Below, one piece after another: positions 1 to 64,000 of a DNA stretch of 64,000 bases. The notes below the pieces were generated by a model. That model had not been told where the DNA came from. It was given only the letters and a program-made list of their open reading frames with translations, and did not search any database. The number at the start of each line of letters is the position of its first letter. Within the stretch, counting starts at the first letter, position 1. The DNA comes from an uncultured Gammaproteobacteria bacterium (lineage in GTDB: Bacteria > Patescibacteriota > Microgenomatia > Levybacterales > GWA1-39-11): assembly GCA_964504535.1 (NCBI GenBank), contig CAZDED010000004.1, forward strand, positions 44,115 through 108,114, given 5' to 3'. The translations under genes were made by a program, and so were the position numbers.

Positions 1-615
1 GCAAATATATTCGGAAAGGGAATGAAATCTACATCCCTTCAACTTCCCCTTAAGGAATTCCAAAAAGTGTATGATGAGGTTCACGAAACAGGGCTTGTAG
101 ACTTAACCATTGATAAAGAAACACATCCCGTTCTTATTCAAAACATTCACACCCAACCAATCACACATATTCCGCTTCACGCTGATTTTTTCAAAGTAAA
201 TCTTAAAGAAAAAGTAAAAGCCACAATTCCAGTTATTGGAGTTGGTGAACCAAAAGCTGTAACTGACAAAATTGGCGTATTGCTTCAATCTCTTTCTGAA
301 GTTGAGGTAGAAGCACTTCCAGCTGATTTACCGGAACATATTGAGATAAGCGTTGAGGGACTATCTCAGATAGACGATAATTTGACTGTTGCTGATCTTA
401 AAGTGCCAACTGGTGTAGAAATAATGGCCGAGCCAGCAGAAATGGTGTTCCGAATTGCAGAACTTGTCAGTGAAGAAGCTGAAGAACTTGCTGCGGAAGA
501 GGAAGCTGCTTCTGAAGAAGGTGGAGCTGAGGGCGAAAAATCCAGTGAAGAAACCGCAGAGTCATCAGGTAATGAATCAAGCGGTGAATCTTCGGAAGAA
601 AAAGCTTCAGAGTAA
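1..615 (+). CDS. rplY: 50S ribosomal protein L25/general stress protein Ctc, 5'-truncated by the window edge. The frame is open from nt 1; the internal Met at 22 is not the real start.
   Basis: ...ANIFGKG / HADFFKV motifs and an acidic Glu/Ser-rich C-terminal tail typical of Ctc-type L25. The reading frame continues to position 1 without a stop. Confidence 0.75.
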   Translation, partial: ANIFGKGMKSTSLQLPLKEFQKVYDEVHETGLVDLTIDKETHPVLIQNIHTQPITHIPLHADFFKVNLKEKVKATIPVIGVGEPKAVTDKIGVLLQSLSEVEVEALPADLPEHIEISVEGLSQIDDNLTVADLKVPTGVEIMAEPAEMVFRIAELVSEEAEELAAEEEAASEEGGAEGEKSSEETAESSGNESSGESSEEKASE

Positions 616-987
616 CTATCCTCTACTAATAATCTCTTTTTTCAATTCGGTTGCCTTTTTGAAGGTTGGATCCAGCAGTAATGCTTTATTTACAAACTCC
701 TGTGCCTCTTTTTTCTTGTTGTCATTTAAAGCACTTAGTGAAGCATTATATAAAACGTCAGGAATTGTGGGATATTGAGTTGCCACACTACTCCAATACT
801 TATAGTCACGTGCTCGATTTTCATATTGCTCACGAGCTGAAAGAGTTTTACCGCTTAAGAAAACGAGTGTTTGAAGCAAAATGCCGGCAAGAATCAGAAA
901 CAATAGAAAGAAAAAACTCGATAACCTGTAGGCTATTTGACCATTATTCGGTAATAGATCGGTAATTCTGCGGAAATAATTTCTCAT
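616..987 (-). CDS. Hypothetical small membrane protein (single TM, TPR-like C-terminal half).
   Basis: ORF with a hydrophobic segment FFFLLFLILAGILLQTLVF and an LLDP motif; no recognisable family. Confidence 0.35.
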   Translation of the reverse strand: MRNYFRRITDLLPNNGQIAYRLSSFFFLLFLILAGILLQTLVFLSGKTLSAREQYENRARDYKYWSSVATQYPTIPDVLYNASLSALNDNKKKEAQEFVNKALLLDPTFKKATELKKEIISRG

Positions 988-1029
988 TTTCTTATTTTAG
1001 AGGGACAAGAAGCAAACTTCAAGCAAATT

Positions 1030-1266
1030 TTAAAAAATAAACAGATAAACAGTTGAGGCAAACACAAATACCACAGAAAGCAGAAATTGCGCTGTCATTC
1101 CAAAATGCACAGCAGCAGGAAGAGCTATGCTCATCTTATCCTCCATCTTATTTGCCTCTTTTATTTGAAAATAATTAACAAGCGCCACAATGCATCCTGC
1201 GAGTAAGAGAATTATTTTGAATGATATTATTACTGTTCCCATAATATTAATTACTTGTATAACCAT
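1030..1266 (-). CDS. Hypothetical small integral membrane protein.
   Basis: 78-aa ORF with two hydrophobic helices; overlaps the next ORF by 20 nt; weak support. Confidence 0.3.
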   Translation of the reverse strand: MVIQVINIMGTVIISFKIILLLAGCIVALVNYFQIKEANKMEDKMSIALPAAVHFGMTAQFLLSVVFVFASTVYLFIF

Positions 1267-1921
1267 ACGTTACATCGCCTAAGAAGCGATATTTATTATT
1301 TGTAAGTTCTCTGGCCCATAAGGGTTGTGCCTGCTGTTTGCGATCTGAGCCTTGGGCTTGATGAATTTGAGCAGAGAGAAGATTGGCGATAGTTCGGGGT
1401 GAACGAATATCTTTTATAATAAAAATCTCTTTATGAGTTGGTCTATCGAAAGTAACTTCAACGTTTCCAATCCCGAGCAGTTCTGGAATTATACCGTACA
1501 TTTCGACATCAATTTCAGTGCATCTGATTTGCTCTAGTAAAACTGAATTTATAGCGTGAGAGATGAGTGGGTTATAATGTACCTCTATCAATTGCTTTGT
1601 AGTTGCAATATACATATGAAAGCTCCAGTGAATAAGATCCCTTACCGCCAAAAGTCCTGTGATTAAAATGATAAGAAAAAAAGTTCCCGCCGCAAGAACT
1701 GTACTGTGAATGAGTAAAATAAATACAGATGAGCAGGCTGTTGCAATAAACAATCCCACAAAAGACTTTCTAATCAGGCGCAGAACAACTGGCAACCAAT
1801 GCTCCCTACATGCAAAGATTAACTCCTCATCATTGAATAACTTAAACTTCTCAACTTGAGCTTCTGTCAATCTATCTTTGAAGAACAGTTCCGTTTTTTT
1901 CATACTGTCATACAGTATCAA
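1247..1921 (-). CDS. Membrane protein with a bacterial PH domain (bPH_2/YdbT-like, DUF304).
   Basis: Two N-terminal TM helices followed by a PH-like region (GIIPELLGIGNVEVTFDRPT...), as in the YdbS/YdbT family. Confidence 0.5.
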   Translation of the reverse strand: MILYDSMKKTELFFKDRLTEAQVEKFKLFNDEELIFACREHWLPVVLRLIRKSFVGLFIATACSSVFILLIHSTVLAAGTFFLIILITGLLAVRDLIHWSFHMYIATTKQLIEVHYNPLISHAINSVLLEQIRCTEIDVEMYGIIPELLGIGNVEVTFDRPTHKEIFIIKDIRSPRTIANLLSAQIHQAQGSDRKQQAQPLWARELTNNKYRFLGDVTYGYTSN

Positions 1922-1968
1922 TTTATAATTTAAAAATCCGTAAGAAAGATTACAAAAAGAGTGTTAAG

Positions 1969-2661
1969 TTGCTAACATTTTTTTTACCTGATATACTGCA
2001 GCGAGAAATGGACTTGACTCCCAGTGAGAAATTAAAAAAATTTTTCGCTACTTCAAAACCCAGTCACTTTAAAAATGGTGAGATTGTGCTTCGCGCTGGT
2101 GACCAACGATCAGCTGCCTTCTATTTGAAAAGAGGATATGTTAAAGACTCTGCGTCTTCACGTGATGGTCGAGAATTCACACTTTTTATATTCAAACCTG
2201 AAGATATATTCTCCTACTCATGGATTTTTAACAAAATTCATAATGGCCACTCCTTCAGAGCAATGGGAGAATGTACGATACTTGAAAAGAATCGCGAGGC
2301 GTTCTTGCTTTTTCTTGAAACGAATCCCGATGTACAATTTATGATTGCTCAAAATATTGCTATTCGGATGAGAGGGCTTATGCAACGCATGGAACAGATG
2401 GCTTTTGGCAGTGCGACTCAAAAGGTAGCATCGATTATTCATATTCTTGGTGAACGCTTTGGTAAAGACGAAAATGGAAAGATCAATATTCCGCTGAAAT
2501 TAACGCAACAAGATATTGCTGATCTTATAGGAATCAGCCGCGAAACAGCAAGTATTGAAATCAACAAGTTAACAATTCAAAATATTCTTACTCATAATTC
2601 GGGACGCTATAGAATCATTGATCCAAAAAAACTTGTAAAGTATTCACATTTAACTGTCTAA
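1969..2661 (+). CDS. Crp/Fnr family transcriptional regulator.
   Basis: N-terminal cNMP-binding-like fold, C-terminal HTH (LTQQDIADLIGISRETASIEINKL). Confidence 0.75.
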   Translation: MLTFFLPDILQREMDLTPSEKLKKFFATSKPSHFKNGEIVLRAGDQRSAAFYLKRGYVKDSASSRDGREFTLFIFKPEDIFSYSWIFNKIHNGHSFRAMGECTILEKNREAFLLFLETNPDVQFMIAQNIAIRMRGLMQRMEQMAFGSATQKVASIIHILGERFGKDENGKINIPLKLTQQDIADLIGISRETASIEINKLTIQNILTHNSGRYRIIDPKKLVKYSHLTV

Positions 2662-2666
2662 CTAGT

Positions 2667-4430
2667 ATGTGTGGGATATTCGGGTTTGTATCACAAAAAC
2701 AAAAAAATGCATCAGAAATCCTTGAAGGACTCAAGTCTCTCGAATACAGAGGATATGATTCATGGGGAATTGCAATAAAAAAAGACACAAAAATTGAGAT
2801 TGAAAAACATATAGGAAAGATAGGGGAAGCAAAAACATCACTTACTACAACGACTGTAGGAATAGGACATACGAGATGGGCAACTCATGGAGGGGTTACA
2901 GTCAAAAACGCTCACCCTCACCGAGATTGTACCGGTCAGATTGCTCTCCTGCATAATGGTATTATCGAGAATTTTGAGGAACTGAAACACGAACTGATTA
3001 AAAAAGGTCATACATTCGTCTCTCAAACCGATACTGAAGTTGCAGTACATCTTGTTGAAGAAGAGTTAAAGACGAACGGTTTTGCGGTCTCAGTTAGAAA
3101 TGCTTTTAAAAAACTGCATGGAATGAATGCAATTGTGGTCATAAACGCTAAATCCTCTGAAATGATTGCGGCAAAAAATGGTTCCCCACTCGTAGTTGGA
3201 GTAAGTGCTACCGGATACTATTTAGCCTCAGATGCCGCAGGGATTGTTAGGCATACAAAAAAAGTTGTATTCATTGAAGATAATCAGATGGTAATAGTAG
3301 GCAAATCACTCCAAATCATTGATCTACTAACAGAAACCAAAATTATTCCCAAATACACGACGCTTTCATGGAAATTCGAGCAAAGCGAACTGGGAAATTT
3401 CAAACATTACTTCATTAAAGAGGCACATGAAGAACAAAAAGTTATCAACACTATTGCAAGAAACTCACAGAGAGATGCTGAGGAACTTTCAAAATATATC
3501 AGAAATGCAAAAGGTGTATTTCTCGTCGCATGCGGGTCTGCTTCATATGCTGCAATTGGTGCCACATATCTATTCTCAAAAATTGCCCATCTTCATGTTA
3601 ATTTTGCAATTGGATCCGAATTTAAATATAGTGAGGATTTTGTGAATGCTAAAACGCTACTTATCCCAATTTCTCAAAGTGGAGAATCAATCGATGTCAT
3701 TGAACCTGTAACGAGAATGAAGAAAAAAGGTGCCAAAATTGCTTCTATCGTAAATGTAGAGGGTTCTACTCTTTTTCGGATCTCAGATCATGCCGCACTA
3801 CTCAATTCCGGACCTGAAAAAGCAGTTGTTGCAACAAAAAGTTTTACAGCAATGCTCTCAATTCTACTACTAACTGCATTCACTTACGCTGGAAAGGAAA
3901 GTCACGGGAAATATTTGCTTCAAAAAGCTGCGATCAATGTGGGGGACATATTAACACCATCATATATAAAGATAATTGAAAAGTTGGCTCAGCACCTTAA
4001 TAAAAGTGAGCATATTTACATAATCGGTCGGGGATTTTCCTACACCGCAGCTCTGGAAACAGCATTAAAGCTTAAAGAAGGAAGCTTTATTCATGCAGAA
4101 GCTTTTCCTGGCGGAGAATTAAAACATGGAGTTATGGCGCTCATCGAAAAAGGTACACCCGTTGTTGTATTTGCGCCAAATGATGAGACATACGCAGAAA
4201 TTATCTCAAATGCTCAGGAAGTAAAAGCGAGAGGAGCATATGTTGTTGGGATAGGTCCCAACAAAAACAGCGTCTTTGATGACTTTCTAGCAACTGCTGA
4301 TCTTGAAGAAGCAACAATTCTTCCCCAAGTAACAATTGCCCATCTTTTAGGATATTACGTCGCTTTAGCAAGAAAAGTTCCAGATCCTGACAAACCTCGC
4401 AATCTTGCAAAAAGTGTAACAGTAAAATAA
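2667..4430 (+). CDS. glmS: Glutamine--fructose-6-phosphate aminotransferase (isomerising).
   Basis: N-terminal MCGIFG Ntn-amidotransferase start (catalytic Cys2) and two SIS domains; 587 aa; C-terminal ...KSVTVK. Confidence 0.92.
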   Translation: MCGIFGFVSQKQKNASEILEGLKSLEYRGYDSWGIAIKKDTKIEIEKHIGKIGEAKTSLTTTTVGIGHTRWATHGGVTVKNAHPHRDCTGQIALLHNGIIENFEELKHELIKKGHTFVSQTDTEVAVHLVEEELKTNGFAVSVRNAFKKLHGMNAIVVINAKSSEMIAAKNGSPLVVGVSATGYYLASDAAGIVRHTKKVVFIEDNQMVIVGKSLQIIDLLTETKIIPKYTTLSWKFEQSELGNFKHYFIKEAHEEQKVINTIARNSQRDAEELSKYIRNAKGVFLVACGSASYAAIGATYLFSKIAHLHVNFAIGSEFKYSEDFVNAKTLLIPISQSGESIDVIEPVTRMKKKGAKIASIVNVEGSTLFRISDHAALLNSGPEKAVVATKSFTAMLSILLLTAFTYAGKESHGKYLLQKAAINVGDILTPSYIKIIEKLAQHLNKSEHIYIIGRGFSYTAALETALKLKEGSFIHAEAFPGGELKHGVMALIEKGTPVVVFAPNDETYAEIISNAQEVKARGAYVVGIGPNKNSVFDDFLATADLEEATILPQVTIAHLLGYYVALARKVPDPDKPRNLAKSVTVK

Positions 4431-4431
4431 T

Positions 4432-5235
4432 TCAGGGAAGATTTTTTAAATAGGCAAGGGCTCCGTAAAGGCCACCCTGCTCATCAATCTCAGCCATTTT
4501 TACCACGGGAACTTCTGGATAAATCTTACAATGCTTCTTCAGATACTCATTTACTTTTTCAAAATTAATCCGCTGAGGGACTGACCCTCCAAGCACAATA
4601 ATATTTGGTGACCACATGACTGCAACATTATTAAGACCAACTGACACATATTCAGAAATTTCCTCCCATGCATTTTCATCAGTAAGTTCAAAGGGAGAGA
4701 CATCATACCTTTTTTCAATTGCACTTCCAGAAACAATGTTTTCTAGGTAATCTTGTCCATCAGGTCCGCTAATAAGCATGCTTCCGGGCTCAAAGCTGTA
4801 TTCCGTCGCGTCAGCCTTACCATTAGTGATCCGGCATCCCCCAACGCCAGTTGACAACGTCACATATGCAACTATTTTACTCCCTTTCCCTGCCCCATGG
4901 ACTGCCTCTCCCAATCCTACCATCACACAATCATTCTCGATAAATACATCTCCCCAAGCCTCCTTCATTTTTTCAAGAAGTGGGACACCAACCCAAAGGG
5001 GAATTGTTGGATGTTCAAAAAGTGTTCCATTTTTTTTGTTATAAGACCTAACTCCACCAACAACTGCGTGATACTTTTCACCATTAGCAAAATCGGAAGC
5101 AACACTTTTCATTTGCTCCATTGCCTGATCAAAATCGTGATTTGTCGGAAAAAGCTTTACATCATCAATCTTATCCCCAGTATACGAAACAGCAAAACGA
5201 GTCGTTGTGCCACCAATATCGAAAAGTAAAAACAT
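4432..5235 (-). CDS. ROK/BadF-type sugar kinase, possibly glucokinase or GlcNAc kinase.
   Basis: N-terminal FDIGGTTTRFAV ATPase motif and ROK-like LSTGVGGCRI. Lacks the Zn-binding Cys cluster. Adjacent and convergent to glmS. Confidence 0.6.
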   Translation of the reverse strand: MFLLFDIGGTTTRFAVSYTGDKIDDVKLFPTNHDFDQAMEQMKSVASDFANGEKYHAVVGGVRSYNKKNGTLFEHPTIPLWVGVPLLEKMKEAWGDVFIENDCVMVGLGEAVHGAGKGSKIVAYVTLSTGVGGCRITNGKADATEYSFEPGSMLISGPDGQDYLENIVSGSAIEKRYDVSPFELTDENAWEEISEYVSVGLNNVAVMWSPNIIVLGGSVPQRINFEKVNEYLKKHCKIYPEVPVVKMAEIDEQGGLYGALAYLKNLP

Positions 5236-5270
5236 ATGATTTTAGTGTAGCACAGAAGAAAATTTGAAAG

Positions 5271-7382
5271 CTAGGCTTGCGGGCAGGAGGATATCATTAT
5301 TGAATCTTGCGAATTATTTACCTTCCTATATATCTCGTCTGTCACAAAGGGCATTATTGGATGAAGAAGTTTTAAAATTGTAGAGTAAACGAATTCTAAA
5401 GTAGGCTGAGCTTCTGCTCTTCTGTCTTTTGTCGATTCAATATACTTATCGGCAAATTCATGCCATGTGAATTCATAAAGAAGTTCTGAGATGTCATTAA
5501 ATCTATAAGAAGCATATGCTGCGTCAATAGTTTTTATAACCTCATTAAGCTTTGCAACAATAGCCTTGTCGTCTGCATGGTCAGATATTTCACTCTGAGA
5601 ATCGTCAGGTTTAAAATCGATGATAAATCTACCCATATTCCACAATTTATTTGTAAAGCGACGAGCCGCTTCCAATTTTGGATAAGAAAGCGCTTGATCA
5701 TTACCAAGAGCCGTCCCATAGACGAGTGCAAATCTCACTGCATCAGCTCCATATTGATCGACCAGTTCTAGTGGATTTACAACATTTCCCTTACTTTTAC
5801 TCATTTTCTTTCCCAACGGATCATTAACCAATCCGTGAAGAACTACATTTTTAAAAGGAACTTTGCCAGTGGCATAAAGCCCCATCATCATCATACGAGC
5901 AACCCACCAACGAAGAATGTCGTACCCTGTTTCCATAACGGATGTTGGATAAAAGGTTTGGAAATCTCCACTTTGTGTAGTTTGAAGAGTCGCAAATGGC
6001 CATTGCGATGAGGAGAACCACGTGTCAAACGTGTCGTTGTCTTGTTGCCACTCCTCACCAGACGGAACCTCTCCTTCCGTTACCATCCACTCTCCGGTTT
6101 TTTTATTTTTCCAAGCAGGGATTCTGATCCCCCACACAACTTGTCTTGAAATATTCCAATCACGAATGTTTTCTAAAAATTGAAAATACAATTTATCAAA
6201 ACTTGCAGGATATATTTTGGTATCACCTTTTTTTACCGCTTCAATTGCTGGACCAGCTAATGGCTCCATTTTTATGAACCACTGCTCCAACGGAAGCGGC
6301 TCTAAAACATTATTACATTTGTAACAAAGCCCGATTCTATGCTTGTAATTCTCGTCGATATTAATGAGCAAATCGTCTTCTTTAAAGTCTTCAACCATGA
6401 GCTTTCTAACCTGCTTCACATATTGTCCATGATACTTCTCTGCTCTTGCTCTGTATTTTGGACTAACATCTTTTTTCTCGAGAAACCAAGAAAAATCCAT
6501 TTTCCCGTCAAACCCAATAATTGGGGTGACTGGCAATCCATATTTTTTCCCCAACTCAAAATCATGAGGGTCATGCGCTGGAGTAACCTTCATTATTCCC
6601 GTCCCAAATTCTGGATCAACTTCAGAGTCAGCGATAATCTTCATTTTAACTGGTCCCAAAAGTCCCATAATCTCATACTCTTTCCCAATTTCATCTTTAT
6701 ATCTTGGGTCATCAGGATTGACAGCTAACGCTGTGTCTCTAAATTTTGTTTCGGGTCTTACGGTTCCTATAACAAAGGGTCCGTATTTAATTTTATAAAA
6801 AGGACTGGTTCTCTCTTCATACACCACTTCCAAATCTGAAAATGAAGTTCCATCAAAAGTACAATAATTAACTAACCTGTTGTCTCTATATACTAACCCT
6901 TCATCATGGAGTTTTTTAAAATTCTTATATACGATAGCAACGATTTCTGGATCGATTGTGAGTTTTTTTCTCGACCAGTCGAGTGAAAATCCCATTTTTC
7001 GAAGTTGATTTTCCATTACTGGCCTGTTTCCTTGCACAAATTCTAAAATCATTTTGTATAGAGTGTCGCGGTCGTAATCAAACCTACTCTTCCCCTCCAA
7101 TGCTAGCCTTTTTTCAAAAACAAATTGGGTCTCAAATCCTGCATGATCCGCTCCCGGCTCCCAGAGAGTTTTAAACCCTTTCATTCTGTGGTAGCGGACA
7201 AGAATGTCTTCGATAACGTACATGGCGTGCCCGAAATGTAATGGGGCGTTGGCATTTGGGGGCGGAAGAATTATAGAATAGGGCTCCCCCCCTGGATTTA
7301 CCTCGGGCTTGAAGTATCCTTTCTCTTCCCATTCCTTATAAAGAGCATCCTCTACTTTTGTATGATCGTACACTTTGTCCAT
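5271..7382 (-). CDS. valS: Class I aminoacyl-tRNA synthetase, most likely valyl-tRNA synthetase (compact form).
   Basis: PPPNANAPLHFGHA (HIGH region of ValRS/IleRS/LeuRS type, PPPN as in ValRS) and KMSKSKGN. At 703 aa it is shorter than canonical ValRS. Confidence 0.55.
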   Translation of the reverse strand: MDKVYDHTKVEDALYKEWEEKGYFKPEVNPGGEPYSIILPPPNANAPLHFGHAMYVIEDILVRYHRMKGFKTLWEPGADHAGFETQFVFEKRLALEGKSRFDYDRDTLYKMILEFVQGNRPVMENQLRKMGFSLDWSRKKLTIDPEIVAIVYKNFKKLHDEGLVYRDNRLVNYCTFDGTSFSDLEVVYEERTSPFYKIKYGPFVIGTVRPETKFRDTALAVNPDDPRYKDEIGKEYEIMGLLGPVKMKIIADSEVDPEFGTGIMKVTPAHDPHDFELGKKYGLPVTPIIGFDGKMDFSWFLEKKDVSPKYRARAEKYHGQYVKQVRKLMVEDFKEDDLLINIDENYKHRIGLCYKCNNVLEPLPLEQWFIKMEPLAGPAIEAVKKGDTKIYPASFDKLYFQFLENIRDWNISRQVVWGIRIPAWKNKKTGEWMVTEGEVPSGEEWQQDNDTFDTWFSSSQWPFATLQTTQSGDFQTFYPTSVMETGYDILRWWVARMMMMGLYATGKVPFKNVVLHGLVNDPLGKKMSKSKGNVVNPLELVDQYGADAVRFALVYGTALGNDQALSYPKLEAARRFTNKLWNMGRFIIDFKPDDSQSEISDHADDKAIVAKLNEVIKTIDAAYASYRFNDISELLYEFTWHEFADKYIESTKDRRAEAQPTLEFVYSTILKLLHPIMPFVTDEIYRKVNNSQDSIMISSCPQA

Positions 7383-7490
7383 TTCCCAATTCTACCATGA
7401 GGCTAAGTTGGCTTCAACAAACTGATACAGTTAGACTGCTTGCGCCTCTTTTTTTATTTTGCTACATTTTAATTAAGCATTCATCTATAA

Positions 7491-8063
7491 ATGGCCAACG
7501 TAGAAACAACTACATCTGATCGACTAGCTCCAATTTCTACAAATAGACCTCGTTCAAAAACACTTGCTGAACTCGCACCATGTTTTACACCCTTTGGCAG
7601 AGAGAAAGTTTTTGCCGAAGGAAGCGTTTTTGAAATGCCTTCCACCGAGGGCCAGCTTGCTGTTTGGGGGGTTGTGAAGAGATCTCCTGACCACCAACGA
7701 GTAACGGCAATAAATAAAATTCTTGTTGTACCAGATCAAAACGGAGATGAAGTGTGGGTGGTACCTGAACAACCAGGGAAGGAAGACCGTTCGAAACGAT
7801 TTAGATTCATGCAGGATCGCGGACTAGAAATATCTCTTTTTAATGGAAGCGTATTGCAGGCAGAATATGATTTGGACACCGGACAGCTACGAAGCTATTC
7901 AAGCTCAGAACACACAGAAGAGGTTCCTACGGTACTTCCTCCAAAAGAACTCTCCGGAGTTTTAGATACCATGAGTTGCCTCGTATCTGGGATTCCACTC
8001 GAACTAACCACTCTTCAATCGTTAGTTAATTTCCCCCGCGACCACAAACTCGAAAGCTTCTAA
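7491..8063 (+). CDS. Hypothetical protein with no recognisable domain; GC somewhat above local background.
   Basis: 190-aa ORF with uniform coding signal and no family recognised. Confidence 0.4.
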   Translation: MANVETTTSDRLAPISTNRPRSKTLAELAPCFTPFGREKVFAEGSVFEMPSTEGQLAVWGVVKRSPDHQRVTAINKILVVPDQNGDEVWVVPEQPGKEDRSKRFRFMQDRGLEISLFNGSVLQAEYDLDTGQLRSYSSSEHTEEVPTVLPPKELSGVLDTMSCLVSGIPLELTTLQSLVNFPRDHKLESF

Positions 8064-8103
8064 TTTACTTGTAAGATTATCTCCCCCTCTATATACTTTT
8101 CAT

Positions 8104-9360
8104 ATGCAGCGCTTTTCCGGGCTTGAGCTAAAATCAGTTTCTCTAAATACTCTTGTCCAATTTTTGATACGTATCTCTACAAGCATCCCAACCTTGATTG
8201 CGACACTACTTATCGCTTATTTTGCTGGCTATGAAACGCTTGGGAGTTTTACAAAGATAGTGGCATTCGTTTCCATCTTTTATCTGATCTTAGATTTTGG
8301 CATGAATTCCATTTTTATAAAGGAGCACTACGAAAATATTGGTAAGTATTTTGGGAATCTCATCATTCTCCGCCTACTCTTCTCTTTTCTCCTGATACCA
8401 CTCATCGCTTTTCTTGCACAACTACTTCCAGAAAACAAATTGGCAGGCACCGGGTTTTCAGAAATTGAAAAATACGGAATTATAATATACTCTTTGACTC
8501 TTATTGTTATTGGAATAAATATTTCACTCCAAGCATTTCTTCAAAGAAAACTCTCCTATTCTGTTTCTCTTATCCCAAGCGTTCTTTCATCAATTGTTTT
8601 ATTAGTGTTTATTCTTTTTGCCGTATCTCAAAAAAATCTCTCTCTGCTTTTACTTTCATACATCGTTTCTGGATCCGTTCTTGTCTCAACACTCTTTCTT
8701 GTCATGAAGAAAAAGTACAACCTTAACATTAAAAAAACATCAAACTTTAATTCTTTTTCAATGAATCTAGTTATTGCATCACTACCGCTTGGGATGATGC
8801 TTTTTTTCAATTTGCTTTATGCAAAAGCTGACATATTTATATTGTCTATTTATCGCCCAACAGTAGACGTTGGTGTATATGGAATTTCATATAAATTCTT
8901 TGAAATACTATTGGCGTTTCCAGCATATCTTGCAAATAGCGTATATCCTCTCCTTCTTAAAGAAAGCAAGAATCCCAAATCGTATAAACCGTTAATTAAA
9001 CGCTACTCCGCACTTTTCATTTTTCTATCTTTAGGAATTACATTTGGTGCTTTTTTTGGTGCTCCTCTCATGTCAATTATCAAAAATGATTTTTCAAAAT
9101 CAGTGTTACCTTTCCAAATACTTGCCCTCTCTCTTCCGTTCTTTTTTATGACAAGTCTATTGCAATGGCATTTCGTAATAAATAATAAACTGAAATTTCT
9201 TGTTCCCTTGTATGGAGGAGCGCTCCTTCTCAATGTTGTTCTGAACATTATTTTTGTTCCAAAGTATAGTTATAGTGCCGCCGCAATCGCTACGGGAATT
9301 TCTGAAGCCCTAGTTTTTCTCTTCATGCTGTGGTATTTTGTAAGAAGTAAAAAAGCTTAA
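8104..9360 (+). CDS. MOP-superfamily polysaccharide/lipid-linked oligosaccharide flippase (Wzx/MurJ-like).
   Basis: About 12-14 predicted TM helices over 418 aa; typical polysaccharide-biosynthesis-protein organisation; sits next to cell-wall genes. Confidence 0.6.
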   Translation: MQRFSGLELKSVSLNTLVQFLIRISTSIPTLIATLLIAYFAGYETLGSFTKIVAFVSIFYLILDFGMNSIFIKEHYENIGKYFGNLIILRLLFSFLLIPLIAFLAQLLPENKLAGTGFSEIEKYGIIIYSLTLIVIGINISLQAFLQRKLSYSVSLIPSVLSSIVLLVFILFAVSQKNLSLLLLSYIVSGSVLVSTLFLVMKKKYNLNIKKTSNFNSFSMNLVIASLPLGMMLFFNLLYAKADIFILSIYRPTVDVGVYGISYKFFEILLAFPAYLANSVYPLLLKESKNPKSYKPLIKRYSALFIFLSLGITFGAFFGAPLMSIIKNDFSKSVLPFQILALSLPFFFMTSLLQWHFVINNKLKFLVPLYGGALLLNVVLNIIFVPKYSYSAAAIATGISEALVFLFMLWYFVRSKKA

Positions 9361-9409
9361 TATGACAGGCTTTTCGGTTACCACCATCGAAAAAAACTGC
9401 AATGCATAA

Positions 9410-9832
9410 ATGAAACCACATTCAAAACTCATCATTTACGGAGACGGAGGATCTCGGGGGAATCCTGGGGAAGCAGCCTATGGATTTGCCGTCTTTGATG
9501 AGGATAATAATCAGATATATGGAGAAGGAAAAAGAATTGGTGTTAACACCAACAATGTTGCAGAATACTCCGCAGTTATCAATGCATTCCGATGGGTTAT
9601 AGAACACTATCCTAATATTGAAGAGTTAGTCTTTCGTCTAGATTCACTTCTGGTTGCCCGCCAAATGGATGGCAAATTTAAAGTGAAGCACCCCAACATG
9701 CGGGAACTGTTTATTATGGCAAAAAGACTTGAATCACAATTATCAGCTCAAATTATATATTCTCAGATTCCACGCGAACAAAATAAGACAGCTGACCAAT
9801 TAGTGAATGATGCATTGGATTATAAAATTTGA
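9410..9832 (+). CDS. rnhA: Ribonuclease HI.
   Basis: YGDGGSRGNPGEAAYG start, AEYSAV and C-terminal ADQLVNDAL motifs of the RNase H type-1 fold. Confidence 0.8.
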   Translation: MKPHSKLIIYGDGGSRGNPGEAAYGFAVFDEDNNQIYGEGKRIGVNTNNVAEYSAVINAFRWVIEHYPNIEELVFRLDSLLVARQMDGKFKVKHPNMRELFIMAKRLESQLSAQIIYSQIPREQNKTADQLVNDALDYKI

Positions 9833-9987
9833 AGCTGTCTTGGCTACGCTAATGCAGCTGACGGCCTTGTAAATAATGCGCTTGACTTCAAAATTTAACG
9901 GTTCTACTTAATTTGAGTATGTAACCCAATTCCCGCACTACGTTCAAAATACTCGACAAGCGGTAATTATATCTCTACAATTAATGT

Positions 9988-12684
9988 ATGCCGAATATAC
10001 AGTTAGTGGAGGAAAAGGAATCAAAGCTCCCCTTGTTTTGCATATATGGTGACGAAGAATTTCTTCAACAACATCTCGTGAACCAAATTACGAAGAAATT
10101 TCGAATAATTGTTATATCTAGTAAAAAGCCCACCTTTCTTGAAACCCTCCCAGAAATATACTTCCTCACCTATCAGGATGCCACCCTGCTACCGAAGATT
10201 GAAGAGACTATTGACTACGCGCTCGTCCTGTTGGCGGGGGAAAAAGCAGCTACTTTTTTGTCCCCCGTCATGTCAAAGTTTTCACTGGACAAAACAACCG
10301 TACTTTTTACCATTGACGTATTTGCTTTAGTAAAGAATTTGGAAGTTATAAGAGAGCACAAATCCAATCCCAATGTTAGAATCTCACTTCTGGGGGAACT
10401 TCTTGTACAGAAAGAGGGAAGTCAAAAAGGGCAGCTTTCGAAAATTATTGAGAATGTATTGTCAAACCACACAATTGATCTTCACGGAGACAATCTTTCA
10501 TCCATTTATCCAATTTCTGTAAAAGACGCTATTAGTGGAATTCTTAGATTGTTGTTGGGAAATTATAAAAATGGAATTATGCATTTCTTGTTTTATAAAA
10601 ATCCCGAGACAATACTTGCATTTTCACATGTGATTGCGCGAATCGATCCTGACATAAAAATTAATTTTTCCGATGAAAAAACAAATTCACTAACTATTTC
10701 CCGAGATGAAATAAAATCAATTCTCGTGACTCGCCTTCAAATACACGATGCATATATGGATACTGCATTCGAAGGATTTGAAAAAGCGATAACACCAATT
10801 CTCGAAGGAAAGGAATTATTACAGGACACCACAAAAGAAGGCAATCTTTCAAAAAGATCTAAAAAAGCGAAAAGAAGAAAAAAATTAATAGATTCTTTTC
10901 GTTTTACAATTCTCAGCTTGTTCTTTGGCACTTTTCTTTTTCTATTCATCAATCTCTTATGTTTTGGTTTGGGCCTTCTGTACCTTAGACAAGTTGTTCA
11001 AGATATTAAGTCTGACAATTTTAGAAATGTTGAAAAGAATGCAAGAATCTCAAATTACTTTTTAGCTGCTATCAAACCTACGACAAATATTACGTTTGAA
11101 ATAATCGGAAACATTGATGCATTTCAAAAATTAACAAACTCCTACATGTTCATCCAAAAAGCGGGAGAGCTCTCACGACTCACGGGCACAACAATGATAA
11201 CACTGTTTAACGGTAATATATTATCTGAACCAATACTTGCAACACTCACCTCAAATCTTTCGTTCCTATATCAAGAAGGGCAGAGGGTTACATTAGAAAC
11301 GGGGAACAAGGATATAGCTGCAAATCTCAAGCAAACATATTCGAAGCTTCTTAGTTTATCTGAAATTCTACCAACAATTCTTGGGTTCCGTGAAGAAAAA
11401 AACTATTTATTTTTATTTCAAAATAATGAGGAACTCCGCCCAACAGGAGGATTTATTGGTTCAATTGGAGACGCAGTCGTAAAAAACGGCAAAATTGAAA
11501 GCTTAACCATTCAGGACGTATACGAACTTGATGGACAGTTAAGAAACCACATCGAGCCTCCATATATTGTTAGACGATACCTCCAACCACATTTATATCT
11601 GAGAGACAGTAATTTTTCTCTCAACTTCCAGGAGTCAGCAAGCATGTCGGCCTTTCTCTATAATCTTGAAACGGGGAAAAAACCCGATGCGGTAATAGCA
11701 GTTGATCTGGAAGTCTTGAAGGAAATCTTGAAATTATCCGGTCCTATAAAATTGCCCACCTACAATGTCACTGTAACCAGCGATACTGTTTCTGATTTCA
11801 TACAGAGTACAATAAAAGAAAATTTCTTCCCAGGATCAACACAAAAAAGGGACATTCTCAACAATCTTTTTACCCAACTCATCCTAAAAACGACAACCGA
11901 TTCGAAATTCTATATTAAGATTGCAAAACTAATTCCTGACTTATTAGAGAGAAAAGATATTCTCATTTCATTTAGCGATAACTCTGTCCAAAAAGCTTTC
12001 TCTGCAAATGGGTATGGAGGAGAGTACAAGGACAGTAGGGTTAGCAACACAAAAAACATTAATGATTTCTTATATATAAATGAGGCAAATATCGGAGCAA
12101 ATAAAGTTAATGCATATATTTCGAGAGAGGTTACGTATGAAGCTATGCTAGAACAAGGAAGGGTAGCATCAAAAGCAAAATTGCGACTTACAAACACGAG
12201 CCATATAGACGGCTACAAAGTGTACATAAAATTTGCGGTTCCAAAGGGAAGCATCTTAAAGGAAATTTCAATTAATGGGGTAAAGCAACAAACCACTTCT
12301 GCCGTTACGGATTTTAGAATATACGAAGCAAGAAACTTCAAAAAATCAGAAAAATTGGAAGTAGAGCAGTACACTAAGGACAATTTTACGTATTTTGCTT
12401 TTGTTACCGAAGTACTTAAAGCTGAAAAAGCAGATATTGAAATTACTTATGATAATGGCGTATCAAAACCACTATCAACAATTGTAGATTATTCGTTACT
12501 ATACATTAAACAACCCGGAACAAAACCCTATCAAGTAACCACCGTTGTTGATTATCCAGAAGGCTATATACCTGTAAATACTTCTGCTGATTCTTTCGGT
12601 AAAAATTTTCTCGAGCAAACAACAATTGCAACCAAAGACTTCCAGAACAAAATTGAAATTCAAAAGGCTTCTGTGCAAAAATAA
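9988..12684 (+). CDS. Large membrane-anchored protein: ~300-aa cytoplasmic N-domain (Rossmann-like), one TM helix, ~560-aa extracytoplasmic domain (possibly DUF4012-like).
   Basis: 898-aa ORF; TM segment FTILSLFFGTFLFLFINLLCFGLGLLYL around residues 305-335; no catalytic motif recognised. The DUF4012 family assignment is uncertain. Confidence 0.45.
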   Translation: MPNIQLVEEKESKLPLFCIYGDEEFLQQHLVNQITKKFRIIVISSKKPTFLETLPEIYFLTYQDATLLPKIEETIDYALVLLAGEKAATFLSPVMSKFSLDKTTVLFTIDVFALVKNLEVIREHKSNPNVRISLLGELLVQKEGSQKGQLSKIIENVLSNHTIDLHGDNLSSIYPISVKDAISGILRLLLGNYKNGIMHFLFYKNPETILAFSHVIARIDPDIKINFSDEKTNSLTISRDEIKSILVTRLQIHDAYMDTAFEGFEKAITPILEGKELLQDTTKEGNLSKRSKKAKRRKKLIDSFRFTILSLFFGTFLFLFINLLCFGLGLLYLRQVVQDIKSDNFRNVEKNARISNYFLAAIKPTTNITFEIIGNIDAFQKLTNSYMFIQKAGELSRLTGTTMITLFNGNILSEPILATLTSNLSFLYQEGQRVTLETGNKDIAANLKQTYSKLLSLSEILPTILGFREEKNYLFLFQNNEELRPTGGFIGSIGDAVVKNGKIESLTIQDVYELDGQLRNHIEPPYIVRRYLQPHLYLRDSNFSLNFQESASMSAFLYNLETGKKPDAVIAVDLEVLKEILKLSGPIKLPTYNVTVTSDTVSDFIQSTIKENFFPGSTQKRDILNNLFTQLILKTTTDSKFYIKIAKLIPDLLERKDILISFSDNSVQKAFSANGYGGEYKDSRVSNTKNINDFLYINEANIGANKVNAYISREVTYEAMLEQGRVASKAKLRLTNTSHIDGYKVYIKFAVPKGSILKEISINGVKQQTTSAVTDFRIYEARNFKKSEKLEVEQYTKDNFTYFAFVTEVLKAEKADIEITYDNGVSKPLSTIVDYSLLYIKQPGTKPYQVTTVVDYPEGYIPVNTSADSFGKNFLEQTTIATKDFQNKIEIQKASVQK

Positions 12685-12710
12685 GGAGATATCTCTTTTG
12701 TGATACAATC

Positions 12711-14960
12711 ATGTTTACTAAAAAACAGTACTCAAAAGCCCCAATGAAAAAAGCAAAAAAGCATTTAACCCATCCGTTCCGTATGTTTTTAAAAGTTGTT
12801 AAGAAACCATCGATACTTGTTAAAAATAAATGGCTGTTGATAAGCTATGTTCTCTTAGCAATTCCCATTACTCTAGTAGCTGTTGCGATACTTCTCGTCT
12901 TAAAAGACGTGCCGAGGGCAACAGTAATCGGAAGCAATAGCTTTCCTCAGTCAAGCAAGATCTATTCTAGAGATGGCAAATTGCTTTATACGATTTATGC
13001 AAGCAAGAATCAGACATTCGTTTCGTTAAACAGAATCCCAAAATATTTACAGCAAGCAACAATATCAATTGAAGATAAAAATTTCTATAATCACGGTGCA
13101 ATTGACATCAAGGGAATAGCCCGCGCAGCTTATGTGACTCTTTCTCATAAATCAGTTCAAGGTGGATCCACAATTACTCAGCAGCTTGTCAGAAATTCAC
13201 TTCTGACACTTGATCGAACAATCACAAGAAAGGTCAAAGAGGTATTGCTTTCGTTTGTTGTAGAATCGATTTATTCCAAAAATAGAATCTTGGAGATGTA
13301 TCTTAACCAAGTCTCATATGGTGGAACCGCATGGGGAGTAGAAGCAGCGTCACAAATTTATTTCGGCAAAGATGTCTCTAAATTAACTCTTTCAGAAAGC
13401 GCCTTTCTAGCTGGTTTACCACAGGCACCAAGCGTATATTCTCCGTTTGGTTCTCATCCTGAAAATGGGAAAGGGAGACAGCTTCAGGTTCTGCAGGCAA
13501 TGAAAGACTCAGGATACATAACGAAAGAGCAGCAGGAAAAAGCAAAGAACGAAGAACTCGTGTTTAACCAAATTCAGGATACTATAGTTGCTCCGCATTT
13601 TGTATTTTTCATCAAAGATCTTCTTGTACAACAATATGGTGAAAAAATGGTTGAGCAAGGAGGCCTTACTGTCACAACGTCTTTAGACCTTGATGTGCAA
13701 AAAATCGCTGAAGATGCGATTGCCACCGAAGAGGCAACCCTCACGGGTAAAAATTGGTATAACGCCGCAAGCATGGTAACTAGGCCAGGAACTGGGGAGG
13801 TCTTAGCCATGGTTGGGAGTAGAAATTATTTCGATACCGAAAGAGACGGGAATGTGAATGTCGCAATTTCAAAAAGGCAACCAGGATCATCAATCAAACC
13901 TATCAACTATGCGACAGGACTTATAAAAGGGTATACCGCGGCAACCCCATTTGTCGATCAAAAGACATGTTTTCCAAACCCCACTGGCGCTGCTTATTGT
14001 CCTCTCAACTATGACCTTAAGTTTCATGGTGTACAACAAATGAGATATGCTCTGGCAAATTCTTTTAATATTCCCGCTGTCAAAATGCTCAAACTAAATG
14101 GTCTTGAAGCCATGATCTCAACTGCGTCAGCAATGGGTATCAATTCATTTACTGACCCTGAAAGGTATGGACTCTCTCTGACCCTTGGTGGAGGAGAGGT
14201 AACAATGGTGGAGATGACTGAAGCTTATGGCGTATTTGCAAATTCAGGGTACAAAATTGGTCTTCATCCAATACTTAAGGTCACTGACTCGAAGGGAAAG
14301 ACGATACAGCAATATAAGCCAGTAGAAAGCCCCCTTCTGGGGAAAAAGGTTTTGCCAGATGGGGTTGCCTATATTATCTCGAATATCCTTTCTGATAATG
14401 GAGCAAGAAGCGCCTCTTTTGGAAGTAATTCCCCACTTAACATAAAAGGTCAGACAATCTCTGTTAAGACGGGTACAACAAACGACTATAGAGATAACTG
14501 GACAATCGGATACACTCCTTCTTTTGTCGTTGCTACATGGGTTGGCAACAATGACAACAAACCACTCCAGGGAGTAGTTTCAGGTGTTACAGGAGCAGCT
14601 CCGATATGGCACCAAATAATGGCAAAACTCCTAGAGGGAAAACCTGCCGAGACACTTAACAAGCCAGATAATGTTATCGGAGCGACTATTTGCTCAACAT
14701 CAGGCCTGCTGCCACAGCCTGCTGGCTCGCCATATGTATGCCCAACACGATATGAATATTTTATAAAAGGTACAATTCCAAGAACTGTTGATCCTGGACT
14801 CAAAAAAGTCTTTGTCGATAAATCAACTCAAATGCTTGCGCCGGCTGGAAAAACTGATAACGTCGAGGAGAGAGATGCCGCAATCGTAACCGATCCCACG
14901 GGGGATTCATATTGCACGACTTGTCCTCAACCTCAAGAACCTACTCCTACCCCTCACTAG
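12711..14960 (+). CDS. Class A penicillin-binding protein (bifunctional glycosyltransferase GT51 plus transpeptidase), PBP1A-like.
   Basis: GT51 motifs EDKNFYNHGAIDIKGIARA and GGSTITQQLVRN; transpeptidase SxxK (SSIK), SxN and KTGTT motifs; N-terminal TM anchor. Confidence 0.9.
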   Translation: MFTKKQYSKAPMKKAKKHLTHPFRMFLKVVKKPSILVKNKWLLISYVLLAIPITLVAVAILLVLKDVPRATVIGSNSFPQSSKIYSRDGKLLYTIYASKNQTFVSLNRIPKYLQQATISIEDKNFYNHGAIDIKGIARAAYVTLSHKSVQGGSTITQQLVRNSLLTLDRTITRKVKEVLLSFVVESIYSKNRILEMYLNQVSYGGTAWGVEAASQIYFGKDVSKLTLSESAFLAGLPQAPSVYSPFGSHPENGKGRQLQVLQAMKDSGYITKEQQEKAKNEELVFNQIQDTIVAPHFVFFIKDLLVQQYGEKMVEQGGLTVTTSLDLDVQKIAEDAIATEEATLTGKNWYNAASMVTRPGTGEVLAMVGSRNYFDTERDGNVNVAISKRQPGSSIKPINYATGLIKGYTAATPFVDQKTCFPNPTGAAYCPLNYDLKFHGVQQMRYALANSFNIPAVKMLKLNGLEAMISTASAMGINSFTDPERYGLSLTLGGGEVTMVEMTEAYGVFANSGYKIGLHPILKVTDSKGKTIQQYKPVESPLLGKKVLPDGVAYIISNILSDNGARSASFGSNSPLNIKGQTISVKTGTTNDYRDNWTIGYTPSFVVATWVGNNDNKPLQGVVSGVTGAAPIWHQIMAKLLEGKPAETLNKPDNVIGATICSTSGLLPQPAGSPYVCPTRYEYFIKGTIPRTVDPGLKKVFVDKSTQMLAPAGKTDNVEERDAAIVTDPTGDSYCTTCPQPQEPTPTPH

Positions 14961-16197
14961 AATCGATGTTAGAAAAACAAAGTCCAACCATAATCGCAGC
15001 TAGAAGTTGACCCTGTTGTAGAGAAAGAAAATAGTGATCAAAAATTCCACAAATTCCAACACACACCACAATAATTGAAACAAACCAGTAAAAATACTCT
15101 GATTTTTTGGTGCTTAAAGATTTTCTTAAACTAAAAATTAACTTCTTTGTAAAATAAATTAAGACTATCAAACCCATAATCCCAGTCTGAGAAATCCAAT
15201 AGAGATAAATGTTATGAACAGGCTGTAACAGTATTGGACTCAGTGTTTTTTGATACAGAATTTCGCTATAGAAGAAGTTATTTAATCCCGTTCCAAAAAT
15301 AAGATTTGTAAAAAAAACTTTTAGTGCAATTTCTATTAATTCCATTCTTAATATCAAATCTCTAATAAGAGTAACCTCGAATCTTTGAAAAAGGAGAATA
15401 CATATGATAAAAAGTCCCAATAAGATTGCTAGAATACTTCTTACACCTCTTGGTTTTATTTTAAAAAGAAGAATTCCAATTAACAGCAAAATAACTATTC
15501 TTGAAAAGGTTAAGAAGATCCCAATGCCTATTGCTATTAACGCTATGATCTTAATATAGCGCGAGATTGCCCTCCGGAATTCAGTGGAAAAGAGTAACCA
15601 AACAAAAACAAACAGAAGGAAAAAGGCAACAACGTTTGGATGTGGAAACGTTCCATACGCTCTTAATATATCTACACCAGCAATTTGAAATGTTGCAATC
15701 CCTGGAGTTGATGAATTAAAAGTTCGTTCTCCCAAAAAATAAAATAGTCCTCCCAATGAATGCTGCGAGACAAACTGAAAAAAAATGATAACAGTTTCAA
15801 CTAGCGCTCCAAGGATAAAAATAAACAACACACTATCAATATCTTTTCTTTTAAAACATTGAGAAACAAATAGTCCAATGTATATAAATTCCAGAAGCTT
15901 TATAGTTCCGAAAATTGCAGCATAAATGTTTGTGGCAAAATATATCGAACCAATCAAACTAATGATAAAAAACACCCCCAATTTTGATAAAAATAGTTTG
16001 GCAAATCTTGCCCGTAAAGAACGGAATGAAACGACAAAGAGAAAAATGAAACAGATATCGCTTATGTACAAGGTGGGAGAGAGATAATCAATTCGAATTC
16101 CTTGAACGAATGAAAAGTACGGCCAGAAATGTTTACCTAATTGTATTGGGAGAGTTGCGAGTAGTGAAAAAAAAGCTATTCTTTGAAACCGGCTCAC
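14947..16197 (-). CDS. O-antigen ligase/polymerase family (Wzy_C) membrane protein.
   Basis: About 10-12 TM helices; conserved PHPN and VHNIYL motifs typical of the Wzy_C/O-antigen ligase domain. Confidence 0.55.
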   Translation of the reverse strand: MSRFQRIAFFSLLATLPIQLGKHFWPYFSFVQGIRIDYLSPTLYISDICFIFLFVVSFRSLRARFAKLFLSKLGVFFIISLIGSIYFATNIYAAIFGTIKLLEFIYIGLFVSQCFKRKDIDSVLFIFILGALVETVIIFFQFVSQHSLGGLFYFLGERTFNSSTPGIATFQIAGVDILRAYGTFPHPNVVAFFLLFVFVWLLFSTEFRRAISRYIKIIALIAIGIGIFLTFSRIVILLLIGILLFKIKPRGVRSILAILLGLFIICILLFQRFEVTLIRDLILRMELIEIALKVFFTNLIFGTGLNNFFYSEILYQKTLSPILLQPVHNIYLYWISQTGIMGLIVLIYFTKKLIFSLRKSLSTKKSEYFYWFVSIIVVCVGICGIFDHYFLSLQQGQLLAAIMVGLCFSNIDSSEG

Positions 16198-16664
16198 TTC
16201 TTTTTGATGACTAATGTTCTGTCACGATCTTCGCCAATTGATTCTGTCATAACGTCTGCGTCTTCAGAAAGATGCATATGAAGATATCTTCTTTCCCAAG
16301 GCTTTAAACCTCTAACCTGCTTCTCATAACCTGAAGTAATTACTTCTTCTTTCAATTTATCAGCAAGCTCAGATAAATATTGTTCACGCTCAGCCCGATA
16401 GCTACCTATTTCAATGGTTGTTCTCTTAAATTCTCCTAGCTTGTTAGCAACAATAAGATTAACAATTAATTCTAATGAGGCCAGGGTGTTCCCGTGTTTT
16501 CCAATCAGAAGTGCATTATCTTCTGAGGCATCAAGAACAATTGTGTAGCCGTCATCATTGCTCTCCACATTAATGCTTGATTTAACTCCAATTTGAGAAA
16601 GTAATTTTTCTACTTCCTTTTCTATAATTTTAACTTCTTTTTCCATGTTTGGTTTTTTTGTCAC
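16194..16664 (-). CDS. khpB: Jag/KhpB RNA-binding protein (KH + R3H domains).
   Basis: LLIGKHGNTLASLE (KH) and C-terminal R3H-like ERRYLHMHLSED; conserved position downstream of yidC. Confidence 0.8.
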   Translation of the reverse strand: MTKKPNMEKEVKIIEKEVEKLLSQIGVKSSINVESNDDGYTIVLDASEDNALLIGKHGNTLASLELIVNLIVANKLGEFKRTTIEIGSYRAEREQYLSELADKLKEEVITSGYEKQVRGLKPWERRYLHMHLSEDADVMTESIGEDRDRTLVIKKK

Positions 16665-17490
16665 TTACTGCTTTTATAGTTTTTTTTGCATAGAATTTTT
16701 CAGCAAACTTTTGCCATTGCTTTAGGCCACCGAGACCTACTAAAAAGTACTGCTGAAGTATACCAAAAATTGTGAAAGCATTCCAGTACAAAGAGAGTCC
16801 GAAAGGCAGTTGAAAAGAGAATACACCAATCATGATTGGGAATATAAAAAGTGATTGTTTTGCAAACGTTGCTTGAAAGTCATCTTGCTTGCCAGTTGGT
16901 GCAACTTCAGGCGCCATCATCTTTGAAAATATAAGCTGTAGCACAGCAGTTAGAGCAGGGACCAACACTATTAAAGGCATGTCTTTCATGAGATGGGAAG
17001 GGGACTGGGCGAGTGGAATTCCAAAAAAAGTTGTTTCCCAAAGACGGGTCAATTTTAACCCATCAGAATACATAAGACTATTTATTTCTTTAAGTTTTAC
17101 AATAGAATTTGCATTAACTACGGTACTTAACACATGATAAAGACCCCAGATGATAGGTATTTGAATAATGACTGGAAGACATCCCGCAGCTGGATTTACG
17201 CCAAACTCTGAGTATAGCTTCATCATTTCTTCCTGCTGTTTCTTTTTGTCATCCTTATGCTTTGCTTTTAGGTTAGAGATATGGGGAGCCATATCCTGCA
17301 TTTTCTTGCTTGTTTTGATCTGTGAAGCCGTAAAAGGGTAAAGTACTAACCTAATGATAAATGTGAGAAGAATAATCGAAAACCCTAACGCGAATGGTAC
17401 ATGAAGAAATGCAAGAAGTTGATAACATCCAACCAAAAGATTTGTAATCGGTTGAGTTAAAAGTATGGTGAAAATTGCTCCGATATCCAT
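16630..17490 (-). CDS. yidC: Membrane protein insertase YidC/Oxa1 (short form).
   Basis: Five-TM core with a conserved LP..IQIPI.WGLY-like motif; sits in the rnpA-yidC-jag synteny. Confidence 0.85.
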   Translation of the reverse strand: MDIGAIFTILLTQPITNLLVGCYQLLAFLHVPFALGFSIILLTFIIRLVLYPFTASQIKTSKKMQDMAPHISNLKAKHKDDKKKQQEEMMKLYSEFGVNPAAGCLPVIIQIPIIWGLYHVLSTVVNANSIVKLKEINSLMYSDGLKLTRLWETTFFGIPLAQSPSHLMKDMPLIVLVPALTAVLQLIFSKMMAPEVAPTGKQDDFQATFAKQSLFIFPIMIGVFSFQLPFGLSLYWNAFTIFGILQQYFLVGLGGLKQWQKFAEKFYAKKTIKAVSDKKTKHGKRS

Positions 17491-17491
17491 A

Positions 17492-17806
17492 TTATATGTT
17501 TATTTCTTTCAACGCTTTAACTATTGTCTCTTTAGTTTTTTCAGGTTCTGAATCGTTAATTTGTCTTTTTATAAAAAAAACTAAGTCAAATTTTTTATCT
17601 TTGGGCAAAATTTCTCTCAGTATTTCGTTAATTTGTCTCTTAATTCTATTGCGAACGACTGCCCTCTTATCGACTTTTTTCCCTACAACTACCGAACAAT
17701 GCAATTGGTCGTGATTGTTATCATACCTGATAACAAAAAGTGGTGTAGCAAAAATTCGCCTTGGCGCACCCTTCCTAAAGGAAAATCTGTGACTCCTGTC
17801 TAGCAT
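17492..17806 (-). CDS. rnpA: Ribonuclease P protein component.
   Basis: RNase P protein motifs (R..F..V...G..F..........R..VGKKV.KRAV.RNRIKR.I.E) and synteny. Confidence 0.85.
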   Translation of the reverse strand: MLDRSHRFSFRKGAPRRIFATPLFVIRYDNNHDQLHCSVVVGKKVDKRAVVRNRIKRQINEILREILPKDKKFDLVFFIKRQINDSEPEKTKETIVKALKEINI

Positions 17807-17937
17807 TAGAGAGTTTTACGACCCTTTTGTCTTCGTCTTTTAATAAGCTTACTGCCTCCAAGAGTCTTGAGTCTCCCCAAAAAGCCATGCTTTTTCTGTC
17901 CTTTCAGCTTGTTATTTTTTGTCATCCGTTCAGACAT
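17806..17937 (-). CDS. rpmH: 50S ribosomal protein L34. It is not in the supplied ORF track because it falls below the length cut-off.
   Basis: Manual translation of the minus strand gives MSERMTKNNKLKGQKKHGFLGRLKTLGGSKLIKRRRQKGRKTL. Its stop TAA shares one nt with the rnpA ATG (TAATG), the classical rpmH-rnpA overlap. An alternative start lies at 17925. Confidence 0.8.
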   Translation of the reverse strand: MSERMTKNNKLKGQKKHGFLGRLKTLGGSKLIKRRRQKGRKTL

Positions 17938-18023
17938 TTCATTATTATACTGTACGGTGAACCCAAACTCAACATAACTTTTGTCCTATTGAATAAAAAA
18001 TCGTTTTCTTCTACTATGAATAT

Positions 18024-19109
18024 ATGGTTCGCGTTGCAATTAACGGCTATGGCCGCATCGGAAGAGTAGCTCACAGGATAATTATTGAGAAGTTTGGTGA
18101 TGAGATTGAGATTGTAGCGGTTAACGCTGGCTCATCAACAGACATGCAAGGGTGGATGTATTTGCTTAAATTTGACACGATGTACCATGAGCTTGTTCAT
18201 CATGCTCTTTTTATTCAAAAACCAGAAGAAGTTGAGGCAAAATATTCCTTAGAAACAATTGGAGCGCTTGTAGTTGATGAGAAAGTCATCCCATTCTTTT
18301 CAGAAAGAGATCCTTCAAAGCTTCCCTGGAGAGATTTAAATGTTGATGTAGTCATTGAATCAACCGGAGCGTTTACAACCCCTGAAAAGATTCAACCCCA
18401 TATTGATGCTGGTGCAAAATCAGTTATCCTTTCTGCCCCATTTAAAGACGAACAAAGCGCTGCTACCTATGTGCTAGGCGTAAATCTTAATAATCAAGAC
18501 GGTGAAAAACTTGAGAACGTGGTCAGTAACGCTTCTTGTACGACAAATTGCATCGCGCCTGTTGCGGCTATTATTGAAGAAACTTTTGGAATTGAAAAGG
18601 CAATGATGACGACAATTCATGGATACACATCGGACCAAAATGTGCACGATGGAGGACATAAGGACTATAGACGTGCCCGTGCGGCTGCTCAGAATATCAT
18701 CCCTACTTCATCAGGTGCCACAATAGCAGCAGCAAAGGCTATCCCCTCACTACAAGGCATTTTCAATGGGCTAGCAATTCGTGTTCCAGTTGCAGTAGGG
18801 TCTCTATCTGACTTTACATTTTTACTTAAAAGAGATGTCACTGTTGATGAGGTAAATGGGGCACTCAAACAAGCTTCTGAAAATCCTCGCTGGAAGGGCA
18901 TATTTACTGTTACTAACGATCCATTAGTATCAAGTGATATAATCGGTAATTCACACTCCTCTATAGCTGATTTGTCGCTAACACAGGTAGTTGCAGGAAA
19001 TATGTTAAAAATAATTGCATGGTACGACAATGAATTTGGGTATTCTAATAGACTCGTTGAAGAGACTCTAATTCTAGGTCGCAAAGCACAAGGAACTCCT
19101 CAAAGTTAA
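18024..19109 (+). CDS. gap: Glyceraldehyde-3-phosphate dehydrogenase.
   Basis: NGYGRIGR NAD-binding start and SNASCTTNC active-site cysteine motif. Confidence 0.9.
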   Translation: MVRVAINGYGRIGRVAHRIIIEKFGDEIEIVAVNAGSSTDMQGWMYLLKFDTMYHELVHHALFIQKPEEVEAKYSLETIGALVVDEKVIPFFSERDPSKLPWRDLNVDVVIESTGAFTTPEKIQPHIDAGAKSVILSAPFKDEQSAATYVLGVNLNNQDGEKLENVVSNASCTTNCIAPVAAIIEETFGIEKAMMTTIHGYTSDQNVHDGGHKDYRRARAAAQNIIPTSSGATIAAAKAIPSLQGIFNGLAIRVPVAVGSLSDFTFLLKRDVTVDEVNGALKQASENPRWKGIFTVTNDPLVSSDIIGNSHSSIADLSLTQVVAGNMLKIIAWYDNEFGYSNRLVEETLILGRKAQGTPQS

Positions 19110-19115
19110 TTATTT

Positions 19116-19685
19116 ATGAATCCAAAAGATCTTGGCTCTATCCGAAATATTACCATTTCTGGAAGAATAGGGAGTGGAGCAACAACCCTTGCTGCGCATC
19201 TTGCTGAAACATTGCATTGGGAAATGCTTGATGGTGGGAAATTGTTTCGTGAATTTACAAAAGATAATGGATTTGCAAAAGACCGATCAGATCAATTTGA
19301 CCTCGATTATGAAGAGAAGGTAAAAAATAAGTTGAGAAATGAGTCTCATAACATAATTCAAAGTCACCTTGCTGGATTTGATGCCCAAGGAATTGAGGGA
19401 ATATTTAAAATTTTTGTAGTAGTTGAGGAGGACGGCATAGACAAAACAGACGTAAGAATTGACCGATTGGTAAACAGGGACGGAATGCATGTAGAAGATG
19501 CAAAAAATGAAGTAAAAGAACGTGATATTCAAAACCTCGACAAATGGAGAAGACTGTATGCAAATAGTGATCCGAATTGGTTTTATTGGGATAAAAAATA
19601 TTATGACATCATCATAAACACTTTTAAGCTTAATCAGTCAGACGCACTCGCTACCGTTCTTGAGGCAATCGGTTATTCTAGTTAA
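19116..19685 (+). CDS. Cytidylate-kinase-like P-loop NTPase (AAA_17 / Cytidylate_kin2 family).
   Basis: Walker A ISGRIGSGATTLA; about 190 aa with family-typical length and composition. Confidence 0.55.
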   Translation: MNPKDLGSIRNITISGRIGSGATTLAAHLAETLHWEMLDGGKLFREFTKDNGFAKDRSDQFDLDYEEKVKNKLRNESHNIIQSHLAGFDAQGIEGIFKIFVVVEEDGIDKTDVRIDRLVNRDGMHVEDAKNEVKERDIQNLDKWRRLYANSDPNWFYWDKKYYDIIINTFKLNQSDALATVLEAIGYSS

Positions 19686-20047
19686 AATCCAGACACATTT
19701 TCTAAATGTTCGATTGATAAGACTTCATTTCCCCACACCATAACCCCAATTGCATCAATTCTCATTTCGTCCGGTAAATGCGGGTGGAGTATATATTTAT
19801 AAAAGTTTGCTCCTTTAATAAGAAGCTTCAATTTGTGAGCGGAAATGGCCTCAAAAGGAGTCCCATACTTGCTTGAAGATCGAGTTTTAACTTCAACAAA
19901 CACTAAGGTTTGGCCATTTAGAGCGATGATATCAATTTCCCCATATCCCTTCCTAAAATTACGCTCTAGAATTCTATACCCCTTCTTTACTAGAAATTTA
20001 CAGGCTTCGTCTTCTCCAAAAACTGCCGTTGGATTAGTAATTCTCAC
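19682..20047 (-). CDS. YraN-family (UPF0102) predicted endonuclease.
   Basis: GE.A..FL...GY.IL.RN.R...GEIDIIA......LVFVEVK.R motif of the YraN family. Confidence 0.75.
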   Translation of the reverse strand: MRITNPTAVFGEDEACKFLVKKGYRILERNFRKGYGEIDIIALNGQTLVFVEVKTRSSSKYGTPFEAISAHKLKLLIKGANFYKYILHPHLPDEMRIDAIGVMVWGNEVLSIEHLENVSGF

Positions 20048-20092
20048 ATCTCCATTCTACTAACTTCTAACTATTAACTACTAGATAACAAT

Positions 20093-22465
20093 TTATTGCT
20101 GGGTAAAAGTAGGGGTAGGCATAATGATCTTACATGTATCTTTAGTTTCAGTCCCCCGTATGAAATATGCATCATATCCAAAACAATTTTTAACAACAAT
20201 ATCATCCGGCATGGTGATCTCCATAGGCTCATTACTATTGAGCATATTTTCCATAATTCTATGCCACATAGGAGCCGCTCCCGTTATCCCTGAGGCTAAT
20301 GCCTGTGAAAGGGGGGTGTTGTCGTTATTACCAACCCACGTAGCAACCAGTGTGTCAGGAGTAAAACCTACAGTCCAGTTATCTCTCTTGTTATCAGTTG
20401 TTCCTGTTTTTACGGATACTTTTTTATTTGGAATGACTAATGGTGAATTTGTGCCAAACTCTATACTTCTTGCTTTATCATCTGCAAGAATATTTGAAAT
20501 TATGTATGCAATTCCAGCATCGATAACAGAAACTTCTTTTACTTCTTTCTTCGCAATAATTTTTCCATCAGTGTCAGTTATTAGTAAAATTGGATCCAGC
20601 TCAATCTTATTACCTCCATTTGCTATTACTCCATAGGCAGTAGCCAAATCTTTCATTGTTACTTCAGCTGCTCCCAGCGTGATTGATAGACCGTAGTTTT
20701 CAGCAGATCCCCATGACGAAATCCCCATTTGCTTGCCGAACTGCACTATAGCATCAACTCCCATTTTTTGCGCAACTCTGACTGCTGGAATATTAAAAGA
20801 ATTGGCAAATGCAATTCTTAATGGTACTTTTCCGTGAAATTTTCCATCATAGTTAACGGGAGTATACGCTTGCCCTCCCTGATTTGGGATACTAAGAGGA
20901 AGATCCTCCAAGATTGATGCCTCCGTATAACCTTTTGAAAGAGCGAGAGCATAGGTAATTAGCTTTATTGTTGATCCAGGCTGCCGCAATGATGTTGTTA
21001 TATTCACATTTCCATCATGATCAGCATCAAAATAGTCACTGCTACCAACCATCGCCAAAATATCACCAGTCTGAGGGTTTGTAACAAGAGCTGCCCCATT
21101 TCCAATTCCAAGATATCCATTTTTCTGCACTTCGTCTGAGACTACTTCCTCGGCCATTTTCTGAGTATTGATATCAAGTGACGTTGTGACTTGAAGCCCT
21201 CCTCTTTCAACCTCAAACAGACCGTACTTCCGGATCAACAAATCCCTTACATACATAACAAAATGAGGGGCCTGGATTGGAACTTGGGATGATGCAAAAA
21301 TAAGCCTCTCTGAATAGGCTCTTCCTGCCTGATCTTTTGTGATATATCCTTCCGAAACCATTGCAGTAAGTACTTCTTTTTGTCTCTTTTTTCCCAGACT
21401 ACCATCGCCTGCAAAGGGAGAATACTGGCTTGGAGCTTGCGGCAATCCTGCAAGATATGCACTCTCAGAGAGTGTTAGGCTTGAGACATCTTTACCGAAA
21501 TAAATTTGTGATGCCGCCTCAACACCCCACGCAGTCCCACCATAAGGAACATAATTAAAATACAGTTCAAGAATTTGGTTCTTGGTATATTGCTGCTCAG
21601 CCCAGAAGGCAAGAACTAATTCTCTAACTTTTCTTGTGATTGTTGGCTCCGGAGTTAAAAGGGCGGATTTTATAAGTTGCTGTGTAATAGTTGATCCACC
21701 TTGCAACTCTTTTTTAGTTGCGTCAACATATACTGCCCGCGCAATTCCTTTTACATCAAACCCATCGTGCTTGTAAAAATCTTTGTCTTCAATCGCAATT
21801 GTTGCCTCTTGTAACTTTTTTGGGATTTTTTCAAGCCTAACTATTGTACGATTCTGATTGGCATATATTTCATACAGTAAATTTCCGTTTCTGTCCAAGA
21901 TCTTCGTAGTCTTTGGAATATAGTTCACTGACAGATTTGACAGCTTTGGCAAATCTGAAAGGAATAGAAAAAATAATGCAGGCATGAAGAAGAAGATACA
22001 TGCAAATAGAGTACCGAGTCCAACATATTTAAACTTGAGCAATAAAGATGGTTTGGATGATATAACAATGTTCTTTTGTGATCTTTTTAATCTTCTCTGA
22101 GGGAACCTAATTTTAGCAGTTATTTTAAAGGGGAATACAAGAAACGAGGCTAAAAAACGAAGTAATGAAGAAAACTCCTGCAAGACATATGCTAGAAAAA
22201 AACCGATTGCATGAGATAATTTCGAAAATAATACGAAATCTTCTTTCTCATTGCGTCTTATAGTTTTACTTTTTTTGTAATTATATTTTTTATCTTTTCT
22301 CGGAGGCCTTGAGAAGTGATGTATTCCCTTTTTTACCAACCCGACAACGTACTCAATAGGTGAAAAAAGAAGAGAAGAAAAAGAATGGATCGCCGAGTAG
22401 ACGAGATCCCCAATTTTTATGAGGATGAATAGTATTATGTAAAATAAAAATTTAAAAAAAGCCAT
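20093..22465 (-). CDS. Second class A penicillin-binding protein (GT51 + transpeptidase) with an unusual ~180-aa N-terminal extension before the membrane anchor.
   Basis: EDKDFYKHDGFDVKGIARA and GGSTITQQLIKS (GT51); SxxK (STIK) and KTGTT (transpeptidase); paralog of 12711..14960. Confidence 0.88.
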   Translation of the reverse strand: MAFFKFLFYIILFILIKIGDLVYSAIHSFSSLLFSPIEYVVGLVKKGIHHFSRPPRKDKKYNYKKSKTIRRNEKEDFVLFSKLSHAIGFFLAYVLQEFSSLLRFLASFLVFPFKITAKIRFPQRRLKRSQKNIVISSKPSLLLKFKYVGLGTLFACIFFFMPALFFLFLSDLPKLSNLSVNYIPKTTKILDRNGNLLYEIYANQNRTIVRLEKIPKKLQEATIAIEDKDFYKHDGFDVKGIARAVYVDATKKELQGGSTITQQLIKSALLTPEPTITRKVRELVLAFWAEQQYTKNQILELYFNYVPYGGTAWGVEAASQIYFGKDVSSLTLSESAYLAGLPQAPSQYSPFAGDGSLGKKRQKEVLTAMVSEGYITKDQAGRAYSERLIFASSQVPIQAPHFVMYVRDLLIRKYGLFEVERGGLQVTTSLDINTQKMAEEVVSDEVQKNGYLGIGNGAALVTNPQTGDILAMVGSSDYFDADHDGNVNITTSLRQPGSTIKLITYALALSKGYTEASILEDLPLSIPNQGGQAYTPVNYDGKFHGKVPLRIAFANSFNIPAVRVAQKMGVDAIVQFGKQMGISSWGSAENYGLSITLGAAEVTMKDLATAYGVIANGGNKIELDPILLITDTDGKIIAKKEVKEVSVIDAGIAYIISNILADDKARSIEFGTNSPLVIPNKKVSVKTGTTDNKRDNWTVGFTPDTLVATWVGNNDNTPLSQALASGITGAAPMWHRIMENMLNSNEPMEITMPDDIVVKNCFGYDAYFIRGTETKDTCKIIMPTPTFTQQ

Positions 22466-22647
22466 AAGCCCTCCAATAGTTTTTTAATAATTACAACAGA
22501 GGGCAGAAACCTGTTACATCTTGCGATGCTAATTTAGTATTATAGTAATGGATTCTTCGCTTCGCAACTAGTAAATACGTATCAAAGTACTTTAAAAACA
22601 TTCACTTTTAGTTGCATTAATAAAGTTCAGAAGTATACAATGTTTGT

Positions 22648-23622
22648 ATGAAAGTTTTGGTAATCGGTTCCTCTCTTTTTGACGCAATTATATCTTTAGA
22701 AAATAATTCCCACATTACAATTTCTGATAATACGGCGAGTTTTGCACTTGGAGATAAAATCCCGATCGACATTAAAGCATTTTCTATTGGTGGAAATGGA
22801 GCCAATGTAGCATCAACTCTTCATAAATTAGGAGTAACGAATGCCTTTTATACCTATATTGGTCAGGATGCATTATCTCAATTTATAGAGCAGCAGCTAT
22901 CAAAGGAGGGAATAAAGATTTACTGTGAAGATGTCGACTCGAAAGATGGGCCATTATCTCTGATTTTTGATTTTGTTCAGGACAGGACTATTTTCTCTCA
23001 CCACCCAGAACATGACCATGTGTTTGATGAAAGCAAAATTGATGAAAAACCTGAGATCATTTTTCTTACATCGGTTGGAAAAAGATGGGAAGGTGCTTAT
23101 GAAAATGTACTTAATTATGCAAATCGTGAAGGAATTCCCGTTGCTTATTCACCAGGATCCGCACAGATGAAAGATATTAATGAAACGTTTATAAAAGCTG
23201 TCCATCAGTCAAAGATGCTTTTTTGTAATATGGAGGAGGCTCGAATAATAAATCAAAAATTATCTGGTAACCAGATTGGTGATGTTAAAGAATTGCTGCT
23301 TAATTTGAAAAATTATGGTTTTGATCTAATCTCAGTGACAGATGGCCAAAATGGTGCGTATGCAGTCGAAAATGATGGAAAGATATATAAAATCGGGACA
23401 TTAAATCCTGATGGACATGAAAAGACCGGTGCAGGAGATGCTTATGCAGGAGCGTTTTTAGCCTCATTGACAAAAGGCATGTCCATTGCAGAGTGTATGA
23501 AGAGGGGAGTTTTGAACTCTATCGGTGTCATGTCACATGTCGGAGCACATACGGGGCAACTTACTGAGGAGGAAATGGAACAAAAGGCATCTGAGATAGA
23601 GCTTAGCGCTACGCAAATTTAA
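22648..23622 (+). CDS. PfkB-family carbohydrate kinase (ribokinase/adenosine-kinase-like).
   Basis: N-terminal GG motif (SIGGNGANVA) and C-terminal anion-hole motif GAGDAYAGAFLASL. Confidence 0.75.
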   Translation: MKVLVIGSSLFDAIISLENNSHITISDNTASFALGDKIPIDIKAFSIGGNGANVASTLHKLGVTNAFYTYIGQDALSQFIEQQLSKEGIKIYCEDVDSKDGPLSLIFDFVQDRTIFSHHPEHDHVFDESKIDEKPEIIFLTSVGKRWEGAYENVLNYANREGIPVAYSPGSAQMKDINETFIKAVHQSKMLFCNMEEARIINQKLSGNQIGDVKELLLNLKNYGFDLISVTDGQNGAYAVENDGKIYKIGTLNPDGHEKTGAGDAYAGAFLASLTKGMSIAECMKRGVLNSIGVMSHVGAHTGQLTEEEMEQKASEIELSATQI

Positions 23623-23623
23623 T

Positions 23624-24127
23624 ATGAAGATATATCTAGCATCAGATCATGCAGGATTCAATCTTAAAGAAAAAGTTAAAAAAACACTGACGGAAAGTGG
23701 ATACGACATTGAGGATTGCGGAGCTTATGAATTTGAACCCACTGATGATTATCCTGATTACATCAAAAAGGCTGCTGAAAACGTCTCGAGAAACCCAGAA
23801 GACAAAGCTATTATTTTTGGAAGCTCTGGACAAGGTGAAGCAATTGTTGCCAATAAATTTAAAGGTGTAAGAGCAGTTGTTTTTTACACCCCTATTATTC
23901 CTGCTCATGCTGTGGATGTAACTGGCCGCACCAGTAGTGATGCTTTTGAGATGATCCGGCTAACTCGTGAACACAACGATGCAAATGTTTTATCTATCGG
24001 AGCACATATCCTGAGTGAAGCAGATGCTCTCCATGCTATTAAACAATGGCTCGAAGCACCGTTCTCAAATGATGAGAGACACATCAGACGGATCAGGAAA
24101 ATTTCTCAAATAGAAGACCATGAATGA
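23624..24127 (+). CDS. rpiB: Ribose-5-phosphate isomerase B (RpiB/LacAB family).
   Basis: MKIYLASDHAGFNLKE start with catalytic Cys in GYDIEDCGA; start overlaps the upstream stop (ATGA-type coupling). Confidence 0.85.
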   Translation: MKIYLASDHAGFNLKEKVKKTLTESGYDIEDCGAYEFEPTDDYPDYIKKAAENVSRNPEDKAIIFGSSGQGEAIVANKFKGVRAVVFYTPIIPAHAVDVTGRTSSDAFEMIRLTREHNDANVLSIGAHILSEADALHAIKQWLEAPFSNDERHIRRIRKISQIEDHE

Positions 24128-24761
24128 AGTAATACCAAGCCCAGGTACTGAAAATAAAAATTGGGAAGATATTGAAGATAGATTAAACCGCATAAAACCT
24201 TTCGCAAAATCCATTCATATTGATGTTTTAGATGGCAAGTTTGCTCCTAATACTACTTTTTCGGATGCTTCAAAATTTTCAGGCTTTACGAAAGAGACTC
24301 TTTTCGAGGTTCATTTGATGGTCGACAACCCTGTGCAGTATCTAAAAACATGGGCTGATGCAGGATTTAGACGATTTATTGGTCAGATAGAAAAAATGCC
24401 TGATCCCATTGAGTTTGTTGCCCAGGGACAATTACTCGGAGAGGTGGGCATTGCTGTTGATGGCCCAACGGGACTTGAAGTGTTAAACAACCTTAATCTT
24501 AACGATTTAGATTGTTTACTTATAATGACAATTAACGCTGGGTTTTCAGGTCAGGAATTTCAGCCGGAAATGCTTGATAAGGTAAGAACAATGAAAGAAA
24601 AATACCCTTATTTAACGATAGAAGTTGATGGAGGAATAAATGAAAACACAATTGTTGATTCAAAAAAAGCAGGAGCAAGCAGATTTGTCACAACAAGCAC
24701 TCTTTATAAGGCTGATGACATTTCTGAAGAGTTCAAAAAATTAACCTCACTCATCAAATGA
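24120..24761 (+). CDS. rpe: Ribulose-phosphate 3-epimerase.
   Basis: IHIDVLDGKFAPNTTF and VDGGIN motifs of Rpe; overlaps rpiB by 8 nt (operon). Confidence 0.85.
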   Translation: MNEVIPSPGTENKNWEDIEDRLNRIKPFAKSIHIDVLDGKFAPNTTFSDASKFSGFTKETLFEVHLMVDNPVQYLKTWADAGFRRFIGQIEKMPDPIEFVAQGQLLGEVGIAVDGPTGLEVLNNLNLNDLDCLLIMTINAGFSGQEFQPEMLDKVRTMKEKYPYLTIEVDGGINENTIVDSKKAGASRFVTTSTLYKADDISEEFKKLTSLIK

Positions 24762-24770
24762 GTCGGGGTG

Positions 24771-24794
24771 CCGAGGGGAGTTACCCCCTCGACA
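24771..24794. terminator. GC-rich stem-loop (ccgaggggagttaccccctcg) between the convergent rpe and the GC-rich gene; candidate bidirectional terminator.
   Basis: 7-bp perfect stem seen in the sequence; no strong U-tract, so only a candidate. Confidence 0.35.
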
Positions 24795-24813
24795 CCGTTG
24801 GACTGCAAACCCT

Positions 24814-26133
24814 CTAGCGGACAACTACCGTGAATTGCCTCCCCCCGGGACTGGTCGTGATCTGTATGCTGATCACGAAATGTGTTTTGGTCGTGTCAGG
24901 TGCCATTTGCCCGGGAAGGCAATTGGCGTTTCCTTCACAGGGAGCAGATGCGAGGGCAGTGAATGAGAAGTGCCAGCACTTCCCAGACGTAGGACAGGCT
25001 GGCGCCTGTGACATTGGCGCTGGACTTGCTGCATTTCGTGGATATTCCGTCATATCCATAGTGAGCTTGATCGTCACCCCCGTCGCAACGTCTGGCGTGG
25101 TCAGATCGAAAGGAACCACGTCTCCCGGACAAATGACCGAATAGCCTATCGTCAAGGAGTCGCCGTTGGTTGCCGTGTATGTAGTTCCCGAAGTGCTGGT
25201 GCACGAAACGGGCGGCGGTGTAGGAGTGTTCGTTGGTGTAGCACTTGGACTTGGGCTCGGCGTTACTGCCGACTGGGTCGGGGTTGGCGTCGATGTCTTA
25301 GTCGGAGTCGGACTTGGCGAAACCCCGGGCACTGATGTTGAGGTGCTCGTGGCTGTTGCTGTAGCCGTTCCGGTCTGAGTGGCAGTTGCCGACGGGAACA
25401 CTGTTCCCGTAGACGTTGTGCTCGGACTTGGAGACGGAGCTACGGTTCCGGTCTTTGTTGCCGTTTGAGTCGGCGTGATCGTAACAATTCCGGTTGCCGT
25501 CGGAGTGACAGTCCTGGAAAAGATTGCCCTAGGTGACGGCGTGGCTGATGGCATCGGAGTTGATGTCTCACATCCCGTAAGGGCATATGGGGCAACTTGT
25601 ACTTGCGTACTTGCGTATACCTCGCTCCACGCGGCAACCCAGTCTCGATTGAGACCGATGACCATCCCGACGCCGACATTATTGCCGTCGGCAACGAGCT
25701 GATCTGCGACCAATGGGTCTTGCGCCATAGCGCTTACCGACACCTGATCCGCGGCTACGATGCTTGCTGACTGTGCCTGAACTTGAGAGCATTCAGGCGT
25801 ACTGTCTGAAGCAACGAAGGGAATGGTTAGGCGATGCGACATGGTGGCGCTAGGTGGCGTCTGGGACGCTGATGCTCCTTCGGCAATTGCCGGATTGTCC
25901 ATCCTCACAAGAGAGAGGACAAGCATGGCGGCTGCCAAAAAGAGCATCACAACCGGCGGAATGGATCTTCTTGAACGGGTGTGCACAGAACTCCTTCTTT
26001 CCTTTATGGGCTGGCTGAGTGTTTGCAGGTTTTCAAGGAGCGTTTCCGCATCCTTAAAAGCAATCTTTGAGGTGCGAAAACACAACTCAAGGGTATTATA
26101 TAACATCTTCCCGAAGGAAGATGTTTTCTTCAA
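24814..26133 (-). CDS. Secreted/cell-surface protein with a long Thr/Pro/Ser-rich linker and a Cys-containing C-terminal domain; compositionally foreign (GC-rich). The true start is probably an internal Met, for example near 25947.
   Basis: 439-aa ORF, the longest in a ~1.3-kb stretch whose GC and third-position GC are far above the flanks. Signal-peptide-like RSRRSIPPVVMLFLAAAMLVLSLV...AIA|EG; PT-linker (TPTATGIVTITPTQTATKTGTVAPSPSPSTTSTG...). The first 10 codons overlap a terminator hairpin. Confidence 0.55.
   Translation of the reverse strand: MKKTSSFGKMLYNTLELCFRTSKIAFKDAETLLENLQTLSQPIKERRSSVHTRSRRSIPPVVMLFLAAAMLVLSLVRMDNPAIAEGASASQTPPSATMSHRLTIPFVASDSTPECSQVQAQSASIVAADQVSVSAMAQDPLVADQLVADGNNVGVGMVIGLNRDWVAAWSEVYASTQVQVAPYALTGCETSTPMPSATPSPRAIFSRTVTPTATGIVTITPTQTATKTGTVAPSPSPSTTSTGTVFPSATATQTGTATATATSTSTSVPGVSPSPTPTKTSTPTPTQSAVTPSPSPSATPTNTPTPPPVSCTSTSGTTYTATNGDSLTIGYSVICPGDVVPFDLTTPDVATGVTIKLTMDMTEYPRNAASPAPMSQAPACPTSGKCWHFSFTALASAPCEGNANCLPGQMAPDTTKTHFVISIQITTSPGGRQFTVVVR
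26102..26125. terminator. Perfect 10-bp inverted repeat (aacatcttcc-cgaa-ggaagatgtt) followed by T-rich sequence; rho-independent terminator downstream of the beta-lactamase-like gene.
   Basis: Seen directly in the sequence, 33 nt past the stop of the 26158..27015 minus-strand gene. Confidence 0.6.
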
Positions 26134-26157
26134 GAAAGAATAACAGTATTGTGAAAA

Positions 26158-27015
26158 TTATTTGCTTCCGCGGTCTATATAAATAGTTTCAGCTATCTTT
26201 CCGATTGTCTCTTTTGCATAGTCTCCATCAGTAAGATTGCTAGATGTAACTACTAAAATAAATGGGGTCTTTCCATTTGAGACTATTCCTCCGTCGTGAA
26301 TAAAATTTATTCCATCTCCGGTTTTGTGATAGATATGAAGTCCCCGAGGCAAAAGTCGAGAAATTCTATCTTCAAAATCCGTGTTTTCCATATATCCCAT
26401 CATTTCCTTTGTAAGTGCAGGTGTTGCGATTTTATTGGTGTACAACATCTTAAAAAACGTTTGTATGTCTCTGCACGACGTGTCGTTTTCTACCATGTTA
26501 GTAGCACTCATCCCAAGTCTGTATGCGTATGCCTGTATATTGTCTTCCCCAAGCCTGATATTGAGAACGTGTGCCGCGGTATTATCTGATTTCTGAAGAG
26601 CAAGTTGGGCGAGGTACTGGAGTGTATATGTTTTTCCAGGCTCTTCATAACGGATGACACCAGTTCCGTAGTCCTGTATGTCAGATTTTTGTATAACAAC
26701 GGTTTCTTGAAGATCTATCTCTTTTTTTGCTGCAAGAGAGTAAAGGTACCCAACTACCGGCAACTTGTTCATTGATGCTCCAGTCAATACCGTATCTGGA
26801 TGGATACCGAAAGACTCATCAGTAGTAAGATCCGTATAGCAGACATTAAATTCTCCTTTTTTATTCTTGAGAAGATCCGCAACATCCTGGCGTATCACTT
26901 CTGTATCTTTCGCTTTTTGAGTCCCTCCCAACGTCACAACAGGGATAAAAAGGAGATTTCTTCCCAGAATGAGTAGAAAAAATGAGTAGAAAAGAAATAT
27001 TACTGTTTTTCTCAT
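26158..27015 (-). CDS. Class A beta-lactamase-family serine hydrolase (secreted).
   Basis: Signal peptide; SxxK (SMNK), SDN (QKSDNTAAH) and KTG (HKTGDG) triad spacing typical of class A beta-lactamases. Confidence 0.65.
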   Translation of the reverse strand: MRKTVIFLFYSFFLLILGRNLLFIPVVTLGGTQKAKDTEVIRQDVADLLKNKKGEFNVCYTDLTTDESFGIHPDTVLTGASMNKLPVVGYLYSLAAKKEIDLQETVVIQKSDIQDYGTGVIRYEEPGKTYTLQYLAQLALQKSDNTAAHVLNIRLGEDNIQAYAYRLGMSATNMVENDTSCRDIQTFFKMLYTNKIATPALTKEMMGYMENTDFEDRISRLLPRGLHIYHKTGDGINFIHDGGIVSNGKTPFILVVTSSNLTDGDYAKETIGKIAETIYIDRGSK

Positions 27016-27016
27016 A

Positions 27017-28537
27017 TTAGTCTATGGTTTTTGGGCGGTATTGCAATGCTTCTAATATGTGTGCTGAGTCTACCTCTTTACTTCTTTCAAGGTCAGCTAT
27101 TGTCCGAGAAACCTTAAGCACTTTATTAAATGACCGGGCAGAAAGCGCGAGTGTTTTCATGGCATTTTTCATAATCTCTTTTGCATTATCTTTGAGAAGT
27201 AGTAGTTCTTTAAGGTCTTTAGATGACATTTCGCTGTTCATTATAGCCTTTTTTTTAGCAAAGCGTTTTCGCTGTAGATTAACTGCCCCAACAACTCTTG
27301 CCCTAATTTTACTAGAATCCTCATAATCATTCGTGTCGTCTACGAGTTTTTCAACTTTAACTGCTGGAACATCGATATGGATATCTATTCTATCAAGCAG
27401 GGGACCGGATAATTTTTTCTGGTACTTAAGAACTTGGCCTGCCGAACAGGTGCAGACCTTTGTACTGTCTCCAAAAAATCCACAAGGACAAGGATTTGCA
27501 GCTGCAACGAGCATAAAACGGGATGGAAAAACGACCCTCTCCCGCGCTCTTGAGATACTGACGATCCCGTCTTCTAATGGTTGGCGAAGCGCTTCAAGTA
27601 CATATCTTGAAAATTCTGGTAATTCGTCAAGAAAAAGTACCCCTCTGTGAGCCAGAGATATTTCACCAGGCTTTGGGTTTGCACTTCCTCCAATAAGGCC
27701 AATGTGTGAAGTTGTGTGGTGTGGACTCCTAAATGGCCGAGACCTTAAGATGGATTTTCCTTGTAGTAGGCCTGAGATGCTATAAATTTTTGTAACCTCT
27801 AAAGCTTCGTCAAAAGAGAGCGGAGGAAGAATTGAGGGAATTGTTTTGGCAATTAATGTCTTCCCAGCTCCTGGTGGACCTTTTAATAAAATGTTATGCC
27901 CGCCGGCAACAGCAACTTCTACCGCACGCTTTACGTATGCCTGACCCTTAATATCTTTCATGTCAAAATCGTATTCGATTCCATCTTGGTCGGCATCAAA
28001 CTGAATAGGAAGAAGTGGTTCAAGCATTTTGTTTCCGACTAGATGATTGAATAACTCTTTGAGGTTTTTGATGGGGTAAATTGAAATACCTGAAACAACT
28101 TCGGCTTCTCTTTTATTGGCACTTGGGATATAGATATCTTTAATTTTCTTCTCTTTTGCAGCCAAAACGATAGGTAAAACCCCTTTTGACAACCGTAATT
28201 CTCCATTTAGGGAAAGTTCGCCAACAAAAAGCGAACTACTGGAATCAAAATGCAGCTGGCCGGAGGAAAGGAGTATGGAAACAGCAATTGGCAGGTCAAA
28301 GGTTGGACCTTCTTTGGGGAGATCGCCTGGCGCAAGATTGACGGTTACTTTTTTTGTCGGAAAGTCAGCCCCTGAGTTTTTAATGGCCGAGCAAACCCTT
28401 TCCTTTGATTCCTCAACTGCTTTGTCTGGAAGTCCAACGATTTTAAAAGCGGGAAGGCCATTTAAAATATCTGTCTCAACCTCAATTAAAACTCCATCAA
28501 GACCAACAACTGTTGCTGACAAAACTTTACTAACCAT
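27017..28537 (-). CDS. comM: YifB/ComM family Mg-chelatase-like AAA+ ATPase.
   Basis: N-terminal ChlI-like domain (VLSATVVGLDGVLIEVE), Walker A GPPGAGKT, C-terminal Mg_chelatase_C region; 506 aa. Confidence 0.85.
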   Translation of the reverse strand: MVSKVLSATVVGLDGVLIEVETDILNGLPAFKIVGLPDKAVEESKERVCSAIKNSGADFPTKKVTVNLAPGDLPKEGPTFDLPIAVSILLSSGQLHFDSSSSLFVGELSLNGELRLSKGVLPIVLAAKEKKIKDIYIPSANKREAEVVSGISIYPIKNLKELFNHLVGNKMLEPLLPIQFDADQDGIEYDFDMKDIKGQAYVKRAVEVAVAGGHNILLKGPPGAGKTLIAKTIPSILPPLSFDEALEVTKIYSISGLLQGKSILRSRPFRSPHHTTSHIGLIGGSANPKPGEISLAHRGVLFLDELPEFSRYVLEALRQPLEDGIVSISRARERVVFPSRFMLVAAANPCPCGFFGDSTKVCTCSAGQVLKYQKKLSGPLLDRIDIHIDVPAVKVEKLVDDTNDYEDSSKIRARVVGAVNLQRKRFAKKKAIMNSEMSSKDLKELLLLKDNAKEIMKNAMKTLALSARSFNKVLKVSRTIADLERSKEVDSAHILEALQYRPKTID

Positions 28538-28612
28538 ATTTACAGGAACTAGTTACTAGATATTAGTTAATAGTTAATAAAAGTATGAGATATATAAAAG
28601 ACAAAAGCAAAA

Positions 28613-29014
28613 TTATCTATCTTTAAGAGGAATAACAAACTTTAACCCAGACCAGGTTTCATCAATAGCCGCAACTTTTACATCAACAAGTCCCAACGGC
28701 AAACAAACTTCACGAATAACATTTTCATTCATGTCGGTTTTGACACCAGATGAGGCTTTTGGCCAGCTGACCCAAATCGCACCTGTTGGTTTTATTCCCA
28801 TCATGAGCTTCTTAATTTCAGAAATAAGAATTTCTTTTTCTTTCACAAAAATATGGATAAAATCATGATCTTTTCTTACCATTGGAAAAATTTCAACATC
28901 ATCAATTTCTCCGAGTTCTACTATATAAGAGAGTGGCGCGTAAAGAAAAACAACAGAAAAACCTGACTTTATCCCAAGCTTATCTCTCAACGATTTTGAG
29001 GAGTAACCAGCCAT
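28613..29014 (-). CDS. DUF3052-family hypothetical protein.
   Basis: MAGYSSKSLRDKLGIK start and overall pattern resemble DUF3052; moderate recall. Confidence 0.45.
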   Translation of the reverse strand: MAGYSSKSLRDKLGIKSGFSVVFLYAPLSYIVELGEIDDVEIFPMVRKDHDFIHIFVKEKEILISEIKKLMMGIKPTGAIWVSWPKASSGVKTDMNENVIREVCLPLGLVDVKVAAIDETWSGLKFVIPLKDR

Positions 29015-29028
29015 GATCAGAGTATATC

Positions 29029-30810
29029 ATGTGCTACAATTGGGGCACGATGGATGATGTTGATTTAATAAAAAGAAAAATTGATGTAGCTGATCTTATT
29101 GCCACATATATTCCTATAAAAAGAGCAGGTCGCAATTTCAAAGCAAATTGTCCATTTCATAACGAAAAATCTCCCTCATTTGTTATATCCCCTGAAAGAC
29201 AAATCTGGCACTGTTTTGGTTGCGCAAAGGGTGGAGACATATTCACATTTGTTGAAGAATACGAAAGGATGGATTTTTCAGAAGCTTTAAAATTACTTGC
29301 TGAACGTGCGGATGTAAAGCTTCACAAAACGGTTTTTAAGACAAAACAAGACGAAAAAAAGACACGAATTTATGAGATAAATCATCTTGCTTCACAGTTT
29401 TACCACTATCTGCTTACTGATCATGCCTCTGGAAAAAATGCTCTCAAATATGTCACCGATACAAGAGGGCTAACTGAAGCGCTCATCTCAACCTATGGAG
29501 TGGGATATGCTCCCCGACAAGGAAATGCTCTCTGCAATTATCTTATAAAGAAAAAAGGGTATACGCCTGATGAGTTGATTGAGGCTGGTGTTGCAACAAT
29601 GAGAGGCGGCAGGCTCTACGATTTTTTCCAAAATAGACTCATGTTTCCTATCCAAGACTCTCGGGGAAATATTGTCGCTTTCTCTGGACGAGGACTGACA
29701 GATGATGCGATCCCTAAATACATAAACACTAAAGAGACACCAGTATACATAAAGGGGGACACAGTATTTGGCCTTTTCCAGGCGAAAGACAGTATCAAAA
29801 AAGAAAAAAAGGTTCTTCTTATGGAAGGAGAATTTGATGCGATAACAGCATATAAAGAGGGGATAACAAACGCTATTGCTATCAAAGGGACAGCTCTTAC
29901 GGAAAATCAGGTACGACTTCTGAAAAGATTTGCCCAAAAAATAGTGTTTTGTTTTGATACGGATTCCGCCGGCACTGAGGCTCAACGCCGCTCAATTGCT
30001 CTTATAACTCACGAAGGGATAGGGGCAAGTGTTGTTATTCCTCCGGAAGGCAAAGATGCTGATGAAATACTCAGGGAAAATCCAATACTTTTTAAAAAAG
30101 CGTTGAAAAATGAGATCAATATTTATGATTTTATCCTTCAAAGCTCAGTTCAGACTCAGGATCCTGAATCAGTTGAAGGAAAAGAACATATTCTTTCAAG
30201 ATCTCTTTCTTATATTAGGGATATAGATAATGAAATTGTTAAAGAGCATTACCTCAAAAAACTCGCCGAGCTTCTCAATACTTCTTATGAATCAGTAGTG
30301 AAGGAAGCTGAGAGGACAAAAGCCCCACAGCCAAAAGTTGAGGCTCCCATTCTTTCTGTCAACAAACTTTCTCGCCAAGAAATGCTTGAAAATCATCTCT
30401 TAACTCTTGCGTTGCAGTCAGCACGACCGAAGGAGTCGATTACAATCATTGCCAGCATATTAGAAGCTGTTGAACCCAAAACACCAGCAGTAAGGGAAAT
30501 ATACAGGGTTCTTAAGCAATTCTTTATAACCAATGAGGAGCTCAATGTAGCAGAAATCACTAAATTGTTGCCCGAAGAATTTATCCCAATTTTTGATCTT
30601 TATTTCCTTAACCCGATTCCAAATCTTCCAACTGATGAAAGTTATACTCATGAAATAGAAAAAACGGCAAAGATTCTAAAGCAAGGTCTTATAAAGGAAC
30701 GCCTTCAGGAGCTATCAGAAGAAATGAAAATTGCAGAAAAGAAAGAGGATGAGGAAGGGCTACAGGCTCTTCGGGTTGAGTTCAACACACTAGCTTCAAG
30801 GTTCAAATAA
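29029..30810 (+). CDS. dnaG: DNA primase.
   Basis: CHC2 zinc finger (CPFHNEKSPSF...WHCFGC) and TOPRIM domain (EGEFDAITA, DTD). Confidence 0.9.
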   Translation: MCYNWGTMDDVDLIKRKIDVADLIATYIPIKRAGRNFKANCPFHNEKSPSFVISPERQIWHCFGCAKGGDIFTFVEEYERMDFSEALKLLAERADVKLHKTVFKTKQDEKKTRIYEINHLASQFYHYLLTDHASGKNALKYVTDTRGLTEALISTYGVGYAPRQGNALCNYLIKKKGYTPDELIEAGVATMRGGRLYDFFQNRLMFPIQDSRGNIVAFSGRGLTDDAIPKYINTKETPVYIKGDTVFGLFQAKDSIKKEKKVLLMEGEFDAITAYKEGITNAIAIKGTALTENQVRLLKRFAQKIVFCFDTDSAGTEAQRRSIALITHEGIGASVVIPPEGKDADEILRENPILFKKALKNEINIYDFILQSSVQTQDPESVEGKEHILSRSLSYIRDIDNEIVKEHYLKKLAELLNTSYESVVKEAERTKAPQPKVEAPILSVNKLSRQEMLENHLLTLALQSARPKESITIIASILEAVEPKTPAVREIYRVLKQFFITNEELNVAEITKLLPEEFIPIFDLYFLNPIPNLPTDESYTHEIEKTAKILKQGLIKERLQELSEEMKIAEKKEDEEGLQALRVEFNTLASRFK

Positions 30811-31008
30811 AGTTTAGTTGTCAATTTCCAATTTCCAGTTCTTAGTAAGTTTTCAGTGATTATTGACTCAACATTAACACATTGTAAACTGAGAATTGTG
30901 AATTGAGAACTTGCCTATCCCCTAGCTTCGGTGTATAATAAACTTCATTCTTTCACGTGGTAGCTTTTTCTTCGGGAATTGCTGTTTTCTGCGTAAGAGT
31001 ACAATATT

Positions 31009-32097
31009 ATGCGTGTAGGTGCTGTTAAAAACGAACACATTGAGGAGCTACTAGCCTCAGCAAAGAAAAAAGGGTACATTACCCAAGAAGAAATTCTTCA
31101 GAAATTTCCAAAACCAGAACACTTCCTAGAAGAGCTTGATTATTTATATGATCAACTTCTTAAAAAAGAGATTGATATCTTCGAAACAATAGAGCAGGAA
31201 AAAGAAACCCATAAATCCATTGAAGATCTAGAAAAAGAACTTGAAGCACTCAACCTTATCCAAGGTGGAACAGTGTCAGATCCTGTCCGCATGTACCTGA
31301 AAGAAATAGGTCGCATTCCACTTTTGACATTTGAACAAGAGGTTGATCTTGCTAAAAGACTTGAAGCTGGGGATGAATCAGCTCGTAAAAAACTCGTTGA
31401 ATCAAATCTTCGTCTTGTTGTATCAATTGCTAAAAAATATGTAGGTCGTGGAATGACACTTTTGGATCTTATCCAAGAAGGAAATCAAGGACTTATAAGA
31501 GCAGTTGAGAAATATGACTGGAAGAAAGGATTTAAATTTTCAACATATGCCACATGGTGGATCAGACAAGCTATTACTCGCGCAATTGCAGATCAGGCTC
31601 GTACCATTCGTATTCCGGTTCATATGGTAGAAAATATAAATAGAACCATGCGCGTACAGCGTCGCCTCATGCAAGAAATAGGTCGCCAACCAACTCCTGA
31701 AGAAATTGCTAAAGAGCTAGAGACAGATCCTGAAAAAGTACGGGAAATCCTCAAGATCTCCCAACAACCAGCGTCCCTTGACACTCCAGTGGGAGACGAA
31801 GAGGACTCATACCTAGGAGACTTTATTTATGACACAACAGCTCCAACACTTTTTGATACAGCTTCGCGTGGGTTACTTAAAGAACAATTAAATTCTGTTC
31901 TTGGAACGCTCTCTGACCGCGAGCGTAGAGTACTTGAAGAAAGATTTGGTCTAAAAGACGGAAAACCAAAGACACTTGAGGAGGTTGGACGAATGTTTGC
32001 GGTTACAAGGGAGCGTATCCGACAAATTGAAGCAAAAGCATTAAGAAAATTAAGACATCCGTCTAGAGGAAACAAACTACGCGACTATCTAGAATAG
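31009..32097 (+). CDS. rpoD: RNA polymerase primary sigma factor (sigma-70 family).
   Basis: Region 2 ([29 protein letters not shown]), region 3 and region 4 HTH; directly downstream of dnaG (macromolecular-synthesis operon). Confidence 0.9.
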
Positions 32098-32134
32098 ATT
32101 AATTTAGACTATTTGTTGCTTATCCCTTGTTCGT

Positions 32135-32854
32135 ATGTTAACCTTAAATATGGGTTATGCTGGAAAATATGACGACAGGGTTAAGGCTCAAGAGTTAAGA
32201 AAGCAAGGCCTCTCATATAACGAAATTCTTCAACAGATAAAAGTTTCAAAAGATACATTAAGCAGATGGTGTAAGGACATAATTCTCACCAAAAATCAAA
32301 AAGAAAGACTTTTAAAGAATAAGTCTTTTGGCCAAAAAAAGGGTTCACAGATTGCTGCAGACAATAAGAGGTCTAGAAGGGTAATTCATACTTCAGAAAT
32401 CTTCGAAAAATCAAAAAAAGAACTTGGTAATTTAAGTAAAAGAGACAGGTTTATATTTGGGATGGCTCTTTATGCTGGAGAGGGTAACAAATCCGACGGA
32501 AAAGCAGCTTTCGTAAATGCCAATCCACACTACATTCAATTTATGAAAACATGGTTTCAAGAATTTTGCAAAATTACAGACGATGAATTTAGAGGTTCTA
32601 TCTGGCTTCATGAGGGCAATAACGAAATAAAAGCAAAAGAATATTGGTCAAAAATATCAGGGATTCCTCTTTTACAGTTGCATAAAACTTATATCGTAAA
32701 ACGAAAAGAAAATAGTAGAAAGATAAGAAAGAATATTCACGAAAATGGCGTCTTTACAATTAAATTTTATAAGAGTGACACGCAACGAAAAATAATGGGG
32801 TGGATTTCAGCATTTCTAGGTGATAAAATAGCTAGCACTCAAGGAATTGAGTGA
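32135..32854 (+). CDS. Hypothetical DNA-binding protein: N-terminal resolvase-type HTH plus a C-terminal region with a LAGLIDADG-like motif (possible free-standing homing-endonuclease-like protein).
   Basis: HTH LSYNEILQQIKVSKDTLSRWCK; motif FIFGMALYAGEGNKSDG resembles LAGLIDADG (LAGFVDGDG); ends 13 nt upstream of the intron-containing tRNA. Confidence 0.35.
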   Translation: MLTLNMGYAGKYDDRVKAQELRKQGLSYNEILQQIKVSKDTLSRWCKDIILTKNQKERLLKNKSFGQKKGSQIAADNKRSRRVIHTSEIFEKSKKELGNLSKRDRFIFGMALYAGEGNKSDGKAAFVNANPHYIQFMKTWFQEFCKITDDEFRGSIWLHEGNNEIKAKEYWSKISGIPLLQLHKTYIVKRKENSRKIRKNIHENGVFTIKFYKSDTQRKIMGWISAFLGDKIASTQGIE

Positions 32855-32866
32855 ATTGACAACTAA

Positions 32867-33155
32867 TCCGTGATAGCTCAATGGTAGAGCAGGAAGCTGT
32901 ATAGAAATGCAGCTCCCGATAGAAATATCGAGATGAATAACTGGGCTAATTCGGGGAAATCCCAAAAGGACAATCCCGAGCTAAATTCCCAAGCGAAGCT
33001 GAGGACTTGTCCTGAGTCAGCCGAAGGATAAATGTGTAGAGACTATATACCCAGGACCTAATTCGAAAGATATGGTCATAAGATAGTCCAAGCCTTTTAG
33101 TAATAGAAGGGTTCTTGTAACTTCAAGGTTCTAGGTTCGAATCCTAGTCGCGGAG
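32867..33155 (+). tRNA. tRNA-Asn (anticodon GUU inferred), interrupted in the anticodon loop by a group I intron. Exon 1 is 32867..32900 and exon 2 is 33118..33155. No encoded CCA.
   Basis: Acceptor TCCGTGA/TCGCGGA (U1-A72, G73, as in bacterial tRNA-Asn), D-arm GCTC-AATGGTA-GAGC, anticodon stem GGAAG/CTTCA, T-arm CTAGG-TTCGAAT-CCTAG. Loop after splicing is CU-GUU-AA. Confidence 0.7.
32901..33117 (+). ncRNA. Group I self-splicing intron (~217 nt, compact IC3-like tRNA-intron type) inside the tRNA anticodon loop.
   Basis: P1 has exon ...GCUGU paired with intron GCAGC (U·G at the 5' splice site). P element aattcggggaaatccc, Q caatcccgagc, R gtgtagagacta, S aagatagtcc (GACUA/UAGUC P7 pairing). 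Terminal omega-G at 33117. Resembles Azoarcus/Anabaena tRNA introns (GAAGG.GUAGAGACUA). Confidence 0.75.
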
Positions 33156-34643
33156 CACCTTACGTCTTATTATAACGTGTTGATTTGAGTTCAATACGGC
33201 AAATATAGGCGTGTATTTGACCTCAAAAATTTCCTTGTTTTTTATTAAAATCTCCTCAAAAAAGAAGCGTAAATAATGCCTTTTTAAGAAATCTGGAGCC
33301 TGTGTATATGCTTTTTTAATATTTCTCGTAAAATATAGCACCTCTTGTATTAAATTTATGTCAATTTTATTGCCACCTTCGAGCTCATTCATTGACTGTT
33401 GTAGACTATTTAACTGCAATTCTATCTCATCATATTTGCGCTTAAAGGTATCTCGAGAAATAGACCCGTCAATCATCATGTCTTCCAACTTTTCTCTACG
33501 TAACTCGTAAGCCATTCTTTGATTTTGTATTGCTTGTTTCCTCCCGGCTAGTCCCTGTCTATTTCTCTCAACCAATTCTTTCGTCTTTAAAACAACTCTA
33601 TCTATAAACTTTTGCGTAAACTGAATTTTAGATAATTCTTTTTTAACTAATTTTTCCAAATCACCCACTTCTACATACGGAGCAGGACAACCATTTCTTC
33701 CTCTCTTTTGACAGTGATAATATGCTATTTTCCCTTTTTGTTTAGTAAATCTTTTATGCTTATGCCATTCAGCTGTATATCTCTGACCACACTCACCACA
33801 CTGGATAAAACCTCTCAAAAGAAAATTATGAACACGCCTTCTTATGAGAAAGTTCCTATGCTTTGCCAATACATACTGGCATGTATCAAAAAGTTCCTTA
33901 GAAAGTATTGGTTGGTGCTTTCCTATTTTAGCCTCACCATGCCATCTAATAAGACCGTAATAGAAAGGGTTTCTAAGGATTGTGTTTATTACGCTATGAC
34001 TCAAAAGAGCACCGCTCTTAGCCAATACATTTCTTTCACACAGCCAATCCTGTATCTCCATTATCGAATACCCGCCGGTTGCATACAGCTCAAACATCTC
34101 TTTAATTATCGGAAACATATAAGGGTCTGGTTCGCAAGACTTTCTTTCTCCGTCTCCGCCCACACTCCTATAACCTAGCGGTGGAGGTGTTGGCTGCCAA
34201 CCTTCTCTAAATTTCTGCATGAGGGCATCTTTCGTTCTTGCTCCATTTACTTCACTTTCCCATTGAGCGATGCTTGCAAATATATTTGGAATAATGCTAT
34301 TTGTACCTGTAAGGTCTCCTTCGTTCACAGACAATAGTTTTATGTCTCTATTCTTGAAATCTGTATAGAGTTGTGCAAAGTCAGCGACGTTCCTAGCGAA
34401 TCTATCAATCTTATAAATAATAAGTGCTTCAACCGGCTCGTCTTTTAACTGTGCAAGCATTTCCTGAAGCGCAGGTCTAACAGTAGTTCTTGCACTTCTT
34501 CCATCGTCTGTGAATATTCTCTTTACTTCATACCCATTAAGCTTTGCGTAGTTGGTACAAGCCAGTCTCTGATTTTCAACAGAAAAGCCTTCTCTTGCCT
34601 GCTCGTCTGTAGAAACTCGTAGGTAAATGTAACAATTTTTCAT
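33144..34643 (-). mobile_element. Large serine recombinase/integrase (resolvase catalytic domain + recombinase domain + zinc ribbon + coiled coil). Its 3' end overlaps the 3' exon of the tRNA.
   Basis: YIYLRVSTDEQ catalytic Ser motif, IYKIDRFARN, C-terminal CxxC..C zinc-ribbon (CGECGQRY...CQKRGRNGC). The probable start is the internal Met at 34643, since the ORF-track start at 34715 adds an unlikely 24-aa leader. Confidence 0.85.
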
Positions 34644-34698
34644 ATTAGTATTTAGTTCAAATTTAAAATAATGTAAGCCTATAATTATCTTATAGGAA

Positions 34699-35157
34699 TT
34701 AGTTGAGTCGTTCAACCTTGCTTAATCTTAATCCTTTCCTTCTCAAAAAATCGTCAACACTCTCAATGCTATTGGCATCATTTTTATCTTTTCTTTTTAT
34801 ATAAGTATTCTTAGTAGGAAGCTCCCTTCCTTCATTACCTGGAACTTTACTTCCAACCTGATAGGAACTCCCATTCCACTCCCTTTCAAGCTCTTTCGTT
34901 ACAAAATAAGTATTTGGCTTGTTAAAACCTGTGCGCTTTTTGGATAGTATTCCTGCTTTTATCAATTCGTCTATTAAATTTCTTATATGTCTATCTGATA
35001 AGCCCATATTCTGAGCAAGTGTTAATTGACTAGGATAACAATAATCCTTTTTACCAGCGTATTTAAGGAGTATGCAGTATAGAAATCTGGCTTGATAAGT
35101 TAGCTGTGATTCAAGAAAAATGTTGTTATCAATCATTGTAAAGTTCTTTCTTTTCAT
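34699..35157 (-). CDS. Winged-helix DNA-binding protein of the phage/plasmid replisome-organiser (DnaD-N-like / replication initiator) type.
   Basis: FLYCILLKYAG...YPSQLTLAQNMGLSDRHIRNLIDELIKAGIL pattern typical of mobile-element replication/regulatory wHTH proteins. Confidence 0.5.
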   Translation of the reverse strand: MKRKNFTMIDNNIFLESQLTYQARFLYCILLKYAGKKDYCYPSQLTLAQNMGLSDRHIRNLIDELIKAGILSKKRTGFNKPNTYFVTKELEREWNGSSYQVGSKVPGNEGRELPTKNTYIKRKDKNDANSIESVDDFLRRKGLRLSKVERLN

Positions 35158-35340
35158 ATTTATTCTTATTTATTTTTCTGTAAAAACGATTAAGAACGGT
35201 TCTAAGCCATGCTCAATCACAACAATCTCCCTCTTTTCATCTTGAGAAGAACATTTTGAATGAGTGATTTTGTAGTATTCGCCAACCAACTGGTATATTT
35301 TTTTCTTCAACAATGATATTTTCTTTGTTTCTTTCATAAA

Positions 35341-35592
35341 TTAAGAGTAGATGATTTGTTTTAAATCCTTTTGTGCTCCATAAAATCTATGGGGCTCAAC
35401 TTTAGACTTGTGAGAAAGAAAATCTTCTGTTAATTTTTTTCTTTCTTTAGTTTCTTTGAAAACAAAAATAACACGCTTTAGATTTTCTTTATTAGTTGAA
35501 ATCAATTCACAAGATTGAGAGAGTAGAAAGCTTGCTAGAAGGAAAGAATCGGTTGTAAACTTTTTTTGATTATCCATTTTTTTGATTTTCAT
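35341..35592 (-). CDS. Hypothetical small island protein.
   Basis: 83-aa ORF with no recognisable domain. Confidence 0.3.
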   Translation of the reverse strand: MKIKKMDNQKKFTTDSFLLASFLLSQSCELISTNKENLKRVIFVFKETKERKKLTEDFLSHKSKVEPHRFYGAQKDLKQIIYS

Positions 35593-35762
35593 TTTTATTC
35601 TTTTGTGTTTTTATCTCCCGTCTGATTTGGGCAAAAAGTAAGTTAACCCATTGTTCGGCAAACTCATCTATTTTTTTATCCTCATTGTCTCCATTCATAA
35701 TCTATAGCCAGTATGACGTACTGAGTGAGTAATTTGGCTTCAAAATATCAGGGGAGATTAAT

Positions 35763-36545
35763 TCACAAACCGGAGGAAATTGAGATGCTTTTGCTTAAAT
35801 CGCTTATGGTTTTTCTAATATTTGAGTCTGACGGAATAAAATTATCAGGTAAATCATTAATGTTTGCGTAGTTTTTACTTAAAGCGCCAGCTATTTTAGA
35901 GGTGTTATATTCCATGAGTGAAAGAATAATTATCTCTAAATCCCTTTTGATTATTTGTTCTTTTCTAACCCTATTTAGTGGATACTTTTCGAGTTTTTTC
36001 TGAACAGAAGATATCAGAACCCAATTTTTCTCTATGAACTCGATAAGCCCATTCTGAGTTGTATCTTTGTAAAAATTGATGCTTGCTACGCCTTTTGATG
36101 ATGTGTCGATTTCGATTTTCGCTTTATGCTTGAATTCATCTTTAGAAACAATATCTTCCATAGGGCGATAAGGGGCTGAGTCTCCAAAGTATAAGTAATC
36201 ACGCAGAAAATCGATATACCTTTTCGGGTCTAGTTTATATTTTGAACACAAATCCACAACTACATAATGGTCTGAGGTAAATGGTTTGTCGTCATCAAGC
36301 CAATCAATCCATTCGTCGTACTTTCCTTCGTAACTAGTCGTTCTCCACTTTTCAGGAACGTTTAGTTCTTTTCGCAACAAACGAATGTCCTGCCTAAAAT
36401 TACTATCAAGAACTAACCGAAGAATATTTAGAATCATTTCTTGATATTCATAAACCTGGCGTGGAGAACGTGTACTAACCCAATCCAAAAGTGGTGCTAA
36501 ATCTTTAAATAACTCCTTATCTTTGATTTCTTTCTTTATCTTCAT
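35763..36545 (-). CDS. Hypothetical protein (island cargo).
   Basis: 260-aa ORF with no family recognised. Confidence 0.4.
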   Translation of the reverse strand: MKIKKEIKDKELFKDLAPLLDWVSTRSPRQVYEYQEMILNILRLVLDSNFRQDIRLLRKELNVPEKWRTTSYEGKYDEWIDWLDDDKPFTSDHYVVVDLCSKYKLDPKRYIDFLRDYLYFGDSAPYRPMEDIVSKDEFKHKAKIEIDTSSKGVASINFYKDTTQNGLIEFIEKNWVLISSVQKKLEKYPLNRVRKEQIIKRDLEIIILSLMEYNTSKIAGALSKNYANINDLPDNFIPSDSNIRKTISDLSKSISISSGL

Positions 36546-36628
36546 TTTTATAACGTATTATATATTTTGGATTCATAATACAAAGTTATTGTAACAGGAG
36601 AATTATTATTCTGAAGGAGAAGAAACTT

Positions 36629-37135
36629 TTATTGCCACTGCCAAAAACCAAAGCGCTGTTCACAACTTGCAGCTATTTTCATGAGTTTATATTTATAAGG
36701 ATTAAATATTTCGCCTTTATCATTAACAAAATCGCTAAACAAGAATGAAGATGTCTCCCCAGATGGAATAGTATATCTTTGACTTTCAGGATTGTAGGGG
36801 GCTTTGTAATCGCTGTTTAGTGTGAAGTAACATCCCTTCCAGTCCTTGGCTTCTGCATTTGTGACATCAATATGCCCATCTTTAACAGTAACGTCACCAA
36901 CGAGGTCAGAAGTGTCCTTTACCTCCTGTGGAGAGTTTGTGGTCGATTTTGTTGATGTTGAATCAAACAAAACACCGATAAATCCTATAAATAAACAAAT
37001 AACAAAAAAGCCTATTATTGCATGCTTCAGTGAGTAGCCTTTCTTCTTTTTTGTCGGTTGCACTTCATTTCGCACCTGCGAACGATATTCCTCTTCTTCC
37101 CTTATTCTTTTCTTCTCATCTTCTGATAAAGCCAT
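36629..37135 (-). CDS. Hypothetical single-pass membrane protein with an extracytoplasmic domain.
   Basis: N-terminal charged region, TM helix AIIGFFVICLFIGFIGVLF, ~100-aa C-terminal domain. Confidence 0.4.
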   Translation of the reverse strand: MALSEDEKKRIREEEEYRSQVRNEVQPTKKKKGYSLKHAIIGFFVICLFIGFIGVLFDSTSTKSTTNSPQEVKDTSDLVGDVTVKDGHIDVTNAEAKDWKGCYFTLNSDYKAPYNPESQRYTIPSGETSSFLFSDFVNDKGEIFNPYKYKLMKIAASCEQRFGFWQWQ

Positions 37136-37237
37136 ATATATCTAAAGTATAAATATATCTGAGCATATTGCAAGCACAAAATATGGCATTCGTACCATAG
37201 TTCTAAACATGGCATAAAAGCCATACTAGGCATTAGC

Positions 37238-37444
37238 ATGGCGACTATTTATAAAAAGGTTGGAAATAATATTCGCAAACTTCGTAAGCGAGCTGGACTA
37301 TCACAGGAAGACGTTTCATCTAAAGCAAAAATAGACCTTACCACTGTAAACGAGATAGAAGGTGGACTACGAAATCCATCGCTAAAAACATTACACAAAA
37401 TATCTAACGCATTAAAAGCAGACCTCAAGGAGCTATTTAACTAG
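37238..37444 (+). CDS. XRE-family (Cro/C1-type) HTH transcriptional regulator.
   Basis: IRKLRKRAGLSQEDVSSKAKIDLTTVNEIEGG canonical HTH_3. Confidence 0.8.
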   Translation: MATIYKKVGNNIRKLRKRAGLSQEDVSSKAKIDLTTVNEIEGGLRNPSLKTLHKISNALKADLKELFN

Positions 37445-37566
37445 TTCGGCTTTTTTTCAAAATTCCATCGAAGTTGTCATAGCCTCACGGTTGCTTCAAC
37501 AATAAACCCAAGTCCGATGACTTTTATTCACTATTAATCCTTACTATTCTTATTCTAGGTATACAT

Positions 37567-40500
37567 TTGTACTACAATAAAATAATGGATAACAACCCAA
37601 AATGGCACGTAGATGAAATGATAATGGCTTTAAATGCCAACATTGAATATTTAGAAAAGGAAGGCAGTGAGAATATAAGAATAAAAAATGGTAAATTATT
37701 TACACAGTTAGCAGAAAGCTATATTTATGAATTTGAGCTTGAATTTTTACAGGAAATTGAACTTGAAAGAGAAATAGAGGTACGTGTTGGTTCCGATTCT
37801 GGAAGTGGTAAAGTCGTTTCTGTTAATGACAATTTAATTCAGGTTGAGATTGATTCTTTTTTAGGTCAAGATATACCTCAAGCGCATTTAATTATTTCCA
37901 GCTTGTATATCCTAAAGCTTCTAAGAGATAAATTAGCAGAATCCAAAGAAACAAAATCCAATGGTTCAATAGCAGAAAAGCTTTTTGGAATGCAACCATT
38001 CAGTTTCGGGTCCGACTTAGAATATCAACTTCCCCCAAGACCACTTAAGGATTCAATTGATGAATATAAGGAAGCAGCACTAAGACTATCGCTAGGTAGT
38101 GAGCTGAGCTTTATATGGGGTCCGCCCGGAACTGGAAAAACAGAGTTAATCTCCCGAATCATTGAGGCACTTATAGGAAAAGGGCTTAGCGTATTGTTAA
38201 TTTCTCATACTAATATGGCTACTGATGAAGCCCTATTGAAGACTGTGAAGTTTTTAATAGATTCTCCGGAATATAAACTTGGACAGATTATTAGGATTGG
38301 TAAAATTCATCACCAAGATTTATTGAAAACCGATTATTCTAGAATCATCCCGGAAATGGCAGCTGAAGCTGCTAGTAAGCCTATCCATGATGAAATCGGC
38401 ACACTTCAAATATTAGCAGACCAACTTAAAATAGAAATTGATGGAATAAATGAAATCCTATCTGATTCAAAATCATACGAAAACTATCAATCACTAATTA
38501 AATCGGCAACTTCTCAGCTTGATAAAACAAATCAAAAAATAACTGAGCTTGAACAGTTTTTAAAAGATACAGATGATGAAATATCTATCACAAACATTAA
38601 AATTGAGAAATTTCAAAACTCTAATCGACTATCCCAAATTTTTTCAGGACAAAGTTTAAGCAAATTAACAGATGTTAAGACACAACTACTAAAAAGTAGG
38701 GCTGCTCTAGAGGATAATATTGCTACGAATGAAAGAACCAAAAATTCTATTATTCAGGATATTGATAGTTCAAAAACAAAAGCTAACATCTTAAATGAAA
38801 AAATAGGTAGTATTGATTTTAGTAAAGCAGAAGAGGAATTATCTCGCAAGAATGATAATCACTTGAATTTGACCACCCAAATTAAAGAACTGTTATCTCA
38901 ACTTACTAACATAACAGAGCACATAATAACTGAAGCAAAGGTCATAGCAACAACGCTTACAAAAAGTTATAGCGACAAATTAGTTCTTAGCAGAGAATAC
39001 GACTGCGTTATTGTGGATGAGGCATCCATGGCTCCTTTGCCAGCACTATATTTTGCTGCCTCTATTGCCAAACAAAAGGCAATAATTATAGGCGACTTTT
39101 TCCAACTCCCACCTGTAACTAAGCACAAAGTACTCAAAAACAGAGGGAAAACTGAAGAGCAATATATGGCAGAGCAAGCCTTAGTAGATAAATGGCTTAA
39201 GGGTGATATTTTTGCAAATGCTGGTATCTCAGAACTAATAAAAAAAGGGGAATTACCGGATTATCTAAGACAGCTTAAGCGACAATACAGAATGCATCCT
39301 CAAATAGCTGAGCTCATAAATACGCTTGTCTATAATAAATACGGTAATTTTGGACTAGAATCCGCTGATATAACTCAATCTAATGGTGAAGGTGGGGAAA
39401 ATGGACCTAGGGTAATAGATGTTGAACCCCTCAAGGATTTTAGGGTGGGGATTTATAATACTAACTCCTTAAATATATATCCTGGAAATACTGACTCAGG
39501 CTCATATTACAACTTATTTCATGCACTTCTAGCAGTTGAGTTAGCAAAAACTGCGGTACGAAATGGTTATGAAACGATTGGTATTATTTCTCCATTCAGG
39601 GCACAGGCAAACCTTATAACCAAAATGGTTAAAGATGAAAAATCTTTTGATGAAACCTTAAAAGGTATTGATGTTGATACCGTACATAAGTTTCAGGGTG
39701 GAGAAAAACAGTTAATTATTTTTGACATTACGACTCCTAAGTCCACTAAATTAACTAATGATGATAAAGAAGGTGGAGATGATGAAAAACTCATAAATGT
39801 AGCTTTCTCACGAGCAAAATACAAATGCATTGTTATAGGCGACATAGAAAAAATCAGAAAGAATCAGAATGAGTCTTCTCTTCTAGTACAGTACATAGAT
39901 TTTGTTGTAAAAAAAGGCTATCCAATAATCGATGCTGGCGTAATGGTGAAAAACTACTTTCACTCAGAACAAACTGAAGATTGGTTAGCTAAAATAGTTA
40001 ATGCTAGTGATATCGAAGCAGAAAAAGACGATAGTGATATCTATAACCAAAGTGAGTTTTATAAAACGTTCTTTTCTGAAATACTAAAAACTAAACAAGA
40101 GCTTATCATTCATTCTCCATATATTACTCGCTATAGAACAGCACAATTACTTCCCATATTTGATTTCTTAAGGAAAAAGAACGTTAATATTTTTGTTATT
40201 ACACGACCTTATTTTGCACATAAAGATTCAATGAAAGATGACTCACTAGCAATGCAGCGGGAAATGGAAAAATTGGGAGTGGTTGTCTTGCCATGGGGCG
40301 GAAGTATTCATGATAAATTTGCAATTATTGATAGAGAAACTTTATGGGAAGGCAGCCTAAATATATTATCTCAGAATGAAAGCAGAGAAAGAATGAGAAG
40401 ATTTAGAGGAAAGGAATCCTCGAAACAGATGTTGGATTTTTATGGTATTAAGAAGAATATTGGAGAAATTGGGAATAATAACTTAAAGAAGTGTAGGGTG

Positions 40501-40809
40501 TGTGAGGGTCCAGGAAATTGGTTTTGGACGGAGAAAGGGATGTTTGGAATTTGGACACACTGCTTAATCGGAGGACATAAGGAAGGAAAACCACCAAGAA
40601 CTCAAGAAGATAGAGAGAGAAAAAAAGAAGAAAATAAAGAACTCAGAAAGAAAGCTAGAGAGATAAATTATGAAGGTGTTCCTCTGTGTCAAAATACAAT
40701 TCATGGTTCAGAAAAAATAGAAATGGTTAGAAGAAAAGGAAGGTGGGGAAAAGATATATGGGGATGCCCTAAATATCCTGCGTGTAAATTCTTGTTGCCT
40801 GTCAAATAA
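37567..40809 (+). CDS. Superfamily-1B (Upf1/DNA2-like; AAA_11 + AAA_12) helicase fused to a single-HKD PLD-family nuclease domain and a C-terminal topoisomerase-type C4 zinc ribbon; candidate defence/anti-mobile-element effector.
   Basis: Walker A GPPGTGKT; motif II VIVDEASM; III IIIGDFFQLPPV; IV RQYRMHPQIAELIN; VI NVAFSRAKYKCIVIGD; ~220-aa coiled-coil insertion between motifs Ia and II. PLD HxK(x)4D = SIHDKFAIID; zinc ribbon GKDIWGCPKYPACKF. Confidence 0.7.
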   Translation: MYYNKIMDNNPKWHVDEMIMALNANIEYLEKEGSENIRIKNGKLFTQLAESYIYEFELEFLQEIELEREIEVRVGSDSGSGKVVSVNDNLIQVEIDSFLGQDIPQAHLIISSLYILKLLRDKLAESKETKSNGSIAEKLFGMQPFSFGSDLEYQLPPRPLKDSIDEYKEAALRLSLGSELSFIWGPPGTGKTELISRIIEALIGKGLSVLLISHTNMATDEALLKTVKFLIDSPEYKLGQIIRIGKIHHQDLLKTDYSRIIPEMAAEAASKPIHDEIGTLQILADQLKIEIDGINEILSDSKSYENYQSLIKSATSQLDKTNQKITELEQFLKDTDDEISITNIKIEKFQNSNRLSQIFSGQSLSKLTDVKTQLLKSRAALEDNIATNERTKNSIIQDIDSSKTKANILNEKIGSIDFSKAEEELSRKNDNHLNLTTQIKELLSQLTNITEHIITEAKVIATTLTKSYSDKLVLSREYDCVIVDEASMAPLPALYFAASIAKQKAIIIGDFFQLPPVTKHKVLKNRGKTEEQYMAEQALVDKWLKGDIFANAGISELIKKGELPDYLRQLKRQYRMHPQIAELINTLVYNKYGNFGLESADITQSNGEGGENGPRVIDVEPLKDFRVGIYNTNSLNIYPGNTDSGSYYNLFHALLAVELAKTAVRNGYETIGIISPFRAQANLITKMVKDEKSFDETLKGIDVDTVHKFQGGEKQLIIFDITTPKSTKLTNDDKEGGDDEKLINVAFSRAKYKCIVIGDIEKIRKNQNESSLLVQYIDFVVKKGYPIIDAGVMVKNYFHSEQTEDWLAKIVNASDIEAEKDDSDIYNQSEFYKTFFSEILKTKQELIIHSPYITRYRTAQLLPIFDFLRKKNVNIFVITRPYFAHKDSMKDDSLAMQREMEKLGVVVLPWGGSIHDKFAIIDRETLWEGSLNILSQNESRERMRRFRGKESSKQMLDFYGIKKNIGEIGNNNLKKCRVCEGPGNWFWTEKGMFGIWTHCLIGGHKEGKPPRTQEDRERKKEENKELRKKAREINYEGVPLCQNTIHGSEKIEMVRRKGRWGKDIWGCPKYPACKFLLPVK

Positions 40810-40913
40810 TAAATCAAGGGCATAGTTTCCGAAGCATTTTCAGTTCAAATACCACAAACTTCGGATACTTTTATCATCTTTCGTTCTAATAATTTATACG
40901 CCATAATTTAGTT

Positions 40914-41132
40914 ATGGACATAGCAAAAGCAAGAAAAATATTGGAAGAGGACGGAAAGAAATTAACAGACGAACAGGTGCAACAATACATAACAACCGCA
41001 GAATTATTATCAACAATGGCGTTTGACGCATGGAACAAATTAACTCCTGAGGAACGAAAGAGGTGGAGGAAAAAGAAACAAACAAAATCCAACAGAAAAA
41101 GGATTACCAGCAAACCTCTTACGAATCGTTGA
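40914..41132 (+). CDS. Hypothetical small basic protein.
   Basis: 72-aa ORF; Lys/Arg-rich C-terminus; weak support. Confidence 0.25.
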   Translation: MDIAKARKILEEDGKKLTDEQVQQYITTAELLSTMAFDAWNKLTPEERKRWRKKKQTKSNRKRITSKPLTNR

Positions 41133-41152
41133 ACCCTAGGATTTTTTGCAGA

Positions 41153-41617
41153 CTACAAACCCAAGAGCTGCTTCTTTTTTGCTTGAAATTCTTCTTCTGT
41201 AATTATGCCCTTTTCTTTAAGTCCTGCTAATTTCTCGATTTCATCTAAAGGGCTTGCAACAGCGCTTGTTGGGCTGCCACTAATCCGTTCTTCGATTAGC
41301 AATTTTGCTTCCTCAAATTTACCATTATTGCCACCATTTGCATGAAAATTGATACTATTCTCATCTTTAGTGGACTGGAACATGCCACCTTTTGCTTCAG
41401 AACCACCAGCGAGAGTAAGCTGTATGTATCCCGCTAGCATTCCTGCTTTCTTAAGCTGAACGGCAACGATACTTTTGTATGGGATTGATTTGTCTCCCCT
41501 CAGCATACCTCCACCAAGCAAAAATCCTTTAACGCCTCTTTTTATAATTACTCCTGTTGAAGTTAAAACCAACGTCCCGTTATACCCCTTGAATTCTTTT
41601 ATATTTTCGTCTGACAT
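41153..41617 (-). CDS. DUF4429 (PH-like) + SHOCT-domain protein.
   Basis: C-terminal SHOCT motif LKEKGIITEEEFQAKKKQLLGL; N-terminal GYIQLTLAGG PH-like region. Confidence 0.55.
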   Translation of the reverse strand: MSDENIKEFKGYNGTLVLTSTGVIIKRGVKGFLLGGGMLRGDKSIPYKSIVAVQLKKAGMLAGYIQLTLAGGSEAKGGMFQSTKDENSINFHANGGNNGKFEEAKLLIEERISGSPTSAVASPLDEIEKLAGLKEKGIITEEEFQAKKKQLLGL

Positions 41618-41665
41618 ATTGCTTGAGTATATTTAATTCTGTATTTTAATACAACAACTTTTCAA

Positions 41666-41935
41666 CTAAGAGTCCATTCTCTTGAAAATATCTTTAAGCT
41701 TTTTCCCAATCTCTATATACTCATTCTTTTTTGCCTGCTGACTAATTTCATCAATATACCTTGAAGATAGTCTCACCAAGCAACTTGCCCCAAAAACAAG
41801 TGCCTCATCCAAGTCTTTTTTTGCAATTTCTTTATGATTGTCCGTACTCATAAAAGAAATTACATCTAAAGGGTTCAAATGATTTTTTCTATTGCAATGG
41901 ATGTATCCTCTTGAAGTAAGCTCTATGTCATTCAA
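41666..41935 (-). CDS. Hypothetical protein (TTG start in the ORF track; uncertain).
   Basis: 89-aa ORF abutting the upstream 178-aa ORF in a different frame. Confidence 0.25.
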   Translation of the reverse strand: MNDIELTSRGYIHCNRKNHLNPLDVISFMSTDNHKEIAKKDLDEALVFGASCLVRLSSRYIDEISQQAKKNEYIEIGKKLKDIFKRMDS

Positions 41936-41937
41936 TG

Positions 41938-42474
41938 TTATTTTGTACTTTTTTTCTTGGATTTGATTGCTTCAGCAAGAATAACCAACATTTTATCAAC
42001 GTCCATACCTATCCATGAATGAAGGTCTGTGCCCGAAGGACGGTGAGTAAATTCCTTTTTTACTTTTTTATATTTCCTATCAATGTCTTTTATATCTTCT
42101 ACAGAAAAGCCTAACAAACCAACCGGATTGAGCCCAAGCCTACGAACAAACTCTAACTCCTCGTGCATCTGCACTGACAGAAAACGCTTGAATTTTCGGG
42201 CAAGCCTCCTTTTGCCAAATGCGACCATATACTCAATAGCAACTGTGTCTTCAATCATTGCTCGTACTAAATCTAATGCCTTATCTCCAAATAATTCATT
42301 TTTTGTAGCTAAAAATCTCACAGAAAGTAAAGAAAATACATTTCTTCTATATATGCCTTCAAAAATATTAAGAAACTGATTTCCGTCAGGAGGGTGGTGA
42401 TTTGTTGCAAGTGGATTTACTAAGTCCAACAACTCATCAACGGTCGCAAGTAGTTCATCGGTAGTGCCTTTCAT
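41938..42474 (-). CDS. Hypothetical protein.
   Basis: 178-aa ORF with no family recognised. Confidence 0.35.
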   Translation of the reverse strand: MKGTTDELLATVDELLDLVNPLATNHHPPDGNQFLNIFEGIYRRNVFSLLSVRFLATKNELFGDKALDLVRAMIEDTVAIEYMVAFGKRRLARKFKRFLSVQMHEELEFVRRLGLNPVGLLGFSVEDIKDIDRKYKKVKKEFTHRPSGTDLHSWIGMDVDKMLVILAEAIKSKKKSTK

Positions 42475-42544
42475 TTGAGGTTATTATAACCTATTAAAAA
42501 CGGCTCGCTTTTTTACAATAGTTCGTAGTGATTTGAACTAAATC

Positions 42545-43726
42545 GTGTTATACTTCGATGAATTCCTGCCCAAAGGCAGGTTTTTTTGTATGAATTGGGT
42601 TCCCATAACTTCTATCTTTACAATTTTAGCTTTCTACGTTGCATGGGCTGCATTTTACATTGAAAGAACTAGTAAGCTCCGTGGAAAAAGAGAAGAAAAA
42701 ATAGATATTCTTAAGTCAATTGAAAAGGAACTATCACTTATGGGTAGTTGGCTAGGTGAGAACTATAACGATGCAAATTACACTCAACTACAAGACCCAT
42801 GGCACCCATTTCATATGGTATATGGGCTTGTAAGGAATGATGCGATTAAAAACGCGATATCTTTGAAATCCGTATCGCTTCTTTCAAATGATTTGCTTGA
42901 GGCACTCGTCGCTTTTAATCAAAAGATGGGAGGGTTTGAGCAGCACGTCAATAGAATGGTCCAATTTAATACTTCAGACCCCATCATAGCAACAAAGGCT
43001 TTCTATTATTACGACAGCACTTTTGCTAAATATTCAAGACCTAAGAAATGGCTAGAGTTTGAAAAGCTTGCAAAGAAACTGTTTACGGGCAAAAGATTAC
43101 TCCCAGAAGAAATCCATCTTGTTGGGAGCGTAAGAATCCTAAAAGACCTTCATGTTATTGGGATTGGAGATGAAAATAATCCTACGCACTTACGGTTTTC
43201 CTATGTAATAGTTAGAGACATGGTAAGGGTCGAGTTAGCTGAAGTTTCTAGGGAAAAATTGTTTAGGCAGCCACGGTTATTTTCAATGCTTGATGCACTC
43301 GTGGCATTCTCCTTTGTTGCGCTTCTTGTCGCGATTCCTGTTTTCACAGTGGAAGGAGGTGTATTGATAAAAAATATGAATTCTATTTCATTTTTATTAC
43401 CGTTAATTTCAATAATCGCTGTTAGTATATTTCTAGGATTGATAAAGTATGCTTCAATCGCTAGCAAGTATATTGGCACCCCATGGCAATCTAAATTTGC
43501 CGAAATTTGGAATGATACACTTAATTTTCTCTTAGCGGGGCTCGTTGGATATTACTTTGTTTTGGTAAGACTGCCAAAACTATTGGCGGGAGAGAGTGTC
43601 GGTTTAAGCGATTTCGTGTTGTTCTTTATATTCGCAATGGGTATGTTCGGACATTTATGTGTATTATCTAAAAATACGACCGAAGGCGTTCAGGCTATAA
43701 TGGAAAAGATTATTGGAAGACACTAA
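42545..43726 (+). CDS. Hypothetical polytopic membrane protein.
   Basis: One N-terminal TM helix plus ~4 C-terminal TM helices flanking a ~200-aa soluble domain. Confidence 0.4.
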   Translation: MLYFDEFLPKGRFFCMNWVPITSIFTILAFYVAWAAFYIERTSKLRGKREEKIDILKSIEKELSLMGSWLGENYNDANYTQLQDPWHPFHMVYGLVRNDAIKNAISLKSVSLLSNDLLEALVAFNQKMGGFEQHVNRMVQFNTSDPIIATKAFYYYDSTFAKYSRPKKWLEFEKLAKKLFTGKRLLPEEIHLVGSVRILKDLHVIGIGDENNPTHLRFSYVIVRDMVRVELAEVSREKLFRQPRLFSMLDALVAFSFVALLVAIPVFTVEGGVLIKNMNSISFLLPLISIIAVSIFLGLIKYASIASKYIGTPWQSKFAEIWNDTLNFLLAGLVGYYFVLVRLPKLLAGESVGLSDFVLFFIFAMGMFGHLCVLSKNTTEGVQAIMEKIIGRH

Positions 43727-44423
43727 TCCTTTGATACAATTCAGCACTATGGCTCACATGGTACCATCAAAATATTCCGCAGCATCAGAATTGCGCGCAA
43801 TCGCTCTTGGAAGAGTTGCAAAGAGCTTGCCCTGCTATGGCGCTCTACCGGTGCCAATAATGAGGCTTTTGGTCGACGAACAGCTATTACTGGAATCTGT
43901 AAAGAGAACCACATTCAAGGGAAAGGTGGAAATTATAGACTTACGCGGAGAAAATACTGAATATCTCGACGAGGAAGAACCTGCAACAATTGCATATAAT
44001 GACTATAGCTTTGTAATGGCACCGGCATATAAAGCGTTTGAAGGATACCTAATTTTTCTTTCTGATACCTTTGGGCTTCCAACTGAAACTTACAAAAACA
44101 GAATCGGAGGGCTCTATGATTGGGAAGCAAATGCAGCAGCTGAAAAGGAAATAGTTGAAGCTCTTGAAGCCAAGCTTGGTACTGACAAAGAAGGAAAAGA
44201 CCGTTGGAGAGAATTAAGCATGGTTCTACGAACATATCGACATAATCCTGCACATTTTTTAGGAGACAAAGTCGGAACATTCGAGCAAGCAGAGGATTGT
44301 GCAAAAGCGATATTGAATACAATAAATCAAATGACAAAGTATTTAATCGATAAGGAAGTTTTGCACGATGGCGACAAGGAAGACGAAGCAATTTGTGATG
44401 TTAATAATGAGCAGGTTCGCTAA
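43713..44423 (+). CDS. Hypothetical protein.
   Basis: 236-aa ORF overlapping the upstream gene by 14 nt; no family recognised. Confidence 0.4.
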   Translation: MEDTNPLIQFSTMAHMVPSKYSAASELRAIALGRVAKSLPCYGALPVPIMRLLVDEQLLLESVKRTTFKGKVEIIDLRGENTEYLDEEEPATIAYNDYSFVMAPAYKAFEGYLIFLSDTFGLPTETYKNRIGGLYDWEANAAAEKEIVEALEAKLGTDKEGKDRWRELSMVLRTYRHNPAHFLGDKVGTFEQAEDCAKAILNTINQMTKYLIDKEVLHDGDKEDEAICDVNNEQVR

Positions 44424-44510
44424 TTTCTTTTGAAAGCTTTTTTATCTCTTCCCATCTCTGCCTTAGTTCTCCAGTCTGGCTAGAATTTTGGAACGTGAGT
44501 ATAATATTGT

Positions 44511-44573
44511 CAGGGATGGGGAGCACCACTTTTTAGCCTCAATTTTGTCATACCCCGAGTAGGACGATCGAAC
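44511..44573. repeat. Copy A of a ~60-bp direct repeat; contains ggagcacc, identical to the 3' end of the tRNA-Asn gene (candidate decayed att site).
   Basis: Alignment by eye: ggggagcacc-ac-tttttagcctcaatttt-g-tcataccccgag...cgaacc versus copy B. Confidence 0.5.
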
Positions 44574-44578
44574 CTAAT

Positions 44579-45289
44579 TTATTGAAGATCGTCAAAAAAT
44601 TCTTGTTCTTTCTCTCCTAATGGTTTTATAACAGTTAGGAAATTTATGCTTAGTCCCTTCAATCCAGTCTGAACACGAAAGTCATCGCCACAGTCTCCTT
44701 CTGAGATAGGATATTCAGCTAACGCAGATCTGTTCAGTCCGATCACAACACCTCTGCTTTTTCTTGCTTCAAGAACAGCTTCACGAATTGTTTCTTCAGA
44801 TAAATTAAATGATGAGAGAGCTGTCCTTGCTTCTCTTGTAAGGAGATTATCATATTCATATTCCTCTACCAGATTGGATGCTACATGAGCATGCGGTTCG
44901 ATTGGTAATGAAAGGTGGCTCAAGAAACGATGTCCTTGTGCATTAGTTTCAGCAGAACCTTCACTGACAGAAATTGCGTAATCTGTACCATAATTTGCGA
45001 CATCTGACCCCTCAGGCAGTTCCTCGTATGGGAAATTACTCGCTGGAGTGAAGTATACATCTCCGATTTGTGGTACTTCAGGCATACCTGCATATTGAGG
45101 ATTTGTACAACCTGGGATCACGCCCCTCTGTAGAAGTACTTTCACGGTCTCGATGCTTGTTCCATGATAGGCGATACAATCCTCAGAAATTAACGGTTCT
45201 TTAGATAATCGTACAAGCAAGCCTTTTCGATATTCAACTGATTGATATTCAGCCGCTGGTATTACTCTGTTATCAGATTCATTAATCAT
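44579..45289 (-). CDS. Hypothetical protein.
   Basis: 236-aa ORF between the two repeat copies. Confidence 0.4.
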   Translation of the reverse strand: MINESDNRVIPAAEYQSVEYRKGLLVRLSKEPLISEDCIAYHGTSIETVKVLLQRGVIPGCTNPQYAGMPEVPQIGDVYFTPASNFPYEELPEGSDVANYGTDYAISVSEGSAETNAQGHRFLSHLSLPIEPHAHVASNLVEEYEYDNLLTREARTALSSFNLSEETIREAVLEARKSRGVVIGLNRSALAEYPISEGDCGDDFRVQTGLKGLSINFLTVIKPLGEKEQEFFDDLQ

Positions 45290-45397
45290 GCTCCGAATTA
45301 TACATAATTATTCATATAATAGGTTCTGACATTTTCTATCAGGGGGAGCAAATGATTTTCGATTGACGTCGTTTTTATTTACTGCTAAAATCCCTCC

Positions 45398-45652
45398 ATG
45401 ACTGAAATTACTCCAAGCTGTCCTGCAGGAAGTGGAGAGTGCCCCGTTGAATGTCCTATTTATTTCGCTGCAGTAAACTCTATGCCTCCCATTGAGGAAA
45501 TCGACCCATATATGATGCGCTTGTCTTTGCTATTTGCCGATGCATTTAATCATGAAATTAAGGTTGTTGATATAGCAAATGTGTTAAGTAGATGCATGAA
45601 AGAAACAGGAAGGAATTACCTTCAAGAATTGAGTGATAATAATCAACTCTAG
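45398..45652 (+). CDS. Hypothetical small protein.
   Basis: 84-aa ORF, Cys-rich N-terminus (CPAGSGECPVECP). Confidence 0.3.
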   Translation: MTEITPSCPAGSGECPVECPIYFAAVNSMPPIEEIDPYMMRLSLLFADAFNHEIKVVDIANVLSRCMKETGRNYLQELSDNNQL

Positions 45653-45663
45653 TTTTAAACTGG

Positions 45664-45736
45664 CGGGAGTCCTAGCGGGGGAGCAATGTATTTTTAGCCT
45701 CAATTTTTCTTCAACCCCAGTTGGATGCTCGAACCA
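45664..45736. repeat. Copy B of the ~60-bp direct repeat; its 5' part (gagtcctagcgggggagca) resembles the T-stem/acceptor 3' strand of the tRNA-Asn (candidate attR-like remnant).
   Basis: Shares tttttagcctcaatttt, accccag and cgaacc with copy A in the same orientation. Confidence 0.5.
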
Positions 45737-46060
45737 TTTGTTATAATGTCTTCATCTGTGAAGTACAACGAATACAAAATTAATACCATTGTTTGGTTGT
45801 ATCCCAGCATGGCTGGGTGGCACTTTGTAACAATTCCGGAAGATGTGTCTGATGATATAAATCATCAATTTGGAGATAGAAAAAGAGGGTGGGGCTCTCT
45901 ACCAGTTAAAGCAACAATCGGAAAGACCACATGGGAAACATCCATCTTTCCAGACAAAAAAACAAATACGTATCTTTTACCTGTCAAAAAAGGAGTGAGG
46001 AAAAAGGAATACATTAAAGCAGATACTAATGTATTATTAGTACTTGAAATAAAAGCCTAG
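45725..46060 (+). CDS. DUF1905-family protein (YdeI/OmpD-associated). The true start is probably the internal Met MSSSVKYN.
   Basis: Family-typical ~100-aa beta-rich pattern (WHFVTIPEDVSDDI...LPVKA). Confidence 0.5.
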   Translation: MLEPFVIMSSSVKYNEYKINTIVWLYPSMAGWHFVTIPEDVSDDINHQFGDRKRGWGSLPVKATIGKTTWETSIFPDKKTNTYLLPVKKGVRKKEYIKADTNVLLVLEIKA

Positions 46061-46094
46061 TGGCTTTCAAAGATCTGGTACAATACCAACATAT

Positions 46095-46502
46095 ATGAAA
46101 ATAGAAGATAGAACAAAAGATAATCCATGGAAATTGAAAACCCCCCCACTTTCCTCAGAATACGAAATGTATATTGACGAAAAAGAAGGTTCAAAAGTCA
46201 TCGTATGCGTAGTTGGTAAAACAACATTGCTTTATGACTACGATGCAATTGCCGATTTATACCAGATGCTAAAGTCTCATGGAGATTGGATGGAATTAGG
46301 TGGAGCAGACGAGCAGAAGCCAACAAAAGAAGGGACTGTTGAAGACTGGGGACGTTCTTCTAAAAACCCTAAAGGTGGTTGGTATGGTTTGAAAAAAGGA
46401 CTTCGTGGAAGATTTGGCGTATACATGCCACCACTACTTGAAACGCTTGGATTAGCTGAGCTTGAGCATAACCCAAGGAATAATAGAATGAAAGCTAAAT
46501 AA
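46095..46502 (+). CDS. Hypothetical protein.
   Basis: 135-aa ORF with no family recognised. Confidence 0.35.
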   Translation: MKIEDRTKDNPWKLKTPPLSSEYEMYIDEKEGSKVIVCVVGKTTLLYDYDAIADLYQMLKSHGDWMELGGADEQKPTKEGTVEDWGRSSKNPKGGWYGLKKGLRGRFGVYMPPLLETLGLAELEHNPRNNRMKAK

Positions 46503-46522
46503 CGCTTCTAGCTAAATCAGGA

Positions 46523-46762
46523 CTATTTATCTTCTGGCAGTGCATCAAACTCTTTGCGTTTTTCATCCATCCATTTTTGCATTGCTTCAGGGTCTTTCAT
46601 TTTCTCTTTCATTTGTTCCATCGCTTTCAAATGTGCGTCATCTCCTTTTTGGAACATCTCTGCTCCATGTTGTTGGCTGAGTTTGGCCATTTCATCAAAT
46701 GTTTCAGCATGAAACTCCATATCACAAGCACCTGCCAACTGATTACATGTCATTGTCTTCAT
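46523..46762 (-). CDS. DUF1059-family small metal-binding protein.
   Basis: MKTMTCNQLAGACDMEF start typical of DUF1059. Confidence 0.55.
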   Translation of the reverse strand: MKTMTCNQLAGACDMEFHAETFDEMAKLSQQHGAEMFQKGDDAHLKAMEQMKEKMKDPEAMQKWMDEKRKEFDALPEDK

Positions 46763-46907
46763 AAATTTTTACCTCCTTCCCATAAACATTATACATTAGG
46801 ACGGATTTTGGAGAGCTGTAGCAGCATAATAGGTTCTGAACGATTTCATTAAGTGGGGCAAAACAGAAGCTCTTTATCATACTTCTTCAATTTGATATCA
46901 TATAACT

Positions 46908-47333
46908 ATGGCGACAATAAATCCCTGGATCAACTTCAATGGTAATGCTGAGGAAGCATTTACTTTTTACAAATCAGTATTTGGCGGTGAATTTACGAAA
47001 GTGGTACGTTTTAAAGATATCGCAACTGAAGAATTCCCAGTAGATGAAAAAGAAGAAAATAAAATTATGTATATCTCTTTGCCCATCGGTAAAGAGAATA
47101 TGCTAATAGCAAATGATGTTCCTGAAATTATGGGACGAGTAAATGAGCAGGAGAACAGAAGCAAGATTTCAATAAATGCGGAAAGTAAAGAAGAGGCGGA
47201 CAAATTGTTTACTGGTTTATCTGAGGGCGGAGAAGTAGAAGGACCCATGGGAGACAGTCCTTGGGACTCATATGCGGGCATGTTTCGGGATAAATACGGC
47301 ATTGAATGGATAATAGAATTTTCTAACAAATAA
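46908..47333 (+). CDS. VOC (glyoxalase/bleomycin-resistance) family protein, PhnB-like.
   Basis: Characteristic NFNGNAEEAFTFYKSVFGGEF N-terminus of PhnB-like VOC proteins. Confidence 0.6.
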   Translation: MATINPWINFNGNAEEAFTFYKSVFGGEFTKVVRFKDIATEEFPVDEKEENKIMYISLPIGKENMLIANDVPEIMGRVNEQENRSKISINAESKEEADKLFTGLSEGGEVEGPMGDSPWDSYAGMFRDKYGIEWIIEFSNK

Positions 47334-47334
47334 C

Positions 47335-47835
47335 ATGAGTCGACTTATTACATGCATCTGGTTTTCCAACAATGACGGGGAAGAGGCAGCAAATTACTAC
47401 ATAGACACTTTCAATTCTGCTCCAGGTAATCACGAGGGAAAAATTGGAGACATCACAAAATCACCTAAGGCATCTGAAGAAGTTTCTGGTAGACCTGAAG
47501 GGTCAATTTTGACTGCAGAATATGAGTTGGATGGAATAAGTTTTATGGCTCTTAATGGTGGCCCCGTTGATCAATTCAAACTTAACGGCGCAACATCTTA
47601 CATTATTGAATGTGAGACGCAGGAAGAAATTGACTACTTCTGGGAAAAACTTTCCGCAATTGCCGAGGCAGAGCAGTGCGGATGGTGCACAGATAAATTC
47701 GGGGTCACATGGCAAGTAGTCCCAAGGATTTTAGATGAGATGATGCGCGATCCTGAAAAAGCTGACGCTGTAACAAATGTCTTTATGCCAATGAAAAAAC
47801 TTGACCTTGAAGCAATCCGAAAAGCTGGTGAATAA
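47335..47835 (+). CDS. VOC-superfamily protein of the 3-demethylubiquinone-9 3-methyltransferase-like (PhnB-like) type.
   Basis: CIWFSNNDGEEAANYYIDTF start and C-terminal WGVTWQVVP pattern typical of the family. Confidence 0.55.
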   Translation: MSRLITCIWFSNNDGEEAANYYIDTFNSAPGNHEGKIGDITKSPKASEEVSGRPEGSILTAEYELDGISFMALNGGPVDQFKLNGATSYIIECETQEEIDYFWEKLSAIAEAEQCGWCTDKFGVTWQVVPRILDEMMRDPEKADAVTNVFMPMKKLDLEAIRKAGE

Positions 47836-47892
47836 AGCTGTTCTGACGTTGTCTGCCCTCAAAGTACTAATTTAATATGTGAAGCAATTGAT

Positions 47893-48225
47893 TTGCACTG
47901 CTATAATAAACAAGACATGACAAAAAATCCTCTTATTAATTCAGCTAGTGCACTAGGATATATTATCCTTGTGAGCACAGCTCTTAACTACATGTCGACC
48001 ATCAACAAAGGCAAACCTGATACTATGTTTGCTCCTATTGCATTCTTGTCTTTGTTCACTTTTTCAGCAGCTCTGATGGGTTACTTCTTTCTCTATCAAC
48101 CAGTGCAACTCTATATTGATGGGAAGAAAAAAGAAGCAACAAAGCTTTTTACACGAACACTGTTATATTTTGGAATCGTCCCTGTTATTCTTTTTGCTTT
48201 GTTTACTCTTGGCATCCTCCACTAA
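47893..48225 (+). CDS. Hypothetical small membrane protein (3 TM).
   Basis: Hydrophobic 110-aa ORF. Confidence 0.35.
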   Translation: MHCYNKQDMTKNPLINSASALGYIILVSTALNYMSTINKGKPDTMFAPIAFLSLFTFSAALMGYFFLYQPVQLYIDGKKKEATKLFTRTLLYFGIVPVILFALFTLGILH

Positions 48226-48462
48226 GCCCCACACACACTTTTTTACAACCAATCTCGAATTTGATACTAATCACATAAATTTTTATGTTTGGATAGTAGA
48301 ATTGATATATGAAAATAAATAAAGAGTGGCATACTAAAAATAGGATGGTAAAAAATCCGACTCTTGATGAGAGAGTGGGGTGGCACCTTCAGCATGCAAA
48401 ACATTGCATCTGCCACCCATTGGGAGGTAAAATTTTAGAAGAGATAAAGAAAAGAGGTATTC

Positions 48463-48840
48463 ATGTCTAAAAAAATAATTATTGACACGGTGGGTTGGGG
48501 AGTTATGCTTTGGCTCATAGGCTATCTTCTTGGAATTATTCTGTTCTTTTTTATTCCCTCTTCGTTATTAGGATGGGTTATCATGCCAATAGGAATAACA
48601 ATTACTCTTTGGGTTTTGTTGAAAAAAATTACCAACAATTCGATAAAGCATTATCTCCTGCTTGGAGTTGCTTGGACTACAATTGCGGTCGTTTGCGATT
48701 ATTTTTTATTAGTAAAAGTATTTAAGCCAGTTGACGGCTATTATAAATTGGATGTTTATATTTATTACTTTACGACCTTACTCCTACCAGCTATTGTCGG
48801 GTGGATGAAAATATTAAAAAAAGAAAACTTTCAGCTGTAA
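48463..48840 (+). CDS. Hypothetical small membrane protein (4 TM); preceded by a GC-rich hairpin and a good SD.
   Basis: Hydrophobic 125-aa ORF; aaagagg SD 8 nt upstream of the ATG. Confidence 0.4.
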   Translation: MSKKIIIDTVGWGVMLWLIGYLLGIILFFFIPSSLLGWVIMPIGITITLWVLLKKITNNSIKHYLLLGVAWTTIAVVCDYFLLVKVFKPVDGYYKLDVYIYYFTTLLLPAIVGWMKILKKENFQL

Positions 48841-48844
48841 TTAT

Positions 48845-49306
48845 TTATTTGAAACCTCTAACTTTGGGGCTTACGAGGGCTCTAAAGATATCTCCCTTAC
48901 TTACTATTCCAAGAACGTGTTTTTTGTCATCAACAACCGGTAGCCGTCCTACTTCTTTTAATTTCATGATAGATTCTGCTTTCAGAATAGGATCATCCAA
49001 ATGAATATAAGTAACTCTTTTACTCATGACTTCTTTCACTTTCTTTTGAAGTACCGGCTTTATTTTTTTCTCCATCGCTTCAAAATCACGTTCATGGACA
49101 TAATCCACCATCAGATCTGAAACACTCGGAAACATTTCTGAAATGATGTCTTGCTCGGAAATAAATCCAACCAATTTCTTGTATTTCCCTTCAACTACTG
49201 GAAGACCTTTGTGATGTTTACCAAAGATTAATTTAGCTGCGTCATTTAATGTGGCGTTGGGAGTAGTACTAACGAATTTCTTTTTGAAAATATCTTTTAC
49301 TTTCAA
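48845..49306 (-). CDS. CBS-domain pair protein.
   Basis: Two CBS repeats (GLPVVEG...VGFISEQDI and GRLPVVDDKKHVLGIVSKGDI). Confidence 0.7.
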   Translation of the reverse strand: MKVKDIFKKKFVSTTPNATLNDAAKLIFGKHHKGLPVVEGKYKKLVGFISEQDIISEMFPSVSDLMVDYVHERDFEAMEKKIKPVLQKKVKEVMSKRVTYIHLDDPILKAESIMKLKEVGRLPVVDDKKHVLGIVSKGDIFRALVSPKVRGFK

Positions 49307-49396
49307 GCTTGTAATATTATACTCCTACTACACAATAGGCTGCTTGATCATATGTGCCTCTTCTATTTTTGGCCGTGAGGGTATATAATAACTCTC

Positions 49397-49543
49397 ATGG
49401 CAAAAAGAGCAACGGGAGTTGGAAAAAGAGGACGCATCCACTCACCAAAAACAAAAAAAAGAATGGCTATCAAAGAAGCAATGCTTAAAGCATTGGCTGT
49501 CAAAAGAGGATTTACTGGCAAAAGAAAAGATAAAAAATCCTAA
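49397..49543 (+). CDS. Candidate 48-aa highly basic small protein not in the ORF track (possibly ribosome- or nucleic-acid-associated).
   Basis: Manual translation gives MAKRATGVGKRGRIHSPKTKKRMAIKEAMLKALAVKRGFTGKRKDKKS. It is preceded by a good -10-like gtatataat, with ggcaaaaagag near the start. Confidence 0.3.
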   Translation: MAKRATGVGKRGRIHSPKTKKRMAIKEAMLKALAVKRGFTGKRKDKKS

Positions 49544-49614
49544 CTGACCCATATTCTCCTTCGCAATTTTCTTTCACAGATTTTTTAAAAACCTCTTTTA
49601 GTGTACTATTAAAT

Positions 49615-50073
49615 ATGATGTCTAATAAAATAGTACGGCTTTTTGTTTTTATTCTTATGTGCCAGGGGGCTGGACTGGTTGGCTCCATTTTCACTTTTGA
49701 TTCTATTAACACTTGGTACTCTACCTTACAAAAACCTTTCTTCAATCCTCCTAACTACATTTTTGGGCCTGTCTGGACACTTCTTTATACGATGATGGGA
49801 ATTTCACTATTTCTTGTCTGGGGGAAGAAGAAGACAAATCTTAGGTGGTTTTGGGTGCAATTAGCCCTTAACACTTTATGGTCAATCGTTTTTTTTGGAC
49901 TAAAAAATCCCAGCGCTGCACTAGTTGTAGTAGTTTTTCTCTGGATTAGTATTTTTAAGACAATTATTAGTTTCAAAAAGATCAATAGGGCATCTTCTTA
50001 CCTTTTGTATCCATACCTTGCTTGGGTAACTTTTGCTTCTATTCTCAATGCAGCCATAATGCTTCTTAACTAG
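49615..50073 (+). CDS. tspO: TspO/MBR family tryptophan-rich sensory protein.
   Basis: Five-TM pattern with FNPP..IFGPVWTLLY and W-rich motifs (LAWVTFASILN). Confidence 0.75.
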   Translation: MMSNKIVRLFVFILMCQGAGLVGSIFTFDSINTWYSTLQKPFFNPPNYIFGPVWTLLYTMMGISLFLVWGKKKTNLRWFWVQLALNTLWSIVFFGLKNPSAALVVVVFLWISIFKTIISFKKINRASSYLLYPYLAWVTFASILNAAIMLLN

Positions 50074-50206
50074 TGACCAGTTGCTCAAAATGAACACTCA
50101 CAAATGGAAGAAAAAACACAAGATCAATCCAACAATTATTAACTCAGCGTAAGAAAGAAACAATTAGAGTTTACAATATGACTACGCTAAATGTTAGAGC
50201 TTATAC

Positions 50207-50746
50207 TCAATAGTGCTCCATAAGCGACAAAATTTTCCTTACTGTATTTAAATTTCTCATCGTCATTTCTTTATAGACTTTCTTTCCTATCAATTTATTA
50301 AATGAACTTTTCGTAAGTCCTGAAAGAGTAGTGCCCATATAAAGTACTCCTGGTCCTTTGTCTAAAAAATCTATCCCTTCTTTTACATCAACCTGACCAT
50401 AGACTTCATCAACTGTAGTCGGACTTATGATAAAGCTCACATAGCATCTCAGGTCTTCCTCTTTTCTCCAAGAAGTTGGAATTTTTTTTAAAATATCTTT
50501 AAATTGAGAAAGAGAGACAACAACAATTTTTACAGCATATCTGAATCTATCCTCAACAACCTTTTCTAATCGTGCACAAATACTTCCCGTATTTTTCTCA
50601 GGAGTTTCAAAGATGACATTCCCACTATTTATATATGTGACGACATTTGTAAATCCCTCTTTTTCGAAAGACTCTTTGAGGTCTGCCATTTTTACTTGAG
50701 TGTTTCCTCCCACATTTATTCCCCGAAGTAGTGCAACATATTTCAT
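50207..50746 (-). CDS. DUF1697-family protein.
   Basis: MKYVALLRGINVGGN start diagnostic of DUF1697. Confidence 0.65.
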   Translation of the reverse strand: MKYVALLRGINVGGNTQVKMADLKESFEKEGFTNVVTYINSGNVIFETPEKNTGSICARLEKVVEDRFRYAVKIVVVSLSQFKDILKKIPTSWRKEEDLRCYVSFIISPTTVDEVYGQVDVKEGIDFLDKGPGVLYMGTTLSGLTKSSFNKLIGKKVYKEMTMRNLNTVRKILSLMEHY

Positions 50747-50787
50747 GAAAGTAGTGTATCACTTTTTACCAACCCAATCCCACAAAA

Positions 50788-51339
50788 CTAATTACTGAGA
50801 GGATATTGAACGACAGGATTTACAGAAAGAGTCTTTGACATGTATCCTTCGATATATGCATGGACACGCTCGGGCATATAGATGTTGCTCAATTGAATTT
50901 CATTCCCGTAGCCACTGATAGTTGAGGAGCCCAACAATATAGTACCGTGCTGCAATAATCTTCCCAACATGTTCCTTTTTATTGACATCGTTCCAATATT
51001 TGAGAGATCATATACCTTCTCTTTTGATGAGAATATTCCTTCGGATTGGATCAGCCATTTATCAACAAATCGTGAATGTTTACCAGACCAACGAAGAAAT
51101 ATTAGTACGATAACCATTGTCTGTATCAACATCTGAATAGCACTAGCGACAATCAGAATTATAGTCCTTAACAATGGATGTCCGGAAGGGAGCAGTAGTA
51201 GAGCTATGGCAAAAGCAATAAAAACGACCTCGCTTGAAACAACAAGTATTATAATTTTTAAAACTAATATACTTGTGGCTTCGCGAAGCGGCACGCCATG
51301 AAGTAGGTCTTTTTTCATTTTGTGTATTGTAGGATGCAT
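50788..51339 (-). CDS. Membrane protein with a bacterial PH domain (bPH_2, YdbS-like).
   Basis: Two TM helices then a PH-like region (YDLSNIGTMSIKRNMLGRLLQHGTILL). Confidence 0.5.
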   Translation of the reverse strand: MHPTIHKMKKDLLHGVPLREATSILVLKIIILVVSSEVVFIAFAIALLLLPSGHPLLRTIILIVASAIQMLIQTMVIVLIFLRWSGKHSRFVDKWLIQSEGIFSSKEKVYDLSNIGTMSIKRNMLGRLLQHGTILLGSSTISGYGNEIQLSNIYMPERVHAYIEGYMSKTLSVNPVVQYPLSN

Positions 51340-51477
51340 TCAACGAGGCGTATGTGATTTAAATCACACATTATAAGACTTAATTCTCTCTTTTTTTAGC
51401 TCATGGAAATAATTTCTAACAAATTATATATAGGATTTGTTAACAACTTGATATATAATTATAAATAATAAATAAAT

Positions 51478-51864
51478 ATGAAAAGGTCACCCGTTGTACA
51501 TTTTGAAATACCTTTCAAGGATTCTAATAGAGTAGTTGAATTCTACTCAAAAGTTTTTGGATGGGAGATGACCCAAATGGGAGAGAGTATGGCAAATTAC
51601 ATTCTTGCAGAAACGACAGAGACCGAGAATATGGCCTCCACAAAACCAGGAGAGATCAATGGTGGATTTTTTGAGTCCTCTGAGGAGAACAATAAATATC
51701 CACTCGTAACAATAAAAGTAGAGAATATGGAAGAGGCTATGGAGGAAGTACAAGCTGCCGGGGGTAAAATCCTCAGTGGTCCACATGATATTCCAGGTGT
51801 CGGTAAGTATACTTCGATAATGGATTCTGAAGACAATAGAGTATCTCTTCTTCAAGCATTTTAG
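51478..51864 (+). CDS. VOC/glyoxalase-family protein.
   Basis: VVHFEIPFKD...FYSKVFGWEM N-terminus of the glyoxalase fold. Confidence 0.6.
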   Translation: MKRSPVVHFEIPFKDSNRVVEFYSKVFGWEMTQMGESMANYILAETTETENMASTKPGEINGGFFESSEENNKYPLVTIKVENMEEAMEEVQAAGGKILSGPHDIPGVGKYTSIMDSEDNRVSLLQAF

Positions 51865-51944
51865 GATATTTTTTAGCGTGGATGAATTTTTAAACCTGAC
51901 AAATTTAACCCTTGACTTAATTAAGCGAATGGTTTATTATATCC

Positions 51945-52265
51945 TTGATGGATACATATGCTGCTCTTGCAGAACCCAGACGACGCGAAATATTAGAGCT
52001 TCTAGCAAAGAGTGGGAGACTTACGGCAACTGATATTTCTAATAATTTCAAAATTTCTCCTCCTGCCATTTCACAACACCTAAAAGTTTTGCGAGAAGCA
52101 AAACTAGTTGACATGGAAAAGCAAGCACAAAGTAGAATTTACACAATTAATACAAAAAATTTACATGAAATAGAGATTTGGATTGATAAAATAAATAAGA
52201 TGTGGAATCAGAAGTTTAATAGACTAGAAAGGGTTCTTAATAAATTGAAAAATGGAAAACAATAA
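51945..52265 (+). CDS. ArsR/SmtB-family transcriptional regulator.
   Basis: LAEPRRREILELLAKSGRLTATDISNNFKISPPAISQHLKVLREAKLV (HTH_20). Confidence 0.85.
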   Translation: MMDTYAALAEPRRREILELLAKSGRLTATDISNNFKISPPAISQHLKVLREAKLVDMEKQAQSRIYTINTKNLHEIEIWIDKINKMWNQKFNRLERVLNKLKNGKQ

Positions 52266-52686
52266 AATCACAATCCAAACAATGATAAATGCACCAATAG
52301 CAAAAGTGTGGGAACTCTGGAATCAACCAGAACACATCACAGGTTGGGCTTTCGCATCAGACACATGGGAAGCTCCACATGCAGAAAATGATCTTCGTGT
52401 TGGCGGAAAATTTATGACCCGCATGCAGGAGAAGGGCACTGACAACGGATTTAATTTCGGAGGAGTCTATACAAATGTTATAGAATACAAAACCATTGAG
52501 TATGATATGTCAAAAGAACTTAACGATGTAAATAGCCGTCACGTTGCAATAGATTTTGAAGAGACACCAACTGGAGTTAAGGTTACACAAACCTTTGATC
52601 CTGAGAATGAGAATCCAATTGAGATGCAGAGACAGGGATGGCAAACAATTCTTGATAATTTCAAGAAATATGTAGAGAACAATTAA
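52252..52686 (+). CDS. SRPBCC-superfamily protein (AHSA1/activator of Hsp90 ATPase-like), commonly paired with ArsR.
   Basis: TMINAPIAKVWELWNQPEHITGW N-terminus; overlaps the ArsR stop by 14 nt. Confidence 0.7.
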   Translation: MENNKITIQTMINAPIAKVWELWNQPEHITGWAFASDTWEAPHAENDLRVGGKFMTRMQEKGTDNGFNFGGVYTNVIEYKTIEYDMSKELNDVNSRHVAIDFEETPTGVKVTQTFDPENENPIEMQRQGWQTILDNFKKYVENN

Positions 52687-52690
52687 CTCT

Positions 52691-53044
52691 ATGCAAAAAT
52701 TTGATACCGTTGATGAGTATATCAACTCACTTCCAGACAAAACAAAAAAGGAACTTACAAAATTAAGAAATAAAATTAAAGAAATAGTACCTGATGCTGT
52801 TGAGAGCATGACTTATGGCATGCCTGGATACAAATTAAATAATAAGCCGCTTGTTTATTTTGCAGGATGGAAAGATCATATCGGCTTTTATCCAACTCCA
52901 AATGGCATGGAGCAATTTGACAAAGAACTTGCGCCTTACAAGACCGGCAAAGGAACAGCACAATTTCCATTAGACAATCCTCTGCCTTTTGGTTTGATCA
53001 CAAGAATTGTTAAATATAGAGAAGAGGAGACCAAAAACAAATAA
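52691..53044 (+). CDS. DUF1801 (YdhG-like) protein.
   Basis: VDEYINSLPD...GMPGYKLNNKPLVYFAGWKDHIGFYP pattern of DUF1801. Confidence 0.65.
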   Translation: MQKFDTVDEYINSLPDKTKKELTKLRNKIKEIVPDAVESMTYGMPGYKLNNKPLVYFAGWKDHIGFYPTPNGMEQFDKELAPYKTGKGTAQFPLDNPLPFGLITRIVKYREEETKNK

Positions 53045-53069
53045 GAAGATTACTTGTTCTCACTGACCT

Positions 53070-53495
53070 ATGCACCATAAGGTCTTAATCCGTTATAATA
53101 AAATTATGTTAAATCTAAATTCAATAATGCTAGGAACCATGCAACCAAAAATCATGGCAAAATTTTATGAGGAAGTTTTTGGAAGAACCCCTGATATGAC
53201 CGAAGGGGATTGGGCCGGATGGCAAGTTGGTAGCAGTTTCTTTTCAGTTGGAGAGCATTCTGAGATGAAAGGTGAGTCAAAAGAGGGAGGACGTGTGATG
53301 TTCAATCTTGAAACAACCGAAGTTAGAGACGAATTCAAAAGAATCTCAAAAATTGAAGGAATAAAGGTCATAAAAGAACCATATGACATGGGCGGGATGG
53401 AAATAGCTACATTTGCAGATCCTGATGGAAATTATTTTCAACTTATGTCGCCTTGGGGTGATGAGGTAGAAGAAAAAGTAACCCTCCCTAACTAA
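53070..53495 (+). CDS. VOC/glyoxalase-family protein; likely start at the internal Met (MLNLNS, about 53106).
   Basis: MQPKIMAKFYEEVFGRTPDM... glyoxalase-fold N-terminus; the fourth VOC paralog in this region. Confidence 0.55.
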   Translation: MHHKVLIRYNKIMLNLNSIMLGTMQPKIMAKFYEEVFGRTPDMTEGDWAGWQVGSSFFSVGEHSEMKGESKEGGRVMFNLETTEVRDEFKRISKIEGIKVIKEPYDMGGMEIATFADPDGNYFQLMSPWGDEVEEKVTLPN

Positions 53496-54007
53496 TCTTT
53501 CTTTTTACCTGCCATATATTCTCTCCGTAGTCTAAATCTCGTTGCAATGTCTTGTGCTTCTTCAAGTTCACCTGGGGTAGATACAGCAAGACCTTGTCCT
53601 CTTAAATAATCGTCTACAGCTTTTTTAAAATCCTCTTCAAGCGCATTTGGCTCATCTGTGGCAAGAGAGCTTGGATCATTTGGATCATATGCAAAATTTA
53701 CAATTTCTCCTCCATCAACTAACGTATGCCTTCCAGCAATTCTGAATTTTGAAGTTCCTCTCTCAGATGATCCGAGTCTGTATTCAAGATCCTCATATTT
53801 ATTTCCTTTTATCTTGGCAGCAATTTCTTGTACGTTCAGTGAACGTGCTATTGCACCTGCGTCTGAGTCTGGATTAACAATATCGTGATACATACCGGCG
53901 ATTGCATCCATTCTTTCCTGGGTAAGATCGGAAAGTCTCATACCATAAACTGGCAACTCGGGGGCGTTACTTTCCGGATTCGTTGGTTGATCTCCTGCTT
54001 CTGGCAT
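53492..54007 (-). CDS. Hypothetical protein.
   Basis: 171-aa ORF with no family recognised; GC slightly elevated. Confidence 0.35.
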   Translation of the reverse strand: MPEAGDQPTNPESNAPELPVYGMRLSDLTQERMDAIAGMYHDIVNPDSDAGAIARSLNVQEIAAKIKGNKYEDLEYRLGSSERGTSKFRIAGRHTLVDGGEIVNFAYDPNDPSSLATDEPNALEEDFKKAVDDYLRGQGLAVSTPGELEEAQDIATRFRLRREYMAGKKKD

Positions 54008-54023
54008 CTTAATTAAGAGGGTA

Positions 54024-54284
54024 CTATTCTGATTGCACTGATTTTGCTAATTTTTTGTGGGCAGTAACGAGTCCTAATGTTATAAAAGCAAGATAAACTA
54101 TCCCTGTAAAGCATGTAGAAACCATATGGGAGGGATTGGCTATAACAAGCCCTGTGCCTGTTATTAAAGTCAGACCTACGAGTCCGTATGAAATATTAAG
54201 CTTTGCTTTGTTGGGATGAAGAAGAGTACCCCCCGTATAAATAATGCTTATAATTGCGATCACGACATGAATAACTATTGCCAT
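54024..54284 (-). CDS. Small membrane protein (3 TM) at the distal end of the quinol oxidase operon.
   Basis: 86-aa hydrophobic ORF, 4 nt from cyoE. Confidence 0.4.
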   Translation of the reverse strand: MAIVIHVVIAIISIIYTGGTLLHPNKAKLNISYGLVGLTLITGTGLVIANPSHMVSTCFTGIVYLAFITLGLVTAHKKLAKSVQSE

Positions 54285-54287
54285 AAT

Positions 54288-55142
54288 TTATATATGAAAG
54301 AAAGAGTCTACAGATAGCATAATACAAAACGCCAACAAATTCAAAAGAGAAAACCCAAACATTTTTTTTGCCCATTTTATTTCGTCTTTAGCATTAAAAC
54401 CCTTCACTCCAATATACAACCATACTAGACTCACGAGAGAAATAATTATTAGATACGGATACCCTGCATATCCGAGAAAGGTAAAAAGAGAAGTTATTAC
54501 AATAAATGCGCAAATATAAAAAAGAATCTGTATCTTAGTATTCTTAATTCCTCTCACAATCGGGAGAACAGGGATGCCTGCGTCTTTATAGTCGCTCATC
54601 CTATAAATTGCGATCGAGTAAAAATGGGGCATTTGCCATGCAACCAAAACAGCAAACAGTAGAAGGGCGGGGACATCAAAGTTATTTGTAACTGCCACAT
54701 ATCCAACAACCGGCGGAACTGCCCCTGAGATACTTCCGACAAGTGTACCGTATTCAGATTTCCTTTTCCAAATACTGTACACGACAACATAAAAGAAAAA
54801 TCCCAGGCAAGCAGTAAGCGCAGTTATTGTATTAATATTAATAAGAAAAAGAACTCCCAATACCCCCAAGACTGTCCCAAACGTCAAGGCATTTTTGACA
54901 GGAATAGTTCTTTTAGCCAGTGCTCTTTTTTTGGTACGATCCATTTTTCTGTCGATTGTGCGATCTATATAATTATTAAAAACACACCCTGAGGCAATCA
55001 CCAAAGACAAACCTGAAGCCATCTCAAACATTGTAGATATATTTACATTTCCGCGTGCAGCAAATAAAAAACCGGCAAGTGCGGCTATGATGTTTCCCCT
55101 AATTATTCCGGGTTTTGTGAGGAGATAATAATTTCTTAGCAC
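54288..55142 (-). CDS. cyoE: Protoheme IX farnesyltransferase (heme O synthase).
   Basis: UbiA-family prenyltransferase topology with conserved NxxxDxxxD-like motif (NNYIDRTIDRKMDRT); operon position after the oxidase subunits. Confidence 0.8.
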   Translation of the reverse strand: MLRNYYLLTKPGIIRGNIIAALAGFLFAARGNVNISTMFEMASGLSLVIASGCVFNNYIDRTIDRKMDRTKKRALAKRTIPVKNALTFGTVLGVLGVLFLININTITALTACLGFFFYVVVYSIWKRKSEYGTLVGSISGAVPPVVGYVAVTNNFDVPALLLFAVLVAWQMPHFYSIAIYRMSDYKDAGIPVLPIVRGIKNTKIQILFYICAFIVITSLFTFLGYAGYPYLIIISLVSLVWLYIGVKGFNAKDEIKWAKKMFGFSLLNLLAFCIMLSVDSFFHI

Positions 55143-55546
55143 TATTTAGATATCCCTTCGTCATACTGGATATAATCTTGAATGACTTCATTGGGCATCA
55201 TATTGTAATTGAGATGAGTCATGATCCATATCGACCCAATAACTACAAGGGCGACAATCGAAAGAGCAGAGAGGAACACAGCAAGATTCCAACGAGGTCC
55301 ATTTTCTTTATCTAAATGAAGGAAAAAGATTGACTGCACTACAAATTGTAAAAGAGCCAGAAAAATAATAACTCCAATCGTAATATCTTTTGGAATTAAA
55401 TTTTGCGTTACTACTAAATAGGAAGAGAGTGTTAGAAGTCCCGAAAGTGAAAATCCAATAACATATGATTCAAGTGTTCCTTCTTTTTTATGTGCCTTCA
55501 TGATAATCCTCCCATCAAATAAACTATCGTAAATATAAATATCCAA
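55142..55546 (-). CDS. cyoD: Cytochrome o/aa3 quinol oxidase subunit IV.
   Basis: Three-TM, ~130-aa protein with YVIGFSLSGLLTLSSY pattern; operon position. Confidence 0.7.
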   Translation of the reverse strand: MDIYIYDSLFDGRIIMKAHKKEGTLESYVIGFSLSGLLTLSSYLVVTQNLIPKDITIGVIIFLALLQFVVQSIFFLHLDKENGPRWNLAVFLSALSIVALVVIGSIWIMTHLNYNMMPNEVIQDYIQYDEGISK

Positions 55547-56070
55547 ACAATATCAAGAAAGTGCCAAAATAGTCCCGCCATTGAAATTTTCTGAAGGTTA
55601 GTCTGAGTTAGTCCACGCTTCCTAACATACAGTAGAATTATTGCTATCCAGATACATCCTATTAATATATGGAGACCGTGGGTTCCGGTGAGGGCAAAAA
55701 AGGAAGACAAGAAAGCGCTTTTTGTCCAATCGCTTCCCTCGGATATAAGATGAGCAAACTCATAAAGCTCCATACCTACAAAAACCAACCCCAGGCTCAC
55801 TGTTACAAGAAGCAACATGACTGTTTTTCTCACATTATTGGCACGAGCTGCCATCATCGCTAGTCCACAAATAAATGAACTTATTAGAAGAATAAATGTC
55901 TCCACCAATACAAATGGCGGGTTGAATATTTCCTTAATTGTTATCCCTCCAAACGTGCTGTCTCTCAGAACGGCATAAACAGCAAAAAGAACCGCAAACA
56001 TCAAAAGATCAGTCATGAGATAAATCCAAAAGCCAAAAAGGGCACTGTCGTCTTTTTTATGTTCTTGCAT
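55498..56070 (-). CDS. cyoC: Quinol oxidase subunit III. The start is trimmed to the internal Met at 56070; the ORF-track start at 56136 would overlap cyoB by 80 nt.
   Basis: Five-TM heme-copper oxidase subunit III pattern (HGLHILIG, FWHFLDIVWIFIFT). Confidence 0.75.
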   Translation of the reverse strand: MQEHKKDDSALFGFWIYLMTDLLMFAVLFAVYAVLRDSTFGGITIKEIFNPPFVLVETFILLISSFICGLAMMAARANNVRKTVMLLLVTVSLGLVFVGMELYEFAHLISEGSDWTKSAFLSSFFALTGTHGLHILIGCIWIAIILLYVRKRGLTQTNLQKISMAGLFWHFLDIVWIFIFTIVYLMGGLS

Positions 56071-58030
56071 GGTGTTTCCTTTCTTCAATTTCTCGTACTT
56101 GTGCTGCAGTAACTGTATATTCCGTGTGGTCATCAAAAGTACGAAGTATCACACAAATAACTCCACCTATTACGCAAACGATCGTCAACCAAAACATGTG
56201 CCAAATCATTGCAAATCCAAAAAGAAAAACGAAGACGGCAGTATAAATTCCAAGTCCGGTATTTTTCGGCATCACGATATCTTCATATTCTTTGTGCTTA
56301 TTGTGGCTTCCATTTTTCTTCATTTCCCAAAATGCATCACGAGAGGTAACCTCTGGAATTTTTGCAAAATTATAAAAGGGTGGTGGAGAGGAGGTAGCCC
56401 ACTCCAAATTCCTCCCATCCCATGGATCTCCGGTGGTGTCCATGTTTTGTTTTCTTTGTTTTACGCTAATAACTATTTGGGCCACCTGCAAGAGTGCGCC
56501 TGCTGTCAAAACCAAAAACCCAAGTCCTGCGATGATAAATAGTATCTGCCAACCCGGATTATCATAATGGTCAAGCCTTCTTGTAGCACCCATTAGTCCC
56601 AATACATAAAGCGGCACAAAAGACATAAGAAACCCAACTAACCAACACCAAAACGCATACCTGCCAAGTTTTTCATTCAACCTAAATCCGGTTATTTTAG
56701 GAAACCAAAAAGTAATGCCGGCAAATATTCCAAACAAAGCACCTCCAATTATCATCGTGTGGAAGTGAGCGACGAGAAACAAACTATTGTGAAGCTGGAA
56801 ATCAGCAGGGGGCATCGCCAATATTACACCAGCCATCCCTCCAACGGTAAAAGTTGCTAAAAATCCAAAAAACCAAAGGAACGGCGTAGCAACCCGTATC
56901 CTACCTTTATACATTGTTGATATCCAATTAAATATCTGGACCCCTGCAGGAATTGCAATAAGACTTGTCATAATTCCAAAAAATGCATTAACATTTGCCC
57001 CAGCCCCCATGGTAAAGAAGTGATGCAGCCACACAACAAGACCAATTGAGGCAATGCCGCATCCGGCAAGAACCATTGATGTGTATCCCGAAAGTCTTTT
57101 CTTGGAGAAAGTCGTCACAACTTCCGAATAAATCCCGAAAGAGGGGAGAATCAAAACGTACACCTCTGGGTGACCCCACATCCATATTAAATTCGTGTAC
57201 ATCATGGCACTTCCCCCAAAATCTGTCGTAAAAAAGTGCATTCCAAAAACTCTATCAAGAGACAGCAATGTAATTGTTGCAGTCAAAATAGGAAATATCG
57301 AGACCACAAGGATCATGCTAAATAATGATGTCCATACAAAAAGTGGCATTCGAGAGAGCGTCATCCCCGGTGCTCTTTTTTTCATAATTGTCATAATAAA
57401 ATTTATTGCACCAATTAGCGTCCCGAGGCCAGATACCTGAAGAGACCATATCCAAAAATCCACACCAACCCCCGGACTAAATTGCAGCTCAGAAAGAGGA
57501 GCAATAGCAAGCCAACCGGTTGCAGCAAATTCTCCACCAAAAACAAAAAACAGATTTATCATGATGCACCCCGCAACATACAACCAAAAACCCAACGTGT
57601 TAAGAAAAGGGGAAGCCAAATCTCTTGCTCCAATCTGAAGGGGAATAATGTAGTTAAGTAGCCCAAAAAGAAATCCCATCGTTACAAAAAACACCATAAT
57701 AACGCCATGTGCTGTAAATATCTGCTGAAAATGATCTGCTGTCAGATAGCCTTGAGAGGAACCTACGGCGATAGCCTGCTGTGCCCATATCATTCCAGCA
57801 TCCATGGCTCCCCTCACTAACATAAGAGCTGCCATAACAAAATACATGATTCCAATTTTTTTAGGGTCTGTTGAAGTGAACCATTCATTCCATAGCCATT
57901 TCCACCTTTTTAGTTTTGTGATAAAAATAACGACCATCCCCATCATTGCGGTCATGGCAACTGTCCCGCCAATTGTGAACCATTCGTGGGGAAGAGAAGC
58001 AAGCGTTAATTTTCCAAAAATAAATTCCAT
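56057..58030 (-). CDS. cyoB: Heme-copper quinol oxidase subunit I.
   Basis: 657 aa with ~15 TM helices; conserved His ligands (WFFGHPEVY-like GHPEVYVLILP, HHFFTMG, VAHFHTMI). Confidence 0.9.
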   Translation of the reverse strand: MEFIFGKLTLASLPHEWFTIGGTVAMTAMMGMVVIFITKLKRWKWLWNEWFTSTDPKKIGIMYFVMAALMLVRGAMDAGMIWAQQAIAVGSSQGYLTADHFQQIFTAHGVIMVFFVTMGFLFGLLNYIIPLQIGARDLASPFLNTLGFWLYVAGCIMINLFFVFGGEFAATGWLAIAPLSELQFSPGVGVDFWIWSLQVSGLGTLIGAINFIMTIMKKRAPGMTLSRMPLFVWTSLFSMILVVSIFPILTATITLLSLDRVFGMHFFTTDFGGSAMMYTNLIWMWGHPEVYVLILPSFGIYSEVVTTFSKKRLSGYTSMVLAGCGIASIGLVVWLHHFFTMGAGANVNAFFGIMTSLIAIPAGVQIFNWISTMYKGRIRVATPFLWFFGFLATFTVGGMAGVILAMPPADFQLHNSLFLVAHFHTMIIGGALFGIFAGITFWFPKITGFRLNEKLGRYAFWCWLVGFLMSFVPLYVLGLMGATRRLDHYDNPGWQILFIIAGLGFLVLTAGALLQVAQIVISVKQRKQNMDTTGDPWDGRNLEWATSSPPPFYNFAKIPEVTSRDAFWEMKKNGSHNKHKEYEDIVMPKNTGLGIYTAVFVFLFGFAMIWHMFWLTIVCVIGGVICVILRTFDDHTEYTVTAAQVREIEERKHHART

Positions 58031-58031
58031 A

Positions 58032-58895
58032 TTAGTGATTCATTGTTCCCATATATTTCGTGATAATTTTATTATACAAACCTTCTTCGGTTGATGAGTA
58101 AAAGAGTGGAGGAGTGTTCTCTGATGGCACCATCAACTTTTCATATTCATTATCGTCTAACTTTTTCGGGGAGTTTTTGACTACTTGTATCCATGAGTCA
58201 AATTCATTTTGGGTCACTGATTTTGCCATAAATTTCATACCAGAAAATCCCCGGCCACTTATTTCAGCAGCCGATCCTTTATACTCTCCCGTTGCATCTG
58301 CTATAAGTCTTAATTTGGTACCCATTCCGGTCATGGTGTACATTTGTCCACCAAGGGAAGGTATCCAAAATGAATTCATGGGCGCATCTGAAGTCAACTC
58401 AAAATTGATAGGGGTTTTTTCAGGAAACTCTAAATAATTTACCGTTGCAATGTCTTTCTCGGGATAGATAAATAACCACTTCCACTGAAGAGAAATCACC
58501 TGAACTGTAAGAGGTTTTTTGTCAGATTCTAGCGCCCGCATGGGGTCAAGACGGTGGGTTGCTCTCCAATTGTTGACCCCAAGGATAATTACGACAACTG
58601 TAGGGATCGCCCACCACGCAAAAACCAACAACCTGCTCCTATTCCAGTCTGGGTCATAGGTAGATTTTTTTGATTCATTATATTTCCTTGATACAAAATA
58701 CTCGAGCATAAAAATAGGGATGACAACAAGCAGCATAATTCCGACAGCAAATAGTGCAAGATTTCTTTCATGTGTTGCTATAAAACCTTTAGGGTTAAGA
58801 AGAGCAAAGTCTTCTCCGGTCATAAACCCAATAAAAATTATTCCCAACACCAAAAGCGCAGGCATAATAATATAAAGATGGTGTTTTTTTAACAT
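58032..58895 (-). CDS. cyoA: Quinol oxidase subunit II, with no CuA site.
   Basis: Two N-terminal TM helices and a cupredoxin-like domain lacking the CxExCGxxH CuA motif (SFWIPSLGGQMYTMTGMGTKL), as in bo3/aa3 quinol oxidases. Confidence 0.8.
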   Translation of the reverse strand: MLKKHHLYIIMPALLVLGIIFIGFMTGEDFALLNPKGFIATHERNLALFAVGIMLLVVIPIFMLEYFVSRKYNESKKSTYDPDWNRSRLLVFAWWAIPTVVVIILGVNNWRATHRLDPMRALESDKKPLTVQVISLQWKWLFIYPEKDIATVNYLEFPEKTPINFELTSDAPMNSFWIPSLGGQMYTMTGMGTKLRLIADATGEYKGSAAEISGRGFSGMKFMAKSVTQNEFDSWIQVVKNSPKKLDDNEYEKLMVPSENTPPLFYSSTEEGLYNKIITKYMGTMNH

Positions 58896-59279
58896 AAATT
58901 TCTAGTGCTAGATTAATTGTATCATTCCTCATTACCAGATTTATGATCCATATCACAGAATTTTCGTAGTAAAAATGATAGAAGCGGAGCTTGTATCACT
59001 CCGTGATATAATTCCCCTACACCCGAGAGCGAAAAGCATGCTCTTTACGTGTAAAAAGTTTTTAGCACATTAAAAATCTAGTTACGAAAAAGTGATCTTA
59101 ATTATGATTTAGTGTTCCTATTTAGGTACCGGCGTACACGGTGTTTGACTAGGGGCACTAATTCGAAAGAAAGGAGAAGAGCCCTTGGCAGTACGACCAC
59201 GGGTGGAGCCTTCTCCGCCCACAGATCATAGACACGTCACGGCCAGTACGGCCACAAATGCTCATGAAAGGAGCAACTC

Positions 59280-60404
59280 TTGGCAAATGCACAAGGTCTA
59301 ACAACCGATGGGGCTGGAGAAAGCACTACGTCAAGCTCTTTCAGTCACCTAGTCAAAACGGAGCGGGTAAAAGAACTTCTTCGTTCACACGACAGGAGCT
59401 TCTACGCCCACTTCGTGTTCATCTTCATCTGCGTCACGCTGGACCTTTGGGCAACCGCCTTCTGGGTTTCGCGCGCCGTGGAAGCCATAGCCCTCGGAAG
59501 CACCACGGGAATCCTCTCCGGATGGATTGGCCAGCTCGGCCACGACGCCGGACATGGACAGGCCCCAAAAGGCAACATGCCCCTCCAAAGGGTTTTCCAA
59601 CTATTCCTCGGGCCTGTGTGCCTTGGGTTTAGTTCGACTTGGTGGATCAACAAACACGTAATCCACCACAAGTATTCCAACTGGGAGGGAAAGGACGGGG
59701 ACCTCAACATCCCACTTCCTTTCACGGCCAATCAGGCACGGGAACGCGGAAAGACAGCAGATTCTTTCCGTATCAAGAACGCAAGGTGGATCTTCCCCTT
59801 GATCTTGCCCCTACAGGCCATCAACGCCCGGATTTCAAGTATTTTCTACGTTTTCAAGTCGAAAGACAGACTGCGTGGAAAGGTTCTTCAGTTGGGCGGC
59901 ATCGCCTCCCATCTCGCTCTGTACGGACTGCTGTTGTACGTGATCGTACAACACGCAGGCTGGCACAACGCCCTGTGGTTTGCGGCCTTTCACCAAGGGG
60001 TTCACGGGTTTTACAACGCCTGTGTGTTCGCGACGAACCACAAAGGCATGCCCGTTTTTCCTCCCAACCAAAAGCCTGAGTGGCTTGACCTCCAAATCCT
60101 AACCTCACGCAACGTGAGGGTCGACTGGGAAATTTTCCACTTGAGGCACGGGTGGATCCTCGAGCGAATAGTGGACGAACTGGTCACATGGCTGTACGGA
60201 GGCCTTAACTACCAGATCGAACACCACCTGTTCCCAACGATGCCCCGGGCAAACCTGCGAAAGGTACGCCCACTCGTAATTGAGTTCTGCCGCCAACACG
60301 GTTACGACTACTACGAGACGGGGGTCATCAGGTCCTACAGGGAAGTTCTCCAGAACTTCGAGAACGTGAGGATTGAACTCCTCGACAGTCCGATGGGTGC
60401 GTAG
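59280..60404 (+). CDS. Membrane fatty-acid/sphingolipid desaturase of the front-end (Q-x2-HH) type, without a cytochrome b5 domain; compositionally foreign (GC-rich), TTG start.
   Basis: Three His boxes (HDAGH, HVIHH, QIEHHLFP) with the expected TM topology. The whole ~59.1-60.4-kb stretch is strongly GC-enriched versus the flanks. SD aaaggag lies 8 nt upstream of the TTG. Confidence 0.7.
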   Translation: MANAQGLTTDGAGESTTSSSFSHLVKTERVKELLRSHDRSFYAHFVFIFICVTLDLWATAFWVSRAVEAIALGSTTGILSGWIGQLGHDAGHGQAPKGNMPLQRVFQLFLGPVCLGFSSTWWINKHVIHHKYSNWEGKDGDLNIPLPFTANQARERGKTADSFRIKNARWIFPLILPLQAINARISSIFYVFKSKDRLRGKVLQLGGIASHLALYGLLLYVIVQHAGWHNALWFAAFHQGVHGFYNACVFATNHKGMPVFPPNQKPEWLDLQILTSRNVRVDWEIFHLRHGWILERIVDELVTWLYGGLNYQIEHHLFPTMPRANLRKVRPLVIEFCRQHGYDYYETGVIRSYREVLQNFENVRIELLDSPMGA

Positions 60405-60473
60405 GTCGCACATTCGTAACTAGTTAGTTTTTTTTGGGAGTTTTTGACTATGTAAAATAAAAATTCCCAAACC

Positions 60474-61025
60474 CTAATGAGTGGGGGAGAGATATTCTTC
60501 TTTGACCTCTTTTTTGTATTCTTGCAACAGCTTCTTTATCTTTGGAGAGATCACATAATCACAATATCCCTGAGTCTTATTGTTATCATAAAAATTCTGG
60601 TGGTATTCCTCAGCGGTGTAGAAAGTTTCAAATGGGACAATTTCTGTAATGATGGGGTCACCGTAGAGACCTGAATCAGCAATTTCATCGCGTACTTTTA
60701 AGGCTTTCTCTTTTTGTGTATTGTCGTGGTAAAAAATTGCAGAGCGATATTGCGTCCCCTCATCAGCTCCTTGCCTATTTAACGTCGTGGGGTCGTGGAG
60801 GTTAAAAAATATCTCAATTAATTTCTCATAAGAAATAATAGAGGGGTCAAATTCCATCTGTATCGCTTCAGCATGCCCGGTTGCCCCGGTTGTGACCTGC
60901 TCATATGTAGAGTTTTCTCTCGCACCCCCTGCATATCCAGAGACAACATCCTCAACACCCCTGAGTCTTTTGAAGATTGCCTCGGTGCACCAAAAGCATC
61001 CGCCTGCTAGTGTTGCTTTTTCCAT
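60474..61025 (-). CDS. msrA: Peptide methionine sulfoxide reductase A.
   Basis: GCFWCTE active-site motif at the N-terminus. Confidence 0.9.
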   Translation of the reverse strand: MEKATLAGGCFWCTEAIFKRLRGVEDVVSGYAGGARENSTYEQVTTGATGHAEAIQMEFDPSIISYEKLIEIFFNLHDPTTLNRQGADEGTQYRSAIFYHDNTQKEKALKVRDEIADSGLYGDPIITEIVPFETFYTAEEYHQNFYDNNKTQGYCDYVISPKIKKLLQEYKKEVKEEYLSPTH

Positions 61026-61071
61026 AATCTATTCTAACACGCTCAGCTCAAAACTTTGATATAATAATATT

Positions 61072-62070
61072 ATGCTCAAGGAAATATTTTCCTACCTCGG
61101 AAAAAATCAGTTTATAGCAGGAATTCTCTTTCTCTTAACCCTTTTCCTGGCTTACCAACTAAAAGAAATTCTTATCGTTATTTTTATCGCCTATATTATC
61201 GTTGCAGCGCTTAGTCCTGTTGTTGAATTTTTACAGCGAAGGAAAATTCCAAGAACAGTTGCTGTTCTTATAACATTTTTTACAACCTTGCTTTTTTTCA
61301 TATTGCTTATTGCCCCGTTAGTGCCATTTCTTATCTCCCAGATCACGCAACTTACCAAAAGTTTTCCTGTTTATCTTCATCGTGCAGCGGAGGCTATTGG
61401 AGTACAGCTTGATATCCGCGAAGTGGGGCAGATAGTAACCCCTCAGCAGCTAGGTCAAAACGCCTTTGCTCTTGCCGGAGGGGTTTTTGGTGGGTTTTTT
61501 GCACTGGTAACTGCCATTGCTATAAGTTTTTACCTTTTACTTTCCTACAACAAAGCGAAGGGTGCTGTTGCAGGTCTTTTCCCTAAAACACAAAAAGAGC
61601 GTGCTGTTGCCGTTATTGACCAGGTCAACAACAAGCTGGGGGCATGGCTTCAGGGACAATTTCTTCTGTCTCTTTCCATCGGCCTTCTTACCTGGACCAC
61701 CCTAACCATGCTTCAGATGCCGTTTGCGCTTCCCCTGGCTGTTCTTGCCGGTCTTTTTGAAATAGTACCAACTGTAGGACCGATTCTCTCAGCAGTGCCT
61801 GCAATCGTTGTTGCACTCACAATATCTCCCAACATGGCAATAATTGTAGTTGTTTCATATATGGTTATTCAGATGATAGAAAACCATCTTCTTGTCCCGC
61901 GCATCATGCAGCGGGCAGTGGGACTTAACCCGGTAATTGTTATCATCGGTGTTATTGTGGGAGATAGATTACTGGGAATTCCCGGTGCACTTCTGTCTGT
62001 TCCCTTTATTTCTCTCTTGTTTTTGATTTATAAAAACCTCGACGAATTTTTAGACGATAAATCCTCCTAA
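61072..62070 (+). CDS. AI-2E family transporter (PerM/UPF0118).
   Basis: Eight-TM pattern with LAGLFEIVPTVGPILSAVPAIVVAL signature region. Confidence 0.75.
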   Translation: MLKEIFSYLGKNQFIAGILFLLTLFLAYQLKEILIVIFIAYIIVAALSPVVEFLQRRKIPRTVAVLITFFTTLLFFILLIAPLVPFLISQITQLTKSFPVYLHRAAEAIGVQLDIREVGQIVTPQQLGQNAFALAGGVFGGFFALVTAIAISFYLLLSYNKAKGAVAGLFPKTQKERAVAVIDQVNNKLGAWLQGQFLLSLSIGLLTWTTLTMLQMPFALPLAVLAGLFEIVPTVGPILSAVPAIVVALTISPNMAIIVVVSYMVIQMIENHLLVPRIMQRAVGLNPVIVIIGVIVGDRLLGIPGALLSVPFISLLFLIYKNLDEFLDDKSS

Positions 62071-62088
62071 AAAGGTCTTGACAAAAAG

Positions 62089-62097
62089 TTATCCACA
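62089..62097 (+). promoter_or_regulatory. Consensus DnaA box (TTATCCACA) in the dnaA promoter region, next to a -35-like TTGACA at 62077..62082.
   Basis: Exact 9-mer seen in the sequence, 60 nt upstream of the dnaA ATG; the classical autoregulation arrangement. Confidence 0.6.
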
Positions 62098-62157
62098 TTA
62101 CATACTGTACATCCCTTGTCCTAATTTTTCTGCTCCTGCCAATACTTTTCTACAATT

Positions 62158-63492
62158 ATGCATGAGCTCTGGAAACAAATACTTGCTGAGTTACAAATTG
62201 AGGTATCGCAACCTAGATTTGTTGCGTTTTTTAAATCCACGCAGTTAATTTCTTTAGAAAATGGAGTAGCAACAATAGGTACCCCAAACACAATGACAGC
62301 AGATCTTCTCGAAAAGAACTATTACGCACTTATCAAAAATGTTTTAGAGAAAAAAACCGGAGAAAAAATCAGCCTCATTTTCACCATCAATAGACCCGTT
62401 GAGGACAAGACAAAAGATGTGGGACCTCTTTTTACCGAGCGTCCGGTCGCAGCCACGAAGGGCAGACCACCACGCATAAAAACCGACTATACATTTGATA
62501 CGCTAGCGGTAAGCGACAGCAATCAATTAGCCTATACCGCTTCTTACGCAGTGGCTACAGAACCAGGAGGAAAATATAATCCTCTTTTTTTATATGGCAG
62601 TGTTGGGGTAGGAAAAACACACCTTATGCATGCTATCGCCAACACGGTTTTTGACAACAACAACGATGCAACAATTGTGTATCTTTCGACAGAAGAGTTC
62701 ACCAACGAGATGGTTGAGGCCATACAAACAAAGAGCACCTCAAAGCTTCGGCGAAGGTTTCGAAACATCGACCTCTTGCTTCTAGACGACATACAGTTTT
62801 TAAGCGGAAAAGAAAAAGTTCAAGAGGAGCTTTTTCATACCTTCAATACCTTGGTCGACAACAAAAGTCAGGTGATATTTTCATCAGATAGACCGCCAAG
62901 CGAAATCAAAAAGATCGAAGCACGTCTAGCATCAAGGTTTGAGTCGGGTCTTACAATTGACATTGAGTCTCCGGATTTGGAATTAAGAACGGCAATACTA
63001 CTTATAAAGAGCCAGAAGCACGGTCTTGACCTGACAACAGAACTTGCACAAAGAGCAGCGGCAAAAATCACAGAGCCCCGCGCCCTTGAAGGGTTTCTTC
63101 TCAAGCTCAACACAATGATGTCTATGTCGGGCGCAGTGGAGATCACAACCCAATTGATAGACAAATGCCTTGGAAATATTCGCGAAGTAAGACCAACCAT
63201 CCATCCCGATGATGTCATACGGGTAGTGTGTGACTACTACGACATAAAAACAACCCAACTAAAGGGAGCAAAAAGAGATGCTTCCCTGGTTCGTGCCCGC
63301 CATCTTTGCATGTTTCTTCTGAAAGAAGATCTGAGAACCACTCTTGTTGACATAGGCAACCTACTTGGAGGACGCGACCACACAACTATCATGCACGGTG
63401 TGTCGCGCATCAACAATCTTCGTGAAAATGACCCCCTCATTAAAGATGACATAGAGCAGATCAGGGAGAGGCTTGCAAACGATCTGTTATAA
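62158..63492 (+). CDS. dnaA: Chromosomal replication initiator protein DnaA.
   Basis: N-terminal MHELWKQILAEL..., AAA+ Walker A GSVGVGKTHL, box VII/sensor motifs and a C-terminal DNA-binding domain (HTTIMHGV). Confidence 0.95.
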   Translation: MHELWKQILAELQIEVSQPRFVAFFKSTQLISLENGVATIGTPNTMTADLLEKNYYALIKNVLEKKTGEKISLIFTINRPVEDKTKDVGPLFTERPVAATKGRPPRIKTDYTFDTLAVSDSNQLAYTASYAVATEPGGKYNPLFLYGSVGVGKTHLMHAIANTVFDNNNDATIVYLSTEEFTNEMVEAIQTKSTSKLRRRFRNIDLLLLDDIQFLSGKEKVQEELFHTFNTLVDNKSQVIFSSDRPPSEIKKIEARLASRFESGLTIDIESPDLELRTAILLIKSQKHGLDLTTELAQRAAAKITEPRALEGFLLKLNTMMSMSGAVEITTQLIDKCLGNIREVRPTIHPDDVIRVVCDYYDIKTTQLKGAKRDASLVRARHLCMFLLKEDLRTTLVDIGNLLGGRDHTTIMHGVSRINNLRENDPLIKDDIEQIRERLANDLL

Positions 63493-63699
63493 AATATGTG
63501 GATAACTTCGACAGTTTCTTGTGGATAAATACGTTATAACTTATGACTAACTTCATCTTTTCAACAAAGGCTGGTGAGGCTGTTAATTTTACACAACTTA
63601 TCCACAAAGTTGTCAGATACTTATCAACATTTTTGTACGCACGGTCGATTGCTTTTGTCCACTTATCCACCTATACTACTACTGCTACTATTTAATATT
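63493..63699. promoter_or_regulatory. Candidate oriC: dnaA-dnaN intergenic region with at least 5 DnaA boxes and an AT-rich unwinding stretch.
   Basis: Perfect boxes at 63497..63505 and 63520..63528 (TGTGGATAA) and 63598..63606 (TTATCCACA). One-mismatch boxes at 63621..63629 and 63663..63671. AT-rich ctatactactactgctactatttaatatt lies directly before dnaN. Confidence 0.65.
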
Positions 63700-64000
63700 A
63701 TGCACGTAACTATCCTTCCAGAAAATCTTACAAAATACCTTCCTCTTATTAACAAAGTACTTCCATCCCACTCTCAAATACCAATACTTTCGAATGTTTG
63801 TCTTCTTGCAAACAGCGAAGGGTTTTTTGTAAAAGCAACGGATTTAGAATTGGGAACCCAAATAAAAATTCCGGCAAAAATTGAAAGCGAAGGCGCAACA
63901 ACAATCCCTGGTAAAGAGTTTTTGGAGACCATCAATTCACTTCCAAAAGACAAGATAACGATTAGTTTGGAAAAAGATACAGTTGTTGTGGTGTGTCGCG
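63700..64000 (+). CDS. dnaN: DNA polymerase III beta subunit (sliding clamp), 3'-truncated by the window edge.
   Basis: MHVTILPENLTKYLPLINKVLPSHSQIPILSNVCLLANSEGFFVKATDLE... typical DnaN N-terminus; follows dnaA/oriC. Confidence 0.85.
   Translation, partial: MHVTILPENLTKYLPLINKVLPSHSQIPILSNVCLLANSEGFFVKATDLELGTQIKIPAKIESEGATTIPGKEFLETINSLPKDKITISLEKDTVVVVCR

What the first reader, a model, noticed from the sequence alone, without database searches (positions are those of the whole stretch)
24770..26133. Second GC-rich single-gene insertion: Thr/Pro/Ser-rich secreted protein
Between rpe and a beta-lactamase-like gene lies a ~1.3-kb GC-rich segment. It encodes a protein with a signal-peptide-like segment, a ~120-residue (T/P/S)n linker of the kind seen in glycoside-hydrolase or cell-surface proteins, and a Cys-containing C-terminal domain of unknown function. 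The annotated N-terminus overlaps a perfect 10-bp terminator hairpin (26102..26125) belonging to the neighbouring gene, so the real start is internal. This is a foreign-origin surface or adhesion factor candidate, possibly host-interaction related.
Basis: partly seen in the sequence, partly recalled or inferred. Interest (0 to 1): 0.55.

Follow-up and report, generated by a model that had tools for sequence, protein, structure and literature searches.

The report
Variable surface-protein cassette with clamped mRNA
The GC-rich segment is a real gene for a secreted, stalked protein, but it is not a fresh foreign insertion: it is an old, fast-changing gene cassette shared by a whole group of tiny Candidatus Levyibacteriota bacteria, and its odd base composition goes with an unusually tightly folded messenger RNA whose two ends pair with each other.

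Summary
Window 24814-25986 (- strand) is a real gene with 57% GC and GC3 of 0.55, against 38% and about 0.30 around it. Its true start is the internal GTG at 25986. It encodes a signal peptide, a helical N-domain, a Thr/Pro/Ser linker of about 110 aa and a Cys-containing beta-sandwich of a new family.

The 'recent foreign insertion' reading is not supported.
- The gene fills the same slot (beta-lactamase-like gene | gene | rpe) in relatives whose flanking proteins are only about 60% identical.
- It is equally GC-rich in all of them.
- Every homologue with genomic context but one lies in that slot. The exception, in a GC-rich genome, nests inside the Levyibacteriota alleles.

New findings:
- A conserved structured 5' leader with no Rfam match precedes every slot gene.
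- A 12-nt leader segment (26017-26028) co-varies with the 12 nt at the stop codon (24803-24814). In 14 of 14 loci the stop-codon window is its best partner in the transcript.
- The coding RNA folds far more stably than shuffles that keep protein, codons and dinucleotides (z -4.4 to -7.1; neighbouring genes -0.8 to +2.3).

Best reading: a lineage-specific, recombining envelope-protein cassette whose GC-rich synonymous sites are kept for RNA structure. The function as an adhesin is inferred, not shown.

The parts
26102..26125 (-). Perfect 10-bp hairpin with a TTCG loop, 32 nt after the stop of the beta-lactamase-like gene and abutting the -10 box. Probably that gene's terminator.
   Evidence: I8. 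It is identical in L001, L003, L006 and L007. It is absent from L143 and from more distant relatives, so it is not part of the core cassette.
26095..26100 (-). TATAAT -10 box (TATAATAC), invariant in all 16 distinct leader sequences read (17 loci counting L001, whose leader is identical to the window's).
   Evidence: No convincing -35 element was found. The transcription start is inferred, not mapped.
25987..26094 (-). Structured 5' leader of about 108 nt. It comprises E1 (26072-26088, 5' strand of P1), hairpin P2 with a GAAA tetraloop (26030-26059), E2 (26017-26028) and the Shine-Dalgarno AAGGAG (25991-25996).
   Evidence: Conservation: about 147 nt are nearly identical among lineages whose flanking genes have dS 0.6-1.8. 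Detection: covariance model R1 scores 37-101 bits once per occupied locus, including loci not used for training (L016, L043, L061, L142, L143). It scores nothing in the empty sites or elsewhere in the window. Structure: 91.5% of cells paired and 5 compensatory pairs. Known families: no Rfam match.
26017..26028 (-). E2: leader segment CUGCAAACACUC, complementary to E3 about 1.2 kb downstream.
   Evidence: I1. Co-variation with E3: 10 of 14 pairs are compensatory, with a score of 0.479 against 0.216 +/- 0.035 in shuffles (0 of 500 shuffles reach it).
24814..25986 (-). Coding sequence of 390 aa plus TAG.
25879..25986 (-). Signal peptide (aa 1-36). It has a basic n-region, an 18-aa hydrophobic core, and a conserved A-x-A | E-G cleavage-type site.
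   Evidence: Read from the sequence and from conservation in alignment A1. No signal-peptide predictor was available.
25537..25878 (-). N-terminal domain (aa about 37-150), predicted helical at low confidence. It contains the family motif (L/V)P.HRYV..VA(S/A)DSA, which is locally rewritten in this allele.
   Evidence: (pLDDT 50-72).
25207..25536 (-). Thr/Pro/Ser/Ala-rich linker (aa about 151-260). It is length-polymorphic between alleles and is the likely crossover zone between the N and C modules.
   Evidence: insertions in P0002 and P0004; pLDDT below 50; the N and C parts have different nearest relatives.
24817..25206 (-). C-terminal Cys-containing beta-sandwich domain (aa 261-390) of a new, lineage-restricted family.
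   Evidence: AlphaFold2 gives pLDDT 90.8 and pTM 0.83. There is no Pfam, NCBIfam or PDB sequence match. No Foldseek hit has E below 0.01 and TM-scores are 0.3-0.45. Only 14 matches were found in 1.84 billion representatives.
24803..24814 (-). E3: GAGGGUUUGCAG, starting at the last base of the stop codon. It is the partner of E2.
   Evidence: In some searches it ranks as the best of about 1000-1300 candidate windows in 14 of 14 loci. In one search the E2:E3 helix appears in the global MFE of 7 of 8 full transcripts.
24767..24796 (-). GC-rich 13-bp hairpin (GGUGUCGAGGGGG UAAC UCCCCUCGGCACC) between the converging gene and rpe. Probable terminator.
   Evidence: It is conserved in the relatives and also in the GC-rich-genome copy L141.

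Best explanation
What it is. This is a self-contained gene cassette native to a sub-clade of Candidatus Levyibacteriota (Patescibacteria/CPR). It occupies a fixed slot between a beta-lactamase-like gene and rpe.

Shown here.
- It encodes a modular protein: a Sec-type signal peptide, an N-module, an extended Thr/Pro/Ser stalk and a disulfide-capable beta-sandwich head.
- The gene is old in the clade.
- It evolves several times faster than its neighbours, and its modules are reshuffled between lineages by recombination.
- Its GC-richness is a stable property of the gene and not a fading foreign signature.
- Its synonymous sites are arranged so that the coding RNA is predicted to fold much more stably than chance.
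- The transcript carries a conserved structured 5' leader.
- A leader segment co-varies with the nucleotides at the stop codon.

Inferred.
- The leader and the 5'/3'-UTR helix close the mRNA into a loop. Together with the dense internal structure, this protects the mRNA from ribonucleases and ties its stability or translation to ribosome traffic, because a terminating ribosome would sit on the 3' partner.
- This gives long-lived, tightly controlled expression of an abundant envelope protein.
- G/C at third codon positions is retained because it strengthens these helices.
- The protein is exported and displays its variable beta-sandwich head on the stalk, most likely to bind a partner cell or substrate surface. 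That would explain the diversification.
For: A real, constrained gene.
- Homologues share 35-99% identity.
- dN/dS is 0.08-0.25 in the C-domain.
- The C-domain folds confidently (pLDDT 90.8).

Old and syntenic.
- The order comM, bla, gene, rpe, rpiB, pfkB, PBP holds in L001-L009, L012, L015, L017 and L143.
- Flank proteins fall to 58-66% identity in the most distant of these.
- The slot is empty only in outgroup L014 and in nested L010.

Stable composition.
- GC3 is 0.49-0.58 in every lineage, against about 0.30 in the flanks.
- Derived synonymous changes are balanced: 17 AT-to-GC against 20 GC-to-AT.
- The copy in a GC3-0.85 genome also has GC3 0.55.

No outside donor.
- Only 14 matches were found in 1.84 billion representatives.
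- The one copy in a GC-rich genome nests inside the Levyibacteriota alleles, with bootstrap 79.

Recombination.
- Against L001, dS is 0.13-0.50 in the gene but 0.85-1.22 in the flanks.
- Against L006, the N-part has dS 0.56 but the C-part 1.47.
- Against L003 the pattern is reversed.
- Slots in L008, L009 and L012 keep the leader, signal peptide and linker but carry different C-domains.

RNA features.
- The leader is conserved and modelled.
- E2:E3 co-varies.
- The stop-codon window ranks as the best partner in 14 of 14 loci.
- The helix appears in 7 of 8 whole-transcript MFE predictions.
- Folding z-scores against shuffles that keep protein, codons and dinucleotides are -6.9 (window), -5.3, -7.1, -5.5, -5.0, -4.4 and -6.4 for seven family members. 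Controls: bla -0.07, comM +2.3, PBP -0.7, Uma2 -0.8.

Precedent. A 14-bp 5'/3'-UTR interaction modulates RNase Y cleavage of B. subtilis hbs mRNA (PMC5737220). 5'/3'-UTR pairing controls translation of S. aureus icaR mRNA (PMC3868564, title listed).
Against: - There are no expression data. The transcription start, the 3' end and the mRNA half-life are unknown.
- All structures are thermodynamic predictions. Whole-transcript MFE predictions are unreliable in detail.
- The E2/E3 co-variation fits DNA-level inverted repeats as well as RNA pairing: G.U cells (11) are not clearly more frequent than A.C cells (9).
- The antisense strand also shows excess structure (z -2.8 to -6.3), so the strand under selection is not settled.
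- P1 and P2 rest on 13 distinct sequences with modest co-variation.
- The alternative leader pairing shows no co-variation.
- The second GC-rich gene, the desaturase, also has excess folding (z -3.0) but no clamp. High GC and excess structure may therefore share a cause other than the one proposed.
- Surface location, any glycosylation of the linker and any ligand are pure inference. The fold search gives only generic Ig-like or CBM-like similarity.
- After signal-peptide cleavage, no anchor to the cell is evident in this allele.
Confidence: 0.6

Rival explanations
1. Recent horizontal acquisition from a GC-rich donor. The island keeps the donor's composition because too little time has passed for it to drift to host values.
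For: - Composition and codon usage are strongly atypical: TTC 78% against 22%, ACG 39% against 15%, Lys 1.3% against 7.7%.
- The slot is empty in L010 and L014.
- One homologue lies in a 61% GC genome.
- Thr/Pro linkers are common in GC-rich phyla, and the weak linker-only hits include proteins labelled Chloroflexota and Anaerolineae.
Against: - The gene is present at the same site, with the same GC3, in lineages with saturated synonymous divergence and about 60% flank identity.
- No homologues lie outside the slot except L141. That copy is GC-poorer than its own neighbours and nests inside the Levyibacteriota alleles.
- Synonymous substitution directions are balanced.
- There is no integrase and there are no flanking direct repeats. 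tRNA genes were not scanned for.
- An ancient transfer at the base of the sub-clade cannot be excluded, but it would not explain why the composition persists.
Confidence: 0.1
2. E2 and E3 are DNA inverted repeats of an invertible segment. A site-specific recombinase would flip the whole coding region relative to the fixed promoter and leader, giving ON/OFF phase variation of a surface antigen.
For: - The 12-bp inverted repeats bracket exactly the RBS plus coding sequence, with the promoter outside (I1).
- The repeats co-evolve, as expected if strand exchange needs matching cores.
- G.U cells are not clearly favoured over A.C cells.
- The gene product is a variable surface-type protein, the usual target of phase variation.
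Against: - All assemblies examined (about 20 loci from different samples and lineages) show a single orientation.
- No recombinase lies within about 8 kb in L001, L003, L004 or L017. The one recombinase seen, a Resolvase/Recombinase-family gene in L005, lies about 7 kb away.
- A third copy (E1) inside the leader pairs with E2 to form P1, with its own compensatory changes. That is expected for RNA switching and not for an inverton.
- In several lineages the complementary stretch contains bulges (L004, L008), which RNA helices tolerate better than recombination cores.
Confidence: 0.12
3. The high GC3 is a by-product of frequent recombination (GC-biased gene conversion at an allele-swapping hotspot). 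It is not selected for RNA structure, and the excess folding is a side effect.
For: - The gene is demonstrably mosaic and is exchanged between lineages.
- The neighbouring rpe is also more diverged than other flanking genes.
- The idea that recombination raises GC3 in bacteria comes from my own knowledge of the literature. I did not check it here.
Against: - A rise from 0.30 to 0.55 is, to my knowledge, far larger than effects attributed to biased conversion in bacteria.
- GC content is held constant in the shuffles. Raised GC3 therefore cannot explain why the arrangement of synonymous bases gives z of -4.4 to -7.1.
- The leader, which lies inside the exchanged unit, is not GC-rich (0.39-0.49).
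Confidence: 0.13
4. The ORF is a spurious open frame in a GC-rich stretch, and the functional product is non-coding or lies in another frame.
For: - GC-rich DNA gives long open frames by chance.
- Several overlapping ORFs of 70-106 aa exist.
- The region is highly structured as RNA.
Against: - dN/dS is well below 1 in this frame.
- Length differences between alleles are whole codons.
- The C-domain is predicted with pLDDT 90.8 from only 11 sequences.
- A conserved RBS and start codon are present.
- Signal-peptide features are conserved across alleles.
Confidence: 0.01

Closest known systems
Secreted or cell-surface proteins with Pro/Thr-rich linkers, such as glycoside-hydrolase and cellulosome linkers and the stalks of S-layer or surface glycoproteins
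   Same: The architecture is a signal peptide, a low-complexity T/P/S/A spacer of about 110 aa predicted to be disordered, and a small globular beta-sandwich at the end.
   Different: - No catalytic, SLH, cohesin/dockerin, CBM or other known domain is detectable by sequence.
- Fold similarity to CBM21, CBM56 and Ig-like domains is only generic (E of 0.01 or more, TM 0.3-0.45).
- No anchoring motif is present.
DUF11 (PF01345) and CARDB-type Ig-like repeats of prokaryotic surface proteins
   Same: - It is a beta-sandwich of similar size.
- The C-domain profile weakly hits a DUF11 repeat protein (P0064, E 4e-7; identified as DUF11).
- The motif order PGD ... W ... PD is shared.
   Different: - The Pfam models do not match the window protein.
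- The profile-profile probability is only 3.9%.
- The conserved cysteines of this family are absent from DUF11.
Bacterial mRNAs with 5'/3'-UTR base pairing: B. subtilis hbs (PMC5737220) and S. aureus icaR (PMC3868564)
   Same: An 11-14 bp complementarity links a segment of the 5' UTR upstream of the Shine-Dalgarno to the 3' UTR. In hbs a 14-bp interaction modulates RNase Y cleavage in a highly structured leader.
   Different: - Here the interaction is inferred only from co-variation and energy ranking.
- The 3' partner abuts the stop codon.
- A third, competing copy (E1) lies in the leader.
- The enclosed coding region is itself hyper-structured and compositionally deviant.
- No anti-SD pairing with the 3' UTR of the icaR type was established.
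Genomic islands acquired by horizontal transfer
   Same: - It is a single-gene segment with deviant GC, codon usage and amino-acid usage.
- It has sharp boundaries.
- It is absent from some relatives.
   Different: - It is conserved at one site across a deep clade.
- Its composition is not drifting towards host values.
- There are no mobility genes or repeats.
- No donor is known.
- The only inter-phylum copy points outward from the Levyibacteriota.
Variable surface-antigen loci maintained by allele exchange, such as pilin, capsule or O-antigen type loci flanked by conserved genes
   Same: - The position is fixed between conserved housekeeping genes.
- Alleles are far more diverged than the flanks.
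- Gene and flank phylogenies disagree.
- Modules are replaced (C-domain types A, B and C).
   Different: - It is a single gene.
- There are no silent cassettes or paralogues nearby.
- dN/dS gives no sign of pervasive positive selection.
- The non-coding bracket is conserved while the coding part varies.

Membership tests
Recently acquired genomic island (HGT) | Atypical base composition and codon usage relative to the genome | tested here: met
   GC is 0.569 against 0.385 and GC3 is 0.55 against 0.34 +/- 0.08.
Recently acquired genomic island (HGT) | Patchy presence: absent from close relatives at the same site | tested here: not met
   It is present in all close and most distant relatives at the same site. 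The site is empty only in L010 and L014.
Recently acquired genomic island (HGT) | Mobility signatures: integrase or transposase, tRNA target, flanking direct repeats | tested here: not met
   No integrase or transposase appears among the neighbouring genes. No flanking direct repeats were found. The tRNA criterion was not tested: no tRNA scan was run.
Recently acquired genomic island (HGT) | Closest homologues in a donor lineage of matching composition | tested here: not met
   There are 14 matches in 1.84 billion representatives. The single copy in a GC-rich genome is nested within the Levyibacteriota alleles and is GC-poorer than its own flanks.
Sec-exported protein with a cleavable type I signal peptide | Basic n-region, hydrophobic h-region of 10-20 residues, and small residues at -3 and -1 (A-x-A) | tested here: met
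   The sequence reads MHTRSRRS / IPPVVMLFLAAAMLVLSLV / RMDNPAIA|EG. The A/S-x-A|E-G/A site is conserved in P0002-P0007. This rests on inspection only; no predictor was run.
Bacterial lipoprotein | Lipobox [LVI][ASTVI][GAS]C at the end of the h-region | tested here: not met
   There is no Cys within the first 60 residues of the window protein. Cys-containing motifs in homologues lie 15 or more residues beyond the h-region.
Sortase-anchored (LPXTG-type) surface protein | C-terminal sorting motif, hydrophobic segment and basic tail | tested here: not met
   The window protein ends ...GGRQFTVVVR, with no hydrophobic tail. The slot proteins of L009 and L012 do end in a hydrophobic segment plus RKK or RRRK, but without LPXTG.
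DUF11 / CARDB Ig-like domain | Significant match to the family HMM or profile | tested here: not met
   Pfam scan: 0 families. hhalign against a DUF11 protein: probability 3.9%.
DUF11 / CARDB Ig-like domain | Beta-sandwich fold | tested here: inconclusive
mRNA with 5'/3'-UTR interaction (hbs / icaR type) | Extended complementarity between a 5'-UTR segment and the 3' UTR of the same transcript | tested here: met
   The complementarity is 11 of 12 nt in the window. The stop-codon window is the best partner among about 1000-1300 windows in 14 of 14 loci.
mRNA with 5'/3'-UTR interaction (hbs / icaR type) | Evolutionary support: compensatory changes | tested here: met
   10 of 14 pairs have changes on both sides. 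The co-variation score is 0.479 against 0.216 +/- 0.035 in shuffles, and 0 of 500 shuffles reach it. Caveat: I chose the alignment register by anchoring on the GC core.
mRNA with 5'/3'-UTR interaction (hbs / icaR type) | Both segments lie on one transcript and pair in vivo, with an effect on stability or translation | not testable with these tools
   This needs RNA-seq or RACE, structure probing and mutational analysis.
Known cis-regulatory RNA or riboswitch (Rfam 15) | Match to a curated covariance model | tested here: not met
   The best hits have E of 6.6 and 7.2, far below the gathering scores.
Invertible DNA switch (inverton) | Inverted repeats flanking the switched segment | tested here: met
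   E2 and E3 are 12 nt, 92% complementary and 1202 nt apart.
Invertible DNA switch (inverton) | Both orientations observed, and a cognate recombinase nearby | tested here: not met
   Only one orientation is seen in about 20 assembled loci. No recombinase lies within about 8 kb in most of them. Raw reads could not be examined.
Diversity-generating retroelement target | Template repeat and reverse transcriptase near the variable region | tested here: not met
   No second copy of any part of the gene exists in the 64-kb window. No RT appears among the genes called in the flanks of the related loci L001-L005 and L017. The window's own genes outside 20-29 kb and 58-62 kb were not scanned for an RT domain.

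The most novel reading that the evidence does not exclude
This may be a previously undescribed kind of expression cassette in ultra-small CPR bacteria, an 'armoured' mRNA. A dedicated structured leader, a co-evolving helix that joins the 5' UTR to the nucleotides at the stop codon, and a coding region whose synonymous sites are selected for dense secondary structure would together control the lifetime and translation of a hypervariable, stalked surface protein. The selection for structure would hold the gene at about 55% GC whatever the genome around it. The conserved bracket would also serve as the homology frame for swapping heads of the protein between lineages. The coding part has crossed phyla at least once into a GC-rich organism, which may be the physical host of the epibiont.
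Probability: 0.3. Interest if true: 0.8.

Novelty: new variant of a known kind. Interest (0 to 1): 0.66.

Why it matters
1. Deviant GC content is routinely read as recent horizontal transfer. Here the same deviation is a stable, apparently selected property of one gene across a deep clade, and also in a genome of opposite composition. This is a concrete counter-example, with a testable cause in RNA structure.

2. Candidate Phyla Radiation bacteria are thought to live attached to other cells, and the molecules that make contact are almost unknown. A positionally conserved, fast-evolving, modular exported protein is a specific candidate for that contact.

3. Long-range 5'/3'-UTR pairing in bacterial mRNAs is known from very few cases, each studied in one organism. 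This case comes with strong comparative support across many lineages and a simple experimental handle: compensatory mutations in two 12-nt segments.

4. The leader is a new conserved RNA motif that is absent from Rfam.

Tried and rejected
Protein family and fold.
- Pfam, NCBIfam and PDB sequence searches of the protein and of the alternative slot proteins found nothing.
- Foldseek against PDB and BFVD gave no hit with E below 0.01.
- DUF11 homology is not supported: hhalign probability is 3.9%.
- Homology of the type C head (L009, L012) to this C-domain was not detected (probability 0.1%). For the type B head (L008) there is only a weak 37-column match.
- The second word-indexed search with the C-domain profile returned only two fragments. 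The exhaustive search was needed.

RNA families and leader.
- Rfam searches of the locus and of the desaturase locus found nothing.
- A conserved upstream ORF in the leader was rejected. The window has ATG-CGG-AAA..., but the ATG is absent in L009 and L012.
- Alternative leader pairing GUUUYCGC:GCGGAAAC: 95% of cells can pair, but there is no co-variation beyond shuffles. It remains a hypothesis.

Tests that stayed undecided.
- G.U against A.C counting to separate RNA pairing from DNA repeats was undecided, at 11 against 9.
- Sense against antisense folding: both are significant, with sense only somewhat stronger.
- The polarised substitution test is weak. Parsimony over-counts AT-to-GC changes in the AT-rich flanks (145 against 60), so only the balance within the gene is used.

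Rejected mechanisms.
- A lipobox was considered and rejected on spacing.
- A DGR or paralogue source of variation was rejected: no repeat of the gene occurs in the window.
- The same clamp around the second GC-rich gene (desaturase) is absent, with ranks 371 of 1131 and 182 of 1104.

Other.
- Literature searches for Levyibacteria and for Patescibacteria surface proteins found nothing relevant.
- The first whole-gene folding script timed out.


Full report
1. THE OBSERVATION

The segment is as described. In 300-nt windows, GC rises from 0.36-0.42 to 0.56-0.59 between about 24800 and 25850, then falls back. The whole window averages 0.385.

The long ORF on the minus strand (24814-26133) lies between rpe (24120-24761, Ribul_P_3_epim, E 2e-33) and a Beta-lactamase2 family gene (26158-27015, E 9e-47).

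GC3 of the gene is 0.55, against 0.28-0.35 in six neighbours. It is raised in the N-terminal part (0.55), the linker (0.51) and the C-terminal part (0.59) alike. Among 49 ORFs of at least 150 aa, GC3 is 0.339 +/- 0.077. Only this gene and a fatty-acid desaturase at 59280-60404 are far outliers.

Synonymous usage differs for almost every amino acid:
- Phe TTC 78% against 22%.
- Asp GAC 69% against 36%.
- Thr ACG 39% against 15%.
- Pro CCG 38% against 13%.

Amino-acid usage is also deviant: Lys 1.3% against 7.7%, and Thr+Ser+Ala+Pro make up 52%.

Back-translating the protein with host codon frequencies predicts GC 0.50 and GC3 0.35, against 0.569 and 0.55 observed. About 60% of the excess is therefore due to amino-acid composition and about 40% to synonymous choice.

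The hairpin at 26102-26125 is a perfect 10-bp stem with a 4-nt loop.

The real start is GTG 25986, five nt after AAGGAG. Homologues from other lineages begin exactly there.

2. IT IS A GENE, AND WHAT IT ENCODES

The first database search found a small family, P0001-P0012 and P0017, at 35-99% identity. Its other hits matched only the low-complexity linker.

Evidence that this frame is translated:
- Length differences between alleles are whole codons and lie in the linker.
- dN/dS against four relatives is 0.08-0.25 in the C-domain and 0.19-0.39 in the N-part for three of them. The exception is the comparison with L001 (0.91), which is driven by the rewritten patch at 25816-25860 listed under things noticed in passing.

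The protein has four parts:
- A signal peptide: a basic n-region, an 18-residue hydrophobic core, and an A-x-A|E-G site conserved across alleles.
- An N-domain of about 110 residues, predicted helical at low confidence.
- A disordered T/P/S/A-rich stretch of about 110 residues.
- A 130-residue C-domain.

AlphaFold2 predicts the C-domain as an all-beta sandwich with pLDDT 90.8 and pTM 0.83 from only 11 sequences. Three cysteines, an M-D pair, a Trp and a P-D pair are invariant.

Nothing known matches the protein:
- Pfam, NCBIfam and PDB sequence searches found no match.
- Foldseek against PDB and BFVD gives only assorted Ig-like and CBM-like sandwiches, with E of 0.01 or more and TM 0.3-0.45.
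- A weak profile hit to a DUF11 repeat protein is not confirmed by profile-profile comparison (3.9%).

The window protein has no lipobox, no LPXTG-type tail and no second membrane segment.

3. NOT A RECENT INSERTION: A CONSERVED SLOT

Every family member whose neighbours could be read lies in the same place, with one exception. The order is comM, beta-lactamase-like gene, [gene], rpe, rpiB, pfkB, PBP1.

A scan of one genome per species with the beta-lactamase-like protein brought in nine more loci. Two are named Candidatus Levyibacteriota. The others carry a generic 'uncultured Gammaproteobacteria' label that does not fit their gene content.

Flank proteins of the most distant occupied loci are only 58-66% identical to the window's. 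Synonymous sites of the flanks are at or near saturation even among the closest relatives (dS 0.6-1.8). Yet the gene has GC 0.52-0.58 and GC3 0.49-0.58 in all of them, against flanks of 0.36-0.42.

The slot is empty, with 14 and 18 nt between the two stop codons, in L010 and L014. In a neighbour-joining tree of the flanking proteins, L014 is the outgroup and L010 is nested. One ancient gain and one loss is the simplest history.

In L008, L009 and L012 the slot holds an equally GC-rich gene with the same plan: signal peptide, short conserved N-motif, T/P/S linker and a Cys-containing C-domain. The heads, however, are not detectably related (L009, L012) or only marginally related (L008) to this one. 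The L009 and L012 proteins add a C-terminal hydrophobic segment with a basic tail.

An exhaustive HMMER search of 1.84 billion representative proteins with the C-domain profile found only 14 matches.

4. FAST EVOLUTION AND MODULE EXCHANGE

The gene diverges several-fold faster than its flanks: dN is 0.03-0.43 against 0.02-0.09, leaving aside the two most diverged flank comparisons, both with L007 (rpe 0.15, rpiB 0.32). Its history also disagrees with theirs:
- Against L001, the flanks have dS 0.85-1.22 but the gene only 0.13-0.50.
- Against L006, the N-part and linker match the flanks (dS 0.4-0.6), but the C-domain is much older (dS 1.47, dN 0.37).
- Against L003 it is the other way round (the sliding identity shows the same pattern).
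- In the C-domain tree, L006 groups with L007 (bootstrap 98), whereas its flanks group with the window.

The linker is the obvious crossover zone. This is the pattern of a surface locus whose alleles and modules are exchanged by homologous recombination between related lineages.

5. THE ONE COPY OUTSIDE THE SLOT

P0007 is 46% identical over the full length. It lies on a 2.4-kb contig of 61% GC, between a Phd/YefM antitoxin and a Uma2-family endonuclease whose GC3 is 0.85. There the gene has GC3 0.548, which is lower than its neighbours.

It lacks the leader and the clamp described below, but it keeps the 3' hairpin.

In the C-domain tree it is sister to the window group, inside the Levyibacteriota diversity, with bootstrap 79.

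The simplest reading is export of the coding part from a Levyibacteriota-type lineage into a GC-rich organism, not import. This reading rests on one short contig.

6. WHY THE COMPOSITION PERSISTS: THE RNA EVIDENCE

(a) A conserved leader.

The 147 nt between the stop of the beta-lactamase-like gene and the RBS are almost invariant among the window, L001, L003 and L006. The flanking genes of these lineages, by contrast, differ at half of their synonymous sites.

A core is present before every slot gene, whatever its head, and absent from the empty sites. The core reads TATAATAC..GAGUUGnGUUUyCGC..[variable]..UUUUnAGGAuGCG-GAAA-CGCUCCUUGAAAA..yuGCrAAAC.

A covariance model built on 11 sequences finds exactly one copy per occupied locus. 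That includes five loci not used to build it, at 37-101 bits. It finds none elsewhere.

The consensus fold is an outer helix P1 enclosing a hairpin P2 capped by a GAAA tetraloop. It is 91.5% paired, against 29-62% in slid registers, and has five compensatory pairs. Rfam has no match.

(b) A 5'/3' bracket.

The leader segment just after P2 (E2, 26017-26028, CUGCAAACACUC) is complementary to the 12 nt that begin at the last base of the stop codon (E3, 24803-24814, GAGGGUUUGCAG).

The two segments change together in every lineage:
- GCAAAC/GUUUGC in the window group.
- GCGAAC/GUUCGC in L008.
- GCGGA..CUUCC/GGAAG..UCCGC in L004.
- GCGGAAAAACC/GGUUUUUUCGC in L017.
- CGGAAACUCC/GGAGUUUUCG in L009.
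- AUCUGCGAAU/AUUCGCAGAU in L016.

In formal counts, 10 of 14 pairs have changes on both sides. The co-variation score is 0.479 against 0.216 +/- 0.035, and 0 of 500 shuffles reach it.

An unbiased test compared a fixed 26-nt leader probe with every 24-nt window of the coding region and 3' flank. The window at the stop codon ranks first of about 1000-1300 in 12 of 12 loci, and again in two loci fetched later.

The helix also appears in the global minimum-energy fold of the whole transcript in 7 of 8 lineages.

The desaturase island, used as a control, shows nothing of the kind.

(c) A hyper-structured coding region.

The native coding sequence was compared with shuffles that keep the protein, the exact codon counts and all dinucleotide counts. 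It folds 30-55 kcal/mol more stably than these shuffles. The z-scores are:
- Window gene: -6.9.
- L003: -5.3.
- L005: -7.1.
- L009: -5.5.
- L008: -5.0.
- L004: -4.4.
- The copy in the GC-rich genome: -6.4.

The neighbouring genes give -0.07, +2.3, -0.7 and -0.8. Simpler shuffles give the same picture.

The signal is spread over the gene: N-part -3.7, linker -1.4, C-part -1.6.

Because GC content is fixed in these shuffles, the arrangement of synonymous bases is itself non-random, in the direction of pairing.

(d) Substitution direction.

Derived synonymous changes in the gene are balanced: 17 AT-to-GC against 20 GC-to-AT. This is as expected at compositional equilibrium and not during decay towards host values. 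The test is weak, for the reasons given under tried and rejected.

7. MECHANISM PROPOSED

Shown:
- The conserved promoter box and leader.
- The co-varying E2/E3 pair.
- The excess predicted structure.
- The stable GC3.
- The synteny.
- The recombination.
- The modular exported-type protein.

Inferred:
- The transcript runs from just after TATAAT to the GC-rich hairpin at 24767-24796.
- While only the 5' part exists, E2 pairs with E1 to form P1.
- Once the 3' end is made, the stronger E2:E3 helix can close the mRNA into a loop.
- E3 abuts the stop codon, so terminating ribosomes must melt this helix. That ties the state of the leader to translation.
- Closing the ends and burying the coding region in helices would shield the mRNA from 5'-end-dependent and AU-preferring ribonucleases.
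- Selection for those helices would hold G/C at third positions.

The closest experimentally studied parallel is B. subtilis hbs mRNA. There a 14-bp 5'/3'-UTR interaction modulates RNase Y cleavage in a structured leader (PMC5737220). S. aureus icaR is a second case, where the pairing controls translation (PMC3868564, title listed).

The protein would be exported, and it would carry a variable beta-sandwich on a long, possibly glycosylated stalk. A contact or adhesion role fits the life style attributed to these bacteria and the diversification seen here. No result here tests that role.

8. RIVALS

- Recent HGT is contradicted by sections 3 and 5. An ancient transfer into the ancestor of the sub-clade cannot be excluded, but it would not explain the persistence of the composition.
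- E2 and E3 could instead be inverted repeats of an invertible segment. In favour: co-evolving repeats bracketing exactly RBS plus gene, and no clear excess of G.U over A.C mismatches. Against: a single orientation in about 20 assemblies, no recombinase nearby in most loci, and the third copy E1 that forms P1.
- GC-biased gene conversion at a recombination hotspot could raise GC3. It does not account for the non-random arrangement at fixed GC.
- The antisense strand also shows excess structure, so the strand under selection is not formally settled.

9. NOVELTY AND VERDICT

The protein is a new, lineage-restricted family of a familiar architectural kind. The leader is a new RNA motif. 5'/3'-UTR pairing is known in bacteria but rare, and here it has unusually strong comparative support.

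A compositional island that is old, stable and linked to RNA structure runs against the usual reading of such islands.

I rate the finding as a new variant of a known kind, with interest 0.66. All RNA-level claims are computational and need the experiments listed.

Noticed in passing
window 59280-60404 (+), with upstream region about 59130-59279; relative L139 4001-5098: The other GC-rich island encodes a fatty-acid desaturase (PF00487) with GC3 0.67. It behaves much like the gene under study. In a relative it sits at the matching position (cytochrome-oxidase genes on one side, a methionine sulfoxide reductase gene on the other). It is only 50% identical there, although that genome's flanking proteins at the main locus are about 88-96% identical to the window's. 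It is GC-rich there too (GC3 0.63 against 0.33-0.35). An upstream stretch of about 150 nt is strongly conserved and has no Rfam match. Its coding RNA also folds better than shuffles (z -3.0 to -5.7), but it has no 5'/3' clamp. Its more distant homologues are in Actinomycetes and Dehalococcoidia (33-43%).
   Followed up: partly
L141 (ERZ28573539 scaffold_199255), gene 485-1639: A full-length homologue (46% identity) lies in a 61% GC genome, between a Phd/YefM antitoxin and a Uma2 endonuclease (GC3 0.85). The gene keeps GC3 0.55 and its 3' hairpin but has no leader and no clamp. It nests inside the Levyibacteriota alleles, which suggests inter-phylum export, conceivably to the epibiont's host. 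The organism was not identified.
   Followed up: partly
window 25816-25860 (-), codons about 43-57: This is a sharply local rewritten patch. 17 of 45 nt differ from L001 with no indel, inside a stretch that is otherwise about 98% identical. The patch replaces the family motif LGASLP.HRYVVFVA with PSATMSHRLTIPFVA, and it accounts for dN/dS 0.91 in the N-part against L001. The same sequence is in P0001 from another sample, so it is not an assembly error of this window alone. It could be a short conversion tract or local positive selection.
   Followed up: partly
L008 6987-7916; L009 6153-7205; L012 867-1922: The same slot, leader, signal peptide and T/P/S linker carry different C-terminal heads in these lineages. 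The L009 and L012 proteins end in a hydrophobic segment followed by RKK or RRRK, like a membrane or sorting anchor, but without an LPXTG motif. No Pfam or NCBIfam match was found.
   Followed up: partly
L005 7926-8852 (protein P0011): The database start of this homologue is too far downstream, so it appears to lack a signal peptide. A GTG after GGAG at 7926 restores an N-terminal hydrophobic segment (MRSLLRVAAPAALVFVVMMVV...).
   Followed up: yes
window 26030-26059 and 26072-26088 (-): The 5' strand of P1 (GUUUUCGC) can also pair with the apex of P2 (GCGGAAAC). This would release the CUCCUU stretch, which is complementary to the Shine-Dalgarno. 95% of cells can pair across lineages, and this pairing replaces P2 in the whole-transcript MFE of 4 of 8 lineages. 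There is no co-variation to prove it. It is a possible switch.
   Followed up: partly
In L143 the beta-lactamase-like gene's stop and the TATAAT box are only about 17 nt apart, with no hairpin. It is therefore a recent addition upstream of the conserved promoter box.
   Followed up: yes
window 56057-58895 (-): Genes for a haem-copper oxidase subunit I (657 aa; the counterpart in relative L139 is called COX1) and subunit II (counterpart COX_ARM) are present in this small, low-GC Levyibacteriota genome. This is worth a look, given the reduced respiratory capacity usually reported for these bacteria.
   Followed up: no
L006, L007, L009, L011-L014 (record titles): Seven of the nine species-representative genomes that share this locus are titled 'uncultured Gammaproteobacteria bacterium'. 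Their gene content and synteny match the two titled Candidatus Levyibacteriota. The titles look like placeholder or mislabelled taxonomy.
   Followed up: no
L004 6367-6780: In this relative comM, upstream of the beta-lactamase-like gene, is replaced by an unrelated 137-aa ORF. In L002 comM is truncated next to a block of unannotated genes. The left side of the locus is thus also prone to rearrangement.
   Followed up: no

Follow-up and report, generated by a model that had tools for sequence, protein, structure and literature searches.

A compact group I intron splits a tRNA-Asn(GUU) gene between anticodon positions 35 and 36

Two parts of a tRNA-like sequence lie 217 nt apart within the 64,000-nucleotide stretch of DNA analysed here (the window). 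This raises the question of what separates them, which tRNA they would form once joined, and whether such an arrangement is new. A preliminary description had proposed a group I intron within a tRNA-Asn(GUU) gene, with splice sites after positions 32900 and 33117. ARAGORN at default settings returned zero tRNAs in the 64-kb window. With introns allowed, it called tRNA-Asn(gtt), i(35,217), at 32867–33156, which places the splice sites at the same two positions. A search against Rfam returned a single match across the 64-kb window, to the group I intron family RF00028 (Intron_gpI), with 58.0 bits, above the gathering score of 50, and E = 4e-12. This match covers the whole model (positions 1–253 of 253) and spans 32891–33110 on the + strand. 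Both programs thus bear out the proposal, and window positions 32867–33155 are a tRNA-Asn(GUU) gene split by a compact group I intron (Table 1).

The 5′ exon (UCCGUGA..GGAAGCUGU) comprises the 5′ strand of the acceptor, the D arm, the 5′ strand of the anticodon stem and C32 U33 G34 U35; U35 is its final base and serves as the −1 U at the 5′ splice site. The 3′ exon (UAACUUC..UCGCGGA-G) supplies U36 A37 A38, the 3′ strand of the anticodon stem, the variable loop, the T arm and the 3′ strand of the acceptor, and closes with the discriminator base G73 at 33155. CCA is not encoded at this gene, and the bases after G73 are CACC. The insertion point accordingly falls between anticodon positions 35 and 36 (5′ exon ...G34 U35, 3′ exon U36 A37 A38...). 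Splicing in silico produced a clean 73-nt tRNA-Asn(GUU) cloverleaf with the mature loop CU-GUU-AA, U1-A72 and G73, as had been predicted; its sole flaw, in the anticodon stem, is the mismatch G27.A43. ARAGORN identified the host as tRNA-Asn with anticodon GUU from the spliced and the unspliced sequence alike. There is no ORF within the 217-nt intron.

Table 1. Coordinates of the split tRNA gene, the elements of its intron and the adjoining features in the window
Feature	Position	Strand	Basis
Conserved upstream neighbour, 239-aa Patescibacteria-specific protein of unknown function	32135–32854	+	homologue names
tRNA-Asn(GUU) 5′ exon	32867–32900	+	ARAGORN intron mode, in-silico splice, sequence
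P1	32895–32914	+	exon AGCUGU (32895–32900) x guide GCAGCU (32909–32914); covariation alignment, MFE fold
Group I intron, 217 nt	32901–33117	+	RF00028, ARAGORN i(35,217), covariation in 93 members, conserved columns
P2 hairpin, 5 bp, GAAA tetraloop (L2)	32917–32930	+	MFE fold
P3 5′ strand CUGGG, partner 33050–33054	32941–32945	+	alignment
Element P aattcggggaaatccc	32948–32963	+	sequence
P4–P5 domain	32951–32979	+	P4 32951–56 x 32974–79; P5 32960–62 x 32968–70
Element Q caatcccgagc	32971–32981	+	sequence
P6 and P6a/P6b extension	32980–33035	+	G32980.U33035, C32981-G33034; alignment
Element R gtgtagagacta	33034–33045	+	sequence
P7 5′ strand G-A-GACUA, bulged A 33040, part of R	33039–33045	+	partner 33084–33089
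P3 3′ strand CCCAG	33050–33054	+	alignment
P8 hairpin, outer GACC x GGUC, GAAA loop	33055–33077	+	alignment, sequence
Element S aagatagtcc	33080–33089	+	sequence
P7 3′ strand UAGUCC, part of S	33084–33089	+	alignment
P9.0 and P9, to omega-G	33090–33117	+	alignment
tRNA-Asn 3′ exon	33118–33155	+	sequence, ARAGORN
Large serine recombinase gene, island left end	33144–34715	-	Pfam domains, translation
attL-side direct repeat GGAGCACC, 8 bp	33152–33159	.	tRNA positions 70–73 + CACC
Integrated island, ~11.4 kb	33160–44527	.	empty site in L006, flanking repeats

We searched by sequence pattern for homologous introns at this site. They occur in at least 120 other species representatives, far beyond what chance would give, and 113 introns were extracted. 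Among the matches listed, from at least 120 species, the labels span many phyla and most are not Patescibacteria, which suggests that the family is far commoner among uncultured bacteria than a complete-genome survey indicates. We aligned 93 members (the window intron and 92 relatives) with MAFFT, without structural information. Pairing was found in 88.5% of cells, compared with 75.9% in shuffles, and 0 of 500 shuffles reached the observed value. The covariation score was 0.374, as against 0.131 in shuffles and 0.06–0.22 in slid registers, with double-sided changes at 29 of the 49 pairs. Compensatory covariation is strong in P3, P4, P6, P8, P9.0 and P9. In the other 92 sequences, 71 columns reach 90% conservation or more, and the window intron carries the consensus base at every one.

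The core elements P, Q, R and S, the wobble between U-1 and the internal guide sequence, and the intron-final omega-G all lie where the preliminary description had put them. The MFE fold yielded P1, P2, P3, P4, P5, P8 and P9 (z = -3.45 vs shuffles). The exon strand of P1 consists of tRNA bases A30–U35. Its U35.G32909 wobble, which marks the 5′ splice site, is kept in 93 of 93 aligned sequences, and the next P1 pairs (G-C, U-A, C-G) in 92–93 of 93. Of the 96 members with a recognisable guide sequence, 90 form a P2 hairpin with 4 bp or more, capped nearly throughout by GNRA loops. P3 is paired in 100% of cells, with compensatory changes at three of its five pairs. The strands of P4 correspond to elements P and Q; P4 is 97–99% paired, with compensatory changes, J4/5 is AAA, and P5 is 83% paired. 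P6 is paired in 99.5% of cells. Its extension exceeds that of the closest relative, L006, by 25 nt, a difference that lies in a peripheral hairpin; another relative (L020) has an extension similar to that of the window intron.

The 5′ strand of P7 presumably holds the guanosine-binding site. P7 (GACUA x UAGUC with the bulged A) is invariant in 91–93 of 93 sequences, an invariance partly imposed by the search, since the 3′ strand belonged to the search pattern. The gap from P7 to P3′ measures only 4 nt (UAUA, 33046–33049), so that the window intron is without a P7.1/P7.2 insertion; a longer insertion (>6 nt) is found in 68 of 93 members and is absent in 25, including the window intron. P8 is 97.8% paired, with compensatory changes at three of four pairs. 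Its motif CCUAAU..UAUGG resembles the 11-nt GAAA-tetraloop receptor and occurs in just 8 of 113 family members; L2 would dock onto it. P9.0 (A33090-U33116 and A33091-U33115) encloses P9 (33093–99 x 33104–10, GUAA loop). P9.0 is 97.8% paired and both of its pairs are compensatory, while P9 is 94% paired and covaries at 7/7 pairs. The omega-G is G33117, and a G precedes the 3′ exon in 113 of 113 extracted introns, as the search pattern demanded. No P10 is evident: the region upstream of the guide sequence offers no complement to U36 A37 A38, so the exons would have to be aligned through the tRNA body and P9.0.

The preliminary description had further regarded tRNA-Asn as an unusual and seemingly undescribed host, on the basis of a list of four settings for bacterial tRNA introns. 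Both statements are outdated. The four classical settings have been raised to 21, among them Asn.4Ug (Williams 2020, bioRxiv 10.1101/2020.01.27.920355), and group I introns at positions 35/36 of tRNA-Asn(GUU) are typical of Patescibacteria (Nakagawa et al. 2026, mSystems, PMC13011429). For a Saccharimonadia representative, GCA_016700035.1, GTP-dependent self-splicing was demonstrated in vitro; the ligated exons were sequenced and placed the junction at 35/36, with an omega-G-to-C change as the negative control (PMC13011429). In that genome the intron-bearing gene is the lone tRNA-Asn copy, and in Patescibacteria it is typically the sole tRNA-Asn (PMC13011429). The core motifs ggttcagagacta ... 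gatgagatagtcc of the tested construct are also found in the window intron. In the part of the published tables of PMC13011429 compared here, 'agatagtcc' appears 19 times among the Table S3 sequences, and CP006914.1 (RAAC2_WWE3_1), which is L016 of our scan, is one of the rows; the window genome and locus have no entry in that part.

Judged by its sequence, the intron belongs to this known tRNA-Asn 35/36 lineage of Patescibacteria and other phyla. We are highly confident that the locus encodes a pre-tRNA-Asn(GUU) with a compact 217-nt group I ribozyme of known lineage between U35 and U36. The intron, observed here in its sequence, structure, conservation, covariation and synteny, probably self-splices at this locus too, by analogy with the homologue tested in PMC13011429. 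Following transcription, probably jointly with the upstream gene, it would fold into the canonical P1–P9 core. AGCUGU of the 5′ exon would pair with the guide GCAGCU to form P1 and bring the U35.G wobble into the active site, where free guanosine bound in P7 would attack after U35. The terminal G33117, positioned by P9.0, would then take the place of the guanosine, and the 3′-OH of U35 would attack after G33117, joining the exons into tRNA-Asn with the loop CU-GUU-AA.

Setting and self-splicing family were thus described between 2020 and 2026, and the locus is a real but ordinary added example. It contributes a compact, HEG-less and apparently vertically inherited case to a known self-splicing family and leaves the concepts unchanged. 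As default tRNA finders draw a blank here, a genome of this kind would seem to be without tRNA-Asn and completeness estimates would suffer, a point about annotation gaps that the literature has already made.

The tRNA-Asn gene begins 12 nt past the stop codon of the 239-aa neighbour, which gene callers annotate as 234 aa (P0001), with a start codon 5 residues downstream. A promoter/terminator scan found no sigma-70-like promoter upstream of the tRNA on the + strand. Named homologues of the neighbour come from Daviesbacteria, Roizmanbacteria, Saccharimonadales and Patescibacteria. These names and the synteny with Daviesbacteria CP066688.1, rather than a phylogeny, suggest a Patescibacteria (Microgenomates-like) chromosome as host. 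A dnaG-sigA gene context in the window had pointed to a Firmicutes/Bacillota host, a reading dropped in view of the Patescibacteria homologues of the neighbour. The order of neighbour followed by intron-bearing tRNA-Asn is preserved in all seven relatives examined, including the complete Daviesbacteria genome CP066688.1, and persists in relatives whose flanking protein is as little as 63% identical. The relative L006, at 92% identity, differs in loops and peripheral hairpins. A 42-mer across the 5′ splice site had no match in an exact search of genome contigs, which means that the exact window variant is absent from the species representatives. A scan of viruses with P7 motifs found no relatives of the window intron, just unrelated group I introns, and a metagenome scan with a 19-mer from the P6 extension returned one partial homologue and four chance matches.

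Downstream, the tRNA had been named as the integration site of a mobile element, and this is upheld by an empty site in the close relative L006 and by 8-bp direct repeats on either side of the insert. A second copy of GGAGCACC at 44520–44527 closes the island, and the native post-tRNA sequence resumes beyond it; in L006, the bases right after the tRNA match window positions 44520–44576 (84% over 57 nt). The recombinase at the left end has the Pfam domains Resolvase (4e-34), Recombinase (8e-16) and Zn_ribbon_recom (6e-12), and its final five codons (KVLRD*) extend into the 3′ end of the tRNA. A search of the 64-kb window revealed no long direct repeat of the 3′ end of the tRNA, and bounding by just an 8-bp repeat is expected for a serine recombinase. 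The arrangement resembles known tRNA-targeting islands of large serine recombinases: the recombinase gene adjoins the tRNA 3′ end, a short repeat regenerates that end, a relative retains the empty site, and the cargo is defence-like. It differs from them in that the target contains an intron, while the att site, located in the 3′ exon, shows no visible connection with that intron. The tRNA 3′ end is used as the attachment site of the island independently of the intron, and the 3′ end of tRNA-Asn is a recurrent target of serine-recombinase islands in this clade.

The intron appears to have been inherited vertically along with its host tRNA in the clade. Recent acquisition by homing or horizontal transfer, possibly tied to the adjacent island, would instead make it an unstable resident. 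The spread of the family over many phyla, the ~550-nt members that contain HNH-type ORFs and the proximity of an integrative island all point in that direction. However, the intron itself is ORF-free, and the same intron, locus and preceding gene recur in 7/7 relatives despite the divergence of the flanking protein. The relatives L006, L012 and L014 have the intron and are free of the island, whose boundary at the tRNA 3′ end lies 35 nt downstream of the intron. We therefore consider a recent arrival improbable.

A slightly less probable alternative still is decay of the intron into a catalytically dead relic, which would leave the tRNA-Asn as a pseudogene or reliant on other RNA processing. 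In its favour are the lineage-specific 25-nt P6 extension, the G27.A43 mismatch in the anticodon stem and the lack of the P7.1/P7.2-like element that most relatives possess. Against this, every one of the highly conserved core columns is intact, the compact form is found in 24 other species with covariation kept across them, and the differences from L006 fall in loops and peripheral hairpins. No other tRNA was found in the window, and standard tools overlook the tRNA-Asn gene, which as an intron-bearing gene would typically be the sole tRNA-Asn of a Patescibacteria genome (PMC13011429).

Splice sites 2 bases upstream, at position 33/34, would give tRNA-Thr(UGU), as ARAGORN and tFind call some members (20-odd are Thr(tgt/cgt), i(33/34), to ARAGORN), and since the intron end ..UUG is followed by UAA the 2-nt slide also leaves a 7-nt loop, an ambiguity reported in PMC13011429 as well; yet the intron would then end on U33115 instead of G, the U.G wobble kept in 93/93 sequences would sit off the splice site, ARAGORN calls Asn at the window locus, U1-A72 and G73 suit tRNA-Asn, and the sequenced ligated exons of a homologue fix the junction at 35/36 (PMC13011429), which makes this reading scarcely credible.

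As a tRNA-Asn(GUU) intron inserted at 35/36, the window intron shares host tRNA, site, U-1, omega-G and phylum with the published Patescibacteria introns. It has in common with them the GCAGC guide, AAUUC..GGAA, (G/U)AGAGACUA, GAGAUAGUCC and GNRA loops on P2 and P9, and in both cases standard annotation overlooks the gene. The anticodon arm GGAAG/CUUC is the same as in the Microgenomatia entry GCA_016700135.1, in the part of PMC13011429 compared. The P6 extension is specific to the lineage of the window intron. The window intron is compact, whereas the tested Saccharimonadia construct has a 30–60-nt P7.1/P7.2-like insertion between P7 and P3′; in the absence of this insertion from the window intron, the tested homologue is not structurally identical to it.

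This difference concerns the subgroup. A WWE3 member of the lineage is classed IA1 in the part of Table S5 of PMC13011429 covered here, and the P7.1/P7.2 helices between P7 and P3′, a hallmark of IA1, are absent from the window intron. Its layout is IC3-like, being compact, with a GAAA L2, a receptor-like P8 and a GNRA L9 (GUAA), while its sequence relatives are the IA1-classed lineage. Membership of IC3 on the strength of Azoarcus-like motifs was considered and tempered, as most relatives have a P7.1/P7.2-like insert and the lineage is classed IA1 in PMC13011429. Tentatively, the window intron and ~24 relatives (179–225 nt, mostly labelled Patescibacteria) might be a reduced sub-lineage of these IA1-classed introns in which P7.1/P7.2 was lost, with a few, including the window intron, having an Azoarcus-like L2(GAAA)-P8 clamp, although we consider this less probable than its converse. 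If true, a ribozyme of IA lineage would have converged naturally on the minimal IC3 architecture, and these introns would rank with the smallest natural ribozymes of group I.

The group I intron in tRNA-Ile(CAU) of Azoarcus sp. BH72, reportedly described by Reinhold-Hurek and Shub in 1992, belongs to subgroup IC3. Like the window intron, it is ~200 nt long and sits in the anticodon loop of a bacterial tRNA. The two have a GAAA-capped P2, an 11-nt-receptor-like CCUAA..UAUGG in P8, a GNRA-capped P9 and an identical GUGUAGAGACUA in J6/7-P7, and neither has P5abc or P7.1/P7.2. They differ in the tRNA and in the site, which is 36/37 in Azoarcus, and the nearest relatives of the window intron lie in the IA1-classed lineage, not in IC3; the similarity may reflect reduction or convergence. 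The group I intron of cyanobacterial and plastid tRNA-Leu(UAA) belongs to IC3 and is inserted at position 34/35. It too is of the self-splicing type, lies in the anticodon loop of a bacterial tRNA and is inherited with its host gene, but it differs from the window intron in tRNA, site and intron lineage. The converse is seen in an intron of Bacillota_A, GCA_022846035.1, which occupies the same tRNA-Asn(GUU) and the same 35/36 site and is classed IC3 in the part of Table S5 of PMC13011429 covered here. Its core differs (..gtgtagagactttac .. gaagacaaagtcc..), and together with the IC3 class this marks it as an independent lineage at the same site in another phylum.

The group I intron family (RF00028) was the sole Rfam family above threshold in the 64-kb window, with a full-length match at 32891–33110 (+) of 58.0 bits (gathering score 50; E = 4e-12). 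ARAGORN at default settings found no tRNAs within the window; with introns allowed, it called a tRNA-Asn(gtt) at 32867–33156 carrying a 217-nt intron from tRNA index 35. In silico joining of 32867–32900 to 33118–33156 gave a clean 73-nt cloverleaf with the anticodon loop CU-GUU-AA, the U1-A72 pair and G73, and a G27·A43 mismatch as its single flaw. A preliminary description, made by a model from the sequence alone, had proposed just such an intron-split tRNA-Asn(GUU), with this loop and these identity elements, and its account of 32867–33155 matches the sequence exactly. The core elements P (32948–63), Q (32971–81), R (33034–45) and S (33080–89), the U·G wobble at the splice site and the terminal intron G that it listed were all present. 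Its structural interpretation is right and the finding is real.

The helices were read off the sequence. The Rfam alignment supports them, as does an unconstrained minimum-free-energy fold of −63.7 kcal/mol (z = −3.45 relative to 200 shuffles) that contains P1, P2, P3, P4, P5, P8 and P9. No convincing P10 pairing was seen in the window intron, and its 217 nt hold no ORF. The window gene does not encode CCA: CACC follows the discriminator G (33156–33159), as likewise in the syntenic relatives L006 and L012. Most published Patescibacteria tRNA-Asn genes in Table S3 end in GCCA (Nakagawa et al., 2026, PMC13011429).

Features of the tRNA-Asn locus and the adjoining island (window coordinates)
Feature	Position	Strand	Remarks
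239-aa ORF	32135–32854	+	only a weak HTH_23 match; highly conserved across Patescibacteria
P1	32895–32900 with 32909–32914	+	U35·G wobble at splice site
P2	32917–21 with 32926–30	+	GAAA loop
P3	32941–45 with 33050–54	+	
P4	32951–56 with 32974–79	+	
J4/5	between P4 and P5	+	AAA
P5	32960–62 with 32968–70	+	
P6	32980–81 with 33034–35	+	extended hairpin
P7	33039 and 33041–45 with 33084–89	+	bulged A at 33040
P8	33055–58 with 33074–77	+	GAAA loop; CCUAAU..UAUGG motif resembling 11-nt GAAA receptor
P9.0	33090–91 with 33115–16	+	
P9	33093–99 with 33104–10	+	GUAA loop
omega-G	33117	+	
Large serine recombinase gene	33144–34715	-	Resolvase, Recombinase and Zn-ribbon domains
Integrated island	33160–44527		11.4 kb at tRNA 3' end; 8-bp direct repeat GGAGCACC; from L006 comparison
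HTH proteins			island cargo
DUF5659 protein			island cargo
SHOCT/DUF4429 protein			island cargo
DUF5677 protein			island cargo
1080-aa helicase and PLD-nuclease protein	37567–40809	+	SF1 helicase domains AAA_11/AAA_12, C-terminal PLD nuclease

Relatives of the intron were sought in one genome per GTDB species by a single degenerate pattern scan (3' strand of P7 and omega-G, then UAA and the T arm). At least 120 loci matched, 112 of them usable. Among the matches listed, ARAGORN in intron mode typed most usable loci as tRNA-Asn(gtt) with the intron at 35/36, between these anticodon positions, and the remainder as Thr(tgt/cgt/agt), Asp(gtc) and one His(gtg), with slid boundaries. All 112 of these loci read YUGU before the intron, G at its end and then UAA (the G and UAA belong to the search pattern), and most have the GCAGC guide sequence. 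Record titles, on which the phylum counts rest and whose MAG labels are not all reliable, name CPR/Patescibacteria in 26 of the 120 matches listed and other groups in 94 (Nitrospirota, Acidobacteriota, Elusimicrobia, Cyanobacteria, Deltaproteobacteria, Gammaproteobacteria, Clostridia/Eubacteriales, Planctomycetes, Omnitrophota, Binatia and others). The label Woesearchaeota archaeon on two of the listed matches is probably a result of mis-binning. At least 94 records without a Patescibacteria label is a broader spread than in the published complete-genome survey, where 9 of 28 introns at 35/36 are non-Patescibacteria (PMC13011429). Among the matches listed, the shortest intron is 179 nt and the longest 604 nt; the cluster at ~550 nt includes members in which the published sequences show an HNH-type ORF (PMC13011429).

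For 93 family members, pairs were counted on the structure of the window row in a MAFFT alignment, which is structure-blind. Standard pairs filled 88.5% of cells versus 75.9% after shuffling (0/500 shuffles reached the observed value), and the covariation score was 0.374 versus 0.131 for shuffles and 0.06–0.22 for registers slid by 1–3 columns. P3 was 100% paired, its first pair alternating between UA, CG and GC; P4 was paired in 97–99% of cells, P6 in 99.5%, P8 in 97.8%, P9.0 in 97.8% (both pairs switching among AU, GC and CG) and P9 in 94.1% (covariation in 7/7 pairs). P7 was invariant, which is uninformative in both directions; the search pattern accounts for part of this invariance. The poor scores of P2 and P6a arise only from MAFFT displacing helices whose length varies; by direct scan, 90 of 96 sequences with a recognisable guide form a P2 hairpin of 4 bp or more, nearly all with GNRA loops. 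A GNRA loop also caps P9 in most members. In the other 92 sequences, 71 columns reach 90% conservation or more; the window intron shows the consensus base at every one of them, so its catalytic core looks intact.

Upstream of the tRNA lie dnaG, a sigma-70 (sigA-type) gene and the 239-aa ORF. A first reading of the dnaG/sigA neighbours as a Firmicutes-like context was contradicted by homologues of the 239-aa protein (57–78% identity, E-values to 1e-116), the named ones being from Candidatus Daviesbacteria, Roizmanbacteria, Saccharimonadales and the "Patescibacteria group". From these names we infer a Patescibacteria chromosome, Microgenomates-like. The intron-bearing tRNA-Asn always lies directly 3' of the 239-aa gene, which dnaG-sigA often precedes. 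No promoter-like site was found between gene and tRNA, which suggests that the two are co-transcribed.

All syntenic loci for which DNA was fetched show the 239-aa gene followed, a few bases on, by a tRNA-Asn(GUU) with a group I intron at 35/36. The intron measures 192 nt in L006 and L008 (metagenome contigs with an identical neighbour protein and ~92% DNA identity), 200 nt in L012 (GCA_041906695.1) and L137 (GCA_035480415.1), 187 nt in L014 (the complete Daviesbacteria genome CP066688.1), 233 nt in L135 (GCA_964500725.1) and 199 nt, counted manually at the 35/36 boundaries, in L136 (Roizmanbacteria), where the ARAGORN call Asp i(37,179) was judged a miscall. RF00028 scored 59–68 bits in the four loci tested. 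The window and L006 introns differ mainly by 25 extra nt in the window's peripheral P6 hairpin and by loop changes. The gene-tRNA-intron order shared by these loci points to an intron inherited vertically, along with its tRNA, within this clade; a recent insertion would not be expected to look like this.

The mobile element that the preliminary description placed at this tRNA was borne out by L006, a close relative with an empty site. Similarity stops exactly at ..GGAGCACC (33159); the bases directly 3' of the L006 tRNA recur at window 44520–44576 (84% identity over 57 nt), and a second GGAGCACC copy precedes the resumed L006-like sequence. An 11.4-kb insertion at the tRNA 3' end therefore follows. 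Such an 8-bp repeat boundary, of which the CACC bases form part, would be expected of a serine-recombinase site, and the final five recombinase codons overlap the tRNA gene. Two PADLOC Mokosh models, MkoA (E = 4e-63) and MkoC (E = 1e-44), match the 1080-aa cargo protein, which is probably the product of a type II Mokosh-like anti-phage gene that the island carries in a Patescibacteria genome. Because large serine recombinases also adjoin the equivalent tRNA in L135 (2453–3696) and L136 (2420–3687), the tRNA-Asn 3' end is, for this clade, a recurrent hotspot of integration. The attachment site lies within the 3' exon, and no functional link between it and the intron was seen. The stretch downstream of the tRNA is a general variability hotspot. 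Right of the island, 44528–47331 is a further ~2.8 kb with variable gene content (DUF1905, DUF6855, another glyoxalase-like gene); the 3-dmu-9_3-mt/glyoxalase family gene at 47335–47835 is the gene after the tRNA in L012, and L006 diverges again ~57 nt past the tRNA.

Two observations concern other loci. GC content at window 24001–26000 is 0.50 versus a background of ~0.37, with no Rfam match in that interval. On four jumbo-phage-sized viral contigs of 105–166 kb (IMG/VR UViG 3300045988; L002–L005, for example L004:3280–3607, +), a class II tRNA becomes tRNA-Leu(UAA) once a 241-nt insert is removed. The insert follows U33 (position 33/34, versus the classical 34/35) and has G as its last base; group I core motifs lie within it (GTGTAGAGACTA .. 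AAGATAGTCC). ARAGORN calls the spliced form only.

The preliminary description considered a tRNA-Asn host unusual, naming Leu(UAA), fMet, Ile(CAU) and Arg(CCU) as the bacterial hosts. That list reflects pre-2020 knowledge: with tFind, Williams (2020; bioRxiv 10.1101/2020.01.27.920355) recorded 21 tRNA/site settings, among them a class cited as "Asn.4Ug" by Nakagawa et al. (PMC13011429). Rarity is also contradicted by the tRNA-Asn 35/36 introns already published with in vitro self-splicing. The intron of GCA_016700035.1, in that genome's sole tRNA-Asn copy, splices in a GTP-dependent manner, with ligated exons sequenced and an omega-G-to-C negative control (PMC13011429). The window intron adds one ordinary, hitherto uncatalogued member to a family that has been published and validated by experiment, and its host phylum is the one most typical of that family; we infer splicing at the window locus.

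Nearly all 35/36 introns have been assigned to subgroup IA (PMC13011429). CP006914.1 (WWE3), recovered by our scan, is also a row in the published tables, classed there as IA1 (PMC13011429). A P7.1/P7.2-like insertion (>6 nt) between P7 and P3' in 68 of 93 members fits the IA label. The window copy lacks this structural hallmark because only ~4 nt separate P7 and P3', as in 24 others, mostly Patescibacteria-labelled. By descent, it would belong to the IA1-classed lineage; by architecture, it appears to be a reduced form, and this combination is the sole mildly new aspect of the finding. Introns in Table S3 have motifs in common with it, and the Microgenomatia entry GCA_016700135.1 there has an identical anticodon arm; the single Bacillota_A tRNA-Asn 35/36 intron of that study is of a different lineage, IC3 (PMC13011429). 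In architecture, the window intron resembles the minimal Azoarcus-type IC3 intron, with a GAAA L2, a receptor-like P8 and a GNRA L9, and the GUGUAGAGACUA sequence is identical in both.

Follow-up and report, generated by a model that had tools for sequence, protein, structure and literature searches.

The segment between positions 33152 and 44527 of the window (the entire 64,000-nucleotide stretch of DNA that was analyzed) is very probably an 11.4-kb integrative, episome-like element. It belongs to a family that is widespread in the CPR (Patescibacteria), was inserted by a large serine recombinase (LSR), and carries the gene for this enzyme in a form split by the integration itself. In the proposed mechanism, LSR-mediated recombination of attP with attB would insert the element into the last bases of the gene for tRNA-Asn(GUU), with the crossover within GGAGCACC, and the tRNA would be rebuilt at attL. 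Because the LSR reading frame would contain attP, with the core read as Leu-Pro, the gene in the circular form would encode a protein of 536 residues, the last ~37 of which would constitute a linker and a two-helix tail (FQN.SYIGELRQRWEEIKKL). Integration would strand the codons for this tail at attR, at a distance of 11.4 kb, and leave an LSR gene that ends after two tRNA-encoded codons.

An initial sequence-only reading had placed a serine recombinase island at the 3' end of an intron-containing tRNA, and this assignment is upheld by the domains of the recombinase, its overlap with the tRNA, and the LSR-free sites in relatives. The tRNA-Asn(GUU) gene, which was not detected by ARAGORN, is composed of a 5' exon (32867-32900) and a 3' exon (33118-33155) that are separated by a group I intron (32901-33117), all on the plus strand. 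The intron splits the anticodon and matches Rfam family RF00028 (58 bits, E 4e-12) over positions 32891-33110, with P1 and the exon end included. The 5' exon ends with ...CTGT, after anticodon position 35, and the splice junction CTGT/TAAC was set by intron-less copies in relatives, the intron being missing from contigs L006 and L001. The last bases of the 3' exon constitute the B arm and contribute to the att core.

The island lies between two identical 8-bp cores, GGAGCACC, found at 33152-33159 (attL) and 44520-44527 (attR). These cores are 11,368 bp apart, are flanked on both sides by unrelated sequence, and do not recur elsewhere on the plus strand of the 64 kb. Judged from this identity, the crossover must fall within 33152-33159. 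The block common to the att sites across the related LSR family is 5 bp (GGAGC), compared with 8 bp for the island in the window. The P' arm (cttacgtcTTATTATAACgtg, 33160-33190) doubles as the coding sequence for LSR residues ...HVIIRRKV and is conserved at all 13 homologous LSRs; the corresponding pattern, GGGGAGC(a/t)-N8-10-TTATTATAAC, adjoins the 3' end of the LSR in 13 genome loci and is present in the circular attP as well. The P arm consensus for the family is TATAATA, followed by 11-13 nt that usually contain (T)AGG, and then GGGGAGC. A profile of the ~100 nt to the left of copy A, the first of two direct repeats beyond the cargo genes, found matches at the opposite end of the island in eight loci, at distances of 7.8-11.4 kb from the LSR. 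The junctions predicted for attP and attB are ...TATTGTCAGGGATGGGGAGCACCTTACGTCTTATTATAAC... and ...CCTAGTCGCGGAGCACCACTTTTTAGCC..., respectively. The dyad symmetry TATAATA...GGAGC...TTATTATAAC is apparent in attP, both reconstructed and natural, and the short sites, small shared core, and dyad-symmetric attP are those of a serine integrase. As delimited by the two cores, the island proper ends at 44527, and not at 45736 as had been proposed.

The LSR is encoded on the minus strand by an open reading frame of 523 codons (33144-34715). The true start is likely to be MKNCYIYLRVS at position 34643, as called in identical contigs, which yields an integrated (truncated) form of 499 residues (33144-34643). 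This form ends with ...VL-RD; the stop codon (33144-33146) is within the T-stem, and the overlap with the tRNA is 12 nt. The protein contains the Resolvase, Recombinase, and Zn_ribbon_recom domains of Pfam (PF00239, 4.3e-34, residues 29-172 of the 523-residue frame; PF07508, 8e-16; PF13408, 5.9e-12) and matches the integrase family phrog_95 (5e-108), with more than 636 homologues. The resolvase catalytic domain is N-terminal and has the nucleophilic serine: the sequence contains the motif YLRVSTDEQ, and residues S11, R9, and V10 do not vary among 54 homologues. An AlphaFold2 model of the homologue P0011 (61% identical) contains long paired helices (344-391 and 397-440) that form a coiled coil, and thus the catalytic domain and the Recombinase, zinc-ribbon, and coiled-coil regions that define a large serine recombinase are all found.

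When the ends of the island are joined, the LSR frame remains open through the core (Leu-Pro) and continues for ~37 further codons into the conserved tail. In the integrated state these codons form an orphan 3' end of the gene, 40 codons in length (LPIPDNIILTFQNSSQTGELRQRWEEIKKLSKEISEPAHY and a stop codon; 44401-44523, minus strand), in a segment that doubles as the P arm and as the ~100 nt to the left of copy A. That the att core falls within the recombinase reading frame had gone unnoticed in the earlier reading. Joining of the ends extends the LSR frame and adds the conserved tail in seven of seven related CPR islands, and matches to the tail were located with nhmmer and hmmsearch at the far end of eight related genome loci. 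The variation at the three codon positions of the tail is 0.30, 0.20, and 0.55, respectively, the third position being the most variable. Even in the divergent LSRs of loci L028 and L029 (25-30% identical), the open frame passes through this core and on into this tail. In the model of P0011 the folded body ends at the core codons, which are followed by a low-confidence linker (residues 496-506) and then two helices, with pLDDT values of 50-64 for the tail. The placement of attP inside the LSR reading frame, and the truncation of the recombinase upon integration, share the high probability that we assign to the explanation as a whole.

P0011 itself is a full-length LSR of 538 residues, encoded on three 9,676-nt contigs (L030-L032) from three samples. 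These contigs, with ends overlapping by 30 nt, are exact rotations (0 mismatches) of a single 9,646-bp circle and could in principle derive instead from identical tandem copies. Tandem arrays are found in L035 (encoding P0067) and L021, where the internal LSR regains its tail from the P arm of the neighboring element. A search for the excised circle of the element in the window found none, the circle being seen only for the relative that encodes P0011 (61% identical), and no relatives were found in viral contigs.

Closely related contigs that lack the island, or that carry different islands, establish that it is a real insertion. Among contigs with an identical RpoD protein, there is no LSR at the tRNA in L001, L002, L006, L008, and L009; the same island is found in L004, and different LSR islands are found in L003/L005 and L007/L010. 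Presence or absence thus varies at a single locus among close relatives, as for an integrated mobile element, and homology to the RpoD-identical contigs ends right after ...TCGCGGAGCA. As a caveat, the ghost ends of an older element are retained in L001 and L002. The island in the window is 100% identical in three independent samples. Homologous LSRs with identities of 57-64% were found in CPR genomes in 13 cases; 11 adjoin tRNA-Asn and 2 are at tandem junctions. The comparison with related genomes that had been suggested at the outset thus revealed, at the same tRNA, sites free of an LSR as well as alternative islands. It did not provide a precise empty attB for the window element: a scan with the predicted attB pattern returned only L014, L015, and L016, where a scar and the native flank from a different species were matched.

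The genes adjacent to the LSR agree with the earlier expectation of a mobile-element HTH replication protein, an XRE repressor, and cargo. Besides the LSR, the element carries three conserved core genes and a regulator gene, together with variable cargo. The first encodes an HTH_36/DnaD-like, replication-initiator-like protein (34699-35157, minus strand) that matches phage and plasmid replication-initiator families; homologues were located by tblastn in L018, L019, L023, and L027, and HTH_36 genes adjoin the LSR in L030 and L035. The second and third, also on the minus strand, encode a DUF5659 protein (35341-35592), present in 10 of 13 related genome loci, and a 260-residue protein (35763-36545) with homologues in L019, L021, and L022 and no match in Pfam, PHROG, or PADLOC. 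The fourth, an XRE-type HTH regulator (37238-37444, plus strand), is divergent from this module and present in related elements. The largest cargo gene (37567-40809, plus strand) encodes 1080 residues with an SF1 helicase, a PLD nuclease, and a zinc ribbon (PADLOC MkoA, 4e-63, and MkoC, 9.5e-45; Pfam AAA_11, AAA_12, and PLDc_2). Mokosh systems combine an RNA-helicase-like ATPase with a PLD nuclease, either as MkoA/MkoB or fused as MkoC, and the product is a predicted Mokosh-like defence protein. Across the element family the defence genes include Mokosh-like, restriction-modification, KAP NTPase, and Qat genes. The remaining cargo (40914-44423) encodes SHOCT/DUF4429 and DUF5677 proteins, a 393-residue membrane protein, and a 236-residue protein, and is absent from related elements. 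No candidate for a recombination directionality factor was recognized among the small open reading frames.

It is somewhat unlikely that the island is a fixed, immobile relic whose LSR was inactivated by loss of the tail, with the circular relatives forming a separate plasmid lineage and integration being a dead end. Neither an excised form nor an empty site was found for the window element, many decayed scars lie 3' of the tRNA in several strains, and the database homologues are mostly of the truncated form, all of which would fit the logic described for SSV-type integrases (PMC8371274). However, the LSR frame, the tail frame, and both cores are intact in an island that is identical in independent samples, and the truncation leaves the folded body of the AlphaFold2 model untouched. 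Retention of the tail in integrated copies also argues that gene-restoring excision is frequent enough for selection to act. We infer from these sequences that the element is still mobile.

The DNA from attR to the glyoxalase gene (44528-46860) would hold scars of earlier integrations, and the successive integrations suggested previously have left their traces here. The direct repeats were correctly recognized: 44530-44574 and 45691-45735 are 78% identical, ungapped, with an exact run of 17 nt, and are the only two copies in the window. The shared ~45 nt (TTTTTAGCCTCAATTTT...) does not copy the tRNA and instead represents the native sequence flanking tRNA-Asn on its 3' side; the motif is found directly 3' of tRNA-Asn in another species (L014) and also after the scar in L015. 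The right half of copy A is thus the displaced B' side (44528-44574, acTTTTTAGCCTCAATTTT...TCGAACC). An older remnant (44579-45652) follows, with a 236-residue gene (minus strand), scar C, and an 84-residue gene (plus strand). Scar C (TATAATA...GGGGGAGCA, core 45342-45350) includes the decayed start of a tail, and its flank is homologous to that of the first scar in L006. Copy B (45664-45735) is composed of scar B (gagtcctagcggGGGAGCA, core 45677-45685) and the second copy of the native flank. In scar D (46765-46860), the tail-coding block is decayed and contains stop codons, the core (GTGGGGCA, 46853-46860) is degenerate, and homology to L001 restarts right after the scar, at 46867. Copy B is an older integration scar, as are the sites at about 45342 and about 46853. 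Simple site-specific recombination does not account for the native flank being duplicated in copies A and B.

The sequence-only reading had instead taken copies A and B as decayed duplicates of the tRNA 3' terminus, that is, attR remnants of an island reaching copy B, and this is improbable. The ggagcacc that copy A has in common with the acceptor end is real, and is the shared att core GGAGCACC. Upstream of this core, however, copy A matches the tRNA at only 5 of 18 positions; it fits the P arm consensus, as in eight other genome loci, and still carries the uninterrupted 40-codon recombinase tail. A decayed tRNA duplicate is contradicted by both observations, and since the island is bounded by identical cores, the left part of copy A is an intact attR. 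Copy B resembles the T-stem/acceptor at 15 of 19 positions by eye, or 17 of 26 as computed, a level also reached by the best chance matches in the window; it is equally similar to P arms such as gagtctaggactGGGGAGC, and its resemblance to the tRNA gains meaning only from context. Clear tRNA-end scars do exist in relatives (ACTAGTCGCAGAGCA in L008, ACTAGTCGCGGAGCA in L006, and CCTAGTCGCGGAGCA in L015).

It is highly improbable that related promoters or intergenic sequences, uninvolved in recombination, make up the repeats and the ~100-nt element and that the in-frame tail is coincidental: the element does contain TATAAT-like boxes, often lies upstream of genes (13.7 and 15.4 kb in L006; 45.3 and 46.8 kb in the window), and has copies in LSR-free loci (L006 and L001), but it specifically occupies the far island end in the eight LSR-bearing loci, is in frame with the LSR after each end-joining with a coding-type substitution pattern, is physically fused to the LSR frame in the circle and the tandem arrays, carries stop codons or truncations where LSR-free, as expected of scars, and gave nothing upon RNA folding or in Rfam.

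Serine integrases recombine attP with attB, and excision requires a directionality factor. They are prized for genome engineering since their direction is simply controlled, and how this control is set is an active question. All functional statements made here about the element come from its sequence. On the preferred reading, in which the LSR gene is split by integration, loss of the tail is inferred to alter LSR activity, and the tail would modulate directionality or activity; the full-length enzyme from an episomal copy would drive integration, and the truncated enzyme would behave differently. The truncated enzyme may also be fully active and the tail dispensable, since the truncation costs only 7% of the protein and confidence in the modeled tail is low. 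More tentatively, and with less than even probability, the tail may be a built-in directionality switch, such that the full-length (circular) and tail-less (integrated) forms differ in activity, for example as integration-competent and as excision-competent or inactive forms. Direction would then be dictated by the topology of the element, with or without the help of a separate directionality factor, and tandem neighbors would restore each other's tails. If true, a large natural LSR family whose gene is remodeled by its own reaction would represent a new regulatory layout for serine integrases. Direct testing is now possible with exact att sites and with the two forms of the protein. The mobilome of the CPR is poorly known, and a widespread family of plasmid-like, tRNA-Asn-targeting, defence-gene-bearing elements has now been defined.

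Integrative elements that use LSRs include those of phiC31, Bxb1, A118, SPbeta (SprA), and SCCmec (Ccr). The enzyme in the window resembles the phiC31/Bxb1-type LSRs in its Resolvase, Recombinase, zinc-ribbon, and long coiled-coil regions, in the location of its gene at the edge of the element, in the short shared core, and in an attP of about 50 bp that forms an imperfect inverted repeat. It differs in that the 3' end of a tRNA is targeted and rebuilt, an unusual target for serine integrases, in that attP lies inside the recombinase frame so that integration removes a conserved C-terminal module, and in that the hosts are CPR bacteria with a small plasmid-like island bearing a defence gene. 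Serine integrases are expected to share only a short core, and long tRNA-derived direct repeats follow the logic of tyrosine integrases. With the classical tRNA-linked islands of tyrosine integrases the element shares the tRNA 3' end, the adjoining recombinase, accretion and scars at a hotspot, and defence cargo; here, in contrast, the enzyme is a serine recombinase and 5-8 bp are shared as the core, as opposed to tens of base pairs of tRNA sequence. In the integration-dependent immunity of mycobacteriophages such as BPs, reportedly described by Broussard et al. in 2013, attP lies inside a phage gene and integration alters the C-terminus and behavior of the protein. An attP inside a gene of the element and a C-terminus changed by integration are features in common, but in BPs the gene is that of the repressor, the integrase is a tyrosine enzyme, and the part removed is a degradation tag, whereas here the recombinase itself is changed.

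A parallel in behavior is found in the SSV-type ("suicidal", class I) tyrosine integrases of archaea, in which attP is located in the integrase frame and integration into a tRNA partitions the gene; the complete enzyme can come from an episomal copy, and integrated copies tend to decay into scars (PMC7253208, PMC8371274). The same attP position, partitioning of the gene at a tRNA, and scars from decayed copies are found here, and an episomal copy could likewise provide the full enzyme. The SSV-type enzymes are of the tyrosine fold and from archaeal hosts, whereas the window enzyme is a serine recombinase, and it is thus analogous in behavior to this class and not a member of it. Integration also divides the SSV gene into two parts of substantial size; in the window element it detaches only the last ~37-47 codons, leaving the folded body intact. 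In the literature that we found, an integrase gene split by its own insertion is described only for the tyrosine integrases of archaeal viruses, and the LSR presented here, if the proposed explanation is true, would be a bacterial, serine-type counterpart of these "suicidal" integrases.

A single group I intron was found in the window with Rfam (32891-33110, 58 bits), and it resides within a tRNA-Asn(GUU) gene whose identity was set by the intron-less copies in related contigs. The 5' exon is at 32867-32900, the intron at 32901-33117, and the 3' exon at 33118-33155; the intron separates U35 from U36 in the anticodon. ARAGORN reported no tRNA in the window because the intron interrupts the gene. 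The sequence is bacterial; the genes dnaG and rpoD lie just upstream, and the G+C content is ~37%. The gene for a large serine recombinase (LSR), with Resolvase, Recombinase, and Zn_ribbon_recom domains, runs on the minus strand from 34643 (start MKNCYIYLRVS, 499 aa, as called in identical contigs) to a TAG stop codon at 33144-33146, inside the tRNA T-stem. An exact look-up of the 523-aa form with a TTG start found no record.

Related contigs from many samples were gathered through a look-up of the RpoD sequence of the window. One of these loci, L004, comes from the same genome as the window, at 100% identity across 13 kb. Samples ERZ4216102, SRR12487035, and SRR12487045 contain this island. 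No LSR adjoins the tRNA in L001, L002, L006, L008, and L009, and two other LSRs, with different cargo and only 25-30% identical to the LSR of the window, are found there in L003/L005 and L007/L010. All three LSR types share the same stop codon in the T-stem. The similarity breaks off immediately 3' of ...TCGCGGAGCA in every locus, and that between the window and L001 returns only at 46867, just short of a glyoxalase gene. The island is a real insertion. The sequence-only reading of an LSR island at the tRNA is borne out by the stop codon in the T-stem and by the relatives that carry either no LSR or another LSR at the same tRNA.

Relatives of the LSR (57-64% identical) were found in 13 genomes of candidate-phyla-radiation (CPR) bacteria, from Daviesbacteria, Roizmanbacteria, Gottesmanbacteria, Levyibacteriota, Paceibacterota, and Microgenomates. 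It follows that the window probably derives from a CPR bacterium. The 3' end of the LSR gene adjoins tRNA-Asn in 11 of the 13 loci and the end of another element in the other 2, and a conserved half-site, GGGGAGC(a/t)-N8-10-TTATTATAAC, lies 3' of the core in all 13. A right-end profile, built from ~100 nt to the left of the first of two direct repeats (copy A) and its look-alikes, matches the far ends of the islands in L017, L018, L021, L022, L023, L027, L028, and L029, 7.8-11.4 kb from the LSR. The common pattern is TATAATA, 11-13 nt usually with (T)AGG, and then GGGGAGC. By this pattern the attR of the window is at 44520-44527, where GGAGCACC is identical to 33152-33159 at attL; the plus strand has no other copy in 64 kb. 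The sequence-only reading was correct in seeing an att core in copy A, and mistaken in placing the island boundary at the end of the second repeat. The island measures 11,368 bp between its two cores. The crossover falls within the 8-bp GGAGCACC, since the flanks differ immediately on either side, and the block common to the whole family is GGAGC. The reconstructed attP is a dyad, TATAATA-13-GGAGC-10-TTATTATAAC, with arms P and P'; the predicted junctions are TATAATATTGTCAGGGATGGGGAGCACCTTACGTCTTATTATAACGTG for attP and GAATCCTAGTCGCGGAGCACCACTTTTTAGCCTCAATTTTG for attB. We rejected a T-loop crossover, with attB centered on TTCGAA, in the case of the present LSR type, given that GGAGCACC is all that attL and attR have in common; such a crossover may still hold for the kinds of element behind the CTAGTCGCGGAGCA scars in L008, L006, and L015.

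Excision was mimicked by joining the P arm of attR to the core and P' arm of attL. The joined LSR frame crosses the core (GCTCCCC, Leu-Pro) and gains 37 further residues, LPIPDNIILTFQNSSQTGELRQRWEEIKKLSKEISEPAHY. This C-terminal tail is encoded on the minus strand at the opposite end of the island, from 44523 down to 44404 with a stop codon at 44401-44403 (40 codons counted from the Leu-Pro of the core). The end-joining lengthens the LSR reading frame in all seven islands with both ends at hand, and the added sequence always includes ...FQN.SYIGELRQRWEEIKKLQ... The mean pairwise differences among ten copies of the tail block are 0.30, 0.20, and 0.55 at codon positions 1, 2, and 3, respectively, which is the pattern of translated sequence under purifying selection. 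We had considered this element of ~100 nt, also present in L006 and L001, as a promoter family; that reading was dropped once the element was shown to be the in-frame tail of the LSR.

The reconstructed 536-aa LSR was used as a protein query and returned >636 homologues, nearly all of which are 495-510 aa and without the tail. The two that carry it are P0011 and P0067. P0011 (538 aa) is encoded on 9,676-nt contigs from three samples (L030-L032). The contigs represent a single 9,646-bp circle opened at different points, as exact rotations whose ends overlap by 30 nt with 0 mismatches. The circle carries genes for the LSR, HTH_36, DUF5659, XRE, and HTH_17 proteins and a KAP NTPase, and its attP falls within the LSR reading frame. 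In the AlphaFold2 model of P0011 the core codons are at the end of the folded body; beyond it are a disordered linker (residues 496-506) and helices at 508-516 and 521-537, all of low confidence. According to this model, truncation would take off an appended module and leave the fold unbroken. The locus of P0067 (L035) and L021 are tandem arrays, where the internal LSR owes its full length to the P arm of the neighboring element, to which it is joined. On the plus strand of L028 (1-1530) and L029 (1555-3261) a second, very divergent LSR (25-30% identity) directly follows the attR of an element of the same type as that of the window and reads in frame through the same core into its tail (...WLPSPN... 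and ...WLPKPS...). Core, frame, and tail are therefore common to different LSR clades in tandem arrays. The two other LSR types at the tRNA of the window also end in ...LL-RD* in the same frame, and, together with the read-through in L028 and L029, this makes the split layout probably general for these tRNA-Asn integrases.

The two direct repeats are present as first described (44530-44574 and 45691-45735, copies A and B); at 78% identity they include an exact run of 17 nt, and the window has no third copy. They had been taken for decayed copies of the tRNA terminus. Metagenome contigs were scanned for the predicted empty-site junction. In L014, from a different species with an intron-containing tRNA-Asn, tcatTTTTTAGCCTCAA is directly 3' of the tRNA, and in the short contig L015 non-tRNA DNA is joined to CCTAGTCGCGGAGCAccaccTTTTTAGCCTCAA. 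What A and B have in common is therefore no tRNA copy; it is the native flank 3' of tRNA-Asn, which the insertion displaced. Copy A comprises P arm, core, and native flank; it is the attR of the present island and is not decayed, as its tail codons are readable in frame. Copy B is gagtcctagcggGGGAGCA plus flank, a second junction like copy A from which the tail-coding part is gone. Its resemblance to the T-stem is at chance level in a scan of the window for sequences like the tRNA end, and the P arms of the family are equally alike. Rfam at permissive thresholds and RNA folding on both strands of copies A and B returned nothing (z-scores ~0); the copies are not structured RNAs.

Two more scars are found in the window at ~45342 and ~46853. 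The latter is a decayed tail with stop codons, and the homology to L001 picks up directly 3' of it. Similar scars occur in LSR-free relatives, three in L006 and one in L008, only ~100 nt from the tRNA. The 3' end of tRNA-Asn is thus an integration hotspot that accumulates relics. The comparison with island-free relatives proposed earlier did yield LSR-free loci, but L001/L002 offer the ghost of an older element and not a virgin attB: the apparently empty site retains a P'-like half-site, GGAGCaatattttcTTATTATAACc (L001 11549-11580), and a decayed tail with a GGGAGC core precedes the glyoxalase gene (L001 12506-12640), with one 302-aa gene between the two.

Further observations concern the flank. 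In L014 (reverse complement, ~9216-9250), TTTTTAGCCTCAA directly follows tRNA-Asn, though the species and tRNA sequence differ; this conservation could reflect a processing signal, a terminator, or an integrase half-site. A conserved block of ~55 nt, gccgaatctcatgt...cgagaccggatcc...ACTAGTCGC(A/G)GAGCA, sits 3' of a terminator, after the tRNA end in L008 (9306-9425) and after a scar in L006 (15428-15553). This block resembles the right end of a different type of element, with a shared core reaching back to CTAG; the junction in L015 is similarly clean. A 16-19-nt exact match, ATTTTTAGCCTCAATTTTT, at 45690-45708 in the window and in L007 (615-633), L001 (1308-1325), and L006 (1277-1292), connects the native flank with the part of the penicillin-binding-protein gene that encodes the N terminus in related strains. 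In the window itself the corresponding stretch of that gene (22140-22156) has three mismatches, and the similarity does not go beyond the match.

An intron similar to that of the window is found in several CPR tRNA-Asn genes (L017, L018, L020, L022, and L029); bacterial tRNA group I introns are known from tRNA-Leu(UAA), fMet, Arg(CCU), and Ile(CAU). A 239-aa HTH protein is encoded directly 5' of tRNA-Asn (32135-32854, plus strand). Among the RpoD-linked loci, tblastn matches came from L004 and L007 alone, both of which have the intron. L018 (62% identity), L022, and L029 encode homologues close to tRNA-Asn genes with an intron, and L026 has a weaker match (32%) at a distance from a tRNA without one. 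The protein may be of the homing type, free-standing and associated with the intron. An 82-aa GIY-YIG reading frame is inserted just 5' of the intron-less tRNA-Asn in L001 (11116-11548), L003 (11614-12031), and L008 (8888-9305), preceded by a decoy 5' part of the tRNA with a small palindromic insert, attccgtgatagctc|tccgccagctggcggag|gtagagcagg. The strains carry one or the other at tRNA-Asn, the GIY-YIG insertion or the group I intron.

Beyond the LSR, the island encodes an HTH_36 protein with matches to replication-initiator families of phages and plasmids, a DUF5659 protein, a 260-aa protein, a membrane protein, a divergently oriented XRE regulator, and a single 1080-aa protein with helicase and PLD parts that matches Mokosh MkoA (4e-63) and MkoC (9.5e-45). 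Several further genes have sparse or zero annotation. No record was found in an exact look-up of the 236-aa protein at 43713-44423. That of the 236-aa protein at 44579-45289 returned only contigs with the same island and is therefore uninformative on whether this gene belongs to it. No convincing match to an excisionase or directionality factor was found among the small reading frames of the island. Related elements carry other defense genes as cargo: a restriction-modification pair (N6_Mtase/Eco57I and a specificity subunit; L003 16441-20096), a KAP NTPase (L030 4524-7412), and a Qat-like set (KAP NTPase, QatB, QueC-like, and TatD; L035 12333-17255). Elsewhere in the window, a 439-aa reading frame (24814-26133, minus strand) has 57% G+C against 37% for the genome; its counterparts in related strains are 372-443 aa and without a Pfam hit.

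In the mechanism that we consider most likely, the circular form would make the complete 536-aa recombinase, which would act on attP and the tRNA-Asn end to recombine them. As the crossover falls in the Leu-Pro codons, the integrated gene would lose the tail and end after two codons supplied by the tRNA, and the tail codons would become an unexpressed orphan at the opposite end of the island. The full gene would be regained by excision or from a tandem neighbor. The strong conservation of the tail argues that it matters in the episomal state, and we favor, by inference, a role in tuning the activity or direction of the LSR.

Its domains and the design of its att sites make the protein one of the large serine recombinases, and the island by itself is an ordinary kind of object. 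No LSR relatives were found in viral contigs; an 18-mer match to the P arm there is a coincidence within a 937-aa reading frame. The full-text literature searched contained no description of a serine integrase with attP in its own gene or of this CPR element family, which is absence of evidence only. What sets the island apart is that its recombinase gene is split and that its family is large. The "suicidal" archaeal integrases of the SSV type carry attP in their reading frame, and integration into a tRNA gene partitions them (PMC7253208, PMC8371274). The LSR of the window behaves like these enzymes, with attP within its own reading frame and a gene that is partitioned at a tRNA, but it does not belong to their family because the SSV-type integrases are tyrosine recombinases.
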